A DNA stretch of 64,000 nucleotides from Mesotaenium endlicherianum (lineage: Eukaryota). The DNA lies in the NCBI GenBank assembly GCA_009602735.1, contig WELA01003378.1, forward strand, positions 3,712-67,711, in the 5' to 3' direction. The notes beneath the pieces are model-generated. The model did not search any database, was not told the DNA's origin, and saw only the letters and a list, made by a program, of their open reading frames with translations. A program made the translations under genes and the position numbers. This document shows positions 1-64,000 of the stretch, in pieces. Numbering within the stretch: the stretch's first letter is position 1; each line of letters starts with the position of its first letter.

Positions 1-418
1 GCGGCGGCTGCGACGGGGCTTCGGGGCGGGCGCGGCAGAGGCGGGGGGCGAGGGGTCGGTCATCGCGGCGCACGGAGCAAGAGTCGGGGAAGGGACGGCC
101 ACTGCTGCGGAGAGAGGAAGGGGGGGGGGGAGGGAGAGAGAACGAGAGGGTGAAAGAGAGAGGGAGAGTGAGTTCGTGACAGAGACAGGATCACACTACC
201 CGGTGTGCGTGCACGTGCCCTCACAGGCGGCCTACGAGCAGCAACAACAAAGACGAGAGGAGGGACAGAGGGCTCTCCCGTCCCGCAGCTTGTCGTAGCC
301 CTCCCCCAGCAGGCTGGCCTAATGCCGGGCAGCCGACGTCGGCATGCTCAGAGACGAGCGGGGGGCGCACGCTGGCCTGCCCGCTGCTGGCAGCGGCCTG
401 GGCGCGGGCGAAGATGGA

Positions 419-2056
419 GGCACCCTGACACACATCACAGAGGCAGGGCAGCCTCGTGAGCTGCACGCACGCCGCGCAACCCAACGTGCATCACCTAGCG
501 AGCACCAGGCAGAACCGGCGCAAGCCGCAGGCTTCTGCCGCCTGCGTGCAGAAACATGCCTGCCCGGCAGCCAGAGGCTCAACCGCGCTCGTCGACACGT
601 CTCAGAGAGTGGGAGAGAGGGATGGGTAAGAGGGAGAGAGGGAGAGGGAGAGGGGTCGTCGCGACCTGACCAGTCAAGAGTGAGAGCTGGAGGAGGGTGA
701 GGAGGGCGGGTAGGGCCTCGATCGTGCCTGCAGAGCACTCTGCAGGTGGCACCCTGACACACATCACAGAGGCAGGGCAGCCTCGTGAGCTGCACGCACG
801 CCGCGCAACCCAACGTGCATCACCTAGCGAGCACCAGGCAGAACCGGCGCAAGCCGCAGGCTTCTGCCGCCTGCGTGCAGAAACATGCCTGCCCGGCAGC
901 CAGAGGCTCAACCGCGCTCGTCGACACGTCTCAGAGAGTGGGAGAGAGGGATGGGTAAGAGGGAGAGAGGGAGAGGGAGAGGGGTCGTCGCGACCTGACC
1001 AGTCAAGAGTGAGAGCTGGAGGAGGGTGAGGAGGGCGGGTAGGGCCTCGATCGTGCCTGCAGAGCACTCTGCAGGTGGCACCCTGACACACATCACAGAG
1101 GCAGGGCAGCCTCGTGAGCTGCACGCACGCCGCGCAACCCAACGTGCATCACCTAGCGAGCACCAGGCAGAACCGGCGCAAGCCGCAGGCTTCTGCCGCC
1201 TGCGTGCAGAAACATGCCTGCCCGGCAGCCAGAGGCTCAACCGCGCTCGTCGACACGTCTCAGAGAGTGGGAGAGAGGGATGGGTAAGAGGGAGAGAGGG
1301 AGAGGGAGAGGGGTCGTCGCGACCTGACCAGTCAAGAGTGAGAGCTGGAGGAGGGTGAGGAGGGCGGGCAGGGCCTCGATCGTGCCTGCAGAGCACTCTG
1401 CAGGTGGCACCCTGACACACATCACAGAGGCAGGGCAGCCTCGTGAGCTGCACGCACGCCGCGCAACCCAACGCGCATCACCTAGCGAGCACCAGGCAGA
1501 ACCGGCGCAAGCCGCAGGCTTCTGCCGCCTGCGTGCAGAAACATGCCTGCCCGGCAGCCAGAGGCTCAACCGCGCTCGTCGACACGTCTCAGAGAGTGGG
1601 AGAGAGGGATGGGTAAGAGGGAGAGAGGGAGAGGGAGAGGGGTCGTCGCGACCTGACCAGTCAAGAGTGAGAGCTGGAGGAGGGTGAGGAGGGCGGGCAG
1701 GGCCTCGATCGTGCCTGCAGAGCACTCTGCAGGTGGCACCCTGTCACACATCACAGAGGCAGGGCAGCCTCGCGAGCTGCACGCACGCCGCGCAACCCGA
1801 CGCGCATCACCTAGCGAGCACCTGGCAGAACCGGCGCAAGCCGCAGGCTTCTGCCGCCTGCGTGCAGAAACATGCCTGCCCGGCAGCCAGAGGCTCAACC
1901 GCGCTCGTCGACACGTCTCAGAGAGTGGGAGAGAGGGATGGGTAAGAGGGAGAGAGGGAGAGGGGAGGGCTCACCGCGGCGTGACCAGTCAAGAGTGAGA
2001 GCTGGAGGACGGGGAGGAGGGCGGGCAGGGCCTCGATCGTGCCTGCAGAGCACTCC
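419..2056. repeat. Tandem repeat, 329-bp unit, ~5 near-identical copies
   Basis: Unit starts GGCACCCTG(A/T)CACACATCAC at 419, 748, 1077, 1406 and 1735, an exact 329-bp period. The last copy is slightly diverged and ends near 2056. Confidence 0.97.
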
Positions 2057-3372
2057 TGCCTGGCTCAGTACGACGCGGTCAGCTTCAGTGCCCGGCCAAC
2101 AGCCACAGCGCAGAGACTGGAGGAAGGAGGAGGAGCTGTGAAGTTTGCAGAGGCGGGTTCTCACCTGCAACGCTCGCACACGGGCGGGAGTCCGCGCTCT
2201 CCTCAAGAGTGATGATCCGGGAGAGAGCAGCTCGCTCCTCGAGTGGAAGGGCACACCCCTGCACGGCTTGACATACAGTAGAAAGATAATTAGAGAGGGC
2301 ATGCAGGCGCTGGCGAGATCGGGGAGGGACGCTGCAGGCCCGCGGAGCTGCTGCAGCCAGCCCGCACATGCTTGGGTGGGAGAGCAGGACCTGGAAGAGT
2401 AGCGGTGACCTGCTCTGCTTTGCAGGGTGCGTGCTCTGCTCTGCGGGATGCGTGCGTGGCAGGTGGTAAGGCTAAAGAGAGCACACCTCTTCTGCTGTAC
2501 TGCTGCCTTTCTCGCGGCTATTGCTGCTGCTTGCGAGTGGGGAATGCCTCAGGCAGGCCACTTTGCCTCTGTAAAACCTTTTCTACATGCGCTCTTGTTC
2601 TCTCTCATGGCGGCAGCTGCAGCAGCAGCAGCAGCAGCAGCAGCCAACTACCACAGGCGGCTGCCGCCATCGCACAGAGCCCGGAGCTGAACGCCGCCAT
2701 CTCACGGAGCACGGCAGAGGTAGCTGGCTGCATGGGTAGGCCTTGCCGATAGCTGCCGCCGGTCTGTGAGACATGATTGTCTTTTTGTCTGAGACAGACT
2801 GGCTCGGCAAATTCCGAGTGGAGGAGGGACGCATGCACGCCACAGAGGAGAGCTTGAGCTCGATAGAGCTCGGAATGTGGCTCGCGTGACAAAGAAGAGC
2901 GTCACCGGAATCGAACGTGATCTCCGATGGAGGAGAAATCTGCGACAATGGAGGTTTCGGAGGACAATCTAGCGGTGGCAGGCAGGCTGGCAGGCAGTCC
3001 TGTCGTGAGTGCTTATGTTTTCTTCACTTTTATGGGGTTTGCCGTCTGCCGGGCTAGACCTTAAGCACTCGTTAGCTTAGCCAGGGTTCTGACGTAGTAT
3101 ACGGCAAGTAGCATGCATGCAGCCTGTGGTGCCGCCAAGAGGCTAGCTGCTAGCTACGTGTGCAAAAGAGGATTGCGGAGGGGGGAAAAAAAAAAGACGA
3201 GGAGCGACGCGTTGAGAGCATGCAATGCAATGCAATGCAGTGAAGGAAATAGCGTGCACCTATGCTCTAGAATCGTGGAAATTGCCGAGGGAGTCGATCG
3301 GTCGGGCCAAGACACTGCCTGCCTGGATGACGTCGACAGACGGATATTCAGCGGGTCGATGGGTCGATCAGG

Positions 3373-3377
3373 AAAAA
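3373..3377 (-). terminator. Probable Pol III T-run terminator of the tRNA
   Basis: TTTTT on the minus strand about 38 nt downstream of the tRNA 3' end. Confidence 0.55.
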
Positions 3378-3414
3378 GATGACCTGATGGAACACGGCAA
3401 TATGGTCAAATCAC

Positions 3415-3486
3415 TGCCGCTACTGGGGATCGAACCCAGGGCCTTTCCCTTACGAAGGGAATGCACTACCACTGTGCTATACCGGC
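3415..3486 (-). tRNA. tRNA-Thr(CGT)
   Basis: Reverse complement folds as GCCGGTA-TA-GCAC AGTGGTA GTGC-A-TTCCC TTCGTAA GGGAA-AGGCC-CTGGG TTCGATC CCCAG-TAGCGGC-A (72 nt, anticodon CGT). The acceptor stem has one G-G mismatch. Confidence 0.93.
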
Positions 3487-4024
3487 TGTGCCGACTGCCA
3501 CCCGTGGAGTTTGTAATTATCGGCACCCTTCGTCGCTGTTTTCTCCCCAGAGCGACGCGCTCCTCGCCGTGCAGCTGGCTCGCTCCTCGACCTCTTGTCG
3601 TCCTCCTCCATCGACGCCGCCTCGTTATTTAATGTGACCCCAGGCATTTCCGTCCCCGCTTCGATTCGGCATGCATCGTGTGCGAGCAGCCGTGCAGTGC
3701 AGCAGCTGTTGATGGATTGGAACTGTGCAGGGAGACAATTGAGGGGCTGCACGCACGCAGAAGTTGAGGCAAACCACGACCCACGCAACGTCAGTATCAC
3801 GATAACGGAGACGGTACCAGGCACACACGAGCTTGCGGTGCTCGACCACTCTTGGCCAGCGAGCGAGCCGCTGCTGCATGCCGCTCACACACGGTCCAGC
3901 TGAGGAAGCTCTCCTCGGCTCGTTCGCGCTCGCGCGGCGATTGAGGGAGAGAGGGAGAGGGAGAGATCGGCCGGGCTCAGAAGAGTATCTGCGGGAACGC
4001 GAATCGGATCCCTCACACCCGTAT

Positions 4025-6680
4025 ATGCCAGCCATGTCGTCGCCGCCGTCTCCTCCTCCGGCGACGGCCATCAGCTGCAACTCGTGCAGCGCCGCCTTCC
4101 CCGACGAGGCGGGCCGGGGGGACCACTACCGGTCCGACTGGCACCGCTACAACCTCAAGCGCAAGGCGAGTGTGCCGTCCTCTCTTCCTCTCCCTGGTCC
4201 TGGGGTGAGGGGGGGGGGGGTNNNNNNNNNNNNNNNNNNNNNNNNNNNNNNNNNNNNNNNNNNNNNNNNNNNNNNNNNNNNNNNNNNNNNNNNNNNNNNN
4301 NNNNNNNNNNNNNNNNNNNNNNNNNNNNNNNNNNNNNNNNNNNNNNNNNNNNNNNNNNNNNNNNNNNNNNNNNNNNNNNNNNNNNNNNNNNNNNNNNNNN
4401 NNNNNNNNNNNNNNNNNNNNNNNNNNNNNNNNNNNNNNNNNNNNNNNNNNNNNNNNNNNNNNNNNNNNNNNNNNNNNNNNNNNNNNNNNNNNNNNNNNNN
4501 NNNNNNNNNNNNNNNNNNNNNNNNNNNNNNNNNNNNNNNNNNNNNNNNNNNNNNNNNNNNNNNNNNNNNNNNNNNNNNNNNNNNNNNNNNNNNNNNNNNN
4601 NNNNNNNNNNNNNNNNNNNNNNNNNNNNNNNNNNNNNNNNNNNNNNNNNNNNNNNNNNNNNNNNNNNNNNNNNNNNNNNNNNNNNNNNNNNNNNNNNNNN
4701 NNNNNNNNNNNNNNNNNNNNNNNNNNNNNNNNNNNNNNNNNNNNNNNNNNNNNNNNNNNNNNNNNNNNNNNNNNNNNNNNNNNNNNNNNNNNNNNNNNNN
4801 NNNNNNNNNNNNNNNNNNNNNNNNNNNNNNNNNNNNNNNNNNNNNNNNNNNNNNNNNNNNNNNNNNNNNNNNNNNNNNNNNNNNNNNNNNNNNNNNNNNN
4901 NNNNNNNNNNNNNNNNNNNNNNNNNNNNNNNNNNNNNNNNNNNNNNNNNNNNNNNNNNNNNNNNNNNNNNNNNNNNNNNNNNNNNNNNNNNNNNNNNNNN
5001 NNNNNNNNNNNNNNNNNNNNNNNNNNNNNNNNNNNNNNNNNNNNNNNNNNNNNNNNNNNNNNNCGACGGGGTCTGGCGAGGGCTCGACGCCGACGACGAC
5101 AACGGCGGCGGCGGCGGCGGCGGCGGCGGTGCCTCTGCCGGAGGAGCTGGTGGTGCGGCCTGCGCCCGTGAGGCCCACGCCCGAGGAGAAGTTCAAGGAG
5201 CTCTCCCTCGCCGCCGAGTCCAAGGGAAATGCTGCTCGGGACGAGGCCGGCGCGGGCGGGCGGCCGCGCAGGGCTGCGGCCACGGGCTCGACGGCCGCTC
5301 GTGGCGGGCTGACGCCCGTCGGTGAGGAGGAGGCCGCGGGCGGCGGTGCAGGACGGCAAGCGGCACAGCCGGGAGTGGGTGGAGAGGACGACGACGAGGA
5401 GGAGGAGGAGGAGGAGTGGGAGGAGGTCGCTGACGGCGAGGAGGAGGAGGAGGAGGAGGACGACGACCACCCGGAGGCTGCTTCAGCTGACCACGGCGTC
5501 GACGCCGAGGGCGGGCCCCGGGCGACGGCCGCGGAAGGAGGGGGAGATGCTGCCCTTGCGGAGGCGGAGGACGAGGCCGCGAGCGTCTCTTCGGACACGG
5601 ACGGGGACAGGGCGGGGGGAGAAGAGGCGGAGGAGGGCGACTTCGAGTGGGACGCGGGGCGCTGCCTGTTCTGCCAGAAGGAGTGCGGGGGCGGCGGTGT
5701 CGAGGAGGGTGGCGTGGTGGAGGCGAGCGTGGAGCACATGCACCGCGAGCACGGCTTCTTCATCCCCGACGCCGAGTTCCTCAAGGACCCCGCCGACCTC
5801 ATCGCCTACCTCGCCCTCAAGGTGCTGCCTGTCGCCCGTCCCCCCCACATGTGCGCGCGCAGTCCGCGGAAGCGTCTTCTTAGCCCTGTCGAGGCGTGCA
5901 GTTGCTGCCTCCTCTGCCCTTCTCTCCTTGAGGGCTGCAGCTTTCTGTTGTTCGGCCCTCAAGGCAGGGGGGTGATTGGAGAGGCGCTGCAGCTACCTGC
6001 CGCGCGCTCCCTGGAAACGGGGGGAGACAGAGAGAGAGAGAGTGAGAGAGATGGAGAGGGGTGGGAGAGTAGGCCACCCCTCATGCAATGCCCAGTGGGT
6101 CCCTATTGGGGGAGCGAGCGGTTGGGTTGTTACGCCGCTGGTTGGGTCACTTCTGCTGGAAGGCGGCGAGGGGCAGGGAGATGCTCTGGACGTCCGGGAG
6201 GCCACAGCCAGTCGTCGCCTGTGTGCGCAATCTGGGCGCGCCGGGAGGACGCCCGAATGAATGCAACCCCGGCCTGCTGCCGGCAGTGGTCTGGGATACC
6301 GCAGCGGCGGTGTCGGAAATGAGCACAGACAGCGCTGCAGGGAGCCTTAACATCGGCAGACACAACAGTTCTGGCCAAGGAGGGAAGAGGGTGGGGGGGT
6401 TGTCCGGGGGACCTGTCTCTCGACGTTGGGGTGCTGTCTTGGGCTGACATCAATCAATCTCCTTTGGGGTGGGGGGGAGGGTAAAACGTGCAGATCAACA
6501 GGGGGTTCATGTGCCTCTACTGCGACGACAGGGGGCGGCAGTACGGCAGCGCGGAGGCGGTGCGGCGCCACATGCGCGACCGCAGCCACTGCAAGCTGCG
6601 TTACGGCGACGGGTCCAACGAGGCAGAGGACGAGCTGGCGGAGTTTTACGACTTCTCCGCCAGGTGCTGCACCCGCCAGG

Positions 6681-6736
<56 letters not shown>

Positions 6737-7804
6737 CGTGCCTGTGGTGCCCCCCCCCTCCACCCAGCCCTTGCTTCCCGGTGCACATTACTGCAGCAGC
6801 AATTGCTTGCTAAGTAGCAGTGGCATCTGAACATGCGGCCACACTCTCACACGTCCCGTGTCTGAGAAGGACCGCTTGCCGGCGACAGTGCAACTATGAG
6901 GGGGATGGAGCGCAAGACCTGAGGGGGTGTCGTTGTCTCCCAGGACAAGGGCCCCGGGGGGAAAGGGGGGGGGGGGTTGGAGATGTGCTGGGCAACCAAG
7001 AGCGGATTGTGAGGCCAGTCGGGTGGGTCGGCGAGCCTTTTCCTCTCTCTGTTGTCTTCTCCCACTGACCGCCCCCGTGCCTCGTTTCTGCAGCTATACG
7101 GAGGGAGACATGCAGCTGGTGGCGGGCCATGCGGAGCCGCCGGTGATGCTGCTCAGAGGGGGCCTCGAGCTCGTCATCAAGGGGGGGGGCGCCTCGGGCG
7201 GCACGCAGGGGGGCAAGATCCTGGGGGCCAGAGAGCTGGCCCGCTACTACAAGCAGAAGCCGCGGCCTTCAGAAGACCGCTCGGGCGTGATGAAGAACGC
7301 CATCATTGCCCGGTACGGTCCCATCCTGCCATTTCGTCCAGGCTACAGCTGCCGTGCTCACGCATGCGGGGGCGCGTGTGTGTGCTTGGAGTTAGTGCTT
7401 CCCTTTCCTTCTCCTTTGTCCCCTTTCTTAATTTCCTCTCGAGCTCGGGCACAGCCTGACGCCCTTCAGCTGCACGGTTGCAAGCGAGGCCTTCACTTAC
7501 CACTGCTCTGCCCCTCCAGCTCGTTCCAACCAAGAATTATGCTGAGCTGGGCAAGGGGGCAATATCGCCAGCTCTTGTCCGTCGATGGGCCCACATGTGC
7601 AGTTTGTGCGCTGACGTCGTGATGGCGAGCGGGCGTGGCAGGTACAGGAGCATGGGCTTGTCGACGCGGCAGCAAGAGTGGGTGAAGAGAGGCAGCAGCA
7701 AGGACACGGGAGCCAATGCAAAGGCGAGAGCCGACAATGTGCGCACCAGAGTTGGAATGAAGAACAATGTGATATGGAACTTGCCCAAGAACGTGCCGTA
7801 TTAG
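4025..7804 (+). CDS. REIL: REI1-like / ZNF622 C2H2 zinc-finger pre-60S maturation factor (multi-exon, partly in N gap)
   Basis: Exons: 4025 (or 4034)-4165 CNSC..HYRSDWHRYNLKRK; gap 4222-5063; (gap)-5821 with acidic tract and CLFC..HMHREHGFFIPD; 6494-6663 FMCLYC..HMRDRSHCK; 7094-7312 LGARELARYYKQKPRP; 7642-7804 RYRSMGL..NLPKNVPY*. Splice phases are consistent and the C-terminus resembles plant REIL proteins. Confidence 0.93.
6683..6730. repeat. (CT)n microsatellite, intronic
   Basis: Perfect CT run in a REIL intron. Confidence 0.95.
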
Positions 7805-8619
7805 ATCGGCGCGCTCATCCTCGGACGGCAGTGGAGATGTGCTGTTTGCAAGTTTTTGATAATGAGAAAAACAAGAGCATAAGAGCTTAGTTGATGATCT
7901 GGTGTGCAATATGACTGCATTGCAAGTCCCGAGTGGCAGGGCCTTTTTTTGCTACATAACAATCGTTCAGCTGCAGGGTCTTCCTGCTGATTGCTCTAAA
8001 TGCAAATACCGGGCAGGCAAATCGTGTGTGGGAGAATTGGAATGCTGCCGCATTCACACGCATTGCTTGTCAACAATTGAGCACAGAAGATGGCATCAGC
8101 ACAAACCCTTGATCTTGTGCACAGCCCGTGTACCCTCTTTAGGGACCAACATTTCTCTTGCTCACAGCACAACAGCTTGAAAAATCCACTCGCAAGGGCC
8201 TCCCTCATTTCCTGGGCAGGGACGCCAAGTTTTACAGGGCTGACATGCTCGACGCTGTCCTGAACCCTCATTCATGTAACGCGCCCTCACTTCAATAAAA
8301 TTACCTGCTTACGACCCTGCACTACTTGGCTTTCTAGGTTCATAGGGCGATTGTCGACACTATCAGAGCTGGCTTCCGGAGTCCAGTCCGTCACAAGGCT
8401 CCCCCCAGTACTCGATCTCCACTCCTCTCTCTTCGACTGAGTTGAACGTAGTGTGAACAGAGCAGTGGCTGCTTCCCACCGACGAGAAGTAGAAGCTGCG
8501 GTGCAAAAGATCAAAATAAGACATGACTACTTCGCCTCCATCCAGTCTGAAGACCTACAGACGACGTCGCGCACGCGGGAGAGCAGGCCATGATGGACCC
8601 CCGCCCGTCCGCGAGTGTC

Positions 8620-20174
<11,555 letters not shown>

Positions 20175-21558
20175 AATTATGAAGCGTTTTTATCAGGCAC
20201 CTCATCTACCCAACCATCGGTTGTCCTCAAGGATTAGGCATGACGTTGCTCATGCCTTCTTGCCACTTCCAGCAAGTTGCTTAAGGTGAGGCCCTTTACG
20301 CTTGGTTGCAGTGGGGGCATAACCGGATGGACCAGCTACAAGGCAATGCAAGTGACCAAATTACAATGTGAGCGTCACAAACCAAGGAAGCACAGAGGAG
20401 TCACAGAAGAGGAACGCTGCCGTTGACACCTTCTGCCTTCTTCAGAGGATTATTGTAAAAGCTACAGTAGGGAGATTTGCAGTCCATAGGATTTCTATGG
20501 AAGGCTTGCATATACCTCGATGTGCCAATGCCTTACCTTACCATACGCTGTTGCTGAATCACACGCTTCACTATTGTTCGCCATTTGTCCATTCTGGGGG
20601 GATGCTTAATACGACCAGCACCAGGAACCCCTAGATTCCGGGACTAAAGAGATGTATTATCGTCCGTTTATGACAGTGTAGGGGAAGGGCAAGCACAGGC
20701 TCGAGACAGCTGAAGCGCAGCGTTTGCTGAAGACCCAAAGCTCTGACTGAACATGTGCAGCAACACTTTCCTCATCCTAGACTCGTATTAAAACGTCATC
20801 TTAGTCCCGGGTTGCTTAGACCAAGTCTCCACATCAGTTTCCATTTCATAAGAAGATATTCCTTCATGGCCCTGCGAATATAGAGCAACTCTTAGTGCAC
20901 TGACTTAAGTGCTTCTGTCACTAGCCAACACGTACTCAAATTCAGGAAAACACCGCCCGGGCACACCCCTTTTTTTTGAACCAGACCGGGCTAGCTTATG
21001 CCTACAGCTGCTGTTGGGTGCCGTCGGGTTACCCTACGCCACCGCATGCTTTATTTTATATTTTACCTATTTGACACTATTTGACTATATTTAACATGAA
21101 TGATTGTCGTGCCTAACAGTGTCGGTCCCTCAGGCACTTGCATAGTTTTCCAGCACGTGTGCCTTCAACCTGGTTGATGTGTCGGTGGCCATTCTCACGT
21201 GTGAGAAAACATGGTCGATCGACCTTCGCACGGGTGTCGGTGACAAGCCTCACCAGGGTTAACCCATCCCTGGGCTCCTGAACTTGCACCATGCAACCAT
21301 GACCAACACTCAGAGCAACGTTCTCCTTCACCCAGCTCTCACCATCTGCTTATCCTAAGACTTAGCAGAAAATTCCAAAAATACTTGCCTTGCCTTAAAT
21401 CCTCTTACAAGTAGGACGGAAGTCTCTCACTTCCACATAGGCTTTATGCCTTAAGGTTCTTGGGTTCACAGGCGAGCAAATTGTACTTTGCAGAAATCTC
21501 ACTCTAAGCAGCTTGACATACAACGTCAGATTCAGAAAAGATCGCCCTTCAGGCTTTC

Positions 21559-22100
21559 TGTAATGAATCAGTATATTGGTTGATATAATATTCATTTAAA
21601 TATAACAGTTAAATAAGTTCAACCTGCTGAGTCTGCTGGACTTTATATTTAATATCAGTTTAACGACTCAGCCGAAAGCAGCAGGTTGAAGTCAGCTTAA
21701 GTCAGCTTGCTAACACATTCTTTGACAGCCAGCTGACTTCCGTACTCGGTAGCAGCGAACTGCCTCGATATGCATCTAAGTGTGGTATGCTAGATGAATG
21801 GCCAGATGACATCCCTATGATGGATGGCGATTTGGGATGATGGGAGATGGTGGTGGATTTGGTTAACCGAGGTCCTACCAACGTGGTTAACTCCCGGGTA
21901 GGCGGTGCCATCGCACTGGCCGTTGAACAGTAAACTCATTCCATGTACATATGCTAGGCATTGCTCTCGAGTTCGGCATTCGGAAACGAGGCCAACTCTC
22001 TTGTACAGCTTAATGAGAGAGATCTAAATCCAAGGCGAGAAGCCATTGATACGCACTGTCTTCTAACCTTGCTAATGTATGAGCTTATTGATATGCTTTA
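21559..22100 (+). mobile_element. 3'-truncated family A LTR
   Basis: Starts TGTAATGAATCAGTATATT and matches the other family A LTRs up to ~22100. The GATTCATTTCA end is missing. Confidence 0.88.
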
Positions 22101-24016
22101 TTCAACCATCTGAAAGACAACCATCTCTGTGCGTGTCACAGGAAGCCAGCCCCTCACAATGTGTTGTGATGCATAGTTATTTGTCTCCACAACCAATTGC
22201 TGGAAAAAGCCAATAGGCATGAAGAGACAAAAGATGCCAAAGGGACTCAGATCATTGAATCTCTTGTCTCGGGTTCCTTGGAGGCCATGGTGGTGTTCTT
22301 CACTTGGCTGCAACAAGTCTTCTTGACATGTGTTTCCAAGAGCAGGCACCTTCCAATCTTACACCTCTTCCTCCTCCTCCTCCTCCTCTATCATGGTTGC
22401 TGCTGGAGGAACCTCCTCTATGTCTTTAGAATTCGAGAAGTCTCCTTCTTCAGAGCTGCTACTGTCAGACCTAGACTCAGAATCTAAAAAAACTTCCTTG
22501 CCTTTCTTACTAGGCTTAGGCATACCTTGAAACATGACTTTGCTTCTCCCTGCAGGCGCTGCAAATTTGTTAGAGCGTGTAGGTTTGCCCCTCTTCTTGC
22601 TAAATTGACTGTCAATAAGGCTAGTTTCAGTCTGTAAAGAATCAGTATATTGGTAGATATAATATTCATTTACATATAATAGTTAATTAAGTTCAGCCTG
22701 CTGAACTTCAGTCAACATTCACTCTGCTGGACTTTATATACTTATCAGTTTAATGACTCAGGCGAGAGCAGCAGGCTGAAGTCAACTTAGGTCAGCTTGC
22801 TGGCACATTCTTTGACAGCGAGCTGACTTCCATACTCGGTAGCAGCGAATTGCCTAGGTATGCATCTAAGTGTGATATGCTAGATGAATGGCCAGATGAC
22901 ACCCTTAAGGTAGATGGCGATTTGAGATAATGGGAGATGACTGTGAATTTGGTTAGCCGAGATCCTACTAACGCGATTAATTCCCGGGTAGCGGGGCCAT
23001 CGCTTTTGCCGTTGAAAAGCAAACTCATTCCATGTACATATGCTAGGTATTGCTCTCGAGTTCGGCATTCGGAAACGAGGCCAACTCTCTTGTACTGCGA
23101 TCTGAATCCAAGGCAAAATGCCAATGATACGCACTGTCTTCTAGCCATGCTTATGTGTGAGTTTACTAATTAATGCTCGTTACTTGCATTTGACTTGCGA
23201 GTATTGTCCACCGCTAGTACGTTTGTCTTTTGCTGTTTAAATCAATTAACCGAAAATACCATAAAGATTATTCGTTGACATAAAGATTTTTATTAATTGT
23301 TAATTGTCTATTGGGAAGTCGATTCATTTCACAGTCCCCTGCAACTCTGCACTGACTTGTGTGTCCAAAATGGCTGCCTAGGACACTCTAAAAGATGCCT
23401 GAGGGTCATCTTGACTCTCGGGTGCTTTTTCCGTCTCTGGCTGCTGTTCTTGCTCACCTACCCGTGTGTATACTCCCTCAAAAAATTCATGTCATGTGCC
23501 AAAGTCTTTCTTAATGGCACCTTAAACAACGTTCTCTGTAAACTTATGTCTAAAATTATTATAGACGAAGAACACTTGACAAACAACGCTATGGCTTTTT
23601 TGGGCCTCAGTTTGCTTCTTGACCACTCCCTCCAACAACACTTCTTCCCAATATGCATCAAATTTTTCACGAGCCCACGGACGACCGAAGTGAGCAGCAG
23701 GTATGAGAATTTTGTTCCTAAATGAGCGTCGAGAGAGCAACCAGCGGCAGCCATGGCGAAAGAGGTCTCGTCAAGAAAAAGGACTTTTGCGTTCAATTTC
23801 GTCATCAAAATTGATTTTAGCATCGTACACATTTTGATGTAACTTGTACGCAACAAGTCGGTTTGATCTGTCACGTTGCAATGTAGCCCACTGTTTGGGA
23901 CTAATTTCACTTAAAATGATTAAGTTTACAGAGGTTTATGGTAGAGACAAAAAGGGCAAGTAGTTGCATCAAAATGTATGAGTTGCATCACATATGATGC
24001 TCCGGGCTATCTAGTG
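22101..24016 (-). mobile_element. piggyBac-like element B, 5' part only (degenerate transposase N-terminus, interrupted by a solo LTR)
   Basis: Minus-strand end CACTAGATAGCCCGGAG resembles the TIR of element 37574-41656. ATG near 23754 (MAAAG..). 22098-22349 HHHGLQG..LSPFGIFCLFMPIGFFQQLVVETNNYA aligns with HHHGLQG..LSPFSVLCFLMPTWFFKQLAKETNAYA of ORF 37890. Confidence 0.8.
22633..23331 (+). mobile_element. Solo LTR, family A, 5-bp TSD CAGTC
   Basis: TGTAAAGAATC...GATTCATTTCA flanked by CAGTC at 22628-22632 and 23332-23336. Confidence 0.95.
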
Positions 24017-25329
24017 TTAGCACAAGGTATCCCATCGCACCATATATAGTCCTCGGACCATATATGGTCTAGCTAACCCCCACTTTTCAGCATTGACCTC
24101 CAGGGTGCTGCAGTTGACCAAGTGGTACAATCTATGGCTCAAACAAACCGTGCAGACCTTAGGCAAAAAAATACAAATAGGTCTTCTGATCATCAACGAC
24201 AAAATTGTGGTCAAAAGAGTGAGGTTCAAAATTCAGGTTCATAACGAAATTTCATGTGGAAAGTCTGTCATACCCGAGATTACTAAAAAGCTCTTAGAGC
24301 CATGGCTTCTACAAATGCGCCACAAATTGTTGTGGGTGGTAAATGAAATAAATCGACTTACCAAATAGGCGATTAACAATAAATAAAGATCTTTATATCA
24401 GCAAGTAATTTTTATGGTATTTTCTGTTAATCAATTAAACAACAAAGGACAACACACTAGCAGTGGACAATACTCGCAAGTCAACTAGCATCAATAATGC
24501 AATCAGTAAACTCACACATAAGCAAGGCTAGGAGACAGTGCGTATCAATGGCTTCTCGCCTTGGATTCAAACATCTCTCAGTTTGCAGTACATGAAAGTT
24601 GGCCTCGTTTCCGAATGCCGAACTCGAGAGCAATGTCTAGCCTATGTACATGGAATGAGTTTACTGTTCAACGGCCAGTGCGATGGCACCGCCTACCCGA
24701 GAGTTAACCACGTTGGTAGGAATTCGGTCAACCAAATCCACCGCCGTCTCCCATCATCCCGAATCGCCATCCATCCCAAGGATGTCATCTGGCCATTCAT
24801 CTACCAAACCACACTTAGATGCATATTTAGGCAGTTCGCTGCTATCGAGTACGGAAATCAGCTGGCTATCAAAGAATGTGTCAGCAAGCTAACCTAAGTT
24901 GACTTCAGCCGGCTACTCTCAGCTGAGTCATTAAACTGATAAGTATATAAAGTCCTGCAAATTGAATGTTGACTGAAGTTTAGCAGGCTGAACTTAATTA
25001 ACTATTATATGTAAATGAATATTATATCTACCAATATACTGATTCATTACAGATTGAGACAAGCCTTATTTTATGAAGTCCAGCAGACTCAATATTAACT
25101 AAAGTTCAGCAGGCTGAACTTATTTAACTATTTTATTCAAATTATTATTATATCTACGAATATATTGATTCATTACAATCCCTCCAACTTAACATGTTGT
25201 CGCCTCAACAACACTAACACTGGGTACATGGTTCCTTTAGTTGAAAGTGCTGATCTGACTCCCAACACCTTTTGCTTCAACACTGATTCCGGTGGGGATC
25301 ACTAGTAACAGCGTGCTGTCCCTTCCGCC

Positions 25330-26994
25330 CTCAGCCTACTGCCATTAGAAGGGAGATGTCCCTGGGGCCCTATGATGAGGGCAGCCAGACCTCCTCCTGT
25401 CTTAGGGTGACCTGAAGCCTGGGGGATCCGCGTAGGGGCCCCGCGAAGAACGCAGTAACTGGGCTGTTTCCTCCTGCACAGTCTGAAACTGAATGGAGGC
25501 AGCCTTCTCCTGGGCAGCCCTCAAATTGACAGGTACATATACCAGCATCCCAGAAGAATGTTGCATGACATGAGCCAAGGGTACATGCCCTCTCTGCGAG
25601 GGAGATGCAGGCAGGCCTCTGGCTATTTCTCTAGCAGCCCTCCTGTCTGCCCTGTCAGACTAGGTCTCCGTGCTGCAGATGGGCTCTGTCCTCTGGCAAT
25701 TCCAAGCCAAGTGATATCTTCTTCTTCAGCGAGCTGATGGAAGGCCAACCCAGTCTTCTCCCTTACAGGGGATGTGGCAGGTGTCAGGATCACAGCGGGG
25801 CTAGTGTCCTCCTCCTTGCCTTCCTCTTCTTCTTCCTCTGACTCCTCCTCCTCTCCTTCCCCTGGTTCCTCTGAGACTGCTGGGGTCTCTTCTGTCAGCT
25901 GCTCCAGCTCTTCCCGAGAAAAAGAATATCCCACTTCCCCTTTTGGGTGCTGGTGGGGGCTGTTGAGTCCGGACCGCATACAGGTCCTTTTCTCCCTGCT
26001 TGCTTGCCCATTTGGCATAAGCGTGCTTCCCGTTATAGAAAGACTCTTGGGCCCTGCACCTGTCCTCCTGCATTTCTTGGCTCATGCAATCTCTTACTCC
26101 ATCCAATCTTGGGTCCCAAGCTGCAATATGAGGAGGCAACACTACGTTTCCTTGTAGGTCTGTTAGGAAGTCTTCCTCCCTTGCCTTGTCATTTTGCTGG
26201 TCCCTCATGTTGATGGTCATCCACCGCCAATCGGTGGGCTTCTGGAAGAAGGCAGGGTCTGTCCTTTTCAGAGTACAAGGGTACCAGTGCTTTGCAAAGT
26301 CCAGCTGACTGGTTTTCCGCGCCAAAACTTCCCAGCTCCTTCTCTCCACCTTATTATACATGGCCTTGAACCTGTTATGGGATGTAGAGTCCTTAAAACT
26401 GTCCGCGTCCATAGGGATCATCCTGATGACCCTATCCTTCCCCCAGATACCCGTAATCGATACAGCTCCTGCTTCGTTCACCTGGGCCATTACCTTGGCC
26501 TCTCTGACCGTATATCCTACCATCCTGGCATAATCGTGATAGAGGAGGAGTCTAGTGCTGACCTCTACATACTTGTCGAAGTTTTCAAATGTCTCCCCTT
26601 CCCTCTGCAGGATGTCCTGGTATGCCTCACTGCGACTTCTTTGGGCATACTTGAAGGCCTCTTCCAGTAGATCAAAGCCCTTGCCCAGCACTGTGTAGCG
26701 AAAACTACTGATTCTCTTCTGTTCTTCTTCTGCCTGCTGCCTCCGCCTCTCCTCAGCTTGCCTCTCCTCTTCTGCCTTCTTGGCCTCCTCTGCAGCTTTT
26801 TTGTCCAGTTCTTCCTGCCTCAGCCTTTCTTGTTCCTCCTCCTCCTTCTTCTTTTGTGCCTCCCGTTGTTGTTGGAGTTGTTGTGATTCCCGAGCGGAGA
26901 TGGAGGATGATTCGATGTCGCCACGGAATTGCAAGTATTCTGCATGTGCCTCTTCCGCTCTTCTCTTCCTCTTAAGTTCCGACTTCTGAGTCAT
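25330..26994 (-). pseudogene. ORF3 variant 2 of family A (unknown protein, frameshifted in its C-terminal third; 3' limit approximate)
   Basis: ATG 26994 directly after acceptor CAG|G. Shares YRYTV/FRYTV, DYA.MVGYT, YN.VERRSWE.LAR, HW.PC.L, PTDWRWMT, PPHIA.WDPRL.G and, in a shifted frame near 25620-25520, ARGLPASPSQRGHVPLAHV with ORF 49229-50905. Confidence 0.88.
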
Positions 26995-27351
26995 CCTGCT
27001 CAATCATAAACACAATGCAGTCAGTGAAGTCATGATACTTTGCCGCTACTGAGTGCCCGTGGTGAAGAAGAACGTGATAGGGAGAGTCCCTAGTGTGTAG
27101 TACCTTGTATGAGTGAGTATAAGAGAGAATTGAGTTCGAGAGAAAAAGTGAGTATGAGCGCAGGTTGAGTGTGTAGAATGGTTATAAAATTCGCCTGGCT
27201 GATCCCAAAACGGAACACACTCCCTCCAACTTAATTGTAAGGTGGGTTGCCCTTCACAACTATCACTATTTGTCACTAACTGTCACATTCCCCTCCGACT
27301 TATATGGAGACAGGACCTCCTGTCACCTGTCCATGTCCACTGAAATGACAA

Positions 27352-30300
27352 TTATAGAGGGGTACCAGTCGCCCAAAGGTGGAACCGTTTCAACGCCCCT
27401 TTGGCATTGGTCAGCTGGTTTTTAAATTCCCAAGTGTCCCCAGAGGCATCGTAACCCTTCCATCTGACCAGGTACTTCATGACATATTTAGATGATCGAC
27501 GGACAAGGCGAGCGTCTAAAATCTCCTCAACCTCATATTTCTCAGGGTCACCATCTCGGACAGCGGGGATCGGTCCCGGTTGGACACGTAATCGACCGGG
27601 AAACAGTGTGTATGGTTCTAGGAAAAAGACATTAAAGACTGGGTGACTCTCGTATTCTGCTGACAAGTTCAATTTGTAAGCATTCTGATTGACACGGCGC
27701 ACCACCGAATATGGACCGACCCAGACAGGACCAAGCTTTTTCTTGACCACACCAGGCAGGTACAGGTGCTGAGAGTGCAGTTTGACCAAATCGCCATTAG
27801 AAAATGTCAGTTCTCGACAAGGCTGATTAGAGTATTTTTGTTGGTTTTCCAGGGCTTTGTGCAGGTTCTGTTGGACTTTTGACAGGGTGTCGACAAACTC
27901 CTGGGTTAACTGGAGGGAGATCGGATTGTCAATCATTCAGGTTGAGTTGAAGACTCCCCTACTACATCTAAAGGAGACTTAGGGACTCTACCCAGGCTCA
28001 GTTCAAAAGGAGTCTTGCCCGTTGATGCGTGCACCGCACTGCTGATCGCAAACTGGATTTGAGGCAACAGGTCATCCCATTTGTCTTATTTTTGGTTAAA
28101 ATATGCCCTCAACACCTCTTCCAGAATTCGGTTAGTTCTTTCAGTCTGCCCATCAGTCTGAGGGTGATTTGCTATGCTGAGCAGCTGTTTGACTCCCATT
28201 AACCCCATTAAAGTTCTCCAGAACTTAGAGGTAAGTTTTGAGTCTCTGTCTAAGATGATATTAGAGGGTAGCCCATACTGGTATACTACATGGTTGTAGA
28301 ACTGCCTCGCTGTTTTGAGTGCAGTTACTTTGACAGTTGTGGGGATGAAAATGACCATTTTGTCAGTTTATCCACGACTACCAGTATCGAATCATGCCCA
28401 TTGGCAGTTCGTGGCAATGTGACCACCCAGTCCATGGATATTGTTTCCCAGCGGCCAGCTGGGATGGGCAGCGGTTGTAAGAGGCCTCCCGGTGGTGTGT
28501 GCCTAGACTTATTCTTTTGACATTGGTCACAGGACTTAACGTATTTCAAGACCTCCCGAGGTAATCCCTCCCAATGATAATGTTTTGCCAGTTTGCCAAC
28601 AGTTTTGGCCTGCCCCAAATGCCCACCCAGTAAACTGTCATGTGCTTGACTCAATAAAAGGGACCTTATGTCCACGTTATTAGGAATGACCAGCTTCAGC
28701 CTGCCTGAAGTGGTTTCAGTCACCCAGACCCCTCCCTTAAGCTTATACCCGAGTGCAGTAGCACGACACATACCAGTAGTGGGGCTGGGCTCAAATGTTG
28801 GGTCAGAAAGGTAGGCTTTCCTAAGTTGTTCAAGGAAGGACTTTTTCACCTTTAGTGAAGTGAGTGCACACAGGACTTTATCCACAGCATGCTGACTAAA
28901 GTTCCTTTCTTGCAAGTCAGGTCTTCTGGAGAGTGCATCAGCAGGATTTAACTTCCCTGGTTTGTAGTCGATCTGGACTTGGAACTGCTCCAGCATCTGG
29001 CTCCAGCGGTACTCCCTCCTCGACAGCTTGGACTTATTCTGAAAGTGAGTCGGAGCTAGACAATCTGTAGTTACCTTAAAAGCTTTACCATGTAAGTATC
29101 CTCTTAACTGTTTGAGCACATGAATGATAGCTAGCAGCTCTTTATCATGCACTGAGAAATTAATTTCTGCTGGATTAAATTTCATAGACTCATACAACAC
29201 AGGATGCCAATCCTGCCGTACCTTACCATCCTTTGTGGTTTTGTCAGCAGGCTGCAACAAAATAGCACCCATGGCAAAGTCAGAGGCATCAGTAACCACC
29301 TGCACCGGTTTGCTAGGGTCATACACGGCTAGCACTTGGGCAGAACATCTTTAAGGGTCTGGAAGGCAGCCTGCTGCTCTTCCCCCCACACATACCCTAT
29401 GTCTTTCTTAGTAAGGTCAGTCAGTTTACTGGCCTTTGTGGAATAATTCTCAATAAATCTCCTATAGTAGTTAGCCAACCCGAGGAAGGATCTAACTTTA
29501 GAGACAGACTGTAGTACTGGCCAGTCCCTTATGGTCTGGACTTTCTTAGGATCCACACTGATGCCCTTCTTACTGACAACGTGGCCTAAGAATTCAATAC
29601 TTTCCTTGAAGAAATCACACTTGCTCATTTTAGCATATAACTGATTTCTTCCCAAAATGTCCATGACTGTCTTTAAGTGTTCAGCGTGCTGAGTCTCATG
29701 TTTAGTGAAAATTAAAATATCATCCAAGAAGACTTGTACAAATTTATCCAAATAAGGCCTGAAAATGTCATTCATAGCACCCATAAAGGTGGCAGGAGCA
29801 TTAGTCAGTCCAAATGGCATCACGTTGAACGCACAGTGTCCACAACGTGTGCGGAAGGCAGTCTTGTGTTCATCCCCCTCAGCAATTCTGATTTGATGAT
29901 AACCACTCTAGAGATCAATCTTACTGAACACCTTAGCACCAGACAGGGTATCCAACAAGTCCTCAATTCTGGGTAAAGCATACTTGTTCTTTACTGTAAT
30001 TCTGTTCAGGGCTCTGTAATCCACACACATGCGCATACTGCCATCCCTTTTCTTAACAAATAGGATGGGTGCGCCGTAAGGTGATTTACTGGGAGAAATA
30101 TAACCATTTTCCTCAAGCTCTGCAATCTGTGTTTTCAACTCCTCGCTCTCCACATAAGACAAGCCATACGTGCGTTGCCAAGGTGGCTGACTCCCAGGTA
30201 ATAGATCAATCCTATGATCTACTTCCCTCTTAGGGGGTAGTCCTGGAGGCATATTAAATACATCCGTGTACTGAGCAACAATTTTTGCAGCAGTAGGGTG

Positions 30301-31140
30301 CTCCGGAGGGCTTACCTTTTTCTCCACCACTTCTTCAGGTTGAGGAGGTACCTCTCTTAGCAGCAGACAGAACATTCTGTCTTCCTTCTGGTTCCAGCTT
30401 TTGACGAACTCCATTGCATTCAGCAACTTGCATCCTCCTGGGAGCCTCTTCTTTTCCTTCATTTGCCATCCACACAGGACAAGAGGAAGAGCACTGGTGG
30501 GTGCCAAGTCAGTCTGGCCATCATTGGCTCCTCTCACTTTAACTGTACGTCTGCTCCAACACACTTCAGCTTGATGTCTAATAAGCCAGGACCTGCCTAG
30601 CACGAGATTAAAAAAGCCGGTGTTGAGTACCTCAAATGTAAGCGTTTAAATTAGAACTGCAATGCCAGAACCTAAAAGGACCTCAATAGGCCTGGTTATA
30701 ACTCCTCCCGGGATACGTGTGGCATCTCCAAGGAATATTTTTCTATTCCCTTGGGTGACAGGATGCAGCCTTAGCCGCTTAACTAAGTCCTTATAGATAA
30801 AAGTATGTGACGCCCCTCCGTCAACAAGTGCCCTAACCTTCCTACCTGCAATCATGCAATGCAGTAGGATAGGGGGGACTGTCTTTTCCTGACTTTCGCA
30901 TTGTTCTCCTGACTTAGCAAAGAAATGTTGGACATCAGGTGGAACAAGAGCATCCAGAGTGTGCACTCTCTGGATGTCTATATTGCTGATGGTCTCCTTT
31001 ATCTGTTTGTCAGGCATGCATAGTGAATCCAGTTCAGCAGGACCCATAATACCTGCTACGAGGGCAGCTAGTGACGACTCACTATCTCTAGCATCCTCAC
31101 AGTCATTAGATTGGAATATTGACTGTTGCTGTCTTTTAAA
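27352..31140 (-). pseudogene. pol: Ty3/gypsy pol (PR, RT, RNase H, integrase, chromodomain), multiply frameshifted
   Basis: [85 protein letters not shown]. Confidence 0.95.
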
Positions 31141-34100
31141 GGCTGGTCTTTTTTCTCGACCTTCGGAATGTGCCGGTCTGGACACTGCTCTCTGAAGTGA
31201 CCTGGCTGCTGGCAATGGAAGCAAATCGATTTTGCAGAGGCTGGCCTCGGCTTAGTCCTACCACCACCTCTTCCATAGCCGCCTCGAGAGAAACCACCTC
31301 TCCCTCTAGACTGCACAGCATTGTACTTATACCCATGTTCGTAGCCCTGATCATCCTCAGCCTGGTCTCCTTCAGTTGCATTGTAGGAACCGTGGGGCTT
31401 TTTGACAACCTTAGACACCAAAGCGTTACTCTGGCGCTTGTGATTGAACTGCTGCTGATCCCAGGCGTCAGCATCGTGGATCAAGTCAGCCAGTTTCTCA
31501 TACTTTTTCTCAGCAAAATGACCAGAGACCTCGGATTTCAAGCCATACCTGAAGTATGCTATCCTATACCGTTCTGGCAAATCAGGCTGCTTCATCATGT
31601 TCTCTTGGAACTTTTGAGCAAACTCAGCAACTGAAGTGGTCTGCTTCAGTGTCAGGGAGATCATCGCATAGATAGCTTTCTCCTGCTGGTTGATGACATC
31701 AAACTTCTCATGCAACTTCTCGACAAACTCTACCCACGTAGGGTCACCGAGTTGCCGAGCCTTACGCTCTTCCTTCCAGTAAAGCCACCAGTCTGCGGCA
31801 CTGCCTTTCAGTAGCGCACCGGTGTGCCTGACCTTCTCGTAATCTTGTAGTTCTGGGTAGTTCTCCAGCCACTGCTCAACATCCGCGAGAAACTTGATCA
31901 GGTAATATTTTCTGTTTCCCTCAGGATCATAGTCCAGGGGAGGTTTCGGCTTAGGCTTACTAGGCCCTCTGCCACCACCACCAGTGGTTTGAGACCCCAG
32001 TTGGTCTCTGTCCCGAAGTAGAGACATTATGATTCTTTTGTCCTCCTGTTGGGACTGATAAATGATGGACTGGTTCATTACACTATCACACTTAGATGCA
32101 TATCGAGGCAGTTCGCTGCTACCGAGTACGGAGTTCAGCTGGCTGTCAAAGAATGTGTCAGCAAGCTGACTTTAGTTAACTTCAGCCTGCTGCTTCCGGC
32201 TGAGTTGTTAAATTGATATTAAATATGAAGTCCAGCAGACTGATTACTAACTAGAGTTCAGCAAGCTGAACTTAATTAACTATTAATTTAAATAAATAGT
32301 ATATCTACTAATTTACTGATTCATTACACAATGGCAGCTGCCTCATCTGCAGCCTCTCTAGCTGCAGTATCTGCCACTGCTTCAGAATAGGTACGGGTTC
32401 TCGCTACATGGCTTTCAGCCTGATTTTCGACATTCTCGTTATCCTGGTTCTCCATGTCGCGGGAGTTGCTAGTTTGAGACCTTGTCCTTACCATACAAAG
32501 AAGACCGTGAAAACTGCTCCGATATCACTGAAATGAATCGACTTACCACATAGGCGATTAACAATAAAGTAAGATCTTTATATCAGCAAGCAATCTTTAT
32601 GGTATTTTTTGTTGATTGATTAAACAGCAAAGGACAACACACTAGCAGTGTACAATACTCGCAAGTCAAATGCAAGTAAACTAGCATCAATAATGCAATC
32701 AGTAAACTCATACATAAGCAAGGATAGAAGACAGTGCATATCAATGGCTTCCCGCCTTCGATCCAGATATCTCTCAGTAAGCAGTACAAAAGAGTTGGCC
32801 TCGTTTCCAAATGCCGAACTCGAGAGCAATGCCTAGCATATGTACATGGAATGAGTTTACTGTTCAACGGCCAGTGCGATGGCACCGCCTACCCGGGAGT
32901 TAACCACGTTGGTAGGACCTCGGTTAACCAAATCCACCGCCATCTCCCATCATCCCGAATCGCCATCCATCCCAAGGATGTCATCTGGCTATTCATCTAG
33001 CAAACCACACTTAGATGCATAGTTAGGCGGTTCGCTGTAATCGAGTACGGAAAGCAGCTGGCTATCAAAGAATATGTCACCAAGCTAACCTAAGTTGACT
33101 TCAGCCTGCTACTCTGGGCTGAGTCATTAAACTGATAAGTATATAAAGTCCAGCAGATTGAATGTTGACTGAAGTTCAGCAGGCTGAACTTAATTAAGTA
33201 TTATATGTAAATGAATATTATATCTACCAATATACTGATTCATTACAGTAAATTATTCATCTTGGCTACCTTTTTGGAAGATGCATGGGCAAAAAAGACA
33301 TTTGAACAGTATTACATAGAGATTGTCTTAGTCAGAACTGTGAGAAAAGAGGTCGTGAGGACTAAAAAGGAGAACTCATGACTCATAGAAGTGTTGTATG
33401 ACAAGGAAAAGGAGCAATGGGAGACATGGCAGGTTAGACAATACCCATCTACTGTGCCTAAAGAGTCCTGGTTTTATTCCGAGCCGCACGTAGTTCGTTT
33501 TGACTCGATTTCCTCAGGAGCCTCTCTGCTTTCAAGTTCGAGGGAGAATGAGGGTTAAAGTCTAATTTTGTCCTCCCAAGATTCAAATGATGACTCATAG
33601 CCAAGGTCTAGTGATGGTGAGGAGGAGGAGGAGGATGAGGAGGAAGAGGAGGAGGAGGAGGATACTATGAGGAAGAGGGGCAAGCCCGACACTGGAAGAG
33701 GTAAGCAGTTGATGCTCACTGTTCCTACTGTTAGAATGAGAAATGGGAGAGGAGGAGAAGGGCAATAGCTCCATAACCATAATTGCTCCATAACCATAAC
33801 TGCTCCAAACATTGTGGCGCACTACAAAACACACAAAGACGTTGTTGATCAATTTTACAAGCTCTATATGAGAGATAACTACTCTGTCGAGACTTCTGCT
33901 GTGGGCTTGAAGTGGTGGCACAAACTATAGTGGATCAGTTTGATGCTGCCCTGGCCAATGCCTACAACCTGGCCCATCCTGGGAGTGACAAGTATCCCTT
34001 CATGTTAGATGTTGTTGCGGAGATGATAGACTTCCATGATCCACATGAGGGAGGCGCTTTCGCTGGAGTGCGGGGCGGGCTGGGATGGACTGGATCCTAG

Positions 34101-35011
34101 GGAGACACTTTCCTGAGCACCTTCCAGGAGGTTCTAGACCAGTGTGTGTAGTGTGCAGGAGCACGCTGTATGATTTAGGCCATGAGAAGAGTAAGGTGAG
34201 GCCTAGCTATTGGTGCGTGACATGTGAAGTAGGGCTTTGCCCCGCGCCTTGCTTTGAGGAGTACCATACCAACAGGCACATAGCACATGTAGATAGTGGC
34301 CCCTACAGGCTGAGTAGCAGTAACTAGTAGGGCTTTAGAGCAGAGGAACAGCAACAAAAACATATATGAAGGACATTGTGCTTCATATCGTACGTAGTTC
34401 AGCTTCATGTGTGCAAAGCTGTGGATACTGCAATATTTTGCAATTAATAATTTATTTTTAATCATTATCATTGATTATTTTTTATTTGAATATTTTTTTG
34501 TACGTAAAATAACACCTTACTTTTAAGCTCCACTTTACAGATTATTGTTTGCATGTGTGAAAAATAAGTTATGAATTATTAAGTGTGATGCTTTGTTGCA
34601 TGAGGCACTAAAAAGTACAAAAAATACCCGGACCCCATATGGTCCACTAAGTACAGAGTGTGCCTGCACAAAGCTACTGATCAGAAAGAAGTAATATCTG
34701 TTTCATTTGATTGGTAAGATACATGCCTATCCCAGAATTAATCAACAACTGCTGGTTCATTTCCAAACTCATAATGTGTGTAGTCAAAGTTGGCCCTATT
34801 TGCTCGTTTTTTGTTACCGTATACACTTTGTACGAAAAGTGCACCACACCTTTCCGAAAGTTGCAGGCCACATGGCCGATGCAATACCTTGTGATGTAAA
34901 TTCTCTAATGATCTATCACACATAGTCATAGCTTCATTGGTTATTTTAATATAGTGTGACTTAAGTGGTGCATTATTGGGTCATATATGGTCTTCTCCTC
35001 GGAAGACCTAG

Positions 35012-35560
35012 TGATAAGAAAAGTCGTGTACAAGATAGGATAAGATTAGATCAGATCAGACTAGACTAGACTAGGCTCCCTCTACTTCTTTGTGCTTCCC
35101 ATTTATGCTTCAACTCTAAGTGTCCTCTCTAGCAAAGTACCTCCAGAACCTCTACTATGGCTCCTTCCATGTAGGTGACCTTGCCTTGTTGAACAAGCTA
35201 GCACACACACACGCACACAATCACATTCTAAAATATTCTACTACACATCCACTAACTCCTCAGGGAGTTTCTAGAAATTCCACAATCACTTTGGCACGCT
35301 ACGTAATTGTACGTAGTTTTTGGGACCCTCATGATTCAATGTCCTACTCTCTGGACTCCAACCGGGATTTTCGTCACTGGACCTTTCCTTGTCACTAAAT
35401 TGAATATGTGCCATTTAAAACTCAGTTAAAATTCCCAAAATCCATAACTTTCTCAATACTTATCCAAACGACTTGAAACAAAGTCCAAATTTTTTCTAGA
35501 ATTACACTCTATGCATATAGAATGCTATAAAAACTACAAATTACACTTTCATAACCTTCC
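35012..35560. mobile_element. LTR-like fragment of another family; boundaries approximate
   Basis: Its 3' part (AAAATCCATAACTTTCTCAATAC..TACACTCTA..) resembles the end of solo LTR 39093-39840. Contains AGAT/AGAC pentamer repeats near 35033-35074. Confidence 0.45.
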
Positions 35561-37145
35561 TAATGTCCTTTCTAGAAGATCTGATCTGCAAGAAAGTAAC
35601 TTTGGTCAGGATGCTGTTGATAGGGTTTTTTGTGCACTCACTTTACGTAAGGAGAAAAAGTCCTTCCTTGAACAACTTAGGAAAGCCTACCTTTCTGACC
35701 CAATATTTAACACCAGCCCAACTGAAGGTATGTGTCTTGCTATTACACTCGGTTATTAGCTAAAGGGATTGGTCTGGATGAATGAAACCACTTCAGGCAA
35801 GCTGAAGATGGTCATTCCTAAGAACTTGGAACTAAGGTCTTCATTATTGAGTCAAGCTCATGACAGTTTACTAGGTGGACACTTGGGGCAAGCCAAAATT
35901 GTTGGCAAACTGGCAAAACATTACCACTGGGAAGGGTTATCTTGTGAGGTCTTAAAATATGTTAAATCCTGTGATGAGTGTCAAAAAAACAAGGCCGGAC
36001 ACACACCATCCGGGGGGTTATTGCAACCATTACCTATCCCAGCTGAAAGATGGAAAACTATCTCAATGGACTGGGTGGTAACACTACCGAGAACCGCCAA
36101 TGAGCAAGATCCTATTTTGATAGTAGTGAATAAACAAACAAAGATGGTCATTTTTATCCCCACCACTGTGAAAGTAACTGCACTCAAAACGGCAAGACAA
36201 TTTATAAGAACGTGGTCTGCCTACATGGGCTACCCTCTAACCTCATATCCGACAGGAACTCAAAATGCACCTCTAAGTTTTGGAGAACATTAATGGAGTC
36301 AATGGGAGTCAAACAGCTGCTCAGCACAGCAAACCATTCTCAGACTAATGGGCAGTCTGGGAGAACGAACAGAGTTCTGCAAGAGGTATTGAGAGCTTAC
36401 ATATAAAAAAAAACAGGAAAATTGAATTGACTTGTTGTCTCAAATTCAGTTCGTTGTCAACAGCGCTGTTCATGCGTCAACGGAGAAGACTCCTTTTGAA
36501 CCTAGTCTGGGTAGAGTTCTTAAGTCCTCCTTAGATGTCCTAGGGGAACCATTGACTCACCCCAAAAAACTCGTGAATCCAATCTTCCTTCAGCTAACCC
36601 AGGAATTTGCTGACACCGTGTCAAAAGTTCAAAGGAACCTGTATAAGGCACAAGACACCCAACAAAAATACACTAATCAACACCGTCGAAAATTGACATT
36701 ATCTAAGGTGATTTGGTCAAACTGCACTGTACCTTCCCGGTGTGGTCAAGAAAAAGCTTGGTCCAGTTTGGGTCGGTCCATATTGGGTGGTACGTCGGGT
36801 CGTCAGAATGCTTACAAAATGAATATGTCGGCGAAATATGAGGAGCATCCAGTCTTTTATGTCTCTTTCCTGGAACCATATATCAAGGGTGATACATTGT
36901 TCACAGGTCGGTTACCTGTCCAACCAGGACCGGTCCCCGCCGTCCGAGATGGTCACCTTGAGGAGTATGAGGTGGATGAGATTTTGGAGGCTCGTTCCGC
37001 ACGTCGATCATCTAAATATGTCATGAAGTACCTGGTCAGATGGAAGGGATGCATCTGGTGACACATGGGACTTCAAGGACCATTTAGTATACGCAAAAGG
37101 GGCGTTGAAACGTTTCTATCTTTGGGAAGCTGGTATACTCCCATA
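35561..37145 (+). pseudogene. pol: Older family A pol fragment (integrase + chromodomain), 5'-truncated
   Basis: [56 protein letters not shown], with many stops and frameshifts. Confidence 0.93.
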
Positions 37146-37889
37146 ACTGTCATTGCAGTTGACGGGGACAGATGACAGGAAGTCCTGTCTCCATTTAAGA
37201 TGGATGGGCAGGTGACAGAAAGTGACAGTTTAGTGACGATTGTGACCAACAGTCCGTCAAGCCATTAAGATGGAGGGATTGTGACATCTTTTTGATAGTC
37301 AGGAAGCTGCCCTTACAAATATAAACTCACATTCAACCGCACTGTAACTCACTCATCACAGTGTTACATTCTTGGAAATACCTCTGTGTCAGGCTTATCA
37401 CTCCCACTCACTCCTCTCGCAAGGTAAATTAGGACAGGTTGTAACTACGTTCTTGCCCATTATGCCTCTACGGGTGTCCCATTATGCCTCTTCGGGTGTC
37501 CTGTACTCTACTCCTATACTAACTGAGCTATTGCATGTGTGAGCAGGATGACCAAACGGAAGAACGAACTTAACAGTAGATGGCTCGGTGCACCCTATAG
37601 GGTGCATATGACATATTTGGGTGCATGTATAGACCCCTCTAGTACAGGCCGCCATTTACTGTGTAGTTATCCATTTTCACTAAAATTAAGCTTAAACGAT
37701 TGCAAATGTCGCCGAGTAGCCGAGAATAAATTGGCGACCAAATCCGACGAGTTTTCACAAAGTTACAAGTGAAAACGTACACCCTCTGAATCGGTCTGAG
37801 CAAAAAATGAAACAGCGAATCTGCTAACTTTTGCGAGAAAGAAGAAGGAGAGCCTCTTCTTCTTCAAAACCTTTCTTACTCAATCCGCC

Positions 37890-40800
37890 ATGGCTGCAGG
37901 TGAAACTTCGTCTAGTGTCTTCGTAGGTCTCTTCATCTACGTTAGCACAATTTTTTTTGGTCGTAGATGCCAGCAGTTTGCGGACGTTTGTGAGGAGTTC
38001 TTGTTAAAGGAGGAGGTCGTGAAGACATCCGTGGCTAAGAATGGTGGTGTGCAGTACTCAGTGAGGTTCTTGTATGATGGGAAGAAGGTATTGTTTACTG
38101 CTGACTTCGTAGAGTCTCATTTGAGGCCTTTTGATGTTTTTGAGGAATCTAAACATGCGGGTGTGTTCAAACAAATCCGCGAAGTAGAGCCTGACAGCCA
38201 GCCCATAGCAACACTTAGAGAGGAGTCTATAGTGCCTAACACTTTACAGGTTGGTCCTGCTGAGAGTTCTTTGAATGATAGTGGAGAGCCCTCTTCTCAA
38301 ACCGAGAAGAGGAAAAAAGGAAGGCTGGCCAAAAGTAACAGTATAGCAGCACCTGCAGAGAGAAGCAAGTTCAGATCAGCACAGATTGCATCAGACAGGA
38401 GCGATAAAGGAAAGTGCAAGATCTTGGACTCTGACAGTGAAGTTGCCAGTGACAGTGAAGCCTACAGCAGCTCGGATTCCGAGGAGGAGGAGGAGCACAA
38501 CCTGCCCTTGAGTATGCATGAAGACCTGGAGGAAGATGGGAGCCCGGAGGAGTGGAACTGGAAGGCACCTGTCCCTGGTGAGAGCTACAATGACATGTTG
38601 CTCAAGCCCACAAGAGACCATCATCATGGTCTGCAGGGCATTTCTAATGAGAGTTTTAGAGGTCTATCTCCATTTAGTGTTCTTTGTTTTCTCATGCCTA
38701 CATGGTTCTTTAAACAGTTAGCAAAAGAGACAAATGCTTATGCTGCTTTGCACCAGACTAATGGTGGGATACCTTGCACTTCTACTAAGATTGTCATCTT
38801 CCATGGCTTGTGCATGGTTATGGGCTTGCATGTCCTTTCTAGTCTCAAGTGTTATTGGAAGTGCTTATTGAGAGGGCACATTACACTTCCTAGCTTCGGC
38901 CGGTTCATGTCTAGAAACAGGTTCAAAGAAATTAGAAGGTATTTTCATGTGAAGGATAATCAGAATAAAAAGTGTTTTTCTTCTAACTCTAGAGAGTACA
39001 AGCTATGGCAGGTGAAGCCTTTCACAGACCTTGTCTTAAGTACATTCAGGAAGTATTATTGTCCAAGAGAGACTTTGACTATTGATGAGAGATGAAAGGG
39101 GCAGAGTGCCCTTGTGGAAGCGTAGTGACTCACGAGGAAAAGAACTAGTTGCAATCATACTAAAGAGTGCAGCGGCATCTCACAAAGAAAGCTTAGGAAA
39201 ATTACTCAACATTTTGAGTAGCAAGAAACTGCTCACAAATGAACTAGGATAAAAGGCCTCGTCATTACAAACTCGTAGAAGTTTACAGAAGTGAAAACTG
39301 ATGAAGAATGAAGTAGTTATGTCTATTTATAGTTTTTACGATGGCCGCTCGCCCCTCGGCGGGAGGGCCGCTTAGCAACGGATTTTCTTAAGTGTTTGTC
39401 AAATCGTCCCTTCCAAAATATTCGTGAGAAAGCTAGAGCAGCCTCATCTGACGTGTTGGGCTGGTTTGACGTTCACATGCATGCATCGAAATATCTAGAA
39501 TATACTAACTTAGACGCGCTAGGCTAATCCGAAACTTCTAAGTAATCGACCTAGTCGGCACTCCGCGTCAGCCGAACTTACGTGAAGGTTCGAATTCACT
39601 ACAACGGCCCAGATCGTTCGGCGCTGTCGATCAATCCAACGGTCGTGCTCACCGCAAATTAAGGACAGCTGTCAACCGACCTCAAAACTAATTAAACTTT
39701 GAAAATCCATACCTCTCTCAATACCAAATTCGATGAACTTTATATCAAAATGACCAAAACAATACACTCTACACTTCTATGCAATCAAAACATACTTTTA
39801 AAGAACTCAAAAATGCACTTTGTAAACCTATGACCTTACAAGAGAACCATTTTTATTAGGAATAGGCAGTGTTCAATTAGAATATACAATCCGAGCAAAC
39901 CTTACAAGTACGGTATTGAAGTCTTTACTGTATGAGATGCTATCACATATTTTTGTTATGCAATTCATCATATATGACATAGTGAAGAGAGATGGCTTGA
40001 AGAGTGATGTGATTCTAGACCTTGTAGCAATGCTCCCTGTTGGTAGATTGTTCACTCTTGTTGTGGATAGAGGATTCACCTCTCCTAAATTGTTTTAGCA
40101 ATTAGCTAGACTTGGTCATGGTGCTACAGGTACAGTATTTACTAATAGAAAGAACTACCCGGCTAATGATGTGTAGATGAAGCCTAACAGTCATCCTAAG
40201 GGTCATTGAAAGGTTGTCATAAATGAGAATCCTCCTATGATAGCATGCACGTGGCAGGACAAGAAACTTTGTGCTTTTTTTTCTACAGCTACAGGATTAG
40301 TCCCTACCACACAGGCTAGGCGTAATGGTAAAGATAAGCTTGTCATCCCTGCTCCTCAATTGGTAGAGCATTATAATTTGTACAAGGATGCTGTAGACCA
40401 GTATGATGGTTTGTGTCTAAAGAGGAACTATAGTGCGGAGAGGGTATTGGTCAATAGAAAGTGGTGGCATCGAGCATATTGGGGTATTTGGGATGGCTTG
40501 CTAGCAAATGTTTTCATCATGCTAAAGATGGACAATGATGCAGCTGATAAGTATGAGACGTATTTAGACATCATGGACGAGATGTGTTCATTTCAGCGTC
40601 CTAATGAGGCTGGCCCATCTAGAGCCGTAACACGAATTACTACTGCTCTACCTTCTCATGAAGGAAGATTTACCCATAGGCACTTTCCTTCTAGGATTCC
40701 TGATGAAAAGTATGAGTATTGTAAGGTGCGTGCTGCTGGTCTTCACGGCCAACGTAGCTCAGGGAAGAGGCCGATGAAGACGAAGTACAAGTGTTTCCAC

Positions 40801-41004
40801 TGTGACGTTTCCCTTTGTGCAGCACTTTGCTTTCATGTGTACCACACTAATAGAGCTATAGAGCACCTAGATTTAGGACCTAGGAAGAAGCTAGGCAAAA
40901 TTAGGGATTTTGACAATTTTGTAAGACTCGCGTATATTTTCCTATTGTTCATGTCTGGTGCTATATGCAGTATGAAGTATATGCCATGTGTACGTAAGTG
41001 TTAA
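37890..41004 (+). pseudogene. piggyBac-family DDD transposase, interrupted by a solo LTR and in-frame stops
   Basis: MSRNRFKEIRRYFH, LTIDER|TIF..YNPSKPYKYG, VVDRGFTS, WQDKK, YNLYKDAVDQYD, KWWHR and C-terminal CFHCDVSLCAALCFHVYH. Confidence 0.92.
39093..39840. mobile_element. Solo LTR of an unrelated family, 748 bp, TSD AGAGA
   Basis: TG...CA ends, AGAGA at 39088-39092 and 39841-39845. Excision restores the transposase frame (IDER|TIFIRNR). Confidence 0.92.
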
Positions 41005-41876
41005 CGGGTGCCTGCATTGACAGTTGAATTTAAAATTTTCATTACCATGGATTATAAGCATTATTTCATGTGTCATTTGGGAAATAAAGAATTTTTGGAC
41101 ATCATTAATTTATTTTTTCAATTAAAAATAAAAAAGAACACACCAGTGGGAAGACAAGACTGTACTTGTGTTGTGTATAAAACATCTTGACAAAAAACAT
41201 GATGAAATGCTCACAAAGAATGTATATGTACTTGACACTATTTGAGATCAAAATGCACCCGAGAAAAAGAGGCGCTCCTATGTGGGTGCATGTCCTTGGA
41301 TAGTTGTATCTTTGTCAATACTTCTCATATTAGTCCAAGATTTAAGGTACTCACTCATCATATGATAGGGCAGCCCTGGTCTAAATCCCAGGCCCTCAAG
41401 TATTGGCAATTACGAGATACAATGTCTCAAAGTTGGAGAAATATCGCGCGCTTATTCCAACATTATTAAATGCCATTTAAGTCATTACTAAAATTATATA
41501 TTAAATATAGAAGGTACGAAACCAGAAACCTTATGATGTGTACTTCTCGAAAAACTGATTCATGGCCCCATTGGACTTGTATTGTGAGCTATAGAAATTC
41601 CCAACCATGTGCTCAAAACGCACCCAAAAGTGTCAGTTCCACTGAGCCATCTAGTGTTAAGAGGAAGAGGAAGGCCAACCAGGCCCGGCAACAGTATCAA
41701 GAAGTCCAGGAGGACATTGAAGCCACTTCACTTTTAGGACGGGAGGTAGAACGGCAACAATTCAAGAAGGAGGCCAAGAAGAAAAGGGAAGATGAAGAAA
41801 GGGCCAGGAAAGAGGAGGGGGACGGGAAAGCTGAGGAGGCCAGACTCAAAAAAGCTAAGGAGGACGGGAAGGCTGA

Positions 41877-42565
41877 TATGATGAATCAGCATATTACTAG
41901 ATATAATATTCATTTAAATATAGTATTTAGTTCAGTCTGGTGAATCTTAGTAAATATTTTGGTTTGTTGGACTCTAAGTTAAATTCAGTATAATGACTCA
42001 GTCGAGGGCAGCAAGCTAAAGTCACCTTAGGTCAGCTTGCTGACACATTCTTTGACAGCCAGCTAATTTCCGTACTCGGTATCAGTTAATTTCCTAGATA
42101 TGCATCTATGTGTGATATCCTAGATGAATGGCCAGAGGACACCCTTGGATGGATGGCGATTCGGGATGATGAGAGATGGTTGTGGATGTGGTTAGCCAAA
42201 GTCCTACCGACGTGGTTAACTCCCAAGTAGGCGGTGCCATTGCACTCGCCGTCGAACAGGTTAGGTCATGCTCTCAAGTTCGGCATTTGAAAATAAGGCC
42301 AACTCTCTTGTACCGCTTACTGAGAGATATCTGAATCCAAGGCGAGAAGCCATTGATGCGAACTGTCCTCTGGCTGTGCTTATGTTAAGTTTGCTGATTG
42401 CATGATTGATGCTGATTTAGTTGCATTTGACTTCTAAGTACTGAAATGCTAGTTGTGGAGTCTTTGCTGATTACTAAATAACTAGATTAGAACTTAAATA
42501 TTACTTGCTGATATGAAGATCCTTTATTAATTGTTAAGCGCCTATCGGTAAGTCGATTCCTTTCA
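41877..42565 (+). mobile_element. Diverged solo LTR, family A (TSD GCTGA/ACTGA)
   Basis: TATGATGAATC...GATTCCTTTCA, homologous throughout to family A LTRs. Flanks match at 4 of 5 positions. Confidence 0.88.
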
Positions 42566-43639
42566 ACTGAGAAGGAGAGGCTGAGTAAGGCAGAAGAGGA
42601 AGCGAAAGTTCCAACTGGAGAGCTATCGCTATACAGTCCTGGGCAAGAGATTTGACCTTCTGCAGGAGGCACTGAAGTTTGCCCAGGAAAGCAGGGCAGC
42701 ATATCAGAGGGCAACCCTGCAAAGAGAAGGAGAGGGAGCTACACTCTGAGATCGGTATGGTCCAAAACGGCAAAAAACGCCCCAGACGTCGATCTCCGCC
42801 CATCTCCGCCCAAGGCGTAAACCTATTTGTCTCCACCTGTGTGCCTGAAAGTGGAGAGGTTTTCAACACTTTTCTCCACCCGTGTGCCTGAAGGTGTAGC
42901 AGATTTTAGCAATAAACGTGTAATGAATCAGTATATTAGTAGATATAATATTCATTTAGATATAATAGTTAATTAAGATCAGCCTGCTGAACTTTAATTA
43001 ATAGTCAGTCTGCTGGACTTTATATAATTATCAGTTTAATGACTCAGTCGGAAGCAGCAGGCTAAAGTCAACTTAAGTCAGCTTGCTGACACATTCTTTG
43101 ACAGCCAGCTGACTTCCGTACTCGGTAGCAGCGAACTGCCTCGATATGCATCTAAGTGTGGTATGCTAGATGGATGGCCAAATGACATCCCTATGATGGA
43201 TGGCGATTCGGGATCATGGGAGATGGCGGTGGATTTGGTTAACCGAGGTCCTACCAACGTGGTTAACTCCCGGGTAGGCGGTGCCATCGCACTGGCCGTT
43301 GAACAGTAAACTCATTCCATGTACATATGCTAGGCAATGCTCTCGAGTTCGGCATTCGGAAACGAGGCCAACTCTCTTGTACAGCTTACTGAGAGAGATC
43401 TGAATCCAAGGCGAGAAGCCATTGATACGCACTGTCTTCTAACCTTGCTTATGTATGAGTTTACTGATTTGCATTCTTGATGCTAGTTTACTCTCATTTG
43501 GCTGACGAGTATTATTCACTGCTAGTGCGTTGTCCTTTTGCCGTTAAACACTTAACGGAAAGTACCATAAAGATTACTTGCTGATATAAAGATCTTTATT
43601 AATTGTAAATCGCCTATTTAGTAAGTCGATTCATTTCAG

Positions 43640-43651
43640 TGGTATCGGAGC
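43640..43651 (+). promoter_or_regulatory. Primer-binding site for tRNA-iMet
   Basis: TGGTATCGGAGC one base after the LTR CA; canonical is TGGTATCAGAGC, so one G-U pair. Also at 53286 and 59127. Confidence 0.9.
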
Positions 43652-43672
43652 AGTTATCACAGTCTTCTTTAT

Positions 43673-45151
43673 ATGGTAAGGACAAGGTCTCAAACTAGCA
43701 ACTCCCGAGACATGGAGAACCAGGATAACGAGAATGTCGAAAACCAGGCGGAAAGCCATGTAGCGGGAAACCGTACCTATTCGGAAGCAGTAGCGGATAC
43801 TGCAGCTAGGGAGGCTGCAGATGAGGCAGCTGCTATTGCCTCAGTCGCAGCTCAGCAAGCTGAGGAGGAGATAGCCAGACTAGAAGCTGAACAAGTAGCA
43901 AAGGCCGCTGAAGATATACAAAGGAGGGAAGGACAGCCAGCTGACGAGCGCACTGTTGAAGAACTTATGGCATCAAGGGCCAATGTTCTGAACCCACCTC
44001 CTGCCGTACAACTCAATGTACCCCTAGGTCAAATACGTGACCGGCTGAATGCGGCAGGAATTGCTGCTGCAGGAGCAAGAGGGATTGTTGAGGACACTAC
44101 TCAGCGAGTAGATGCCAATGCTGCTGCTGCATTTGCTAATCTACCACCCCAAAATGTAGACTTGGGAGCATTGTTCGTTCAGATGCAGTCGCAAATGGCG
44201 ACCATGTATCAGTCCCAGCAGGAGGACAAAAGAATCATAATGTCCCTACTCCGGGACAGAGACCAACTGGGGTCTCACACCACTAGTGGTGGTGGCCGAG
44301 GGCCTAGTAAGCCCAAGCCGAAACCTCCCCAGGACTATGATCCTGAGGGAAACAGAAAATATTACCTGATCAAGTTTCTCGCGGATGTTGAGCAGTGGCT
44401 GGAGAACTACCCAGAACTGCAAGATTACGAGAAGGTCAGGCACACCGGTGCGCTACTGAAAGGCAGTGCCGCAGACTGGTGGCTTTACTGGAAGGAAGAG
44501 CGTAAGGCTCGGCAACTCGGTGACCCTACGTGGGTAGAGTTTGTCGAGAAGTTGCATGAGAAGTTTGATGTCATCAACCAGCAGGAGAAAGCTATCTATG
44601 CGATGATCTCCCTGACACTGAAGCAGACCACTTCAGTTGCTGAGTTTGCTCAAAAGTTCCAAGAGAACATGATGAAGCAGCCTGATTTGCCAGAACGGTA
44701 TAGGATAGCATACTTCAGGTATGGCTTGAAATCCGAGGTCTCTGGTCATTTTGCTGAGAAAAAGTATGAGAAACTGGCTGACTTGATCCAGGATGCTGAC
44801 GCCTGGGATCAGCAGCAGTTCAATCACAAGCGCCAGAGTAACGCTTTGGTGTCTAAGATTGTCAAAAAGCCCCACGGTTCCTACAATGCAGTTGAAGGAG
44901 ACCAGGCTGAGGATAATCAGGGTGATGAATATGAGTATGAGTACAATGCTATTCAGTCTAGAGGTAGAGGTGGTCCCTCTCGAGGTGGCTATGGAAGGGG
45001 TGGTGGTAGGACTAAGCCGAGACCAGCCTCAGCAAAATCTACTTGCTACCATTGTCAGCAGAAAGGCCACTACAGAGAACAGTGTCCGGTCAAGCACCTG
45101 CCTAAGGTCGAGAGAAAAGACCAGCCTTTAAAAGACAGCAACAGTCAGTAA
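43673..45151 (+). CDS. gag: Gag (492 aa) with CCHC zinc knuckle
   Basis: [41 protein letters not shown] tract, [14 protein letters not shown]. Confidence 0.95.
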   Translation: MVRTRSQTSNSRDMENQDNENVENQAESHVAGNRTYSEAVADTAAREAADEAAAIASVAAQQAEEEIARLEAEQVAKAAEDIQRREGQPADERTVEELMASRANVLNPPPAVQLNVPLGQIRDRLNAAGIAAAGARGIVEDTTQRVDANAAAAFANLPPQNVDLGALFVQMQSQMATMYQSQQEDKRIIMSLLRDRDQLGSHTTSGGGRGPSKPKPKPPQDYDPEGNRKYYLIKFLADVEQWLENYPELQDYEKVRHTGALLKGSAADWWLYWKEERKARQLGDPTWVEFVEKLHEKFDVINQQEKAIYAMISLTLKQTTSVAEFAQKFQENMMKQPDLPERYRIAYFRYGLKSEVSGHFAEKKYEKLADLIQDADAWDQQQFNHKRQSNALVSKIVKKPHGSYNAVEGDQAEDNQGDEYEYEYNAIQSRGRGGPSRGGYGRGGGRTKPRPASAKSTCYHCQQKGHYREQCPVKHLPKVERKDQPLKDSNSQ

Positions 45152-48100
45152 TCCAGTCTACTGACTGTGAGGATGCTAGAGATAGTGAGTCGTCACTAGC
45201 TGCCCTCGTAGCAGGTATTATGGGTCCTGCTGAACTGGATTCACTATGCATGCCTGACAACCAGATAAAGGAGACCATCAGCAATATAGACGTCCAGAGA
45301 GTGCACACTCTGGATGCCCTTGTTCAACCTGATGTCCAACATTTATTTGCTACGTCATTAGAACAATGCGAAAGTCAGGAAAAGACAGTCCCCCCTATCC
45401 TACTGCATTGCATGATTGCAGGTAGGAAGGTGAGAGCATTTGTTGACGGAGGGGCGTCACATACTTTTATCCACAAGGACTTAGTTAAGCGGCTAAGGCT
45501 GCCTACTGTCACCCAAGGGAATAGAAAAATATTCCTTGGAGATGCCTCAAGTATCCCGGGAGGAGTTATAACCAAGCCTATTGAGGTCCAGTTAGGTTCT
45601 GGCATTGCAGTTCTAACTGAAACGCTTACATTTGAGGTACTCAACACTGGTTTCTATGATCTCGTGCTAGGCACGTCTTGGCTTATTAGACATCAAGCTG
45701 AAGTGTGTTGGAGCAGACGTACAGTTAAAGTGAGAGGAGCCAATGATGGGCAGACTGACTTGGCACCCACCAGTGCTCTTCCTCTTGTCCTGTGTGGATG
45801 GCACATGAAGGAAAAGAAGAGGCTTCCAGAAGGATGCAAGTTGCTGAATGCAATGGAGTTCGTCAAAAGCTGGAACCAGAANNNNNNNNNNNNNNNNNNN
45901 NNNNNNNNNNNNNNNNNNNNNNNNNNNNNNNNNNNNNNNNNNNNNNNNNNNNNNNNNNNNNNNNNNNNNNNNNNNNNNNNNNNNNNNNNNNNNNNNNNNN
46001 NNNNNNNNNNNNNNNNNNNNNNNNNNNNNNNNNNNNNNNNNNNNNNNNNNNNNNNNNNNNNNNNNNNNNNNNNNNNNNNNNNNNNNNNNNNNNNNNNNNN
46101 NNNNNNNNNNNNNNNNNNNNNNNNNNNNNNNNNNNNNNNNNNNNNNNNNNNNNNNNNNNNNNNNNNNNNNNNNNNNNNNNNNNNNNNNNNNNCAAAATGG
46201 NNNNNNNNNNNNNNNNNNNNNNNNNATCCTATTTGTTAAGAAAAAGGATGGCAGTATGCGGATGTGTGTGGATTACAGAGCCCTGAACAGAATTACAGTA
46301 AAGAACAAGTATGCTTTACCCAGAATCGAGGACTTGCTTGATACCTTGTTTGGCGCTAAAGTGTTCAGTAAGATAGATCTCAAGAGTGGTTATCATTAAA
46401 TCAGAATTGCTGAGGGGGATGAACACAAGACTGCTTTCCGCACACGTTATGGACACTATGAGTTCAACGTGATGCCATTTGGACTGACTAATGCTCCTGC
46501 TACCTTTATGGGTGCTATGAATGACATTTTCAGACCTTATTTGGATAAGTTTGTGCAAGTTTTCCTGGATGATATTTTAATTTTCTCTAAAGATGAAGCT
46601 CAGCACACTGAACACTTAAAGAAAGTGCTGGACACTCTGCGGAAAAATCACTTGTATGCTAAAATGAGCAAGTGTGATTTCTTTAAGGAAAGTATTGAAT
46701 TCTTAGGCCACGTTGTCAGTAAAGAGGGCATCAGTGTGGATCCTAAGAAAGTCCAGACCATAAGGGACTGGCCAGTACCACAGTCTGTCTCTGAAGTTAG
46801 ATCCTTCCTCGGGTTGGCTAACTACTATAGGAGATTTATTGAGAATTATTCCACAAAGGCCAGTAAACTGACTGACCTTACTAAGAAAGACATCGGGTAT
46901 GTGTGGGGGGAAGAGCAGCAGGCTGCCTTCCAGACCCTTAAAGATGCCCTTTGTTCTGCCCCAGTGCTAGCCGTGTATGACCCCAGCAAACCGGTGCAGG
47001 TGGTTACTGATGCCTCTGATTTTGCCATGGGTGCTATTTTGTTGCAGCCTGCTGACAAAACCACAAAGGATGGTAAGGTACGGCAGGAGTGGCATCCTGT
47101 GTTGTATGAGTCTATGAAATTTAATCCAGCGGAGATTAATTACTCAGTGCATGATAAAGAGCTGCTAGCTATCATTCATGTACTCAAACAGTGGAGAGCA
47201 TACTTACATGGTAAAGCTTTTAAGGTGATTACAGATCATCTAGCTCTGACCCACTTTCAGAAGAAGTCCAAGCTGTCGAGGAGGGAGAACCGCTGGAGCC
47301 AGATGCTGGAGCAGTTCCAAGTCCAGATCGACTACAAACCAGGGAAGTTGAATCCTGCTGATGCACTCTCTAGAAGACCTGACTTGCAAGAAAGGAACTT
47401 TAGTCAGCATACTGTAGATAAAGTCCTGTGTGCACTCACTTCACTAAAGGTGAAAAAGTCCTTCCTTGAACAACTTAGGAAAGCCTACCTTTCTGACCCA
47501 ACATTTGAGCCCAGCCCCACTACTGGTATGTGTCGTGCTACCGCACTCGGGTATAAGCTCAAGGGAGGGGTCTGGGTGACTGAAACCACTTCAGGCAGGC
47601 TGAAGCTGGTCATTCCTAATAATTTGGAAATAAGGTCTCTCTTACTGAGTCAAGCTCATGACAGTCTCCTGGGTGGACATTTGGGGCAGGCCAAAACTGT
47701 TGGCAAACTGGCAAAACATTATCATTGGGAGGGGTTACCCCGGGAGGTCTTGAAATATGTCAAGTCCTGTGACCAGTGTCAGAGAAATAAGTCTCGGCAC
47801 ACACCACCCGGAGGTCTCTTGCAACCGCTACCCATCCCAGCGGGACGCTGGGAAACTATATCCATGGACTGGGTGGTCTCACTACCAAGAACTGCCAACG
47901 GGCATGATTCAATACTGGTAGTCGTGGATAAACTGACAAAAATGGTCATTTTTATCCCCACAACTGTCAAAGTGACTGCACTCGAAACAGCGAGACAGTT
48001 TTACAACCATGTAGTATGCCAACATGGGCTCCCTTCTAATATCATCTCAGACAGAGACTCAAAATTCACCTCTAAGTTCTGGAGAGCTTTAATGGGGTTA

Positions 48101-48961
48101 ATGGGAGTCAAACAGCTGCTCAGCACAGCAAACCACCCTCAGACTGATGGGCAGACTGAAAGAACTAACCGAGTTCTGCAGGAGGTGCTGAGAGCATATA
48201 TTAACCAAAAACAAGATAATTGGGATGACCTGTTGCCTCAAATTCAGTTTGCGGTCAACAGTGCGGTGCACGCGTCAACGGGCAAAACTCCTTTTGAACT
48301 CAGCCTGGGTAGAGTCCCTAAGTCTCCTCTAGATGTGCTAGGGGAATCTTTAACTCACCCTGAAGGGATTGACAACCCGGTCTCCCTCCAGTTAACTCAG
48401 GAGTTTGCTGACACCCTGTCAGAAGTCCAACGAAACTTGCACACGGCCCAAGAAAACCAACAAAAATACGCTAATCAACACCGTCGGGAACTGACATTTT
48501 CCAAGGGGGATTTAGTCAAACTGCATTCTCAGCACCTGTACCTCCCTGGTGTGGTCAAGAAAAAGCTTGGCCCTGTCTGGGTCGGTCCATATTCGGTGGT
48601 CCGTCGTGTCGGTCAGAATGCTTACAAACTGAACATGTCAGCTGAATACAAGGGGCACCCGGTCTTTAATGTCTCCTTCCTGGAACCGTACATCAAAGGT
48701 GATACACTGTTCACAGGTCGGTTCCCTGTCCAACCGGGACCGGTCCCCGCTGTCCGGGACGGCGACCCTGAGGAATATGAGGTCGATGAGATTTTAGACG
48801 CTCGCTCGGTCCGTCGATCGTCTAAATATGTCATGAAATACCTCATTCGATGGAAGGGTTACGATGCCTCTGGGGACACTTGGGAGTTTAAGGACCACTT
48901 GACCAATGCCAAAGGGGCGTTGACACGGTTCCACCTTCGGGCCGCTGGAGTCCCTCCATAA
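45127..48961 (+). pseudogene. pol: Pol in -1 frame to gag (PR-RT-RH-INT-chromodomain); one premature stop at 46397-46399 and an N gap
   Basis: All Ty3/gypsy motifs in order. TAA replaces the CAA seen in the 61.86-kb copy. C-terminal chromodomain [25 protein letters not shown]. Confidence 0.93.
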
Positions 48962-49228
48962 CTGTCATTTCAGTTGACACGGGAAGGTGACAGGCGGTCC
49001 TGTCTCCATTTAAGTTGGAGGGGAAAATATATGACAGTTAGTGAGCGAGAGCGATAAAAACACACTCATACGTTTATGTGTAGCGCATCGCAACTACGTC
49101 AACTTTTAGCAATCATCCTGTAAGGTAAACAGCAGCGAAGCCACTATACTAAATACTAACATACTTCCTGCAATCCCTATGACAAAGGTCCATATCCTAC
49201 TAACTTGTGCCCTGGTTACATGTGCAGG

Positions 49229-50905
49229 ATGGCGCCCACCACACAAAAGGAGGACAGAAAGCGCAAGGCAGAAGAAGCCAGGAGGACAATGGAGCAATAC
49301 CAGAAGGAGCTGGCGGCGACGTCCCTCACCAGGAGAGAACAAGAAAGGGTCCGCAAACAACAAGAGGCGGCAGAAGAGGCACAGAGGAAGAAGGATCAGG
49401 AAGCGGAAAACCTCAGGAAGGCTGAGGAGGAGAGACAGAAGAAACAGCAAGAAGAAGCGGCAGCGGCAGAAGAGGAGAAAAGAAAAAAGATTGAAGCGGA
49501 CAGACAGAAGAGCTTGGCCACTTACAGGTATACTGTGGTGGGTGGCCAAAACTTCGATAACCTGAAGGAAGCATTGCTGGCAGCCCAGGAGATCAACAGG
49601 CTGGAACAGACAACACTGCTACAGAAGGAAGGAGCTACAGCACTGGACAGGTACATCGAGACACACACCGGCGTGGTCCTTTACGAAGATTATGCTAAGA
49701 TGGTGGGCTATACAGCAGAGCAGGCCCGGTATCTCGCAGATGATTCAGAGGACAAGCCGGTCCCCATACCGGGAATAGTGGGAGATCAGAGACTCATCCG
49801 GATGGTGAGCATGCGGCCCGATAGCTTTAAGGATACGGTATTCTACCTCACACTCCTGCCAGCTTACAATGAAGTTGAGAGAAGGAGCTGGGAGTACTTG
49901 GCCAGGGAAGCAGGACAGCAGATGTTCTCTCCCCACTGGTTCCCGTGTAAACTGAGGAAGGCTGAGCACGGACCCCAGTACTACCAGCAGCCAACAGACT
50001 GGAGGTGGATGACCGTCACAAATAAGAAGCAGGAGTGTGACCGAGCCCAACCGGATGACTTCCACTATGGCCTAGACGGCTATCTCATCCTACCACCTCA
50101 CATTGCCCCTTGGGACCCCAGGCTGAATGGATGCCTGAGCAATATGAATGCAGAGACCAAGGAACATAGGAGGAGGGGAAGAGACTACTTCTCTAAGGGA
50201 AAGCATGCCTTTGTCAAATGGGCAAAGAATGCAGGCCGGATAGATATCAGTAGGCTGAAGGCCAAGCAACCTCCAGCGCGCCCTAAGAAAGGGAGGTCGG
50301 TAGACTACTCCATGTCTACTAGGGAGCAGGACGACTTAGTGGACGAGACCCCTACTCTCTCCGAGGAGGAGGATGAGGAGGATGAGGAAGAAGAACAAGG
50401 CAGAGGAGAAGCATCAGCAGCAGGTACTCAGGATACCCAGGGAGAGGCAGTGGCACTTCCTAAAGAACCACGATCAGGTGTGTGGAATGTGATCCCCGTT
50501 ATGGCGACAACTGGACCCCGCGCTCGCTCCCCCAGCCCACCTGCCCAAGCAGGGGAAGAAGCTGATCTGACGGTACTGGGCAGCAGACACAGACAGAAAT
50601 CCCCAGAGGACAGGGGTGCCAGAAGAGGGACACGCGGGTGGGCCAGAGGTATGCCAGCCTCCCCCTCCGCTCAGGGGCATGTACCTCTAGCCAATGTATT
50701 TCAGCATCCTACTGGAATGCCTGTCTATGTGGGAATCAACACCCAAATAGTTGAAGAGCAGGCCACCATCCTCCGTTCTCCCCGAGGGCCAACTTTAGAG
50801 CAAACAGGGTTCTTTAGAAGGCAAGCTGACAGACCTAGAGGGCTGTCCAGATCTAGGTCCAGATCTCCGTCTCCTGATCCTGAAGCACCAGGAACAACCC
50901 CTTAA
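49229..50905 (+). CDS. ORF3 variant 1: intact 558-aa protein of unknown function in the 3' region of the retrotransposon
   Basis: Open frame with ATG right after the acceptor of predicted intron 49125-49227. Basic motif plus E/K/R/Q coiled-coil, Trp-rich core, acidic tract and RS/SP tail; homologous to two other variants in the window. Confidence 0.88.
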   Translation: MAPTTQKEDRKRKAEEARRTMEQYQKELAATSLTRREQERVRKQQEAAEEAQRKKDQEAENLRKAEEERQKKQQEEAAAAEEEKRKKIEADRQKSLATYRYTVVGGQNFDNLKEALLAAQEINRLEQTTLLQKEGATALDRYIETHTGVVLYEDYAKMVGYTAEQARYLADDSEDKPVPIPGIVGDQRLIRMVSMRPDSFKDTVFYLTLLPAYNEVERRSWEYLAREAGQQMFSPHWFPCKLRKAEHGPQYYQQPTDWRWMTVTNKKQECDRAQPDDFHYGLDGYLILPPHIAPWDPRLNGCLSNMNAETKEHRRRGRDYFSKGKHAFVKWAKNAGRIDISRLKAKQPPARPKKGRSVDYSMSTREQDDLVDETPTLSEEEDEEDEEEEQGRGEASAAGTQDTQGEAVALPKEPRSGVWNVIPVMATTGPRARSPSPPAQAGEEADLTVLGSRHRQKSPEDRGARRGTRGWARGMPASPSAQGHVPLANVFQHPTGMPVYVGINTQIVEEQATILRSPRGPTLEQTGFFRRQADRPRGLSRSRSRSPSPDPEAPGTTP

Positions 50906-51003
50906 GGTGACACGCTGAAGAGGCAGTCAGTAAGGGAGGCTGGTCAGGATCAGTTTCTTTATTTAAAGCTTTTGCAGTTTAATGTTGTCGAGGCGACAAC
51001 AAG

Positions 51004-51018
51004 TTAAGTTGGAGGGAT
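51004..51018 (+). promoter_or_regulatory. Polypurine tract
   Basis: TTAAGTTGGAGGGAT directly before the 3' LTR TG; same at 52421-52435 and 25192-25178 (-). Confidence 0.85.
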
Positions 51019-51830
51019 TGTAATGAATCAGTATATTAGTAGATATAATATTCATTTAAATATAATAGTTAATTAAGTTCAGCCTGCTGACCTTTAGTTA
51101 TTAGTCAGTTTGCTAGACTCTAGTTAATAGTCAGTTTGCTGAACTTTACTTAATAGTCAGTCTGCTGGACTTTACATAATTATCAGTTTGCTGACTCAGT
51201 GGAAAGCAGCAGGCTGAAAGTCCATATAAGTCAGCTTGCTGACACATTCTTTGACAGCCAGCTGACTTCCGTACTCGGTAGCAGCNNNNNNNNNNNNNNN
51301 NNNNNNNNNNNNNNNNNNNNNNNNNNNNNNNNNNNNNNNNNNNNNNNNNNNNNNNNNNNNNNNNNNNNNNNNNNNNNNNNNNNNNNNNNNNNNNNNNNNN
51401 NNNNNNNNNNNNNNNNNNNNNNNNNNNNNNNNNNNNNNNNNNNNNNNNNNNNNNNNNNNNNNNNNNNNNNNNNNNNNNNNNNNNNNNNNNNNNNNNNNNN
51501 NNNNNNNNNNNNNNNNNNNNNNNNNNNNNNNNNNNNNNNNNNNNNNNNNNNNNNNNNNNNNNNNNNNNNNNNNNNNNNNNNNNNNNNNNNNNNNNNNNNN
51601 NNNNNNNNNNNNNNNNNNNNNACGCACTGTCTTCTAACCTTGCTTATGTATGAGTTTACTGATTTGCATTATTGATGCTAGTTTACTCTCATTTGACTGA
51701 CGAGTAGTATTCCCTCCTATTGTATTGTCCTTTGCCGTTTAACGAGTTAACGGAAATACCATAAAGATTACTTGCTGATATAAAGATCTTTATTAATTGT
51801 TAATCCTATTTGGTAAGTCGATTCATTTCA

Positions 51831-54800
51831 GATACCCAGGGACAGGCAGTGGCACTTCCTAAAGAACCACGATCAGGTGTGTGGAATGTGATCCCCGTTA
51901 TGGCGATAACTGGACCCCGCGCTCGCTCCCCCAGCCCACCTGCCCAAGCAGGGGAAGAAGCTGATCTGACGGTACTGGGCAGCAGACACAGACAGAAATC
52001 CCCAGAGGACAGGGGTGCCAGAAGAGGGACACGCGGGTGGGCCAGAGGTATGCCAGCCTCCCCCTCCGCTCAGGGGCATGTACCTCTAGCCAATGTATTT
52101 CAGCATCCTACTGGAATGCCTGTCTATGTGGGAATCAACACCCAAGTGGTTGAAGAGCAGGCCACCATCCTCCGTTCTCCTCGAGGGCCAACTTTAGAGC
52201 AAACAGGGCTCTTTAGAAGGCCAGCTGACAGACCTAGAGGGCTGTCCAGATCTAGGTCCAGCTCTCCGTCTCCTGACCCTGAAGCCCCAGGAACAACCCC
52301 TTAAGGTGACACGCTGAAGAGGCAGTCAGTAAGGGAGGCTGGTCAGGTTCAGTTCNAGGTCAAGTTCAGCTACCTTATTTAAAAATTTCTGCAGTTTAAT
52401 GTTGTCGAGGCGACAACAAGTTAAGTTGGAGGGATTGGAATGAATCAGTATATTAGTGGATATAATATTCATTTCAATATAATAGTTAATTAAGTTCAGC
52501 CTGCTGAACTTTAGTTAATAGTCAGTCTGCTGGACTTTACATAATTATCAGTTTAATGACTCAGTCGAAAGCAGCAGGCTGAAAGTCCATATAAGTCAGC
52601 TTGCTGACACATTCTTTGACAGCAAGCTGACTTCCGTACTCGGTAGCAGCGAACTGCCTTGATATGCATCTAAGTGCGATATGCTAGATGAATAGCCAGA
52701 TGACATCCCTATGATGGATGGCTATTCGGGATGATGGGAGATGGCGGTGGATTTGGTTAACCGAGGTCCTACCAACGTGGTTAACTCCCGGGTAGGCGGT
52801 GCCATCGCACTGACCGTTGAACAGTAAACTCATTCCATGTACATATGCTAGGCATTGCTCTCGAGTTCGGCATTCGGAAACGAGGCCAACTCTCTTGTAC
52901 AGCTTATTGAGAGAGATCTGAATCCAAGGCGAGAAGCCATTGATACGCACTGTCTTCTAACCTTGCTTATGTATGAGTTTACTGATTTGCATTCTTGATG
53001 CTAGTTTACTCTCATTTGGCTGACGAGTAGTATTCCCTGCTAGTGCGTTGTCCTTTTGCCGTTAAATAGTTAACGGAAAGTACCACAAAGATTACTTGCT
53101 GATATAAAGATCTTTATTAATTGTTAATCGCCTATTTAGTAAGTCGATTCATTTCATTTATTCACTGCTAGTGTGTTGTCCTTTGCCGTTTAACAAGTTA
53201 ACGGAAAATACCATAAAGATTACTTGCTGATATAAAGATCGGTATTAATTGTTAATTGCCTATTTGGTAAGTCGATTTATTTCAGTGGTATCGGAGCCTT
53301 TATCACAGTCTTCTTTGTATTGTAAGGACAAGGTCTCAAACTAGCAACTCCCGAGACATGAAGAACCAGCATAACGAGAATGTCAAAAACCAGGCAGAAA
53401 GCCTTGTAGCGGGAACCCGTACCTATTCGGAAGCAGTGGCAGATACGACAGCTAGAGAGGCTGCAGATGAGGCAGCTGCTATTGCCGCAGTCGCAGCACA
53501 GCAAGCTGAGGAGGAGAGAGCCAGACTAGAAGCTGAACAATTAGCAAAGGCCGCTGATAATACAAAAAGGAGGGAGGGACAGCCAGCTGACGAGCGCACT
53601 GTTGAAGAACTTATGGCATCAAGGGCCAATGTTCTGAACCCACCTCCTGCTGTACAACTCAATGTACCCCTAGGTCAAATACGTGACCGGCTGAATGCGG
53701 CAGGAATTGCTGCTGTAGGAGCGAGAGGGACTGTTGTGGACACTACTCAGCGAGTAGATGCCAATGCTGCTGCTGCATTTGCTAATCTACCACCCCAGAG
53801 TGTAGACTTGGGAGCATTGTTCGTTCAAATGCAGTCGCAAATGGCGACCATGTATCAGTCCCAACAGGAGAACAAAAGAATCATAATGTCTCTACTGCGG
53901 GACAGAGACCAACAGGGGTCTCAAACCACTAGTGGTGGTGGCCGACGGCCTAGCAAGCCCAAGCTGAAACCTCCCCAGGGATATGATCTTGAGGGAAACA
54001 AAAAATATTACCTGATCAAGTTTCTCGCGGATGTTGAGCACTGGCTGGAGAACTACCCAGAACTGGAAGATTATGAGAAGGTCAGGCACACCGGTGCGCT
54101 ACTGAAAGGCAGTGCCACAGACTGGTGGCTTTACTGGAAAGGAGAGCGTAAGGCTCGGCAACTCGGTGACCCTACGTGGGGAGAGTTTGTCCAGAAGTTG
54201 CATGAGAAGTTTGATGTCATCAACCAGCAGGAGAAAGCTATCTATGCGATGATCTCCCTGACACTGAAGCAGACCACTTCAGTTGCTGAGTTTGCTCAAA
54301 AGTTCCAAGAGAACATGATGAAGCAGCCAGATTTGCCAGAACGGTATAGGATAGCATACTTCAGGTATGGCTTGAAATCCGAGGTCTCTGGTCATTTTGC
54401 TGAGAAAAAGTATGAGAAACTGGCTGACTTGATCCAGGATGCTGACGCCTGGGATCAGCAGCAGTTCAATCACAAGCGCCAGAGTAATGCTTTGGTGTCT
54501 AAGATTGTCAAAAAGCCCCACGGTTCCTACAATGCAGTTGAAGGAGACCAGGCTGAGGATAATCAGGGCGATGAATATGAGTATGAGTACAATGCTATTC
54601 AGTCTAGAGGTAGAGGTGGGTCCTCTCGAGGCGGCTATGGAAGAGGTGGTGGTAGGACTAAGCCGAGACCAGCCTCAGCAAAATCAATTTGCTTTCACTG
54701 CCAGCAGCCAGGTCACTTCAGAGAGCAATGTCCAGTCAAGCACCTTCCTAAGGTCGAGAAAAAAGACCAGCCTTTAAAAGACAACAACAGTCGGTAATCC

Positions 54801-55532
54801 AGTCTACTGGCTGTGAGGATGCTAGAGATAGTGAGTCGTCACTAGCTGCCCTCGTAGCAGGTATTATGGGTCTTGCTGAACTGGATTCACTATGCATGCC
54901 TGACAACCAGATAAAGGAGACCATCAGCAATATAGACATCCAGAGACTGCACACTCTGGATGCTCTTGTTCCACCTAATGTCCAACATTTCTTTGCTACG
55001 TCAGGAGAACAATGCGAAAGTCAAAAAAGACAGTCCCCCCTATCCTACTGCATTACATGATTGCAGGTAGGAAGGTGAGGGCATTTGTTAACGGAGGGGC
55101 GTCACATACTTTTATCCATAAGGACTTAGTTAAGCGGCTAAGGCTGCCTACTGTCACCCAAGGGAATAGAAAAATATTCCTTGGAGATGCCTCAAGTATC
55201 CCGGGAGGAGTTATAACCAGGCCTATTGAGGTCCTGTTAGGTTTTGGCATTGCAGTTCTATTTGAATTACAGTAAAGAACAAGTATGCTTTACCCAAGAT
55301 CGAGGGCTTGCTTGATACCCTGTCTGGTGCTAAGGTGTTCAGTAAGATAGATCTCAAGAGTGGTTATCATCAAATCAGAATTGCTGAGGGGGATGAACAC
55401 AAGACTGCCTTCCGTACACGTTATGGATTCTATGACTTCAACGTGATGCCATTTGGACTGACTAATGCTCCTGCCACCTTCATGGGTGTTATGAATGACA
55501 TTTTCAGACCTTATTTGGAAAAGTTTGTGCAA
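51831..55532 (+). mobile_element. Tandem/rearranged family A segment: ORF3 3' end, PPT, LTR 52436-53156, duplicated LTR end to 53284, PBS, gag (ATG mutated, ends 54797), deleted pol
   Basis: 51831-52304 nearly duplicates 50432-50905. Gag 53358-54797; PR joined directly to mid-RT at ~55262. Confidence 0.92.
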
Positions 55533-55679
55533 GTAAATGAGTCAAGGGGTGTAGATGAGTAAATGGAATTCATTATGAGGGCGAAGATCGCTCCCTGATT
55601 TCACACGCTTCCACCTATCTCTGATCTTATATATTTAAATGAAATATATTAATCTTGAATAAGCAAGATTCATTTGAAT

Positions 55680-58380
55680 TAGTCAGCCCAAAAGGCATGA
55701 CTGTGAATTCAAATAAGCCATAGCGAGTCCTGAAAGCAGTCTTCTGAACGTCTCCTTCCGCAATTCGTACCTGGTGATAGCCACTCCTCAAATCAATCTT
55801 CGAGAAATACTTCGCCCCGACAAGCCTGTCAATCAACTCGTCCACTCGTAGAAGTGGGAACCTGTTTTTGATGGTGACCTTGTTGAGTGCTCGATAGTTG
55901 ACACACATCCTCGTTGTAGTGAAACAGATAGATGAAGTACTTAGTGAAATGTAATACTTTATCTATTCAAGACAAGGATCTTTGAACACAAGTGGTAGCT
56001 TCTTGAAAGAGAGATGGCTTCTTGAAAGTTAATATATGTCTGGAGTTTGGCAAGTACAAGAGTGATTCTGGAATGTCTTTCTATGTTCTAGCTCTTGTTT
56101 ATATACTTGCTACATAAGTAATTTCTAGGAAAGTGTATGTTGATGTGTTGGCACCCAACACATCCCAAAACTTGCCACCTCTTTCTAAAATAATGTACAC
56201 ATGTCCTTTTGACCTAAAAATGGCACATCTTACTTTTGCCACATGGAGTTCTTCTAGGTCTTTCCTCTAACTTCGAAAATGCCTTGGAAGGTTCAAAGGA
56301 CATGAACCAAGTTACTAGAGTACCTATTCACACTTGACTCCACACATTACTACTCCAAATATATTTGAAAACATTAAAATATATGCAAACTAATATATAA
56401 TAACTCAAATCACTACACTCGTAGTCGCATCCTTCTTCTTCACAAATAAGACTGGCGCTGCAACTGGAGACTCGCTGGGTTTGATGAATCCCTTCTCCAA
56501 TAACTCTGTCAGCTGGTTCTTCAACTCATCCAACTCCGCTAACGATTGACGATAAGCGGGTCTCACAGGTGGCTTGCTCCCTGGTTCCAACTCGATCTTG
56601 TGCACCATAGCTCTCTGTGGAGGTAGTCCTGCAGGTAGCTTCTCAGGTAAAACGCACTTGAACTCCTCCAACAGCGCCTTAATTTGGGCAGGCATCTCAG
56701 CAGGCTTCTTCTCTTGAGCAGGTGGGCTCTGCTCCATCTGAGCAAGGGGATCAGACACCACTACTTGCTCCTCCGACGATGTACATTTGCCCAGGCTGTT
56801 AGGATTCACGCTTGCTCCATCTGATGACCTGGCCAGGACCACCGAAACAAGGTACATCTCCTTCACCTGATTCGTCCTGCATAGCTTCTTAACTTGCAGG
56901 CTCGACAGAAGACAGTTACTTATGGTCGTATCTACCTCCACCTGTTTCGCTGTCTCCATTCGACCATCACGCCCTTGGGCTTTCACTTGTCTTGTGCTCC
57001 AGTGCACTTAAGGGTTGGCTTTTCTGAGCCATGGTCGGCCCAATATCACCTCATGGTGACCCAACTCTGCCTGCTCCATAACTTCCTTACTCCGGTGCCC
57101 GCTACTTCCACGTGAATAGCTTCCGTAGGTGCACCACACTTGAGTCTTTGCCCATTCGCCACAATTGCCTCTTTAGGCTCATTATGCTTCGGCACAGGGA
57201 TTTGCCACTCTTTCACCAGCTTCTTGTGCACAAATTTTGCACTTGCGCCACTGTCGACCATACACTTCGCCTTGTTGCCGTCGACCACTCCTTCCACGAT
57301 GATAGGCTTGTCAACGTCTCGTCCTTTGCTTCTCGGCAGGCTCCTGAGGATTACCTCCTTGTGAGTTCTCGTCTTCACGCCAGTAGACACCCCAGAACGA
57401 CTTACTGGCGTCCTCCTTTTTCCTGCTGTTGAGGTTGCTTCGCCTTCAAATGACAGTCTCNCTTCGCCTTCAAATGACAGTCTCAAGCCAGATGTCCAAG
57501 CTTGCCACAATTATAGCAGGGTCCTCTCGGCTTGTAATTCTGCTGCCTGCGCTAGTTCTGAACAAGTCCCAACTCCTTAGGTACTGGACCTTGAACACTC
57601 GTGCTTGGCGCTTGAGGTCCAAAATGTCGATATCCTCCAAAGTTGTGGCTGCCCCACTGCCTCTGACTATACTCCACAGTATCGACCCTTGTTGCCAATG
57701 CCATCATTTCTCCAAGACTGGTTGGGTCCTTGAGCGCCACTTCCTTGGCCACAGTTGGCTTGAGTCCCCTCTTGAACTTGTCCATCATCTCCGACTCATG
57801 CATGGATGGACATTGAAGCACCAGCTTGTTAAAGCGCGAAACATACTCCTGAACTCTTGCTCGTTGACGAAGGCGCACCAATAGATCTCGAGCGGTAGCC
57901 TCGTGTGCAATAGGTTGAAATTGCCTCTTCAAGCCTTCAAATAGCTGATCAACAATAGCTGGAACTCCAGACAGCTGCTCCTGTCGCTCATACCAAGCTC
58001 CAGCACCCTTCTGCAGCAAAGTTATGACAAAGGCGACTTGCCTGTCTCGCGTGAGCGCAGAATACTCTATAAACTTCTTCACTCCAAAAATCCATCGATG
58101 AACAGGCGGCGATCCACGCTCTCCAGTATACACTTCAGGCTTAGGCGCACGCACTCCCGATGCGGGTGGAATAACTGGTTGCACCACTGGGTTAACATGA
58201 ATTGGTGGTACAACAGGTGCAGGTGCCGAACTCGTCGAAGCGGCATTCCCAACAACAACTCGCACCATTCTCTCCACTTCCTGGCGCATATTTTGTTGAA
58301 ACTATGTGTAGACTTCTTCTCCAATTGCGTTTGCCATCTGCCTCAACATCGCCTGCATCTCTTGTTGTTCCCTTGACAAA
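55680..58380 (-). mobile_element. Second Ty3/gypsy family (B), truncated degenerate gag-PR-RT
   Basis: Gag 58289-57552 (PKPEVYTGER..LRQ..KFKRGLK), CYNCGKLGHLA*DC knuckle, [47 protein letters not shown]. Confidence 0.92.
55915..56417. mobile_element. Solo LTR of a third family, 503 bp, TSD CTCGT
   Basis: TGTAGTGA...TCACTACA perfect 8-bp terminal inverted repeat; CTCGT at 55910-55914 and 56418-56422; inserted in the family B RT. Confidence 0.95.
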
Positions 58381-59159
58381 TGTAATGAATCAGTATATTA
58401 GTAGATCTAATATTCATTTAAATATAATAGTTAATTTAGTTCAGCCTGCTGAACTTTAGTTAGTAGTCAGTCTGCTGAACTTTAGTTAATAATCAGTCTG
58501 CTGGACTTTACATAATTATCAGTTTAATGACTCGGCCAAAAGCAGCAGGCTGAAGTCAACTTAAGTCAGCTTGCTGACACATTCTTTGACAGCCAGCTGA
58601 CTTCCGTGCTCGGTAGCAGCGAACTGCCTTGATATGCATCTAAGTACCACCTGCTAGATGAATGGCCAGATGACATCCCCATGATGGATGGCTATTCGGG
58701 ATGATGGGAGATGGCGGTGGATTTGGTTAACCGAGGTCCTACCAACGTGGTTAACTCCCGGGTAGGCGGTGCCATCGCACTGACCGTTGAACAGTAAACT
58801 CATTCCATGTACATATGCTAGGCATTGCTCTCGAGTTCGGCATTCGGAAACGAGGCCAACTCTCTTGTACAGCTTACTGAGAGAGCTCTGAATCCAAGGC
58901 GAGAAGCCATTGATACGCACTGTCTTCTAACCTTGCTTATGTATGAGTTTACTGATTTGCATCATTGATGCTAGTTTACTCGCATTTGACTTACGAGTAT
59001 TATTCCCTGCTAGTGTATTGTCCTTTGCCGTTTAACTAGTTAACGGAAATACCATAAAGATTACTTGCTGATATAAAGATCTTTATTAATTGTTAATCGC
59101 CTATTTGGTAAGTCGATTCATTTCAGTGGTATCGGAGCAGTTATCACAGTCTTCTTTGT

Positions 59160-60638
59160 ATGGTAAGGACAAGGTCTCAAACTAGCAACTCCCGAGACAT
59201 GGAGAACCAGGATAACGAGAATGTCGAAAACCAGGCGGAAAGCCATGTAGCGGGAAACCGTACCTATTCGGAAGCAGTAGCGGATACTGCAGCTAGGGAG
59301 GCTGCAGATGAGGCAGCTGCTATTGCCTCAGTCGCAGCTCAGCAAGCTGAGGAGGAGATAGCCAGACTAGAAGCTGAACAAGTAGCAAAGGCCGCTGAAG
59401 ATATACAAAGGAGGGAAGGACAGCCAGCTGACGAGCGCACTGTTGAAGAACTTATGGCATCAAGGGCCAATGTTCTGAACCCACCTCCTGCCGTACAACT
59501 CAATGTACCCCTAGGTCAAATACGTGACCGGCTGAATGCGGCAGGAATTGCTGCTGCAGGAGCAAGAGGGATTGTTGAGGACACTACTCAGCGAGTAGAT
59601 GCCAATGCTGCTGCTGCATTTGCTAATCTACCACCCCAAAATGTAGACTTGGGAGCATTGTTCGTTCAGATGCAGTCGCAAATGGCGACCATGTATCAGT
59701 CCCAGCAGGAGGACAAAAGAATCATAATGTCCCTACTCCGGGACAGAGACCAACTGGGGTCTCACACCACTAGTGGTGGTGGCCGAGGGCCTAGTAAGCC
59801 CAAGCCGAAACCTCCCCAGGACTATGATCCTGAGGGAAACAGAAAATATTACCTGATCAAGTTTCTCGCGGATGTTGAGCAGTGGCTGGAGAACTACCCA
59901 GAACTGCAAGATTACGAGAAGGTCAGGCACACCGGTGCGCTACTGAAAGGCAGTGCCGCAGACTGGTGGCTTTACTGGAAGGAAGAGCGTAAGGCTCGGC
60001 AACTCGGTGACCCTACGTGGGTAGAGTTTGTCGAGAAGTTGCATGAGAAGTTTGATGTCATCAACCAGCAGGAGAAAGCTATCTATGCGATGATCTCCCT
60101 GACACTGAAGCAGACCACTTCAGTTGCTGAGTTTGCTCAAAAGTTCCAAGAGAACATGATGAAGCAGCCTGATTTGCCAGAACGGTATAGGATAGCATAC
60201 TTCAGGTATGGCTTGAAATCCGAGGTCTCTGGTCATTTTGCTGAGAAAAAGTATGAGAAACTGGCTGACTTGATCCAGGATGCTGACGCCTGGGATCAGC
60301 AGCAGTTCAATCACAAGCGCCAGAGTAACGCTTTGGTGTCTAAGATTGTCAAAAAGCCCCACGGTTCCTACAATGCAGTTGAAGGAGACCAGGCTGAGGA
60401 TAATCAGGGTGATGAATATGAGTATGAGTACAATGCTATTCAGTCTAGAGGTAGAGGTGGTCCCTCTCGAGGTGGCTATGGAAGGGGTGGTGGTAGGACT
60501 AAGCCGAGACCAGCCTCAGCAAAATCTACTTGCTACCATTGTCAGCAGAAAGGCCACTACAGAGAACAGTGTCCGGTCAAGCACCTGCCTAAGGTCGAGA
60601 GAAAAGACCAGCCTTTAAAAGACAGCAACAGTCAGTAA
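59160..60638 (+). CDS. gag: Gag (492 aa), same protein as 43673-45151
   Basis: Identical translation in the ORF track. Confidence 0.95.
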
Positions 60639-63600
60639 TCCAGTCTACTGACTGTGAGGATGCTAGAGATAGTGAGTCGTCACTAGCTGCCCTCGTAGCA
60701 GGTATTATGGGTCCTGCTGAACTGGATTCACTATGCATGCCTGACAACCAGATAAAGGAGACCATCAGCAATATAGACGTCCAGAGAGTGCACACTCTGG
60801 ATGCTCTTGTTCCACCTGATGTCCAACATTTCTTTGCTACGTCAGGAGAACAATGCGAAAGTCAGGAAAAGACAGTCCCCCCTATCCTACTGCATTGCAT
60901 GATTGCAGGTAGGAAGGTGAGGGCATTTGTTGACGGAGGGGCGTCACATACTTTTATCCACAAGGACTTAGTTAAGCGGCTAAGGCTGCCTACTGTCACC
61001 CAAGGGAATAGAAAAATATTCCTTGGAGATGCCTCAAGTATCCCGGGAGGAGTTATAACCAAGCCTATTGAGGTCCAGTTAGGTTCTGGCATTGCAGTTC
61101 TAACTGAAACGCTTACATTTGAGGTACTCAACACTGGCTTTTATGATCTCGTGCTAGGCAGGTCCTGGCTTAATAGACATCAAGCTGAAGTGTGTTGGAG
61201 CAGAGGTACAGTTAAAGTGAGAGGAGCCAGTGATGGGCAGACTGACTTGGCACCCACCAGTGCTCTTCCTCTTGTCCTGTGTGGATGGCAAATGAAGGAA
61301 AAGAAGAGGCTTCCAGAAGGATGCAAGTTGCTGAATGCAATGGAGTTCGTCAAAAGCTGGAACCAGAAGGAAGACAGAATGTTCTGTCTGCTGCTAAGAG
61401 AGGTACCTCCTCAACCTGAAGAAGTGGTTGAGAAAAAGGTACACCCTCCGGAACACCCTACTGCTGCAAACATTGTTGCTCAGTACACGGATGTGTTTAA
61501 TATGCCTCCAGGACTACCCCCTAAGCGGGAAGTAGATCATAGGATTGATTTATTACCTGGTAGCCAGCCACCCTGGCAACGCACGTATGGCTTGTCTTAT
61601 TTGGAGAGTGAGGAGTTGAAAACACAGATTGCAGAGCTGGAGGAAAATGGTTACATTTCTCCCAGTAAATCACCGTACGGCGCACCTATCCTATTTGTTA
61701 AGAAAAAGGATGGCAGTATGCGGATGTGTGTGGATTACAGAGCCCTGAACAGAATTACAGTAAAGAACAAGTATGCTTTACCCAGAATCGAGGACTTGCT
61801 TGATACCCTGTCTGGCGCTAAGGTGTTCAGTAAGATAGATCTCAAGAGTGGTTATCATCAAATCAGAATTGCTGAGGGGGATGAACACAAGACTGCTTTC
61901 CGCACACGTTATGGACACTATGAGTTCAACGTGATGCCATTTGGACTGACTAATGCTCCTGCTACCTTTATGGGTGCTATGAATGACATTTTCAGACCTT
62001 ATTTGGATAAGTTTGTGCAAGTTTTCCTGGATGATATTTTAATTTTCTCTAAAGATGAAGCTCAGCACACTGAACACTTAAAGAAAGTGCTGGACACTCT
62101 GCGGAAAAATCACTTGTATGCTAAAATGAGCAAGTGTGATTTCTTTAAGGAAAGTATTGAATTCTTAGGCCACGTTGTCAGTAAAGAGGGCATCAGTGTG
62201 GATCCTAAGAAAGTCCAGACCATAAGGGACTGGCCAGTACCACAGTCTGTCTCTGAAGTTAGATCCTTCCTCGGGTTGGCTAACTACTATAGGAGATTTA
62301 TTGAGAATTATTCCACAAAGGCCAGTAAACTGACTGACCTTACTAAGAAAGACATCGGGTATGTGTGGGGGGAAGAGCAGCAGGCTGCCTTCCAGACCCT
62401 TAAAGATGCCCTTTGTTCTGCCCCAGTGCTAGCCGTGTATGACCCCAGCAAACCGGTGCAGGTGGTTACTGATGCCTCTGATTTTGCCATGGGTGCTATT
62501 TTGTTGCAGCCTGCTGACAAAACCACAAAGGATGGTAAGGTACGGCAGGAGTGGCATCCTGTGTTGTATGAGTCTATGAAATTTAATCCAGCGGAGATTA
62601 ATTACTCAGTGCATGATAAAGAGCTGCTAGCTATCATTCATGTACTCAAACAGTGGAGAGCATACTTACATGGTAAAGCTTTTAAGGTGATTACAGATCA
62701 TCTAGCTCTGACCCACTTTCAGAAGAAGTCCAAGCTGTCGAGGAGGGAGAACCGCTGGAGCCAGATGCTGGAGCAGTTCCAAGTCCAGATCGACTACAAA
62801 CCAGGGAAGTTGAATCCTGCTGATGCACTCTCTAGAAGACCTGACTTGCAAGAAAGGAACTTTAGTCAGCATGCTGTAGATAAAGTCCTGTGTGCACTCA
62901 CTTCACTAAAGGTGAAAAAGTCCTTCCTTGAACAACTTAGGAAAGCCTACCTTTCTGACCCAACATTTGAGCCCAGCCCCACTACTGGTATGTGTCGTGC
63001 TACCGCACTCGGGTATAAGCTCAAGGGAGGGGTCTGGGTGACTGAAACCACTTCAGGCAGGCTGAAGCTGGTCATTCCTAATAATTTGGAAATAAGGTCT
63101 CTCTTACTGAGTCAAGCTCATGACAGTCTCCTGGGTGGACATTTGGGGCAGGCCAAAACTGTTGGCAAACTGGCAAAACATTATCATTGGGAGGGGTTAC
63201 CCCGGGAGGTCTTGAAATATGTCAAGTCCTGTGACCAGTGTCAGAGAAATAAGTCTCGGCACACACCACCCGGAGGTCTCTTGCAACCGCTACCCATCCC
63301 AGCGGGACGCTGGGAAACTATATCCATGGACTGGGTGGTCTCACTACCAAGAACTGCCAACGGGCATGATTCAATACTGGTAGTCGTGGATAAACTGACA
63401 AAAATGGTCATTTTTATCCCCACAACTGTCAAAGTGACTGCACTCGAAACAGCGAGACAGTTTTACAACCATGTAGTATGCCAACATGGGCTCCCTTCTA
63501 ATATCATCTCAGACAGAGACTCAAAATTCACCTCTAAGTTCTGGAGAGCTTTAATGGGGTTAATGGGAGTCAAACAGCTGCTCAGCACAGCAAACCACCC

Positions 63601-64000
63601 TCAGACTGATGGGCAGACTGAAAGAACTAACCGAGTTCTGCAGGAGGTGCTGAGAGCATATATTAACCAAAAACAAGATAATTGGGATGACCTGTTGCCT
63701 CAAATTCAGTTTGCGGTCAACAGTGCGGTGCACGCGTCAACGGGCAAAACTCCTTTTGAACTCAGCCTGGGTAGAGTCCCTAAGTCTCCTCTAGATGTGC
63801 TAGGGGAATCTTTAACTCACCCTGAAGGGATTGACAACCCGGTCTCCCTCCAGTTAACTCAGGAGTTTGCTGACACCCTGTCAGAAGTCCAACGAAACTT
63901 GCACACGGCCCAAGAAAACCAACAAAAATACGCTAATCAACACCGTCGGGAACTGACATTTTCCAAGGGGGATTTAGTCAAACTGCATTCTCAGCACCTG
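60614..64000 (+). CDS. pol: Pol (-1 frame to gag), partial at window edge
   Basis: [37 protein letters not shown], RNase H and integrase motifs. Absent from the ORF track, consistent with no stop before the window end. Confidence 0.92.

Follow-up and report, generated by a model that had tools for sequence, protein, structure and literature searches.

A third gene, ORF3, situated between pol and the 3' LTR of a chromovirus of Mesotaenium endlicherianum, encodes an orphan protein that is old and under purifying selection and, most likely, has been exchanged as a cassette between near-identical gag-pol backbones. The element belongs to a retrotransposon nest in a 64,000-nucleotide stretch of contig WELA01003378.1 (hereafter, the window), where all three family copies with a visible pol 3' end, A, B, and C, carry the gene. 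Taking the evidence as a whole, we consider it somewhat better than an even bet that ORF3 is a genuine accessory gene, maintained by selection, that is subject to PPT-to-PPT cassette exchange, possesses a leader intron and an internal promoter, and encodes what is predicted to be a nuclear factor binding nucleic acids or chromatin. A sense extra gene between pol and the 3' LTR is already known; what is new here, in that we found no paper describing it, is that the protein is an orphan, that its cassette has a leader intron and is bounded by PPTs, and that saturated types coexist on a single backbone.

The window consists of GC-rich host genes, at 1-20 kb, followed by a nest of one Ty3 family. 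In copy A, the 5' LTR (42919..43638, plus strand, with TGTAATGA...TTTCA ends) precedes a primer-binding site, TGGTATCGGAGC (43640..43651, plus), which we take to be tRNA-Met-like, followed by gag (43673..45151, plus), with a Ty3 capsid and a CCHC knuckle, and pol (45106..48961, plus), the frame of which overlaps gag and encodes protease, RT, RNase H, integrase, SH3, and chromodomain; the 3' LTR occupies 51019..51830 (plus). The order, gag and then PR-RT-RH-INT, is that of Ty3 elements, and LTRs, PBS, PPT, and a 5-bp target-site duplication (TSD) are all present in the family. A cluster of seven TGAC/GTCA motifs in the first 260 nt of the copy A 5' LTR, compared with a shuffle mean of 1.7, was reached in none of 1000 shuffles. 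The chromodomain at the integrase C-terminus (48776..48934, plus; Pfam PF00385, E 1.3e-8, 35.1 bits against a cut-off of 25.1) makes the element a chromovirus of the Ty3/gypsy group, and it has Y, W, and Y at the positions that we presume to form the aromatic cage. In REXdb, to judge from the accessible part of its description, chromodomains with this Y, W, Y cage are restricted to non-seed plants, most Tcn1 elements lack a tRNA-type PBS, and most Chlamyvir elements lack overlapping gag and pol, both unlike the element described here (PMC6317226). In a tree built with 120 relatives from databases (the best of them 51% identical), the element was placed apart from Closterium proteins and had no well-supported sister; these proteins had the top bit scores, but the tree does not bear them out as nearest kin.

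The family has also left solo or partial LTRs, at 21559-22102, 22633-23331, 41877-42565, and 32084-32329, some with 5-bp TSDs, a pattern of repeated self-insertion as would be expected of a chromodomain-targeted cluster. A further copy, D (58381-64000), the ORF3 of which would fall beyond the window end, has a gag identical to that of copy A over 492 codons and a 99.8% identical pol, with an LTR only 94% identical, and is either a very young sibling of copy A or a collapsed assembly. Nested among the family copies is also a minus-strand fragment of a different Ty3 family (55648-58380), with a Ty3 capsid match in gag and a decayed pol.

ORF3 of type A spans 49229..50905 on the plus strand (558 aa; ATG at 49229, stop at 50905), after the pol stop at 48961 and before the terminal PPT, exactly where an earlier, sequence-only reading had noted a sense ORF of this length; with 558 codons, it is a sense extra 3' ORF of the aORF-3S, or eORF-3'F, kind. 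That reading also placed homologues at the same position in a minus-strand copy (B) and an old copy (C), and tblastn confirms both, with 37% identity over 576 aa (E 1e-106) for the ORF starting at ATG 26994 on the minus strand in B, and N-terminal pieces at 41662-41874 and 42591-42758 in C. Copy B is a gap-free, full-length insertion (24344..33247, minus) flanked by the 5-bp TSD TTTAC; it is decayed, its LTRs differ at 50 of 708 sites, and two frame changes and a stop break the reading frame of its ORF3 (25345..26994, minus). Copy C (35469..37569, plus) retains the 3' part of pol, internal PPT copies at 37196 and 37266, a predicted intron (37424-37546), and the first ORF3-C codons (ATG 37548), with more pieces at 41661..42749 (plus) that are interrupted by the solo LTR at 41877-42565 and end short at about 42750. 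Only about 130 N-terminal residues of ORF3-C are kept; the copy is interrupted by this solo LTR and by a piggyBac-like DNA transposon (DDE_Tnp_1_7; 37570-41660) inserted in TTAA within the first ORF3-C codons. A second type-A ORF3, a 3' fragment 96% identical at the amino acid level, occupies 51831..52304 (plus) and is followed by a PPT and an LTR (52436-53156).

Three variants had been proposed to share one gag-pol backbone, with closely aligned gag, pol, and LTRs. This is true of A and B, whereas C sits on a more distant backbone, with a pol 73-86% identical to those of A and B and no C gag or LTR seen. The variants were also thought to share mainly islands of similarity, but the A-B core proved continuous, with 118 of 265 residues identical (45%); all the sequence motifs that had been named are there, although DYA.MVGYT and the later ones rest on two sequences, C ending early.

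The divergence of ORF3 far exceeds that of pol, as had been claimed. Between A and B, gag to RNase H is 94-95% identical, and nucleotide identity in 300-nt windows is 0.88-1.00 from gag to RNase H, 0.87-0.92 in the integrase, and 0.60-0.69 in ORF3. At fourfold sites, A and B differ at 30 of 311 positions across gag to RNase H and at 40 of 191 across integrase plus chromodomain; in the core of ORF3, they differ at 31 of 44 (p 1e-17 against gag to RNase H), a level indistinguishable from random (p 0.49). The pol of A and that of C differ at dS 0.3-1.2, that is, less than the ORF3s of A and B. The protein is nevertheless conserved: identity at the three codon positions is 0.60, 0.68, and 0.41 (position 2 versus 3, p 1e-9), and the LWL85 method gives dN 0.43 and dS 1.8, for a dN/dS of about 0.24, with dS saturated under NG86. 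ORF3 is, therefore, under purifying selection, in line with the earlier suggestion of a selected module. None of the three outcomes set beforehand as counting against that suggestion, namely, a match to a known family, dN/dS near 1, and ORF3 divergence no greater than that of pol, was observed.

Whether the module is fast-evolving or exchanged had been left undecided, and the data favor exchange over fast evolution because not only synonymous sites but also non-coding flanks are saturated: the leader regions of A and B are 50-57% identical after alignment and the 3' UTR is unalignable, so that the entire 2-kb block is old, beyond the protein alone. It could be argued that nothing was exchanged and that ORF3 simply outpaces gag-pol under conflict with the host, given that A-B divergence climbs gradually toward ORF3, from dS 0.09 in RNase H to 0.27-0.45 along the integrase, and that extra ORFs are either very fast-evolving or separately acquired according to the accessible part of the REXdb study (PMC6317226). 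However, saturation of synonymous sites, leader, intron, and 3' UTR is not expected from protein-level positive selection, dN is below dS, and identity returns at the hairpin and PPT that close the block, all of which renders this explanation very improbable. The same climb would be expected if repeated template switching homogenized the backbone up to a non-recombining block. We hold with good confidence that template switching in reverse transcription would homogenize gag-pol between subfamilies, whereas the unalignable cassette could not recombine internally, such that old ORF3 types would persist as alternatives. With three copies, tree incongruence is weak: A, B, and C are nearly equidistant in ORF3, close to a star, and grouping sites counted in two pieces number 10 and 9 for B+C, 11 and 5 for A+C, and 7 and 2 for A+B. 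Copies B and C both have a double internal PPT.

A more mundane possibility is that an assembly chimera of high-copy subfamilies paired different ORF3s with one backbone. Copy A lacks a TSD and is scaffolded across N gaps, one in pol (45882-46225) and one inside the 3' LTR (51286-51621), its gag is the same as that of D, A-B identity is patchy (0.883-0.997 in neighboring windows), and poly-G runs occur elsewhere in the window; collapsed assembly may, accordingly, inflate the similarity of the A and B backbones. Nevertheless, copy B is gap-free with a TSD, and in copy A, a single gap-free piece (46226-51285) spans the 3' half of pol, ORF3, the PPT, and the start of the LTR. One DNA run contains both ORF3 types in highly repeated form, with summed contig depths, which are not copy numbers, of 0.18-0.54 million for ORF3-A and 0.10-0.19 million for the ORF3-B core, together no more than the 0.6-0.9 million of pol. 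By this rough measure, RT/RNase H depth at 92% likeness equals or exceeds that of the two ORF3 types added together, which suggests that both reside on A-like backbones. Furthermore, 20 runs of 7 studies, with no RNA run among those listed, contain at least half of the ORF3-A words, although one of these may be the source of the sequence. We consider a chimera quite improbable and exchange of the cassette the better account.

The cassette extends from PPT to PPT. On the left, a block of 63 nt that starts right after the pol stop and ends with the first internal PPT (48962..49024, plus; PPT copy at 49011-49023) is 82-87% identical across the three copies, and the likeness fades shortly downstream. 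On the right, likeness returns at a hairpin (50983-51001; z -3.56, reached in 0 of 200 shuffles) next to the terminal PPT (51005-51018), the two together forming the edge at 50983..51018 (plus). Of the 8 PPT motifs in the window, 3 precede LTRs and 5 closely follow pol. The hairpins at the internal PPTs are weak (z -1.5, -0.9, and -2.8), and among the regions after pol, only that of C has a significant TGAC cluster (reached in 1 of 1000 shuffles, compared with 43 for A and 119 for B). The internal PPT may be a relic of where the element once ended, or it may serve as a primer for a second plus strand; we would give an even chance to an origin in which the cassette was added behind an ancestral pol-PPT end. 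The leader resembles the LTR only at the PPT itself, which lends no support to a degenerate internal LTR as its source. Sireviruses offer a parallel: those with a third ORF likewise repeat the PPT, as identical extra copies, in the stretch separating pol from the 3' LTR. As far as the accessible text of that report goes, however, these are Ty1/copia elements, and 56 of 63 upstream PPTs are located downstream of the env-like gene (PMC2829016); in the present element, they precede ORF3 and sit at the edge of the cassette.

Between the internal PPT and ORF3-A lie a putative internal promoter with a short non-coding first exon (49025..49124, plus) and a 103-nt GT..AG intron (49125..49227, plus) that contains a CTAAC branch-like motif and ends one base before the ATG. 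The intron signals, an AAG|GTA donor, CTRAC, and GCAG|GATG, recur in all three copies; before ORF3-B, the intron is 108 nt long (26996..27103, minus), with internal PPT copies upstream at 27302 and 27233. The type-A intron was predicted from sequence before a contig of run X1 (a DNA run, its kind guessed) was found to skip exactly 49125-49227, GT to AG. This joint, in a single contig and with a 3-nt microhomology, has a depth of 473, the highest among the 15 of 68 joints listed. For type B, a single contig skips 108 nt at a depth of 52 (among 15 of 25 joints listed), with the cut 3 nt off and one mismatch. Intronless DNA copies thus demonstrate the intron for type A and, more weakly, for type B, and most plausibly arose when genomic RNA was spliced and then reverse-transcribed.

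The local donor, along with TATA-like boxes that are weak in A and clearer in B and C, points to a predicted internal promoter, the RNA start of which was not seen. It seems fairly likely that a subgenomic mRNA would be initiated from this TATA-like promoter after pol and terminate in the 3' LTR. Alternatively, ORF3 might act post-transcriptionally, as an RNA-binding or particle-associated, Rev-like protein involved in export, splicing control, or chaperoning of genomic RNA, and be spliced from the LTR transcript, as are the known sense aORFs of Bagy2 (PMC7264820). The RS/SP tail and the basic patch of the protein would suit such a role, and, in B and C, the pyrimidine-rich stretch that precedes the donor AG|GT could double as an acceptor; yet the RSRSRS run is short and is missing at the ORF3-B end, in frame with the C-terminal motif, and the conserved donor 100-120 nt upstream and the TATA-like boxes in B and C are more in keeping with a local promoter. 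This scenario appears rather unlikely to us, and a local promoter remains our preferred reading. PolyA RNA yielded no reads within 49031-50900 of ORF3-A in all three runs (6-12% of each run read), as opposed to 137, 160, and 96 reads on a 5.6-kb stretch, and only about one-fold depth near the ORF3-B 5' end in two runs. Most element RNA reads are only 90-95% alike, so that the RNA may derive from another strain or from other copies. Reads of diverged copies also pile up on the 3' end of the LTR (51649-51830), with the first mate on the plus strand and a start at 51725 in two of three runs, and are possibly antisense or read-through LTR transcripts.

The layout of the protein is much as had been described from the sequence: a basic KRK motif, a charged helical region (residues 1-95), a Trp-rich core (95-355), an acidic tract, and an RSRSRSPSP-type RS/SP tail. 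The core, of 260 residues, is rich in conserved Trp, Pro, His, and Arg and may represent an undescribed fold; ORF3-A further displays a basic patch at 301-355, a second conserved motif near residues 480-500, and 8 SP sites, and the KRK-type motif is found at the N-terminus of A, B, and C. The stated lack of a signal peptide or TM helix also stands, the N-terminus being hydrophilic and hydrophobic segments absent (maximum 19-residue hydropathy of 0.73 in A and 0.69 in the first 354 residues of B). One could envisage that ORF3 encodes an env-like protein, a movement protein, or an enzyme captured from the host, given the sense orientation and env-like position of the gene and a weak thymidylate kinase match (E 0.38), but the protein has no membrane segment and is thus not env-like, the kinase match is not significant, and no host homologue was detected among 1.84 billion representatives; we deem this origin highly improbable. 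The kinase likeness, over core residues 6-83, was rejected, with no P-loop visible upstream and no such Pfam family; a Myb/MADF likeness of RRSWEYLA...PTDWRW was backed by no search.

Searches for relatives were blank. The ORF3 core matched none of 2459 candidates of near length, the C-terminal part none of 852, and a two-sequence profile none of the 1.84 billion representatives at E 0.001; none of 212 pattern matches in metagenome contigs was confirmed, Rfam gave no match, and Pfam, PHROGs, NCBIfam, and PDB sequences gave only weak, composition-level matches. No described retrotransposon accessory or env family was matched in Pfam or among these representatives. At the sequence level, PF03078, PF04195, and PF10536 (Athila ORF1, Transposase_28, and plant mobile domain) gave no match at E 0.1 or E 10. 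These collections are poor in eukaryote retrotransposon ORFs, so that blank searches do not prove novelty. AlphaFold2 models built from two sequences had mean pLDDT of 36 and 50, and with the second, poor and pLDDT-limited, fold searches reached best values of E 8.3 and 3.2 with Foldseek and Z 2.9 with VIA.

Downstream of 80 metagenome loci with related integrases (35-45% identity), the ORF3 profile found no match (best E 3.9). At least 1500 nt of downstream sequence was available at 29 of the 80 loci, with an ORF of at least 200 aa in 24 of these 29; among 25 downstream ORFs scanned (13 of 38 were left out), 15 were gag, one pol, one Mo25, and 8 had no match. The preponderance of gag implies that most of these loci are permuted assemblies. 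Long ORFs behind related integrases at L066:5271-7415, L076:3898-5184, and L016:1936-3285 have no Pfam match and are either divergent gag or other extra ORFs. A scan of viral contigs with the integrase found nothing.

The function of ORF3 can be approached through composition and precedent, which suggest, at somewhat less than an even chance, a nuclear regulator of the element's own expression, with a role at the RNA level as the main rival. The product is predicted to be oligomeric and nuclear and would promote expression of the element itself, by transactivation or anti-silencing, a step for which our confidence likewise falls a little short of even. It is the composition of the protein that hints at the anti-silencing or RNA-processing role raised by the sequence-only reading. 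Distinctly unlikely, in our estimate, is the stronger version, in which ORF3 would be a sequence-specific anti-silencing or transactivating factor, with ancient, interchangeable alleles under their own promoter in a PPT-bounded cassette; were it true, the family would change its counter-defense module while retaining one replication machine. The VANC proteins of VANDAL, lineage-specific accessory proteins with a coiled coil, offer a possible functional analogy; they are encoded by DNA transposons, are structurally related to MAIN according to the accessible part of the source, and have no sequence link to ORF3 (PMC13547354).

Extra 3' ORFs had been held to be untypical of chromoviruses, but this does not withstand comparison with REXdb, where, in the accessible part, 18% of 782 Tekay chromoviruses have a sense one between pol and the 3' LTR, compared with 74% of SIRE and 22% of Retand elements; none are listed there for Chlamyvir, Tcn1, Galadriel, Reina, or CRM, and among the proteins of extra ORFs, no more than 21.4% have a match to a known domain (PMC6317226). 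Sense and antisense extra ORFs of plant retrotransposons have been reviewed, and their function was called unknown (PMC7264820). ORF3 shares position, orientation, heterogeneity, and the usual lack of known domains with plant aORF-3S or eORF-3'F, as far as those sources are accessible (PMC6317226, PMC7264820), but differs in having no membrane segment and none of PF03078, PF04195, and PF10536, and in the two saturated types on one backbone. In maize, gene23 of Grande, which encodes a nuclear protein and has its own promoter (PMC7264820), is likewise an accessory gene between pol and the 3' LTR; unlike ORF3, it is antisense and belongs to a non-chromovirus, and the likeness is one of descriptions, partly accessible, rather than of sequence (PMC7264820, PMC11963269). 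The env of Oikopleura Tor3b/4b is a sense third ORF with an internal promoter after pol, as proposed for ORF3; however, in the accessible text, Tor Env is a transmembrane glycoprotein, with an mRNA lacking evidence of splicing (PMC4402516), whereas the ORF3 protein is hydrophilic and its gene contains a leader intron. The literature covered, which excludes subscription journals, describes neither the family reported here nor any chromovirus whose third ORF has been exchanged.

The role of extra 3' ORFs in retrotransposons of the plant lineage is an open question (PMC7264820), and the window presents a natural swap experiment, in which two very old ORF3 versions, each with its own leader, are joined to near-same gag-pol and LTRs and are both repeated in one genome. 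Because the backbones are so nearly the same, type specificity is testable with reporters.

The host portion of the window contains a GC-rich C2H2 zinc-finger gene (PF12756; 4034-7803, plus), presumably REI1/REIL-like, and an intron-rich, GC-rich gene at about 8600-20100 (minus) that we take to be calcium-activated potassium channel-like. Together, these genes point to a streptophyte alga or a green plant without seeds. Within the span of the second gene, a 950-nt poly-G run at 15189-16138 is probably a sequencing artefact. Also present are a 329-nt unit repeated five times in tandem at 416-2031 and a tRNA-Thr(CGT) at 3415-3486 (minus).

Follow-up and report, generated by a model that had tools for sequence, protein, structure and literature searches.

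Splice signals of a candidate intron ahead of an orphan gene between polypurine tracts in a chromovirus-type retrotransposon of Mesotaenium endlicherianum

The stretch of DNA analysed here (the window, 64,000 nucleotides of a Mesotaenium endlicherianum contig) carries three variants of a retrotransposon, termed v1, v2 and v3, whose features are collected in Table 1. The gag protein matched PF19259 (E = 4.3e-10) and PF03732 (E = 2.6e-08), with a further zf-CCHC match just below the cut-off (E = 0.00084; 19.8 bits against 20.8). The pol domains follow the order RVT_1, RT_RNaseH, Integrase_H2C2, rve, SH3_Tf2-1 and Chromo (residues 793-845 of 853), and the nearest pol proteins are chromodomain polyproteins, 40-48% identical. 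The LTRs are repeats of about 720 nt, starting with TG at 42919 and 51020 and with a CA end at 43637-43638. A PBS-like sequence, TGGTATCGGAGC, lies 1 nt past the LTR end at 43640-43651, and we take it to match initiator tRNA-Met. By its gag, its pol order and its LTRs, PBS and polypurine tract (PPT), the element is a Ty3/gypsy chromovirus-type LTR retrotransposon. The v2 LTRs are 91.5% identical and the v2 pol is broken into several ORFs. In v3, a piggyBac-like DNA transposon with a 22-nt terminal inverted repeat (91%) has inserted into the third gene, and the leftover piece of that gene (41662-41877) is truncated by an LTR at about 41878. An Rfam search of the window returned only a tRNA.

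This third gene, ORF3, lies behind pol. In v1 its protein consists of a basic patch (RKRK), a coiled-coil-like stretch of E, K, R and Q, a conserved core of about 260 aa and an Arg/Ser/Pro-rich tail. The automatic ORF listing begins v1 ORF3 at 49220 because an in-frame ATG is found there, inside the candidate intron described below. The protein start common to the three variants is the ATG after the acceptor, and both v2 and v3 have in-frame stops just 5' of it. Alignment of the v3 remnant begins at residue 9 of v2 and at residue 10 of v1 when counted from the shared ATG, the latter being residue 13 of the v1 ORF as listed from 49220. The v1 and v2 proteins share 41% identity over 370 aa (E = 2e-91), with pN at 0.34-0.38 against a saturated pS of 0.78; ORF3 is a selected gene under purifying selection.

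A HMMER profile of the two ORF3 cores, searched against 1.84 billion representative proteins, gave no hits at E = 0.001, and word-based protein searches with the whole of ORF3 and with residues 98-360 (308-982 aa only) returned no relative. Metagenome loci searched by ORF3 peptide patterns produced 212 pattern matches, none of them confirmed. The sole Pfam match to ORF3 was sub-threshold and of low complexity, and the best score of an Atlas search (0.84) was at the noise level, being reached by shuffled proteins a third of the time. The predicted structure of the core, made from a two-row alignment, had a mean pLDDT of 34. As an orphan protein that combines a basic patch and a coiled-coil-like stretch with a tail rich in RS or RGG, the ORF3 product is perhaps a nuclear RNA-binding factor.

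Table 1 Features of the three element variants (positions within the window; a slash in a motif marks the predicted splice point)
Feature	Positions	Strand	Remarks
v1 candidate leader donors	43621..43681	+	GTAAGT 43621-43626 (U5 end); GTAAGG 43676-43681 after gag ATG 43673
v1 pol (RT, RNase H, integrase, SH3, chromodomain)	46400..48961	+	Pfam; stop TAA 48959-48961
Conserved spacer past v1 pol stop	48962..49025	+	76-85% identity between variants; inverted repeat GACAGG 48989-48994 and CCTGTC 48999-49004
v1 internal PPT copy TTAAGTTGGAGGG	49010-49022	+	PPT motif match
v1 TATA-like GATAAAA	49053-49059	+	Weak; not above chance (shuffle P 0.18)
v1 predicted non-coding exon 1 of ORF3	49079..49124	+	Putative; ATG-free stretch behind ATG 49076; last bases AAG
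v1 candidate intron, 103 nt	49125..49227	+	AAG/GT donor (GTAAAC, G at 49125); TACTAAC 49198-49204, second copy 49154-49160; GCAG acceptor (CAG 49225-49227, then G 49228); 2 ATGs
v1 ORF3, 558 codons from conserved ATG	49229..50905	+	
v1 3' PPT TTAAGTTGGAGGG	51004..51016	+	3' LTR begins TG at 51020
v2 internal PPT-like copy TTAAGTTGGAGGG	27222..27234	-	TGTG behind, as at PPT/LTR junction
v2 TATAA	27186-27182	-	Shuffle P 0.10
v2 candidate intron, 108 nt	27103..26996	-	GTACTA donor 27103; CACTGAC 27026-27020; GCAG acceptor 26999-26996 (CAG 26998-26996); 2 ATGs
v2 ORF3, 397 codons	25801..26994	-	ATG 26994; Arg/Gly-rich tail
v2 3' PPT	25180..25192	-	
v3 spacer with two PPT-like copies	37195..37277	+	Copies at 37195-37207 and 37265-37277; TGTG behind second, as at PPT/LTR junction
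v3 TATAAA	37320-37325	+	Shuffle P 0.21
v3 candidate intron, 123 nt	37424..37546	+	GTAAAT donor (GT 37424); TACTAAC 37517-37523; GCAG acceptor (CAG 37544-37546); 3 ATGs; ORF3 ATG 37548
piggyBac-like DNA transposon in v3 ORF3	37572..41656	+	TTAA target, at about codon 9; DDE_Tnp_1_7 hits

The region holding the predicted promoter, the candidate intron and ORF3 forms a cassette bounded by two copies of the polypurine tract, the PPT motif being matched 7 times against 0.41 expected. Up to the first of these edges the variants are well conserved: the last 150 nt of pol plus the 64-68 nt past its stop are 76-87% identical among them (z 6-14 against shuffles). The likeness of v1 to v2, v3 and an expressed relative then stops at 49023-49044 (blastn ends, with loose read ends at 49023). 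From 49044 in v1 and 27273 in v2 to the 3' PPT, blastn detected no DNA similarity between the two, whereas they are 95% identical in gag, 91% in pol and 88-90% in the LTRs. The cassette split is far deeper than the splits in the neighbouring gag, pol and LTRs, and the cassette therefore behaves as a swappable module. New here are the PPT copies at both cassette edges and a cassette split older than its surroundings; the copies at the edges suggest how accessory genes may be gained or swapped among retrotransposon lineages.

Local alignment of the v3 spacer to the LTR at the PPT/LTR junction scored 31 against a shuffle maximum of 26. Descent of the ORF3 promoter from a decayed LTR U3 was considered and rejected, as the three spacers, aligned locally with 7 LTR copies, rose above shuffles at the PPT/TGT junction alone. 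The conserved spacer pattern had 0 matches in metagenome contigs. As a separate observation, the motif TGACAG occurs 60 times in the window against 43 expected, a count reached by 1 of 100 shuffles, and has a cluster in the post-pol spacer; a link to homeodomain sites is no more than an idea.

Immediately before ORF3, all three variants carry the signals of a short GT-AG intron. A first-pass annotation of this DNA had described a 5'-UTR intron ending CAG/G-ATG in each of them, and its motif positions in v1, v2 and v3 were borne out when read directly from the sequence. Common to the three are an AAG/GTA donor, a yACTrAC branch site and a GCAG/G acceptor with the ORF3 ATG one base on, and the distance from the branch A to the last intron base is nearly fixed (24, 24 and 25 nt in v1, v3 and v2). 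Each variant has an exon-side AG with a GT donor, CTRAY 15-40 nt before the intron end and a terminal YAG. The branch sites are strong, though none of the donors (GTAAAC, GTAAAT, GTACTA) has G at +5. Every intron contains two or three ATGs, one of which overlaps the ORF3 start out of frame; in v1 the ATG at 49179 opens a 128-codon out-of-frame ORF that spans the ORF3 start.

These signals persist where neighbouring bases have been free to change in the three cassettes. That the upstream DNA barely aligns between variants, as first claimed, held true: around the motifs identity is near the shuffle level. Between-variant alignments from the spacer end to the donor reached z of 0.6, 1.3 and 4.7 against shuffles, and those of the intron z of 1.7-3.1. 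Chance was assessed by dinucleotide-shuffling every 260-nt upstream stretch 5000 times and counting a donor and a branch site in the right places. With strict motifs such pairs arose at P of 0.0014, 0.0008 and 0.0002, and with liberal motifs at 0.045, 0.037 and 0.021. For the three variants jointly this amounts to about 2e-10 (strict) to 3e-5 (liberal), a product that overstates independence because the three cassettes are homologous; we read the P values as indicating retention under selection, in a comparison of three cassettes of which v3 is dead. The donor alone was found at strict P of 0.069, 0.029 and 0.020, which matters because a local donor is needed only by a local intron. The two strands of the window together hold 28 YAGGATG sites, of which exactly the three ORF3 sites passed the strict test and four sites passed the liberal one; of all 4109 YAG sites in the window, 5 passed the strict and 141 the liberal test.

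The same comparison gave no such signal for a promoter. All three variants have a TATA-like word, as the first-pass annotation had noted, at a distance of 50-130 nt upstream of the donor, but it is no better than in shuffles, and in v1 reads only GATAAAA. Likewise, ATG depletion of the putative exon 1 was not significant (P of zero ATG 0.17-0.66).

Because donor, branch site and acceptor are kept in three otherwise unalignable cassettes, which is difficult to account for in another way, we consider it likely that a genuine spliceosomal intron, under selection, ends a single base ahead of the ORF3 start. The earlier proposal of an internal promoter or a spliced subgenomic RNA thus gains sequence support for the selected intron, while its TATA box does not rise above chance and no junction read was among those listed from six RNA runs. 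Since three old, diverged copies keep the intron signals, ORF3 is likely to be read from its own spliced message, and that it is driven by its own promoter is plausible, if tentatively so. The explanation we prefer, again tentatively, is that the 103-123-nt intron is spliced from a subgenomic ORF3 message started at a predicted promoter between the internal PPT and the donor. RNA polymerase II would start about 40-100 nt 5' of the donor, where the sequence that follows the conserved post-pol spacer is variable and rich in pyrimidines, and the transcript would extend to the poly(A) site provided by the 3' LTR. The upstream ATGs located in each intron would be lost on splicing, leaving the ORF3 AUG as the first AUG of the message, in the context AAGGAUG.

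An element that replicates through RNA normally loses any intron that is spliced out of its template. The full-length RNA, which is both packaged and copied, would therefore have to retain the intron, its splicing being inefficient or blocked; inefficient splicing would fit the donors, none of which has G at +5 despite the strong branch sites. The suggestion that splicing is suppressed in packaged RNA accordingly stands as a matter of logic, a sense intron persisting only if the copied RNA is unspliced.

RNA runs of the same species label were mapped at 95% likeness (X10, X13, X16) and, with the focus on 48700-49900, at 90% likeness (X16, X17, X18, X14). Reads joining 49124 to 49228, the check proposed with the first-pass annotation, were not among the junctions listed for these six runs, where the depth at the site was at most 4 and a junction is listed from 3 reads upward. 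At a depth of about 2-4 reads, unspliced RNA of X18 covers 49028-49273 in the orientation of the pol-end reads. Both 49039 T>C and 49060 A>C are found in 4 of 4 reads, which come from 2 start places. If the pol-end orientation is sense, the RNA seen across the intron is unspliced. In the stranded runs X16-X18, reads over 49233-49700 are oriented opposite to the pol-end reads, and the depth in this ORF3-read orientation is 0 in the three bins over 49110-49232 in every one of these runs and then 2.32/0.76/0 in the next bin. If these are libraries of the usual first-mate-antisense kind, the opposite-orientation reads would be sense ORF3 RNA that is not continuous with pol, and the depth profiles would be compatible with a transcription start inside the element. 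The opposite-orientation reads start at 49233 at the earliest, not at 49228 as expected of junction reads. In X17, part of the ORF3 signal begins where 3 reads join foreign sequence at 49374, and this part may thus stem from a truncated copy carried within a host transcript.

An alternative, which we regard as unlikely though deserving serious weight, is a retrovirus-style subgenomic message, in which a leader donor (GTAAGT at the U5 end or GTAAGG after the gag ATG) is joined to GCAG/G and gag-pol is removed; the local AAG/GTA would in that case lie idle, serve as an alternative site or belong to a small middle exon. Splicing from the leader is the usual arrangement for sense 3' genes in retroviruses, Drosophila gypsy, barley Bagy2 and C. 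elegans Cer1, according to PMC7264820 and PMC10309623. Both consensus donors are kept in all four leaders aligned, the branch site and acceptor are the best-kept of the local signals, and no promoter motif exceeds chance. The whole leader is 95% identical, however, and so its donors carry no sign of selection. Leader splicing also leaves unexplained the AAG/GTA found 103-123 nt upstream in all three unalignable cassettes (strict donor-alone P 0.02-0.07). A message made with GTAAGG would still carry the gag AUG upstream of the ORF3 AUG and in a frame shifted from it by one base, and no loose read end at 49228 was among those listed for the six RNA runs, which likewise speaks against it.

We consider it improbable that there is no splicing at all, with the motifs kept otherwise or by descent and ORF3 either translated from unspliced RNA (for example from a start at about 49230 or by reinitiation) or silent; ORF3 would in that case be an ordinary extra ORF with suggestive motifs. 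The lack of a listed junction read, the few unspliced reads across the intron and the other-orientation reads from 49233 onwards are in its favour, as are the X1 contig 48952-49598, which is colinear with the window, and the age of the elements, seen in the diverged LTRs and broken pol of v2 and the disrupted v3. Against it, three signals with a fixed branch-acceptor spacing persist amid shuffle-level divergence, the upstream ATGs in each intron would hinder translation of unspliced RNA, and the RNA depth is too low to exclude splicing.

Still less probable is a passenger origin, which concerns where the gene came from and is compatible with our preferred explanation: a cellular gene captured with its own promoter and 5'-UTR intron, taken up behind the original PPT by read-through or recombination and later passed among lineages, would account for a PPT copy directly behind pol (the place of the sole PPT in elements without ORF3) and a second before the 3' LTR, for the TGTG that follows the internal PPT in v2 and v3 and for a cassette history unlike that of gag, pol and LTR, but ORF3 has no cellular or other relative in the protein, HMMER, metagenome-locus or Atlas searches, and the cassette's G+C content of 46-51% matches the element rather than the 59-68% of host DNA (bases 1-20000, one N-gap-lowered bin excepted).

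An intron kept across such deeply diverged cassettes would mean that the element controls which of its own RNAs get spliced, the same problem that is solved by Rev-type factors in retroviruses and by CERV in Cer1. The candidate intron here is small and complete and precedes an orphan gene, and a simple chromovirus may have a second transcription unit. In the most far-reaching version, for which we see little likelihood, the PPT-bounded cassette would combine a promoter, a regulated 5'-UTR intron and an orphan nuclear RNA-binding protein and would be swapped among chromovirus lineages by recombination at the tracts, its Rev- or CERV-like protein setting splicing against unspliced export of the element's own RNA. 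Were such a self-regulating cassette true, the intron would be both sensor and target of the gene behind it.

Foamy viruses, which are vertebrate retroviruses, use a second promoter inside env to drive their 3' accessory genes, and the internal promoter predicted here for a 3' accessory gene resembles theirs. Among the additional ORFs of plant LTR retrotransposons is gene23 of maize Grande, an accessory gene placed behind pol and ahead of the 3' LTR, with its own internal promoter and a nuclear protein. As described in PMC7264820, gene23 is antisense to gag-pol, and an intron or promoter there is thus not exposed to loss via the genomic RNA, whereas ORF3 is sense. In retroviruses, Drosophila gypsy and barley Bagy2 the env message likewise has an acceptor close before the ATG of the 3' gene (PMC7264820, PMC10309623), but its donor is in the leader, with no separate short intron and own donor before the gene.

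Functional introns whose partial splicing yields subgenomic RNAs are described in PMC12786077 for plant Ogre (Ty3/gypsy) and Arabidopsis EVADE (Ty1/copia). There the introns are part of the gag-pol coding region and tune the gag:pol ratio or join pol, whereas the candidate intron of ORF3 is non-coding and precedes an extra gene. Penelope-like elements also retain a spliceosomal intron, but they are a different element class and, according to PMC2377424 and PMC4209133, the intron lies in the terminal repeat or in the leader of a single ORF.

Further points of likeness come from CERV of the C. elegans Ty3/gypsy element Cer1, an orphan, fast-diverging accessory protein behind pol made from a spliced message, as set out in PMC10309623. 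According to the same paper, the acceptor consensus is kept just before the predicted start ATG of cerv in related species, Cer1 genomic RNA retains its splice sites and must leave the nucleus unspliced, and CERV combines a zipper-like helix with a basic patch of the nuclear-localisation type. ORF3 is similarly an orphan behind pol with an acceptor just before its ATG, a basic patch and a coiled-coil-like helix, a likeness of organisation only, with no sequence similarity claimed. As described in PMC10309623, cerv has, unlike what is predicted for ORF3, a five-exon message that starts in the LTR and shares its first exons with gag. Splicing has been shown for Cer1, whereas here it is predicted, for a complete short intron with its own donor that lies entirely between pol and ORF3.

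In three variants of the retrotransposon, v1 and v3 on the plus strand and v2 on the minus strand, ORF3, an extra gene behind pol, is preceded by a candidate intron. The first-pass annotation had read this region as an expression unit of ORF3's own, with a TATA-like box and a 5′-UTR intron ending in CAG ahead of G-ATG, and every motif was found where it had been placed in v1, v2 and v3. The donor has AAG on the exon side followed by GTA in 3/3 variants, the branch site is TACTAAC in v1 and v3 and CACTGAC in v2, with its A 24 (v1, v3) or 25 nt (v2) from the intron end, and all three acceptors read GCAG, a single G and then ATG. The donors never have G at +5 and the branch sites are strong, a combination that would fit inefficient, regulated splicing. 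Each candidate intron holds two or three ATGs, one of which per variant has an out-of-frame overlap with the ORF3 start. The upstream DNA indeed barely aligns, as had been claimed: identity is 76-87% across the final 150 nt of pol and the 64-68 nt past its stop, beyond which similarity is near shuffle level. Against shuffles, alignment between variants gave z of 0.6-4.7 for the spacer-to-donor stretch and 1.7-3.1 for the candidate intron. Splice signals kept while their surroundings diverged to saturation are the signature of selection.

Chance occurrence was assessed with 5000 dinucleotide-preserving shuffles of each 260-nt upstream stretch, scoring those that had both a donor at 60-200 nt and a branch site at 15-40 nt. 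Shuffle P was 0.0014, 0.0008 and 0.0002 in the three variants with strict motifs, and 0.045, 0.037 and 0.021 with liberal motifs (AGGTR, CTRAY), values that do not come from independent draws because the three cassettes (upstream region, candidate intron and ORF3) are homologous. On both strands of the window, 3/28 YAGGATG sites passed the strict test, exactly those of ORF3, and 4/28 the liberal test; among YAG sites in the window the counts were 5/4109 and 141/4109, respectively. The TATA-like words are present, but 10-21% of shuffles would be expected to hold them, and v1 has only GATAAAA. The lack of any ATG in the putative first exon was not significant relative to shuffles.

The nested elements are Ty3/gypsy retrotransposons of the chromovirus type. 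Their gag carries a Ty3-capsid-like domain and a CCHC knuckle, and pol carries RT, RNase H, integrase, a Tf2-type SH3 fold and a C-terminal chromodomain. The LTRs (~720 nt) start with TG and end with CA, with PBS-like TGGTATCGGAGC after the LTR and a polypurine tract (PPT) before the 3′ LTR. The closest pol proteins in a 5.8-billion-protein collection showed only 40-48% identity; the few named proteins among these matches came from streptophyte algae and plants. In v2, gag-pol is broken and ORF3 is open over 397 codons. In v3, ORF3 is interrupted after ~9 codons by a piggyBac-like transposon, itself with a transposase frame broken across several frames, and is then severed by an LTR at ~41878. 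The U3 of the LTR (42960-43030 and 51060-51175) contains a tandem ~27-nt unit of the TAATAGTCAG..CTGCTGRACTTTA type, in two copies in the v1 5′ LTR and more in the 3′ LTR, followed by a TATATAA or TACATAA word, and a 126-bp tandem duplication occupies 24946-25177 in the v2 3′ LTR. The final 166 codons of v1-type ORF3 occur again at 51804-52304 (99% identical to 50432-50731), behind the v1 3′ LTR and ahead of an LTR and a new gag, which shows tandem or recombined element arrays.

Nested elements extend from ~21.5 kb to the window end at 40-51% G+C, and host DNA (bases 1-20000) has 59-68% G+C per 2-kb bin, except in one bin where an N gap depresses the value. Within G+C-rich host DNA, a 329-bp unit is repeated five times in tandem (419-2055; 98% alike). 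A tRNA-Thr gene (anticodon CGT) at 3415-3486 on the minus strand was the sole Rfam or ARAGORN match in the window. Homopolymers of 981 G (15156-16136) and 115 G (18039-18153), 98% pure and beside a single N, most likely represent artefacts of sequencing or assembly, not biology.

Coordinates of the retrotransposon features in the window
Feature	Position	Strand	Remarks
v1 candidate intron	49125-49227	+	103 nt; sequence motifs
v3 candidate intron	37424-37546	+	123 nt; sequence motifs
v2 candidate intron	27103-26996	-	108 nt; sequence motifs
v1 5′ LTR	42919-43638	+	
v1 gag	43673-45151	+	
v1 pol	to 48961	+	contains N gap
v1 ORF3 end	50905	+	
v1 3′ LTR start	51020	+	
v2 element	33248-32529 to about 25177-24344	-	LTR to LTR
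v3 pol end	~37146	+	
piggyBac-like transposon in v3 ORF3	37572-41656		4.1 kb; TTAA duplication, 22-nt terminal inverted repeats, DDE_Tnp_1_7 and zinc-finger matches
True PPTs before 3′ LTRs (n=3)	51004-51016, 52421-52433, 25180-25192		
Internal PPT copies (n=4)	v1 49010-49022; v2 27222-27234; v3 37195-37207, 37265-37277		directly past pol stop

The window holds seven occurrences of the PPT motif TTAAGWTGGAKGG, where 0.41 are expected, and in v2 and v3 an internal copy is followed by TGTG, resembling the tract/LTR junction. Between v1 and v2, gag is 95%, pol 91% and the LTRs 88-90% identical; similarity ends at 49044/27273, just past the internal PPT, and returns only at the 3′ PPT. Both v3 and one expressed relative part from v1 at 49023. 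Since non-coding LTR DNA is still ~90% identical, the unalignable cassette does not reflect mere drift in place. Judged by these alignments, the cassette has a history separate from, and much older than, that of the rest of the element, and behaves as a module with a PPT copy at either edge, presumably swapped via template switching at these conserved edges. This history also turns the three introns into witnesses that are deep and nearly independent of one another. The conserved post-pol spacer (48962-49040, 37146-37260 and, on the minus strand, 27350-27250) is rich in TGACAG/CTGTCA words, and just upstream of the internal PPT it contains an invariant inverted repeat of 6 bp whose loop is 4 nt long; a similar small hairpin also precedes the 3′ PPT (51 kb).

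The most likely reading, which we hold tentatively, is that ORF3 forms a second transcription unit with its own start and a spliced 5′ intron. Transcription would begin behind the internal PPT, in a variable stretch rich in pyrimidines, and give a short, non-coding first exon with AAG at its end. Intron removal would eliminate its ATGs from the ORF3 message, translation would start from the first AUG (context AAGGAUG), and full-length packaged RNA would have to retain the intron. The main rival, a rather unlikely one, follows the retroviruses: a donor in the leader would be spliced to the acceptor of ORF3. Donors GTAAGT (43621-43626) and GTAAGG (43676-43681) are present in 4/4 leaders, which at 95% identity throughout are too uniform to reveal selection on them, and this pattern leaves the conserved local donor unexplained. 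That no splicing takes place at ORF3 is improbable.

RNA runs X10, X13 and X16 and the X1 contigs, all labelled as this species, were mapped at 95% likeness to 46230-50950. The sole joint links 48435 to 48725 (a 289-nt deletion form with ends CT..TC), and depth on the v1 intron bin was 0, 0 and 0.73 in X10, X13 and X16, respectively. At 90% likeness, no joint was listed (three reads required) for runs X16, X17, X18 and X14 across 48700-49900. The relative most expressed in these runs lacks these 289 nt of the integrase/chromodomain region (48436-48724; joint backed by 5 reads in X13) and leaves v1 directly behind the internal PPT (49023).

Runs X16-X18 are strand-specific. Reads at the pol end (6-25 deep) were all 'first mate on plus' and nearly all those in 49233-49700 'first mate on minus', so no single transcript spans both there. 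'First mate on minus' depth was 0 across bins 49110-49232 in 3/3 runs and 2.32, 0.76 and 0 in the next bin; X16 had one partial read of this kind at ~49061-49104, and in X18 2-4 'first mate on plus' reads cross 49028-49273 unspliced. Most stranded libraries yield a first mate antisense to the RNA. If these runs do so too, ORF3 RNA is sense, discontinuous with pol and absent from the intron, and the unspliced reads are antisense; under the opposite protocol both orientations are reversed. Three reads in X17 mark a foreign junction at 49374, where part of its ORF3 signal begins; that part may stem from a truncated copy inside a host transcript. Overall, the RNA data are compatible with the splice as well as with its absence.

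ORF3 is a genuine orphan gene. The v1 and v2 proteins are 41% identical across 370 residues (E 2e-91), with synonymous sites saturated (pS 0.78; pN 0.34-0.38). Alignment of the v3 remnant begins at residue 9 of v2 and at residue 13 of the printed v1 ORF, the latter being residue 10 from the shared ATG; this marks the ATG behind the acceptor as the common start. Just a few codons before this ATG, v2 and v3 have in-frame stops, and an additional in-frame ATG of v1 (49220) falls within the candidate intron. The protein opens with a basic patch (RKRK or RKRR), continues with a long E/K/R/Q-rich stretch and then a conserved core of ~260 residues, and ends in a variable tail that is rich in RS (v1) or RGG (v2). 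The predicted structure had a pLDDT of 34, too low for use. No relatives were found in Pfam, two word-based protein searches, metagenome contigs or Atlas, nor by HMMER among 1.84 billion cluster representatives. Capture of a cellular gene, a possible origin and not a true rival, is improbable, as no cellular relative of ORF3 was found.

Searches of open-access full text yielded no sense accessory gene with a complete, conserved 5′-UTR intron of its own in an LTR retrotransposon, and no description of a cassette flanked by duplicated PPTs. Foamy viruses have an internal promoter. The LTR retrotransposons Ogre and EVADE are described in passages of PMC12786077 as keeping introns, and 3′ genes are made via spliced messages in retroviruses, gypsy, Bagy2 and Cer1, according to passages of PMC7264820 and PMC10309623. 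The accessory gene of Grande, as treated in the former of these two papers (PMC7264820), has its own promoter but is antisense.

Follow-up and report, generated by a model that had tools for sequence, protein, structure and literature searches.

A hairpin and PPT duplicated around an orphan gene in a Mesotaenium chromovirus: a probable ancestral 3' signal and candidate internal primer

Why should an LTR retrotransposon carry the signals of its 3' end twice, behind pol and again before the 3' LTR, with an additional gene between them? This question is raised by a stretch of 64,000 nucleotides (the window), of which the right two thirds are a cluster of one LTR retrotransposon family, present in three variants. 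The assembly has gaps and duplicated LTR pieces here, and our comparison within the family covered the copies in the window and two read layouts. The family carrying the additional gene, ORF3, is a Ty3/gypsy chromovirus of the green alga Mesotaenium endlicherianum. Its gag is followed by protease, reverse transcriptase (RT), RNase H and integrase in this order (Pfam), the integrase ends in a C-terminal chromodomain (PF00385, E 1e-8), and TG...CA LTRs, a primer-binding site (PBS) and a terminal PPT are all present. The closest named relatives of pol are Closterium proteins with 40-51% identity. Variant 1 contains the following features.

42919..43638 (+), 5' LTR, TGTAAT...TTTCA, 720 bp
43640..43651 (+), PBS TGGTATCGGAGC, which we take to be of the initiator-Met type
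43673..45151 (+), gag with Ty3 capsid and CCHC knuckle (Pfam)
45220..48961 (+), pol with protease, RT, RNase H, integrase, SH3 and chromodomain, broken by an assembly gap at 45882-46225
48986..49007 (+), internal hairpin, core 48989-49004
49010..49024 (+), internal PPT1, core identical to that of the terminal PPT (13/13), no TG after it
49032..49053 (+), TGACAG-repeat stub just 3' of PPT1
49125..49227 (+), GT-AG intron of 103 nt in the leader of ORF3; the ATG follows after one base
49229..50905 (+), ORF3, 558 aa, with a charged N-terminus, a Trp-rich conserved core (about aa 92-346) and an acidic and low-complexity tail
50983..51001 (+), terminal hairpin TGTTGTCG-AGG-CGACAACA
51004..51018 (+), terminal PPT TTAAGTTGGAGGGAT, with the TG of the LTR at 51019
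51019..51830 (+), 3' LTR, with an assembly gap at 51286-51621

The corresponding features of variants 2 and 3 are listed below.

27289..27327 (-), variant 2, internal hairpin (core 27324-27309) and PPT1 (27303-27289, 11/15)
27220..27234 (-), variant 2, second internal PPT, 14/15, with TGTG next in register
26996..27103 (-), variant 2, predicted leader intron, 108 nt, from sequence only
25351..26994 (-), variant 2, ORF3, 397 codons open to 25801, frameshifted near the 3' end
25178..25214 (-), variant 2, terminal hairpin and PPT; one C-to-T change gives a G-U pair; PPT 15/15
37174..37209 (+), variant 3, internal hairpin (37174-37189) and PPT1 (37195-37209, 11/15)
37265..37279 (+), variant 3, second internal PPT, 14/15, with TGTGACA next in register
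37424..37546 (+), variant 3, predicted leader intron, 123 nt
37548 (+), variant 3, ATG of ORF3; later insertions break the gene

Two insertions lie inside ORF3 of variant 3. A piggyBac-like transposon (PF13843) at 37570-41660 sits in the first codons, with TTAA on both sides and 17-bp inverted ends that differ at two positions, and an older solo LTR of the same family at 41878-42565, 81-83% identical to the others, has a near-matching 5-bp target duplication. At 51831-53284 an LTR is followed by a 3' part of ORF3, a terminal module, a further LTR and an incomplete LTR repeat, which is either a tandem product or an assembly artefact. A fragment of a second, distant gypsy family (gag and protease) lies at 56405-58380 (-) and is cut by an LTR at 58381. 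Elsewhere the window holds GC-rich host genes at 3800-20000, namely a C2H2 zinc-finger gene and an ion-channel gene, the latter with ion-transport Pfam domains and an exon 100% identical to a known protein. A tandem repeat of 329 bp occupies 416-2055, and extended runs of G around 15156-16143 are probably assembly filler.

The first-pass annotation had described a hairpin and a PPT-like tract behind pol of variant 1, and both are there. The hairpin GACAGG-CGGT-CCTGTC (48989-49004) begins 28 nt and the tract TTAAGTTGGAGGGG (49010-49023) 49 nt behind the pol stop, pol ending at 48961, in non-coding DNA. The same hairpin arms occur in all three variants with the loops CGGT, AGGT and AAGT in variants 1, 2 and 3, respectively. 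The two internal PPT-like motifs reported for each of variants 2 and 3 were likewise recovered, at 27303-27289 and 27234-27220 and at 37195-37209 and 37265-37279. The best match of the spacer behind pol to the terminal 15-mer was 13, 14 and 14 of 15 in variants 1 to 3, which was reached by 0/2000 dinucleotide shuffles in each variant. Each hairpin alone was non-significant, as 68-94 of 1000 shuffles were as good (z -0.6 to -1.6); its weight comes from conservation and position. No hairpin of this kind accompanies the second internal PPT of variant 2 or that of variant 3 (84 and 54 of 200 shuffles). A TG closely following most internal PPTs, as proposed earlier, was found in register only behind these second PPTs, whereas AAATATA follows the motif at 49010. 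Searches for the internal hairpin and PPT pattern gave no match in metagenome contigs, and Rfam gave none either.

TGACAG/GTGACA repeats lie behind PPT1 in four types of the element, and an acceptor-like TCATT(T/G)CAG stands directly behind the pol stop in all three variants. The sequence TCATTTCAG at 48965-48973, behind the pol stop, recurs at the junction of LTR end and PBS, e.g. at 43631-43641, and resembles a splice acceptor. The likeness of TCATTTCAG(TGG) to this junction exceeded shuffles in variants 1 and 2 (19 and 6 of 2000) but not in variant 3 (533/2000), and 3' parts of LTRs contain a donor-like GTAAGT. Behind the second PPT of variant 3, an 89-bp segment (37280-37368, TGTGACA...TGTTACA) looks like a miniature LTR, the 3' end of which is absent from the other variants.

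The internal signal had been said to mirror the 3' end of the element. This holds for architecture and spacing, which the two modules have in common, and not for the stem sequences, which are unrelated. In variant 1 both stems stop 17 nt before the LTR-start position, and among the modules in the window the stems end 16 to 21 nt before it. As internal and terminal stems share no sequence, a long separation is implied.

Comparison of the variants speaks for constraint on the internal module. In the 62 nt behind the pol stop, 48/62 positions are invariant in the three variants compared with 99/178 four-fold sites (p 0.0016), and in the hairpin block 48988-49009 the count is 20/22 (p 0.0004). PPT1 alone, with 10/14 positions invariant, was not above neutral (p 0.18); of the two, the hairpin is the more conserved. 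PPT1 has decayed to 11/15 in variants 2 and 3, where the second internal PPT stands at 14/15, and every variant retains one good internal PPT (13-14/15, n=3). Between variants 2 and 3 the second internal PPT with its TGTG is identical at 17/19 positions (p 0.016), and the DNA behind it barely aligns (35/500 shuffles as good). Family-wide conservation, on which the first-pass annotation had made its interpretation depend, extends to all 3/3 variants in the window and to a fourth type in two public runs (X8 and X5), which matches variant 1 through 49023 and then continues with its own TGTGACAG repeats. The internal module is thus probably under selection and does not look like a dead relic, and with moderate confidence we take the selection to be for priming. 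The functional internal primer of the first-pass annotation thereby gains indirect backing as a candidate role.

Where the module came from is suggested by more distant chromoviruses. Among 99 related loci, 70 reach the chromodomain and 63 have a stop with at least 30 nt behind it; 37 of these gave a call of a PPT followed by TGT and 26 gave none. The LTR starts are heuristic calls and not LTR pairs, some loci are near-duplicates (L036 and L038), and loci in prokaryote genome records were taken as stray eukaryotic contigs. A callable PPT lay at most 100 nt from the pol stop in 24/37 relatives, and a hairpin preceded it in 18 of these 24, compared with 41/240 control windows in pol (Fisher p 9e-9). 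The loop contained GG in 17/18 of these hairpins, which the scoring did not demand, and the stem ended 16-21 nt before the TGT in 15/18. The internal module of the algal family agrees with the relatives in position, spacing and loop (CGGT and AGGT; AAGT deviates). Because a PPT near the pol stop with a hairpin is common in relatives, the order pol, hairpin, PPT would be the usual chromovirus end and the ORF3 cassette with its second module an addition. By its position the internal module is therefore very probably the ancestral 3' signal. The earlier proposal of a relic of the ancestral PPT and LTR with the cassette appended behind it is borne out in this respect by position and hairpin. Its LTR part is not, since no relic of the present LTR follows: the sequences behind the internal PPTs showed no homology to the family's present LTR in 5/5 segments (30-489 of 500 shuffles as high). 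Among 13 hand-picked relatives with the module 141-1768 nt behind the stop, none had a duplicated PPT (best 19/200 shuffles), so the duplication is unusual in this sample. In four loci (L092, L066, L089 and L019) the 0.6-1.8 kb between pol and PPT hold antisense ORFs of 101-381 codons, and the PPT is not duplicated.

The gene enclosed by the two modules is without detectable kin. No relatives were found for ORF3 in a word-indexed protein search, it belongs to no Pfam family, a metagenome scan gave none and Atlas matches did not exceed 0.85. A two-sequence ORF3 profile run against 1.84 billion proteins gave a lone marginal match to a repeat-rich protein, which we judged spurious. No membrane segment of the env-like kind was predicted (top 19-residue hydropathy 0.73 and 0.69), and the AlphaFold model of the core reached a mean pLDDT of 37. 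A GT-AG leader intron ending in CAG-G-ATG is found in all three variants. One contig of run X1, a run whose type we guessed to be DNA, skips the 103-nt intron with 23 letters on its short side; among the joints listed for the covered stretches, which do not include the 5' LTR, this local one was the only splice seen for ORF3. In three poly(A) runs that carry the species label of X1, of which 6-12% each was covered, no reads fell on ORF3 of variant 1, though some fell on pol and LTR; the other ORF3 types are too divergent to map. We also considered a two-way promoter on the basis of antisense reads over the 3' end of pol (47747-49049) and rejected it, as these reads are few, mostly 90-95% alike and from a diverged copy that enters unrelated DNA at 48563. 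Reads opposite to the LTR reads occur at a low level over 47047-49049 in a diverged copy, with a minus-strand intron-like joint at 47047-47207 (run X23).

ORF3 differs far more between variants than its surroundings. Between variants 1 and 2, four-fold sites are identical at 99/111 positions in gag, 280/333 (84%) in pol and 15/51 (29%) in ORF3 (p 5e-15); the LTRs are 88-90% identical and the ORF3 proteins 44%. Pol groups variant 1 with 2, whereas by leader layout and ORF3 pieces variant 2 goes with 3 (59-60% vs 53-55% nucleotide identity). The homology of variants 1 and 2 stops at about 49044-49050 and resumes at about 50975. An independent contig (run X7) covers 48952-49598 with one difference, so the junction of variant 1 is real and no assembly chimera. 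Judged from these patterns, ORF3 cassettes have likely been exchanged between subfamilies. The first-pass annotation had proposed the module as a template-switch point for such exchange, of which the exchange itself and boundaries about 20-30 nt from both modules find support. The left boundary, however, lies 20-30 nt 3' of PPT1, away from the hairpin and from the point where cleavage is expected, and because conserved sequence next to a divergent cassette would give boundaries of this kind under any mechanism, nearness is no proof of a causal role. An ORF3-less junction from 49023 to 51019 was seen neither among the 15 joints listed of 124 nor in one further listed joint. Template switching in retroviruses can be favoured by hairpins, and displaced pieces of the plus strand have been proposed as a source of recombinants, as stated in the available part of PMC3187697. 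That the modules actively promote exchange here is conceivable, though we rather doubt it.

Taken together, we favour, if modestly, the reading that the module at 48989-49024 is the original chromovirus plus-strand priming signal, left behind pol when the orphan ORF3 with its own hairpin and PPT joined downstream, and that it is still selected as a second, internal plus-strand primer. An ancestral relic and a functional primer are compatible, and the evidence favours both together. On this reading, the old hairpin and PPT would have stayed behind pol, and an intron-led orphan ORF3 and a second module would have been added downstream. During minus-strand synthesis the enzyme would pass PPT1 and then meet the hairpin, and RNase H would spare the PPT1 tract, which could then prime plus-strand DNA across the ORF3 cassette in the manner of the Ty1 or HIV central PPT. 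As the internal product of variant 1 lacks the TG attachment end, it would form no element end. The DNA behind the internal PPT may have turned into the promoter and spliced leader of ORF3. Crossovers would occur between co-packaged RNAs of the subfamilies, and since the two modules would be the last conserved islands flanking the cassette, they would resolve there and ORF3 types would be swapped. The RT must fit its own PPT, according to the accessible part of PMC5371799.

Some of the evidence would also fit a different task. The module may be of ancestral origin and its hairpin and TGACAG repeats may act as an RNA element, in packaging or pausing, or as part of the ORF3 promoter or of splicing, in which case the PPT-like letters would ride along or be refreshed by short conversion from the terminal PPT. 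The stronger conservation of the hairpin block (20/22) than of PPT1 (10/14) points this way, as do the leader intron reaching up to the ORF3 ATG and the acceptor-like sequence behind the pol stop in all three variants and the repeats after PPT1 in four types. Against an internal primer stand a PPT1 that alone is not above neutral and the missing hairpins at the best PPTs of variants 2 and 3; besides, no central PPT is known in Ty3 itself, as far as the available parts of the literature go. Nevertheless, neither a promoter nor packaging needs a match to the terminal PPT, and the second internal PPT has been kept amid diverged flanks with its TG in register. We hold such another task to be possible but on balance unlikely.

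That the old PPT and LTR start are neutral and have merely not decayed yet, while already weakened, is considerably less probable. The ancestral position would be expected of such a relic, PPT1 has changed at 4/15 positions in variants 2 and 3, and TGTGACA, a usual chromovirus LTR start (as in locus L042), follows several internal PPTs. The block is, however, conserved above four-fold sites, and the 13/13 match survives even though synonymous sites of ORF3 are saturated; neutral remains of the same age as the cassette types should therefore be gone. The presence of two internal PPTs in each of variants 2 and 3 suggests that joining happened more than once, and the TGTGACA...TGTTACA segment of variant 3 has a TATA-like motif inside. 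Both would suit the capture of a miniature or non-autonomous element, made up of a short LTR, ORF3 and a PPT, that fused behind pol, with the internal PPT and TG as its start and the cassette types as independent captures. To this we give a slight chance. Variants 1 and 2 lack the 3' terminus of the segment, a clear PBS does not follow, and the homology of all ORF3 types, together with their common intron layout, speaks for a single origin.

The favoured reading, an ancestral signal kept as an internal primer, has partial counterparts elsewhere. The sugar beet Tekay chromovirus Bongo3 carries an additional PPT, 'PPTa' (PMC3605345). Like the algal element, it has a second PPT directly 3' of the chromodomain at the pol stop and a functional one before the 3' LTR; unlike it, Bongo3 is one family of 16 and the part of the article available mentions neither an ORF or a hairpin nor a selection test or exchange, whereas the algal hairpin and PPT module is duplicated around a 558-aa ORF. 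As described in the accessible parts of PMC7197481 and PMC3187697, the central PPTs of Ty1, HIV-1 and Arabidopsis EVADE are internal PPT copies that prime plus-strand DNA without making an element end. The algal family resembles them in having a near-identical internal copy of its terminal PPT (13-14/15 in every variant). In contrast to theirs, which lie in coding sequence and were shown experimentally, the algal copy is known from sequence, non-coding and 2 kb from the 3' LTR; PPT1 lies behind the pol stop and not centrally within the pol coding sequence. According to the available part of PMC2829016, Sireviruses and Athila4/Calypso have extra PPTs in the linker between pol and LTR, in elements with an added ORF. 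Their role is unclear there, although they are argued to be under selection, perhaps aiding recombination, and an inverted repeat has been suggested as an aid to PPT processing. Sireviruses are copia elements, and 56/63 of the extra PPTs follow the env-like gene without the inverted repeat, which encloses the terminal PPT (PMC2829016, as far as available). The algal extra module, by contrast, precedes the ORF and its own hairpin lies wholly upstream of the PPT; the domain order is that of gypsy, the extra PPTs stand on the pol side of ORF3, and PPT1 is accompanied by a hairpin.

It is common for an ORF to be added behind pol (PMC7264820 and PMC6317226, available in part). ORF3 resembles the extra ORFs of other LTR retrotransposons in its unassigned function, place and orientation, high divergence and, as is often the case, splicing. 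It differs from them in the lack of an env-like membrane segment and of detectable relatives, in its local leader intron and in the coexistence of several ORF3 types on near-identical gag-pol backbones. A duplicated hairpin and PPT are not mentioned in the available parts of PMC5408684, PMC2864245, PMC11381356, PMC9289625, PMC13570524, PMC3059260 and the S. osmophilus preprint, and none of the papers listed in one literature search mentions Mesotaenium. We did not find the combination of a hairpin and PPT duplicated around an exchanged orphan gene described in the literature searched, though further papers and supplements may hold it; the single features are known.

A hairpin with a GG loop and variable stem stands before the LTR start in many unrelated chromoviruses (L007, L021, L042, L044, L054, L060, L068, L075, L088 and others), and the terminal hairpin at 50983-51001 in the window is of this kind. 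In a hairpin alignment (A3), the pair counts came to 79% paired with covariation above 500/500 shuffles, counts that are partly circular because the rows were picked for having hairpins. No description of a GG-loop hairpin before the chromovirus PPT was found in the literature, and the PPT alignments supplementing PMC3605345 and the S. osmophilus preprint may show one; a search for PPT-associated hairpins outside Sireviruses is urged in the accessible part of PMC3601003. Speculatively, this hairpin might be a lineage-wide chromovirus ruler: it would stall the RT at a constant distance of 16-21 nt beyond the start of the LTR and thereby make RNase H cut the PPT in register. The algal family would then have duplicated ruler and primer together. 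The ORF3 cassette would thus become a plus-strand segment that is copied separately and passes from one subfamily to another, and the element would contain its own exchange system for an accessory gene that diversifies. We regard this extended model as unlikely. A simple ruler fits imperfectly, as the distance from the end of the stem to the TG is 16-21 nt, or 14-19 nt with two bases in between; the two active sites in Ty3 are about 13 bp apart (PMC5371799, available in part).

For the family, the duplicated module would give a concrete route by which an LTR retrotransposon gains an extra gene, with the old 3' signal staying behind pol and a new one behind the passenger. It would also provide a testable case for the role of extra PPTs in plant retrotransposons, since selection and cassette exchange are measurable here. 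Beyond this alga, the GG-loop hairpin may be a general priming signal and a handy marker for annotation.
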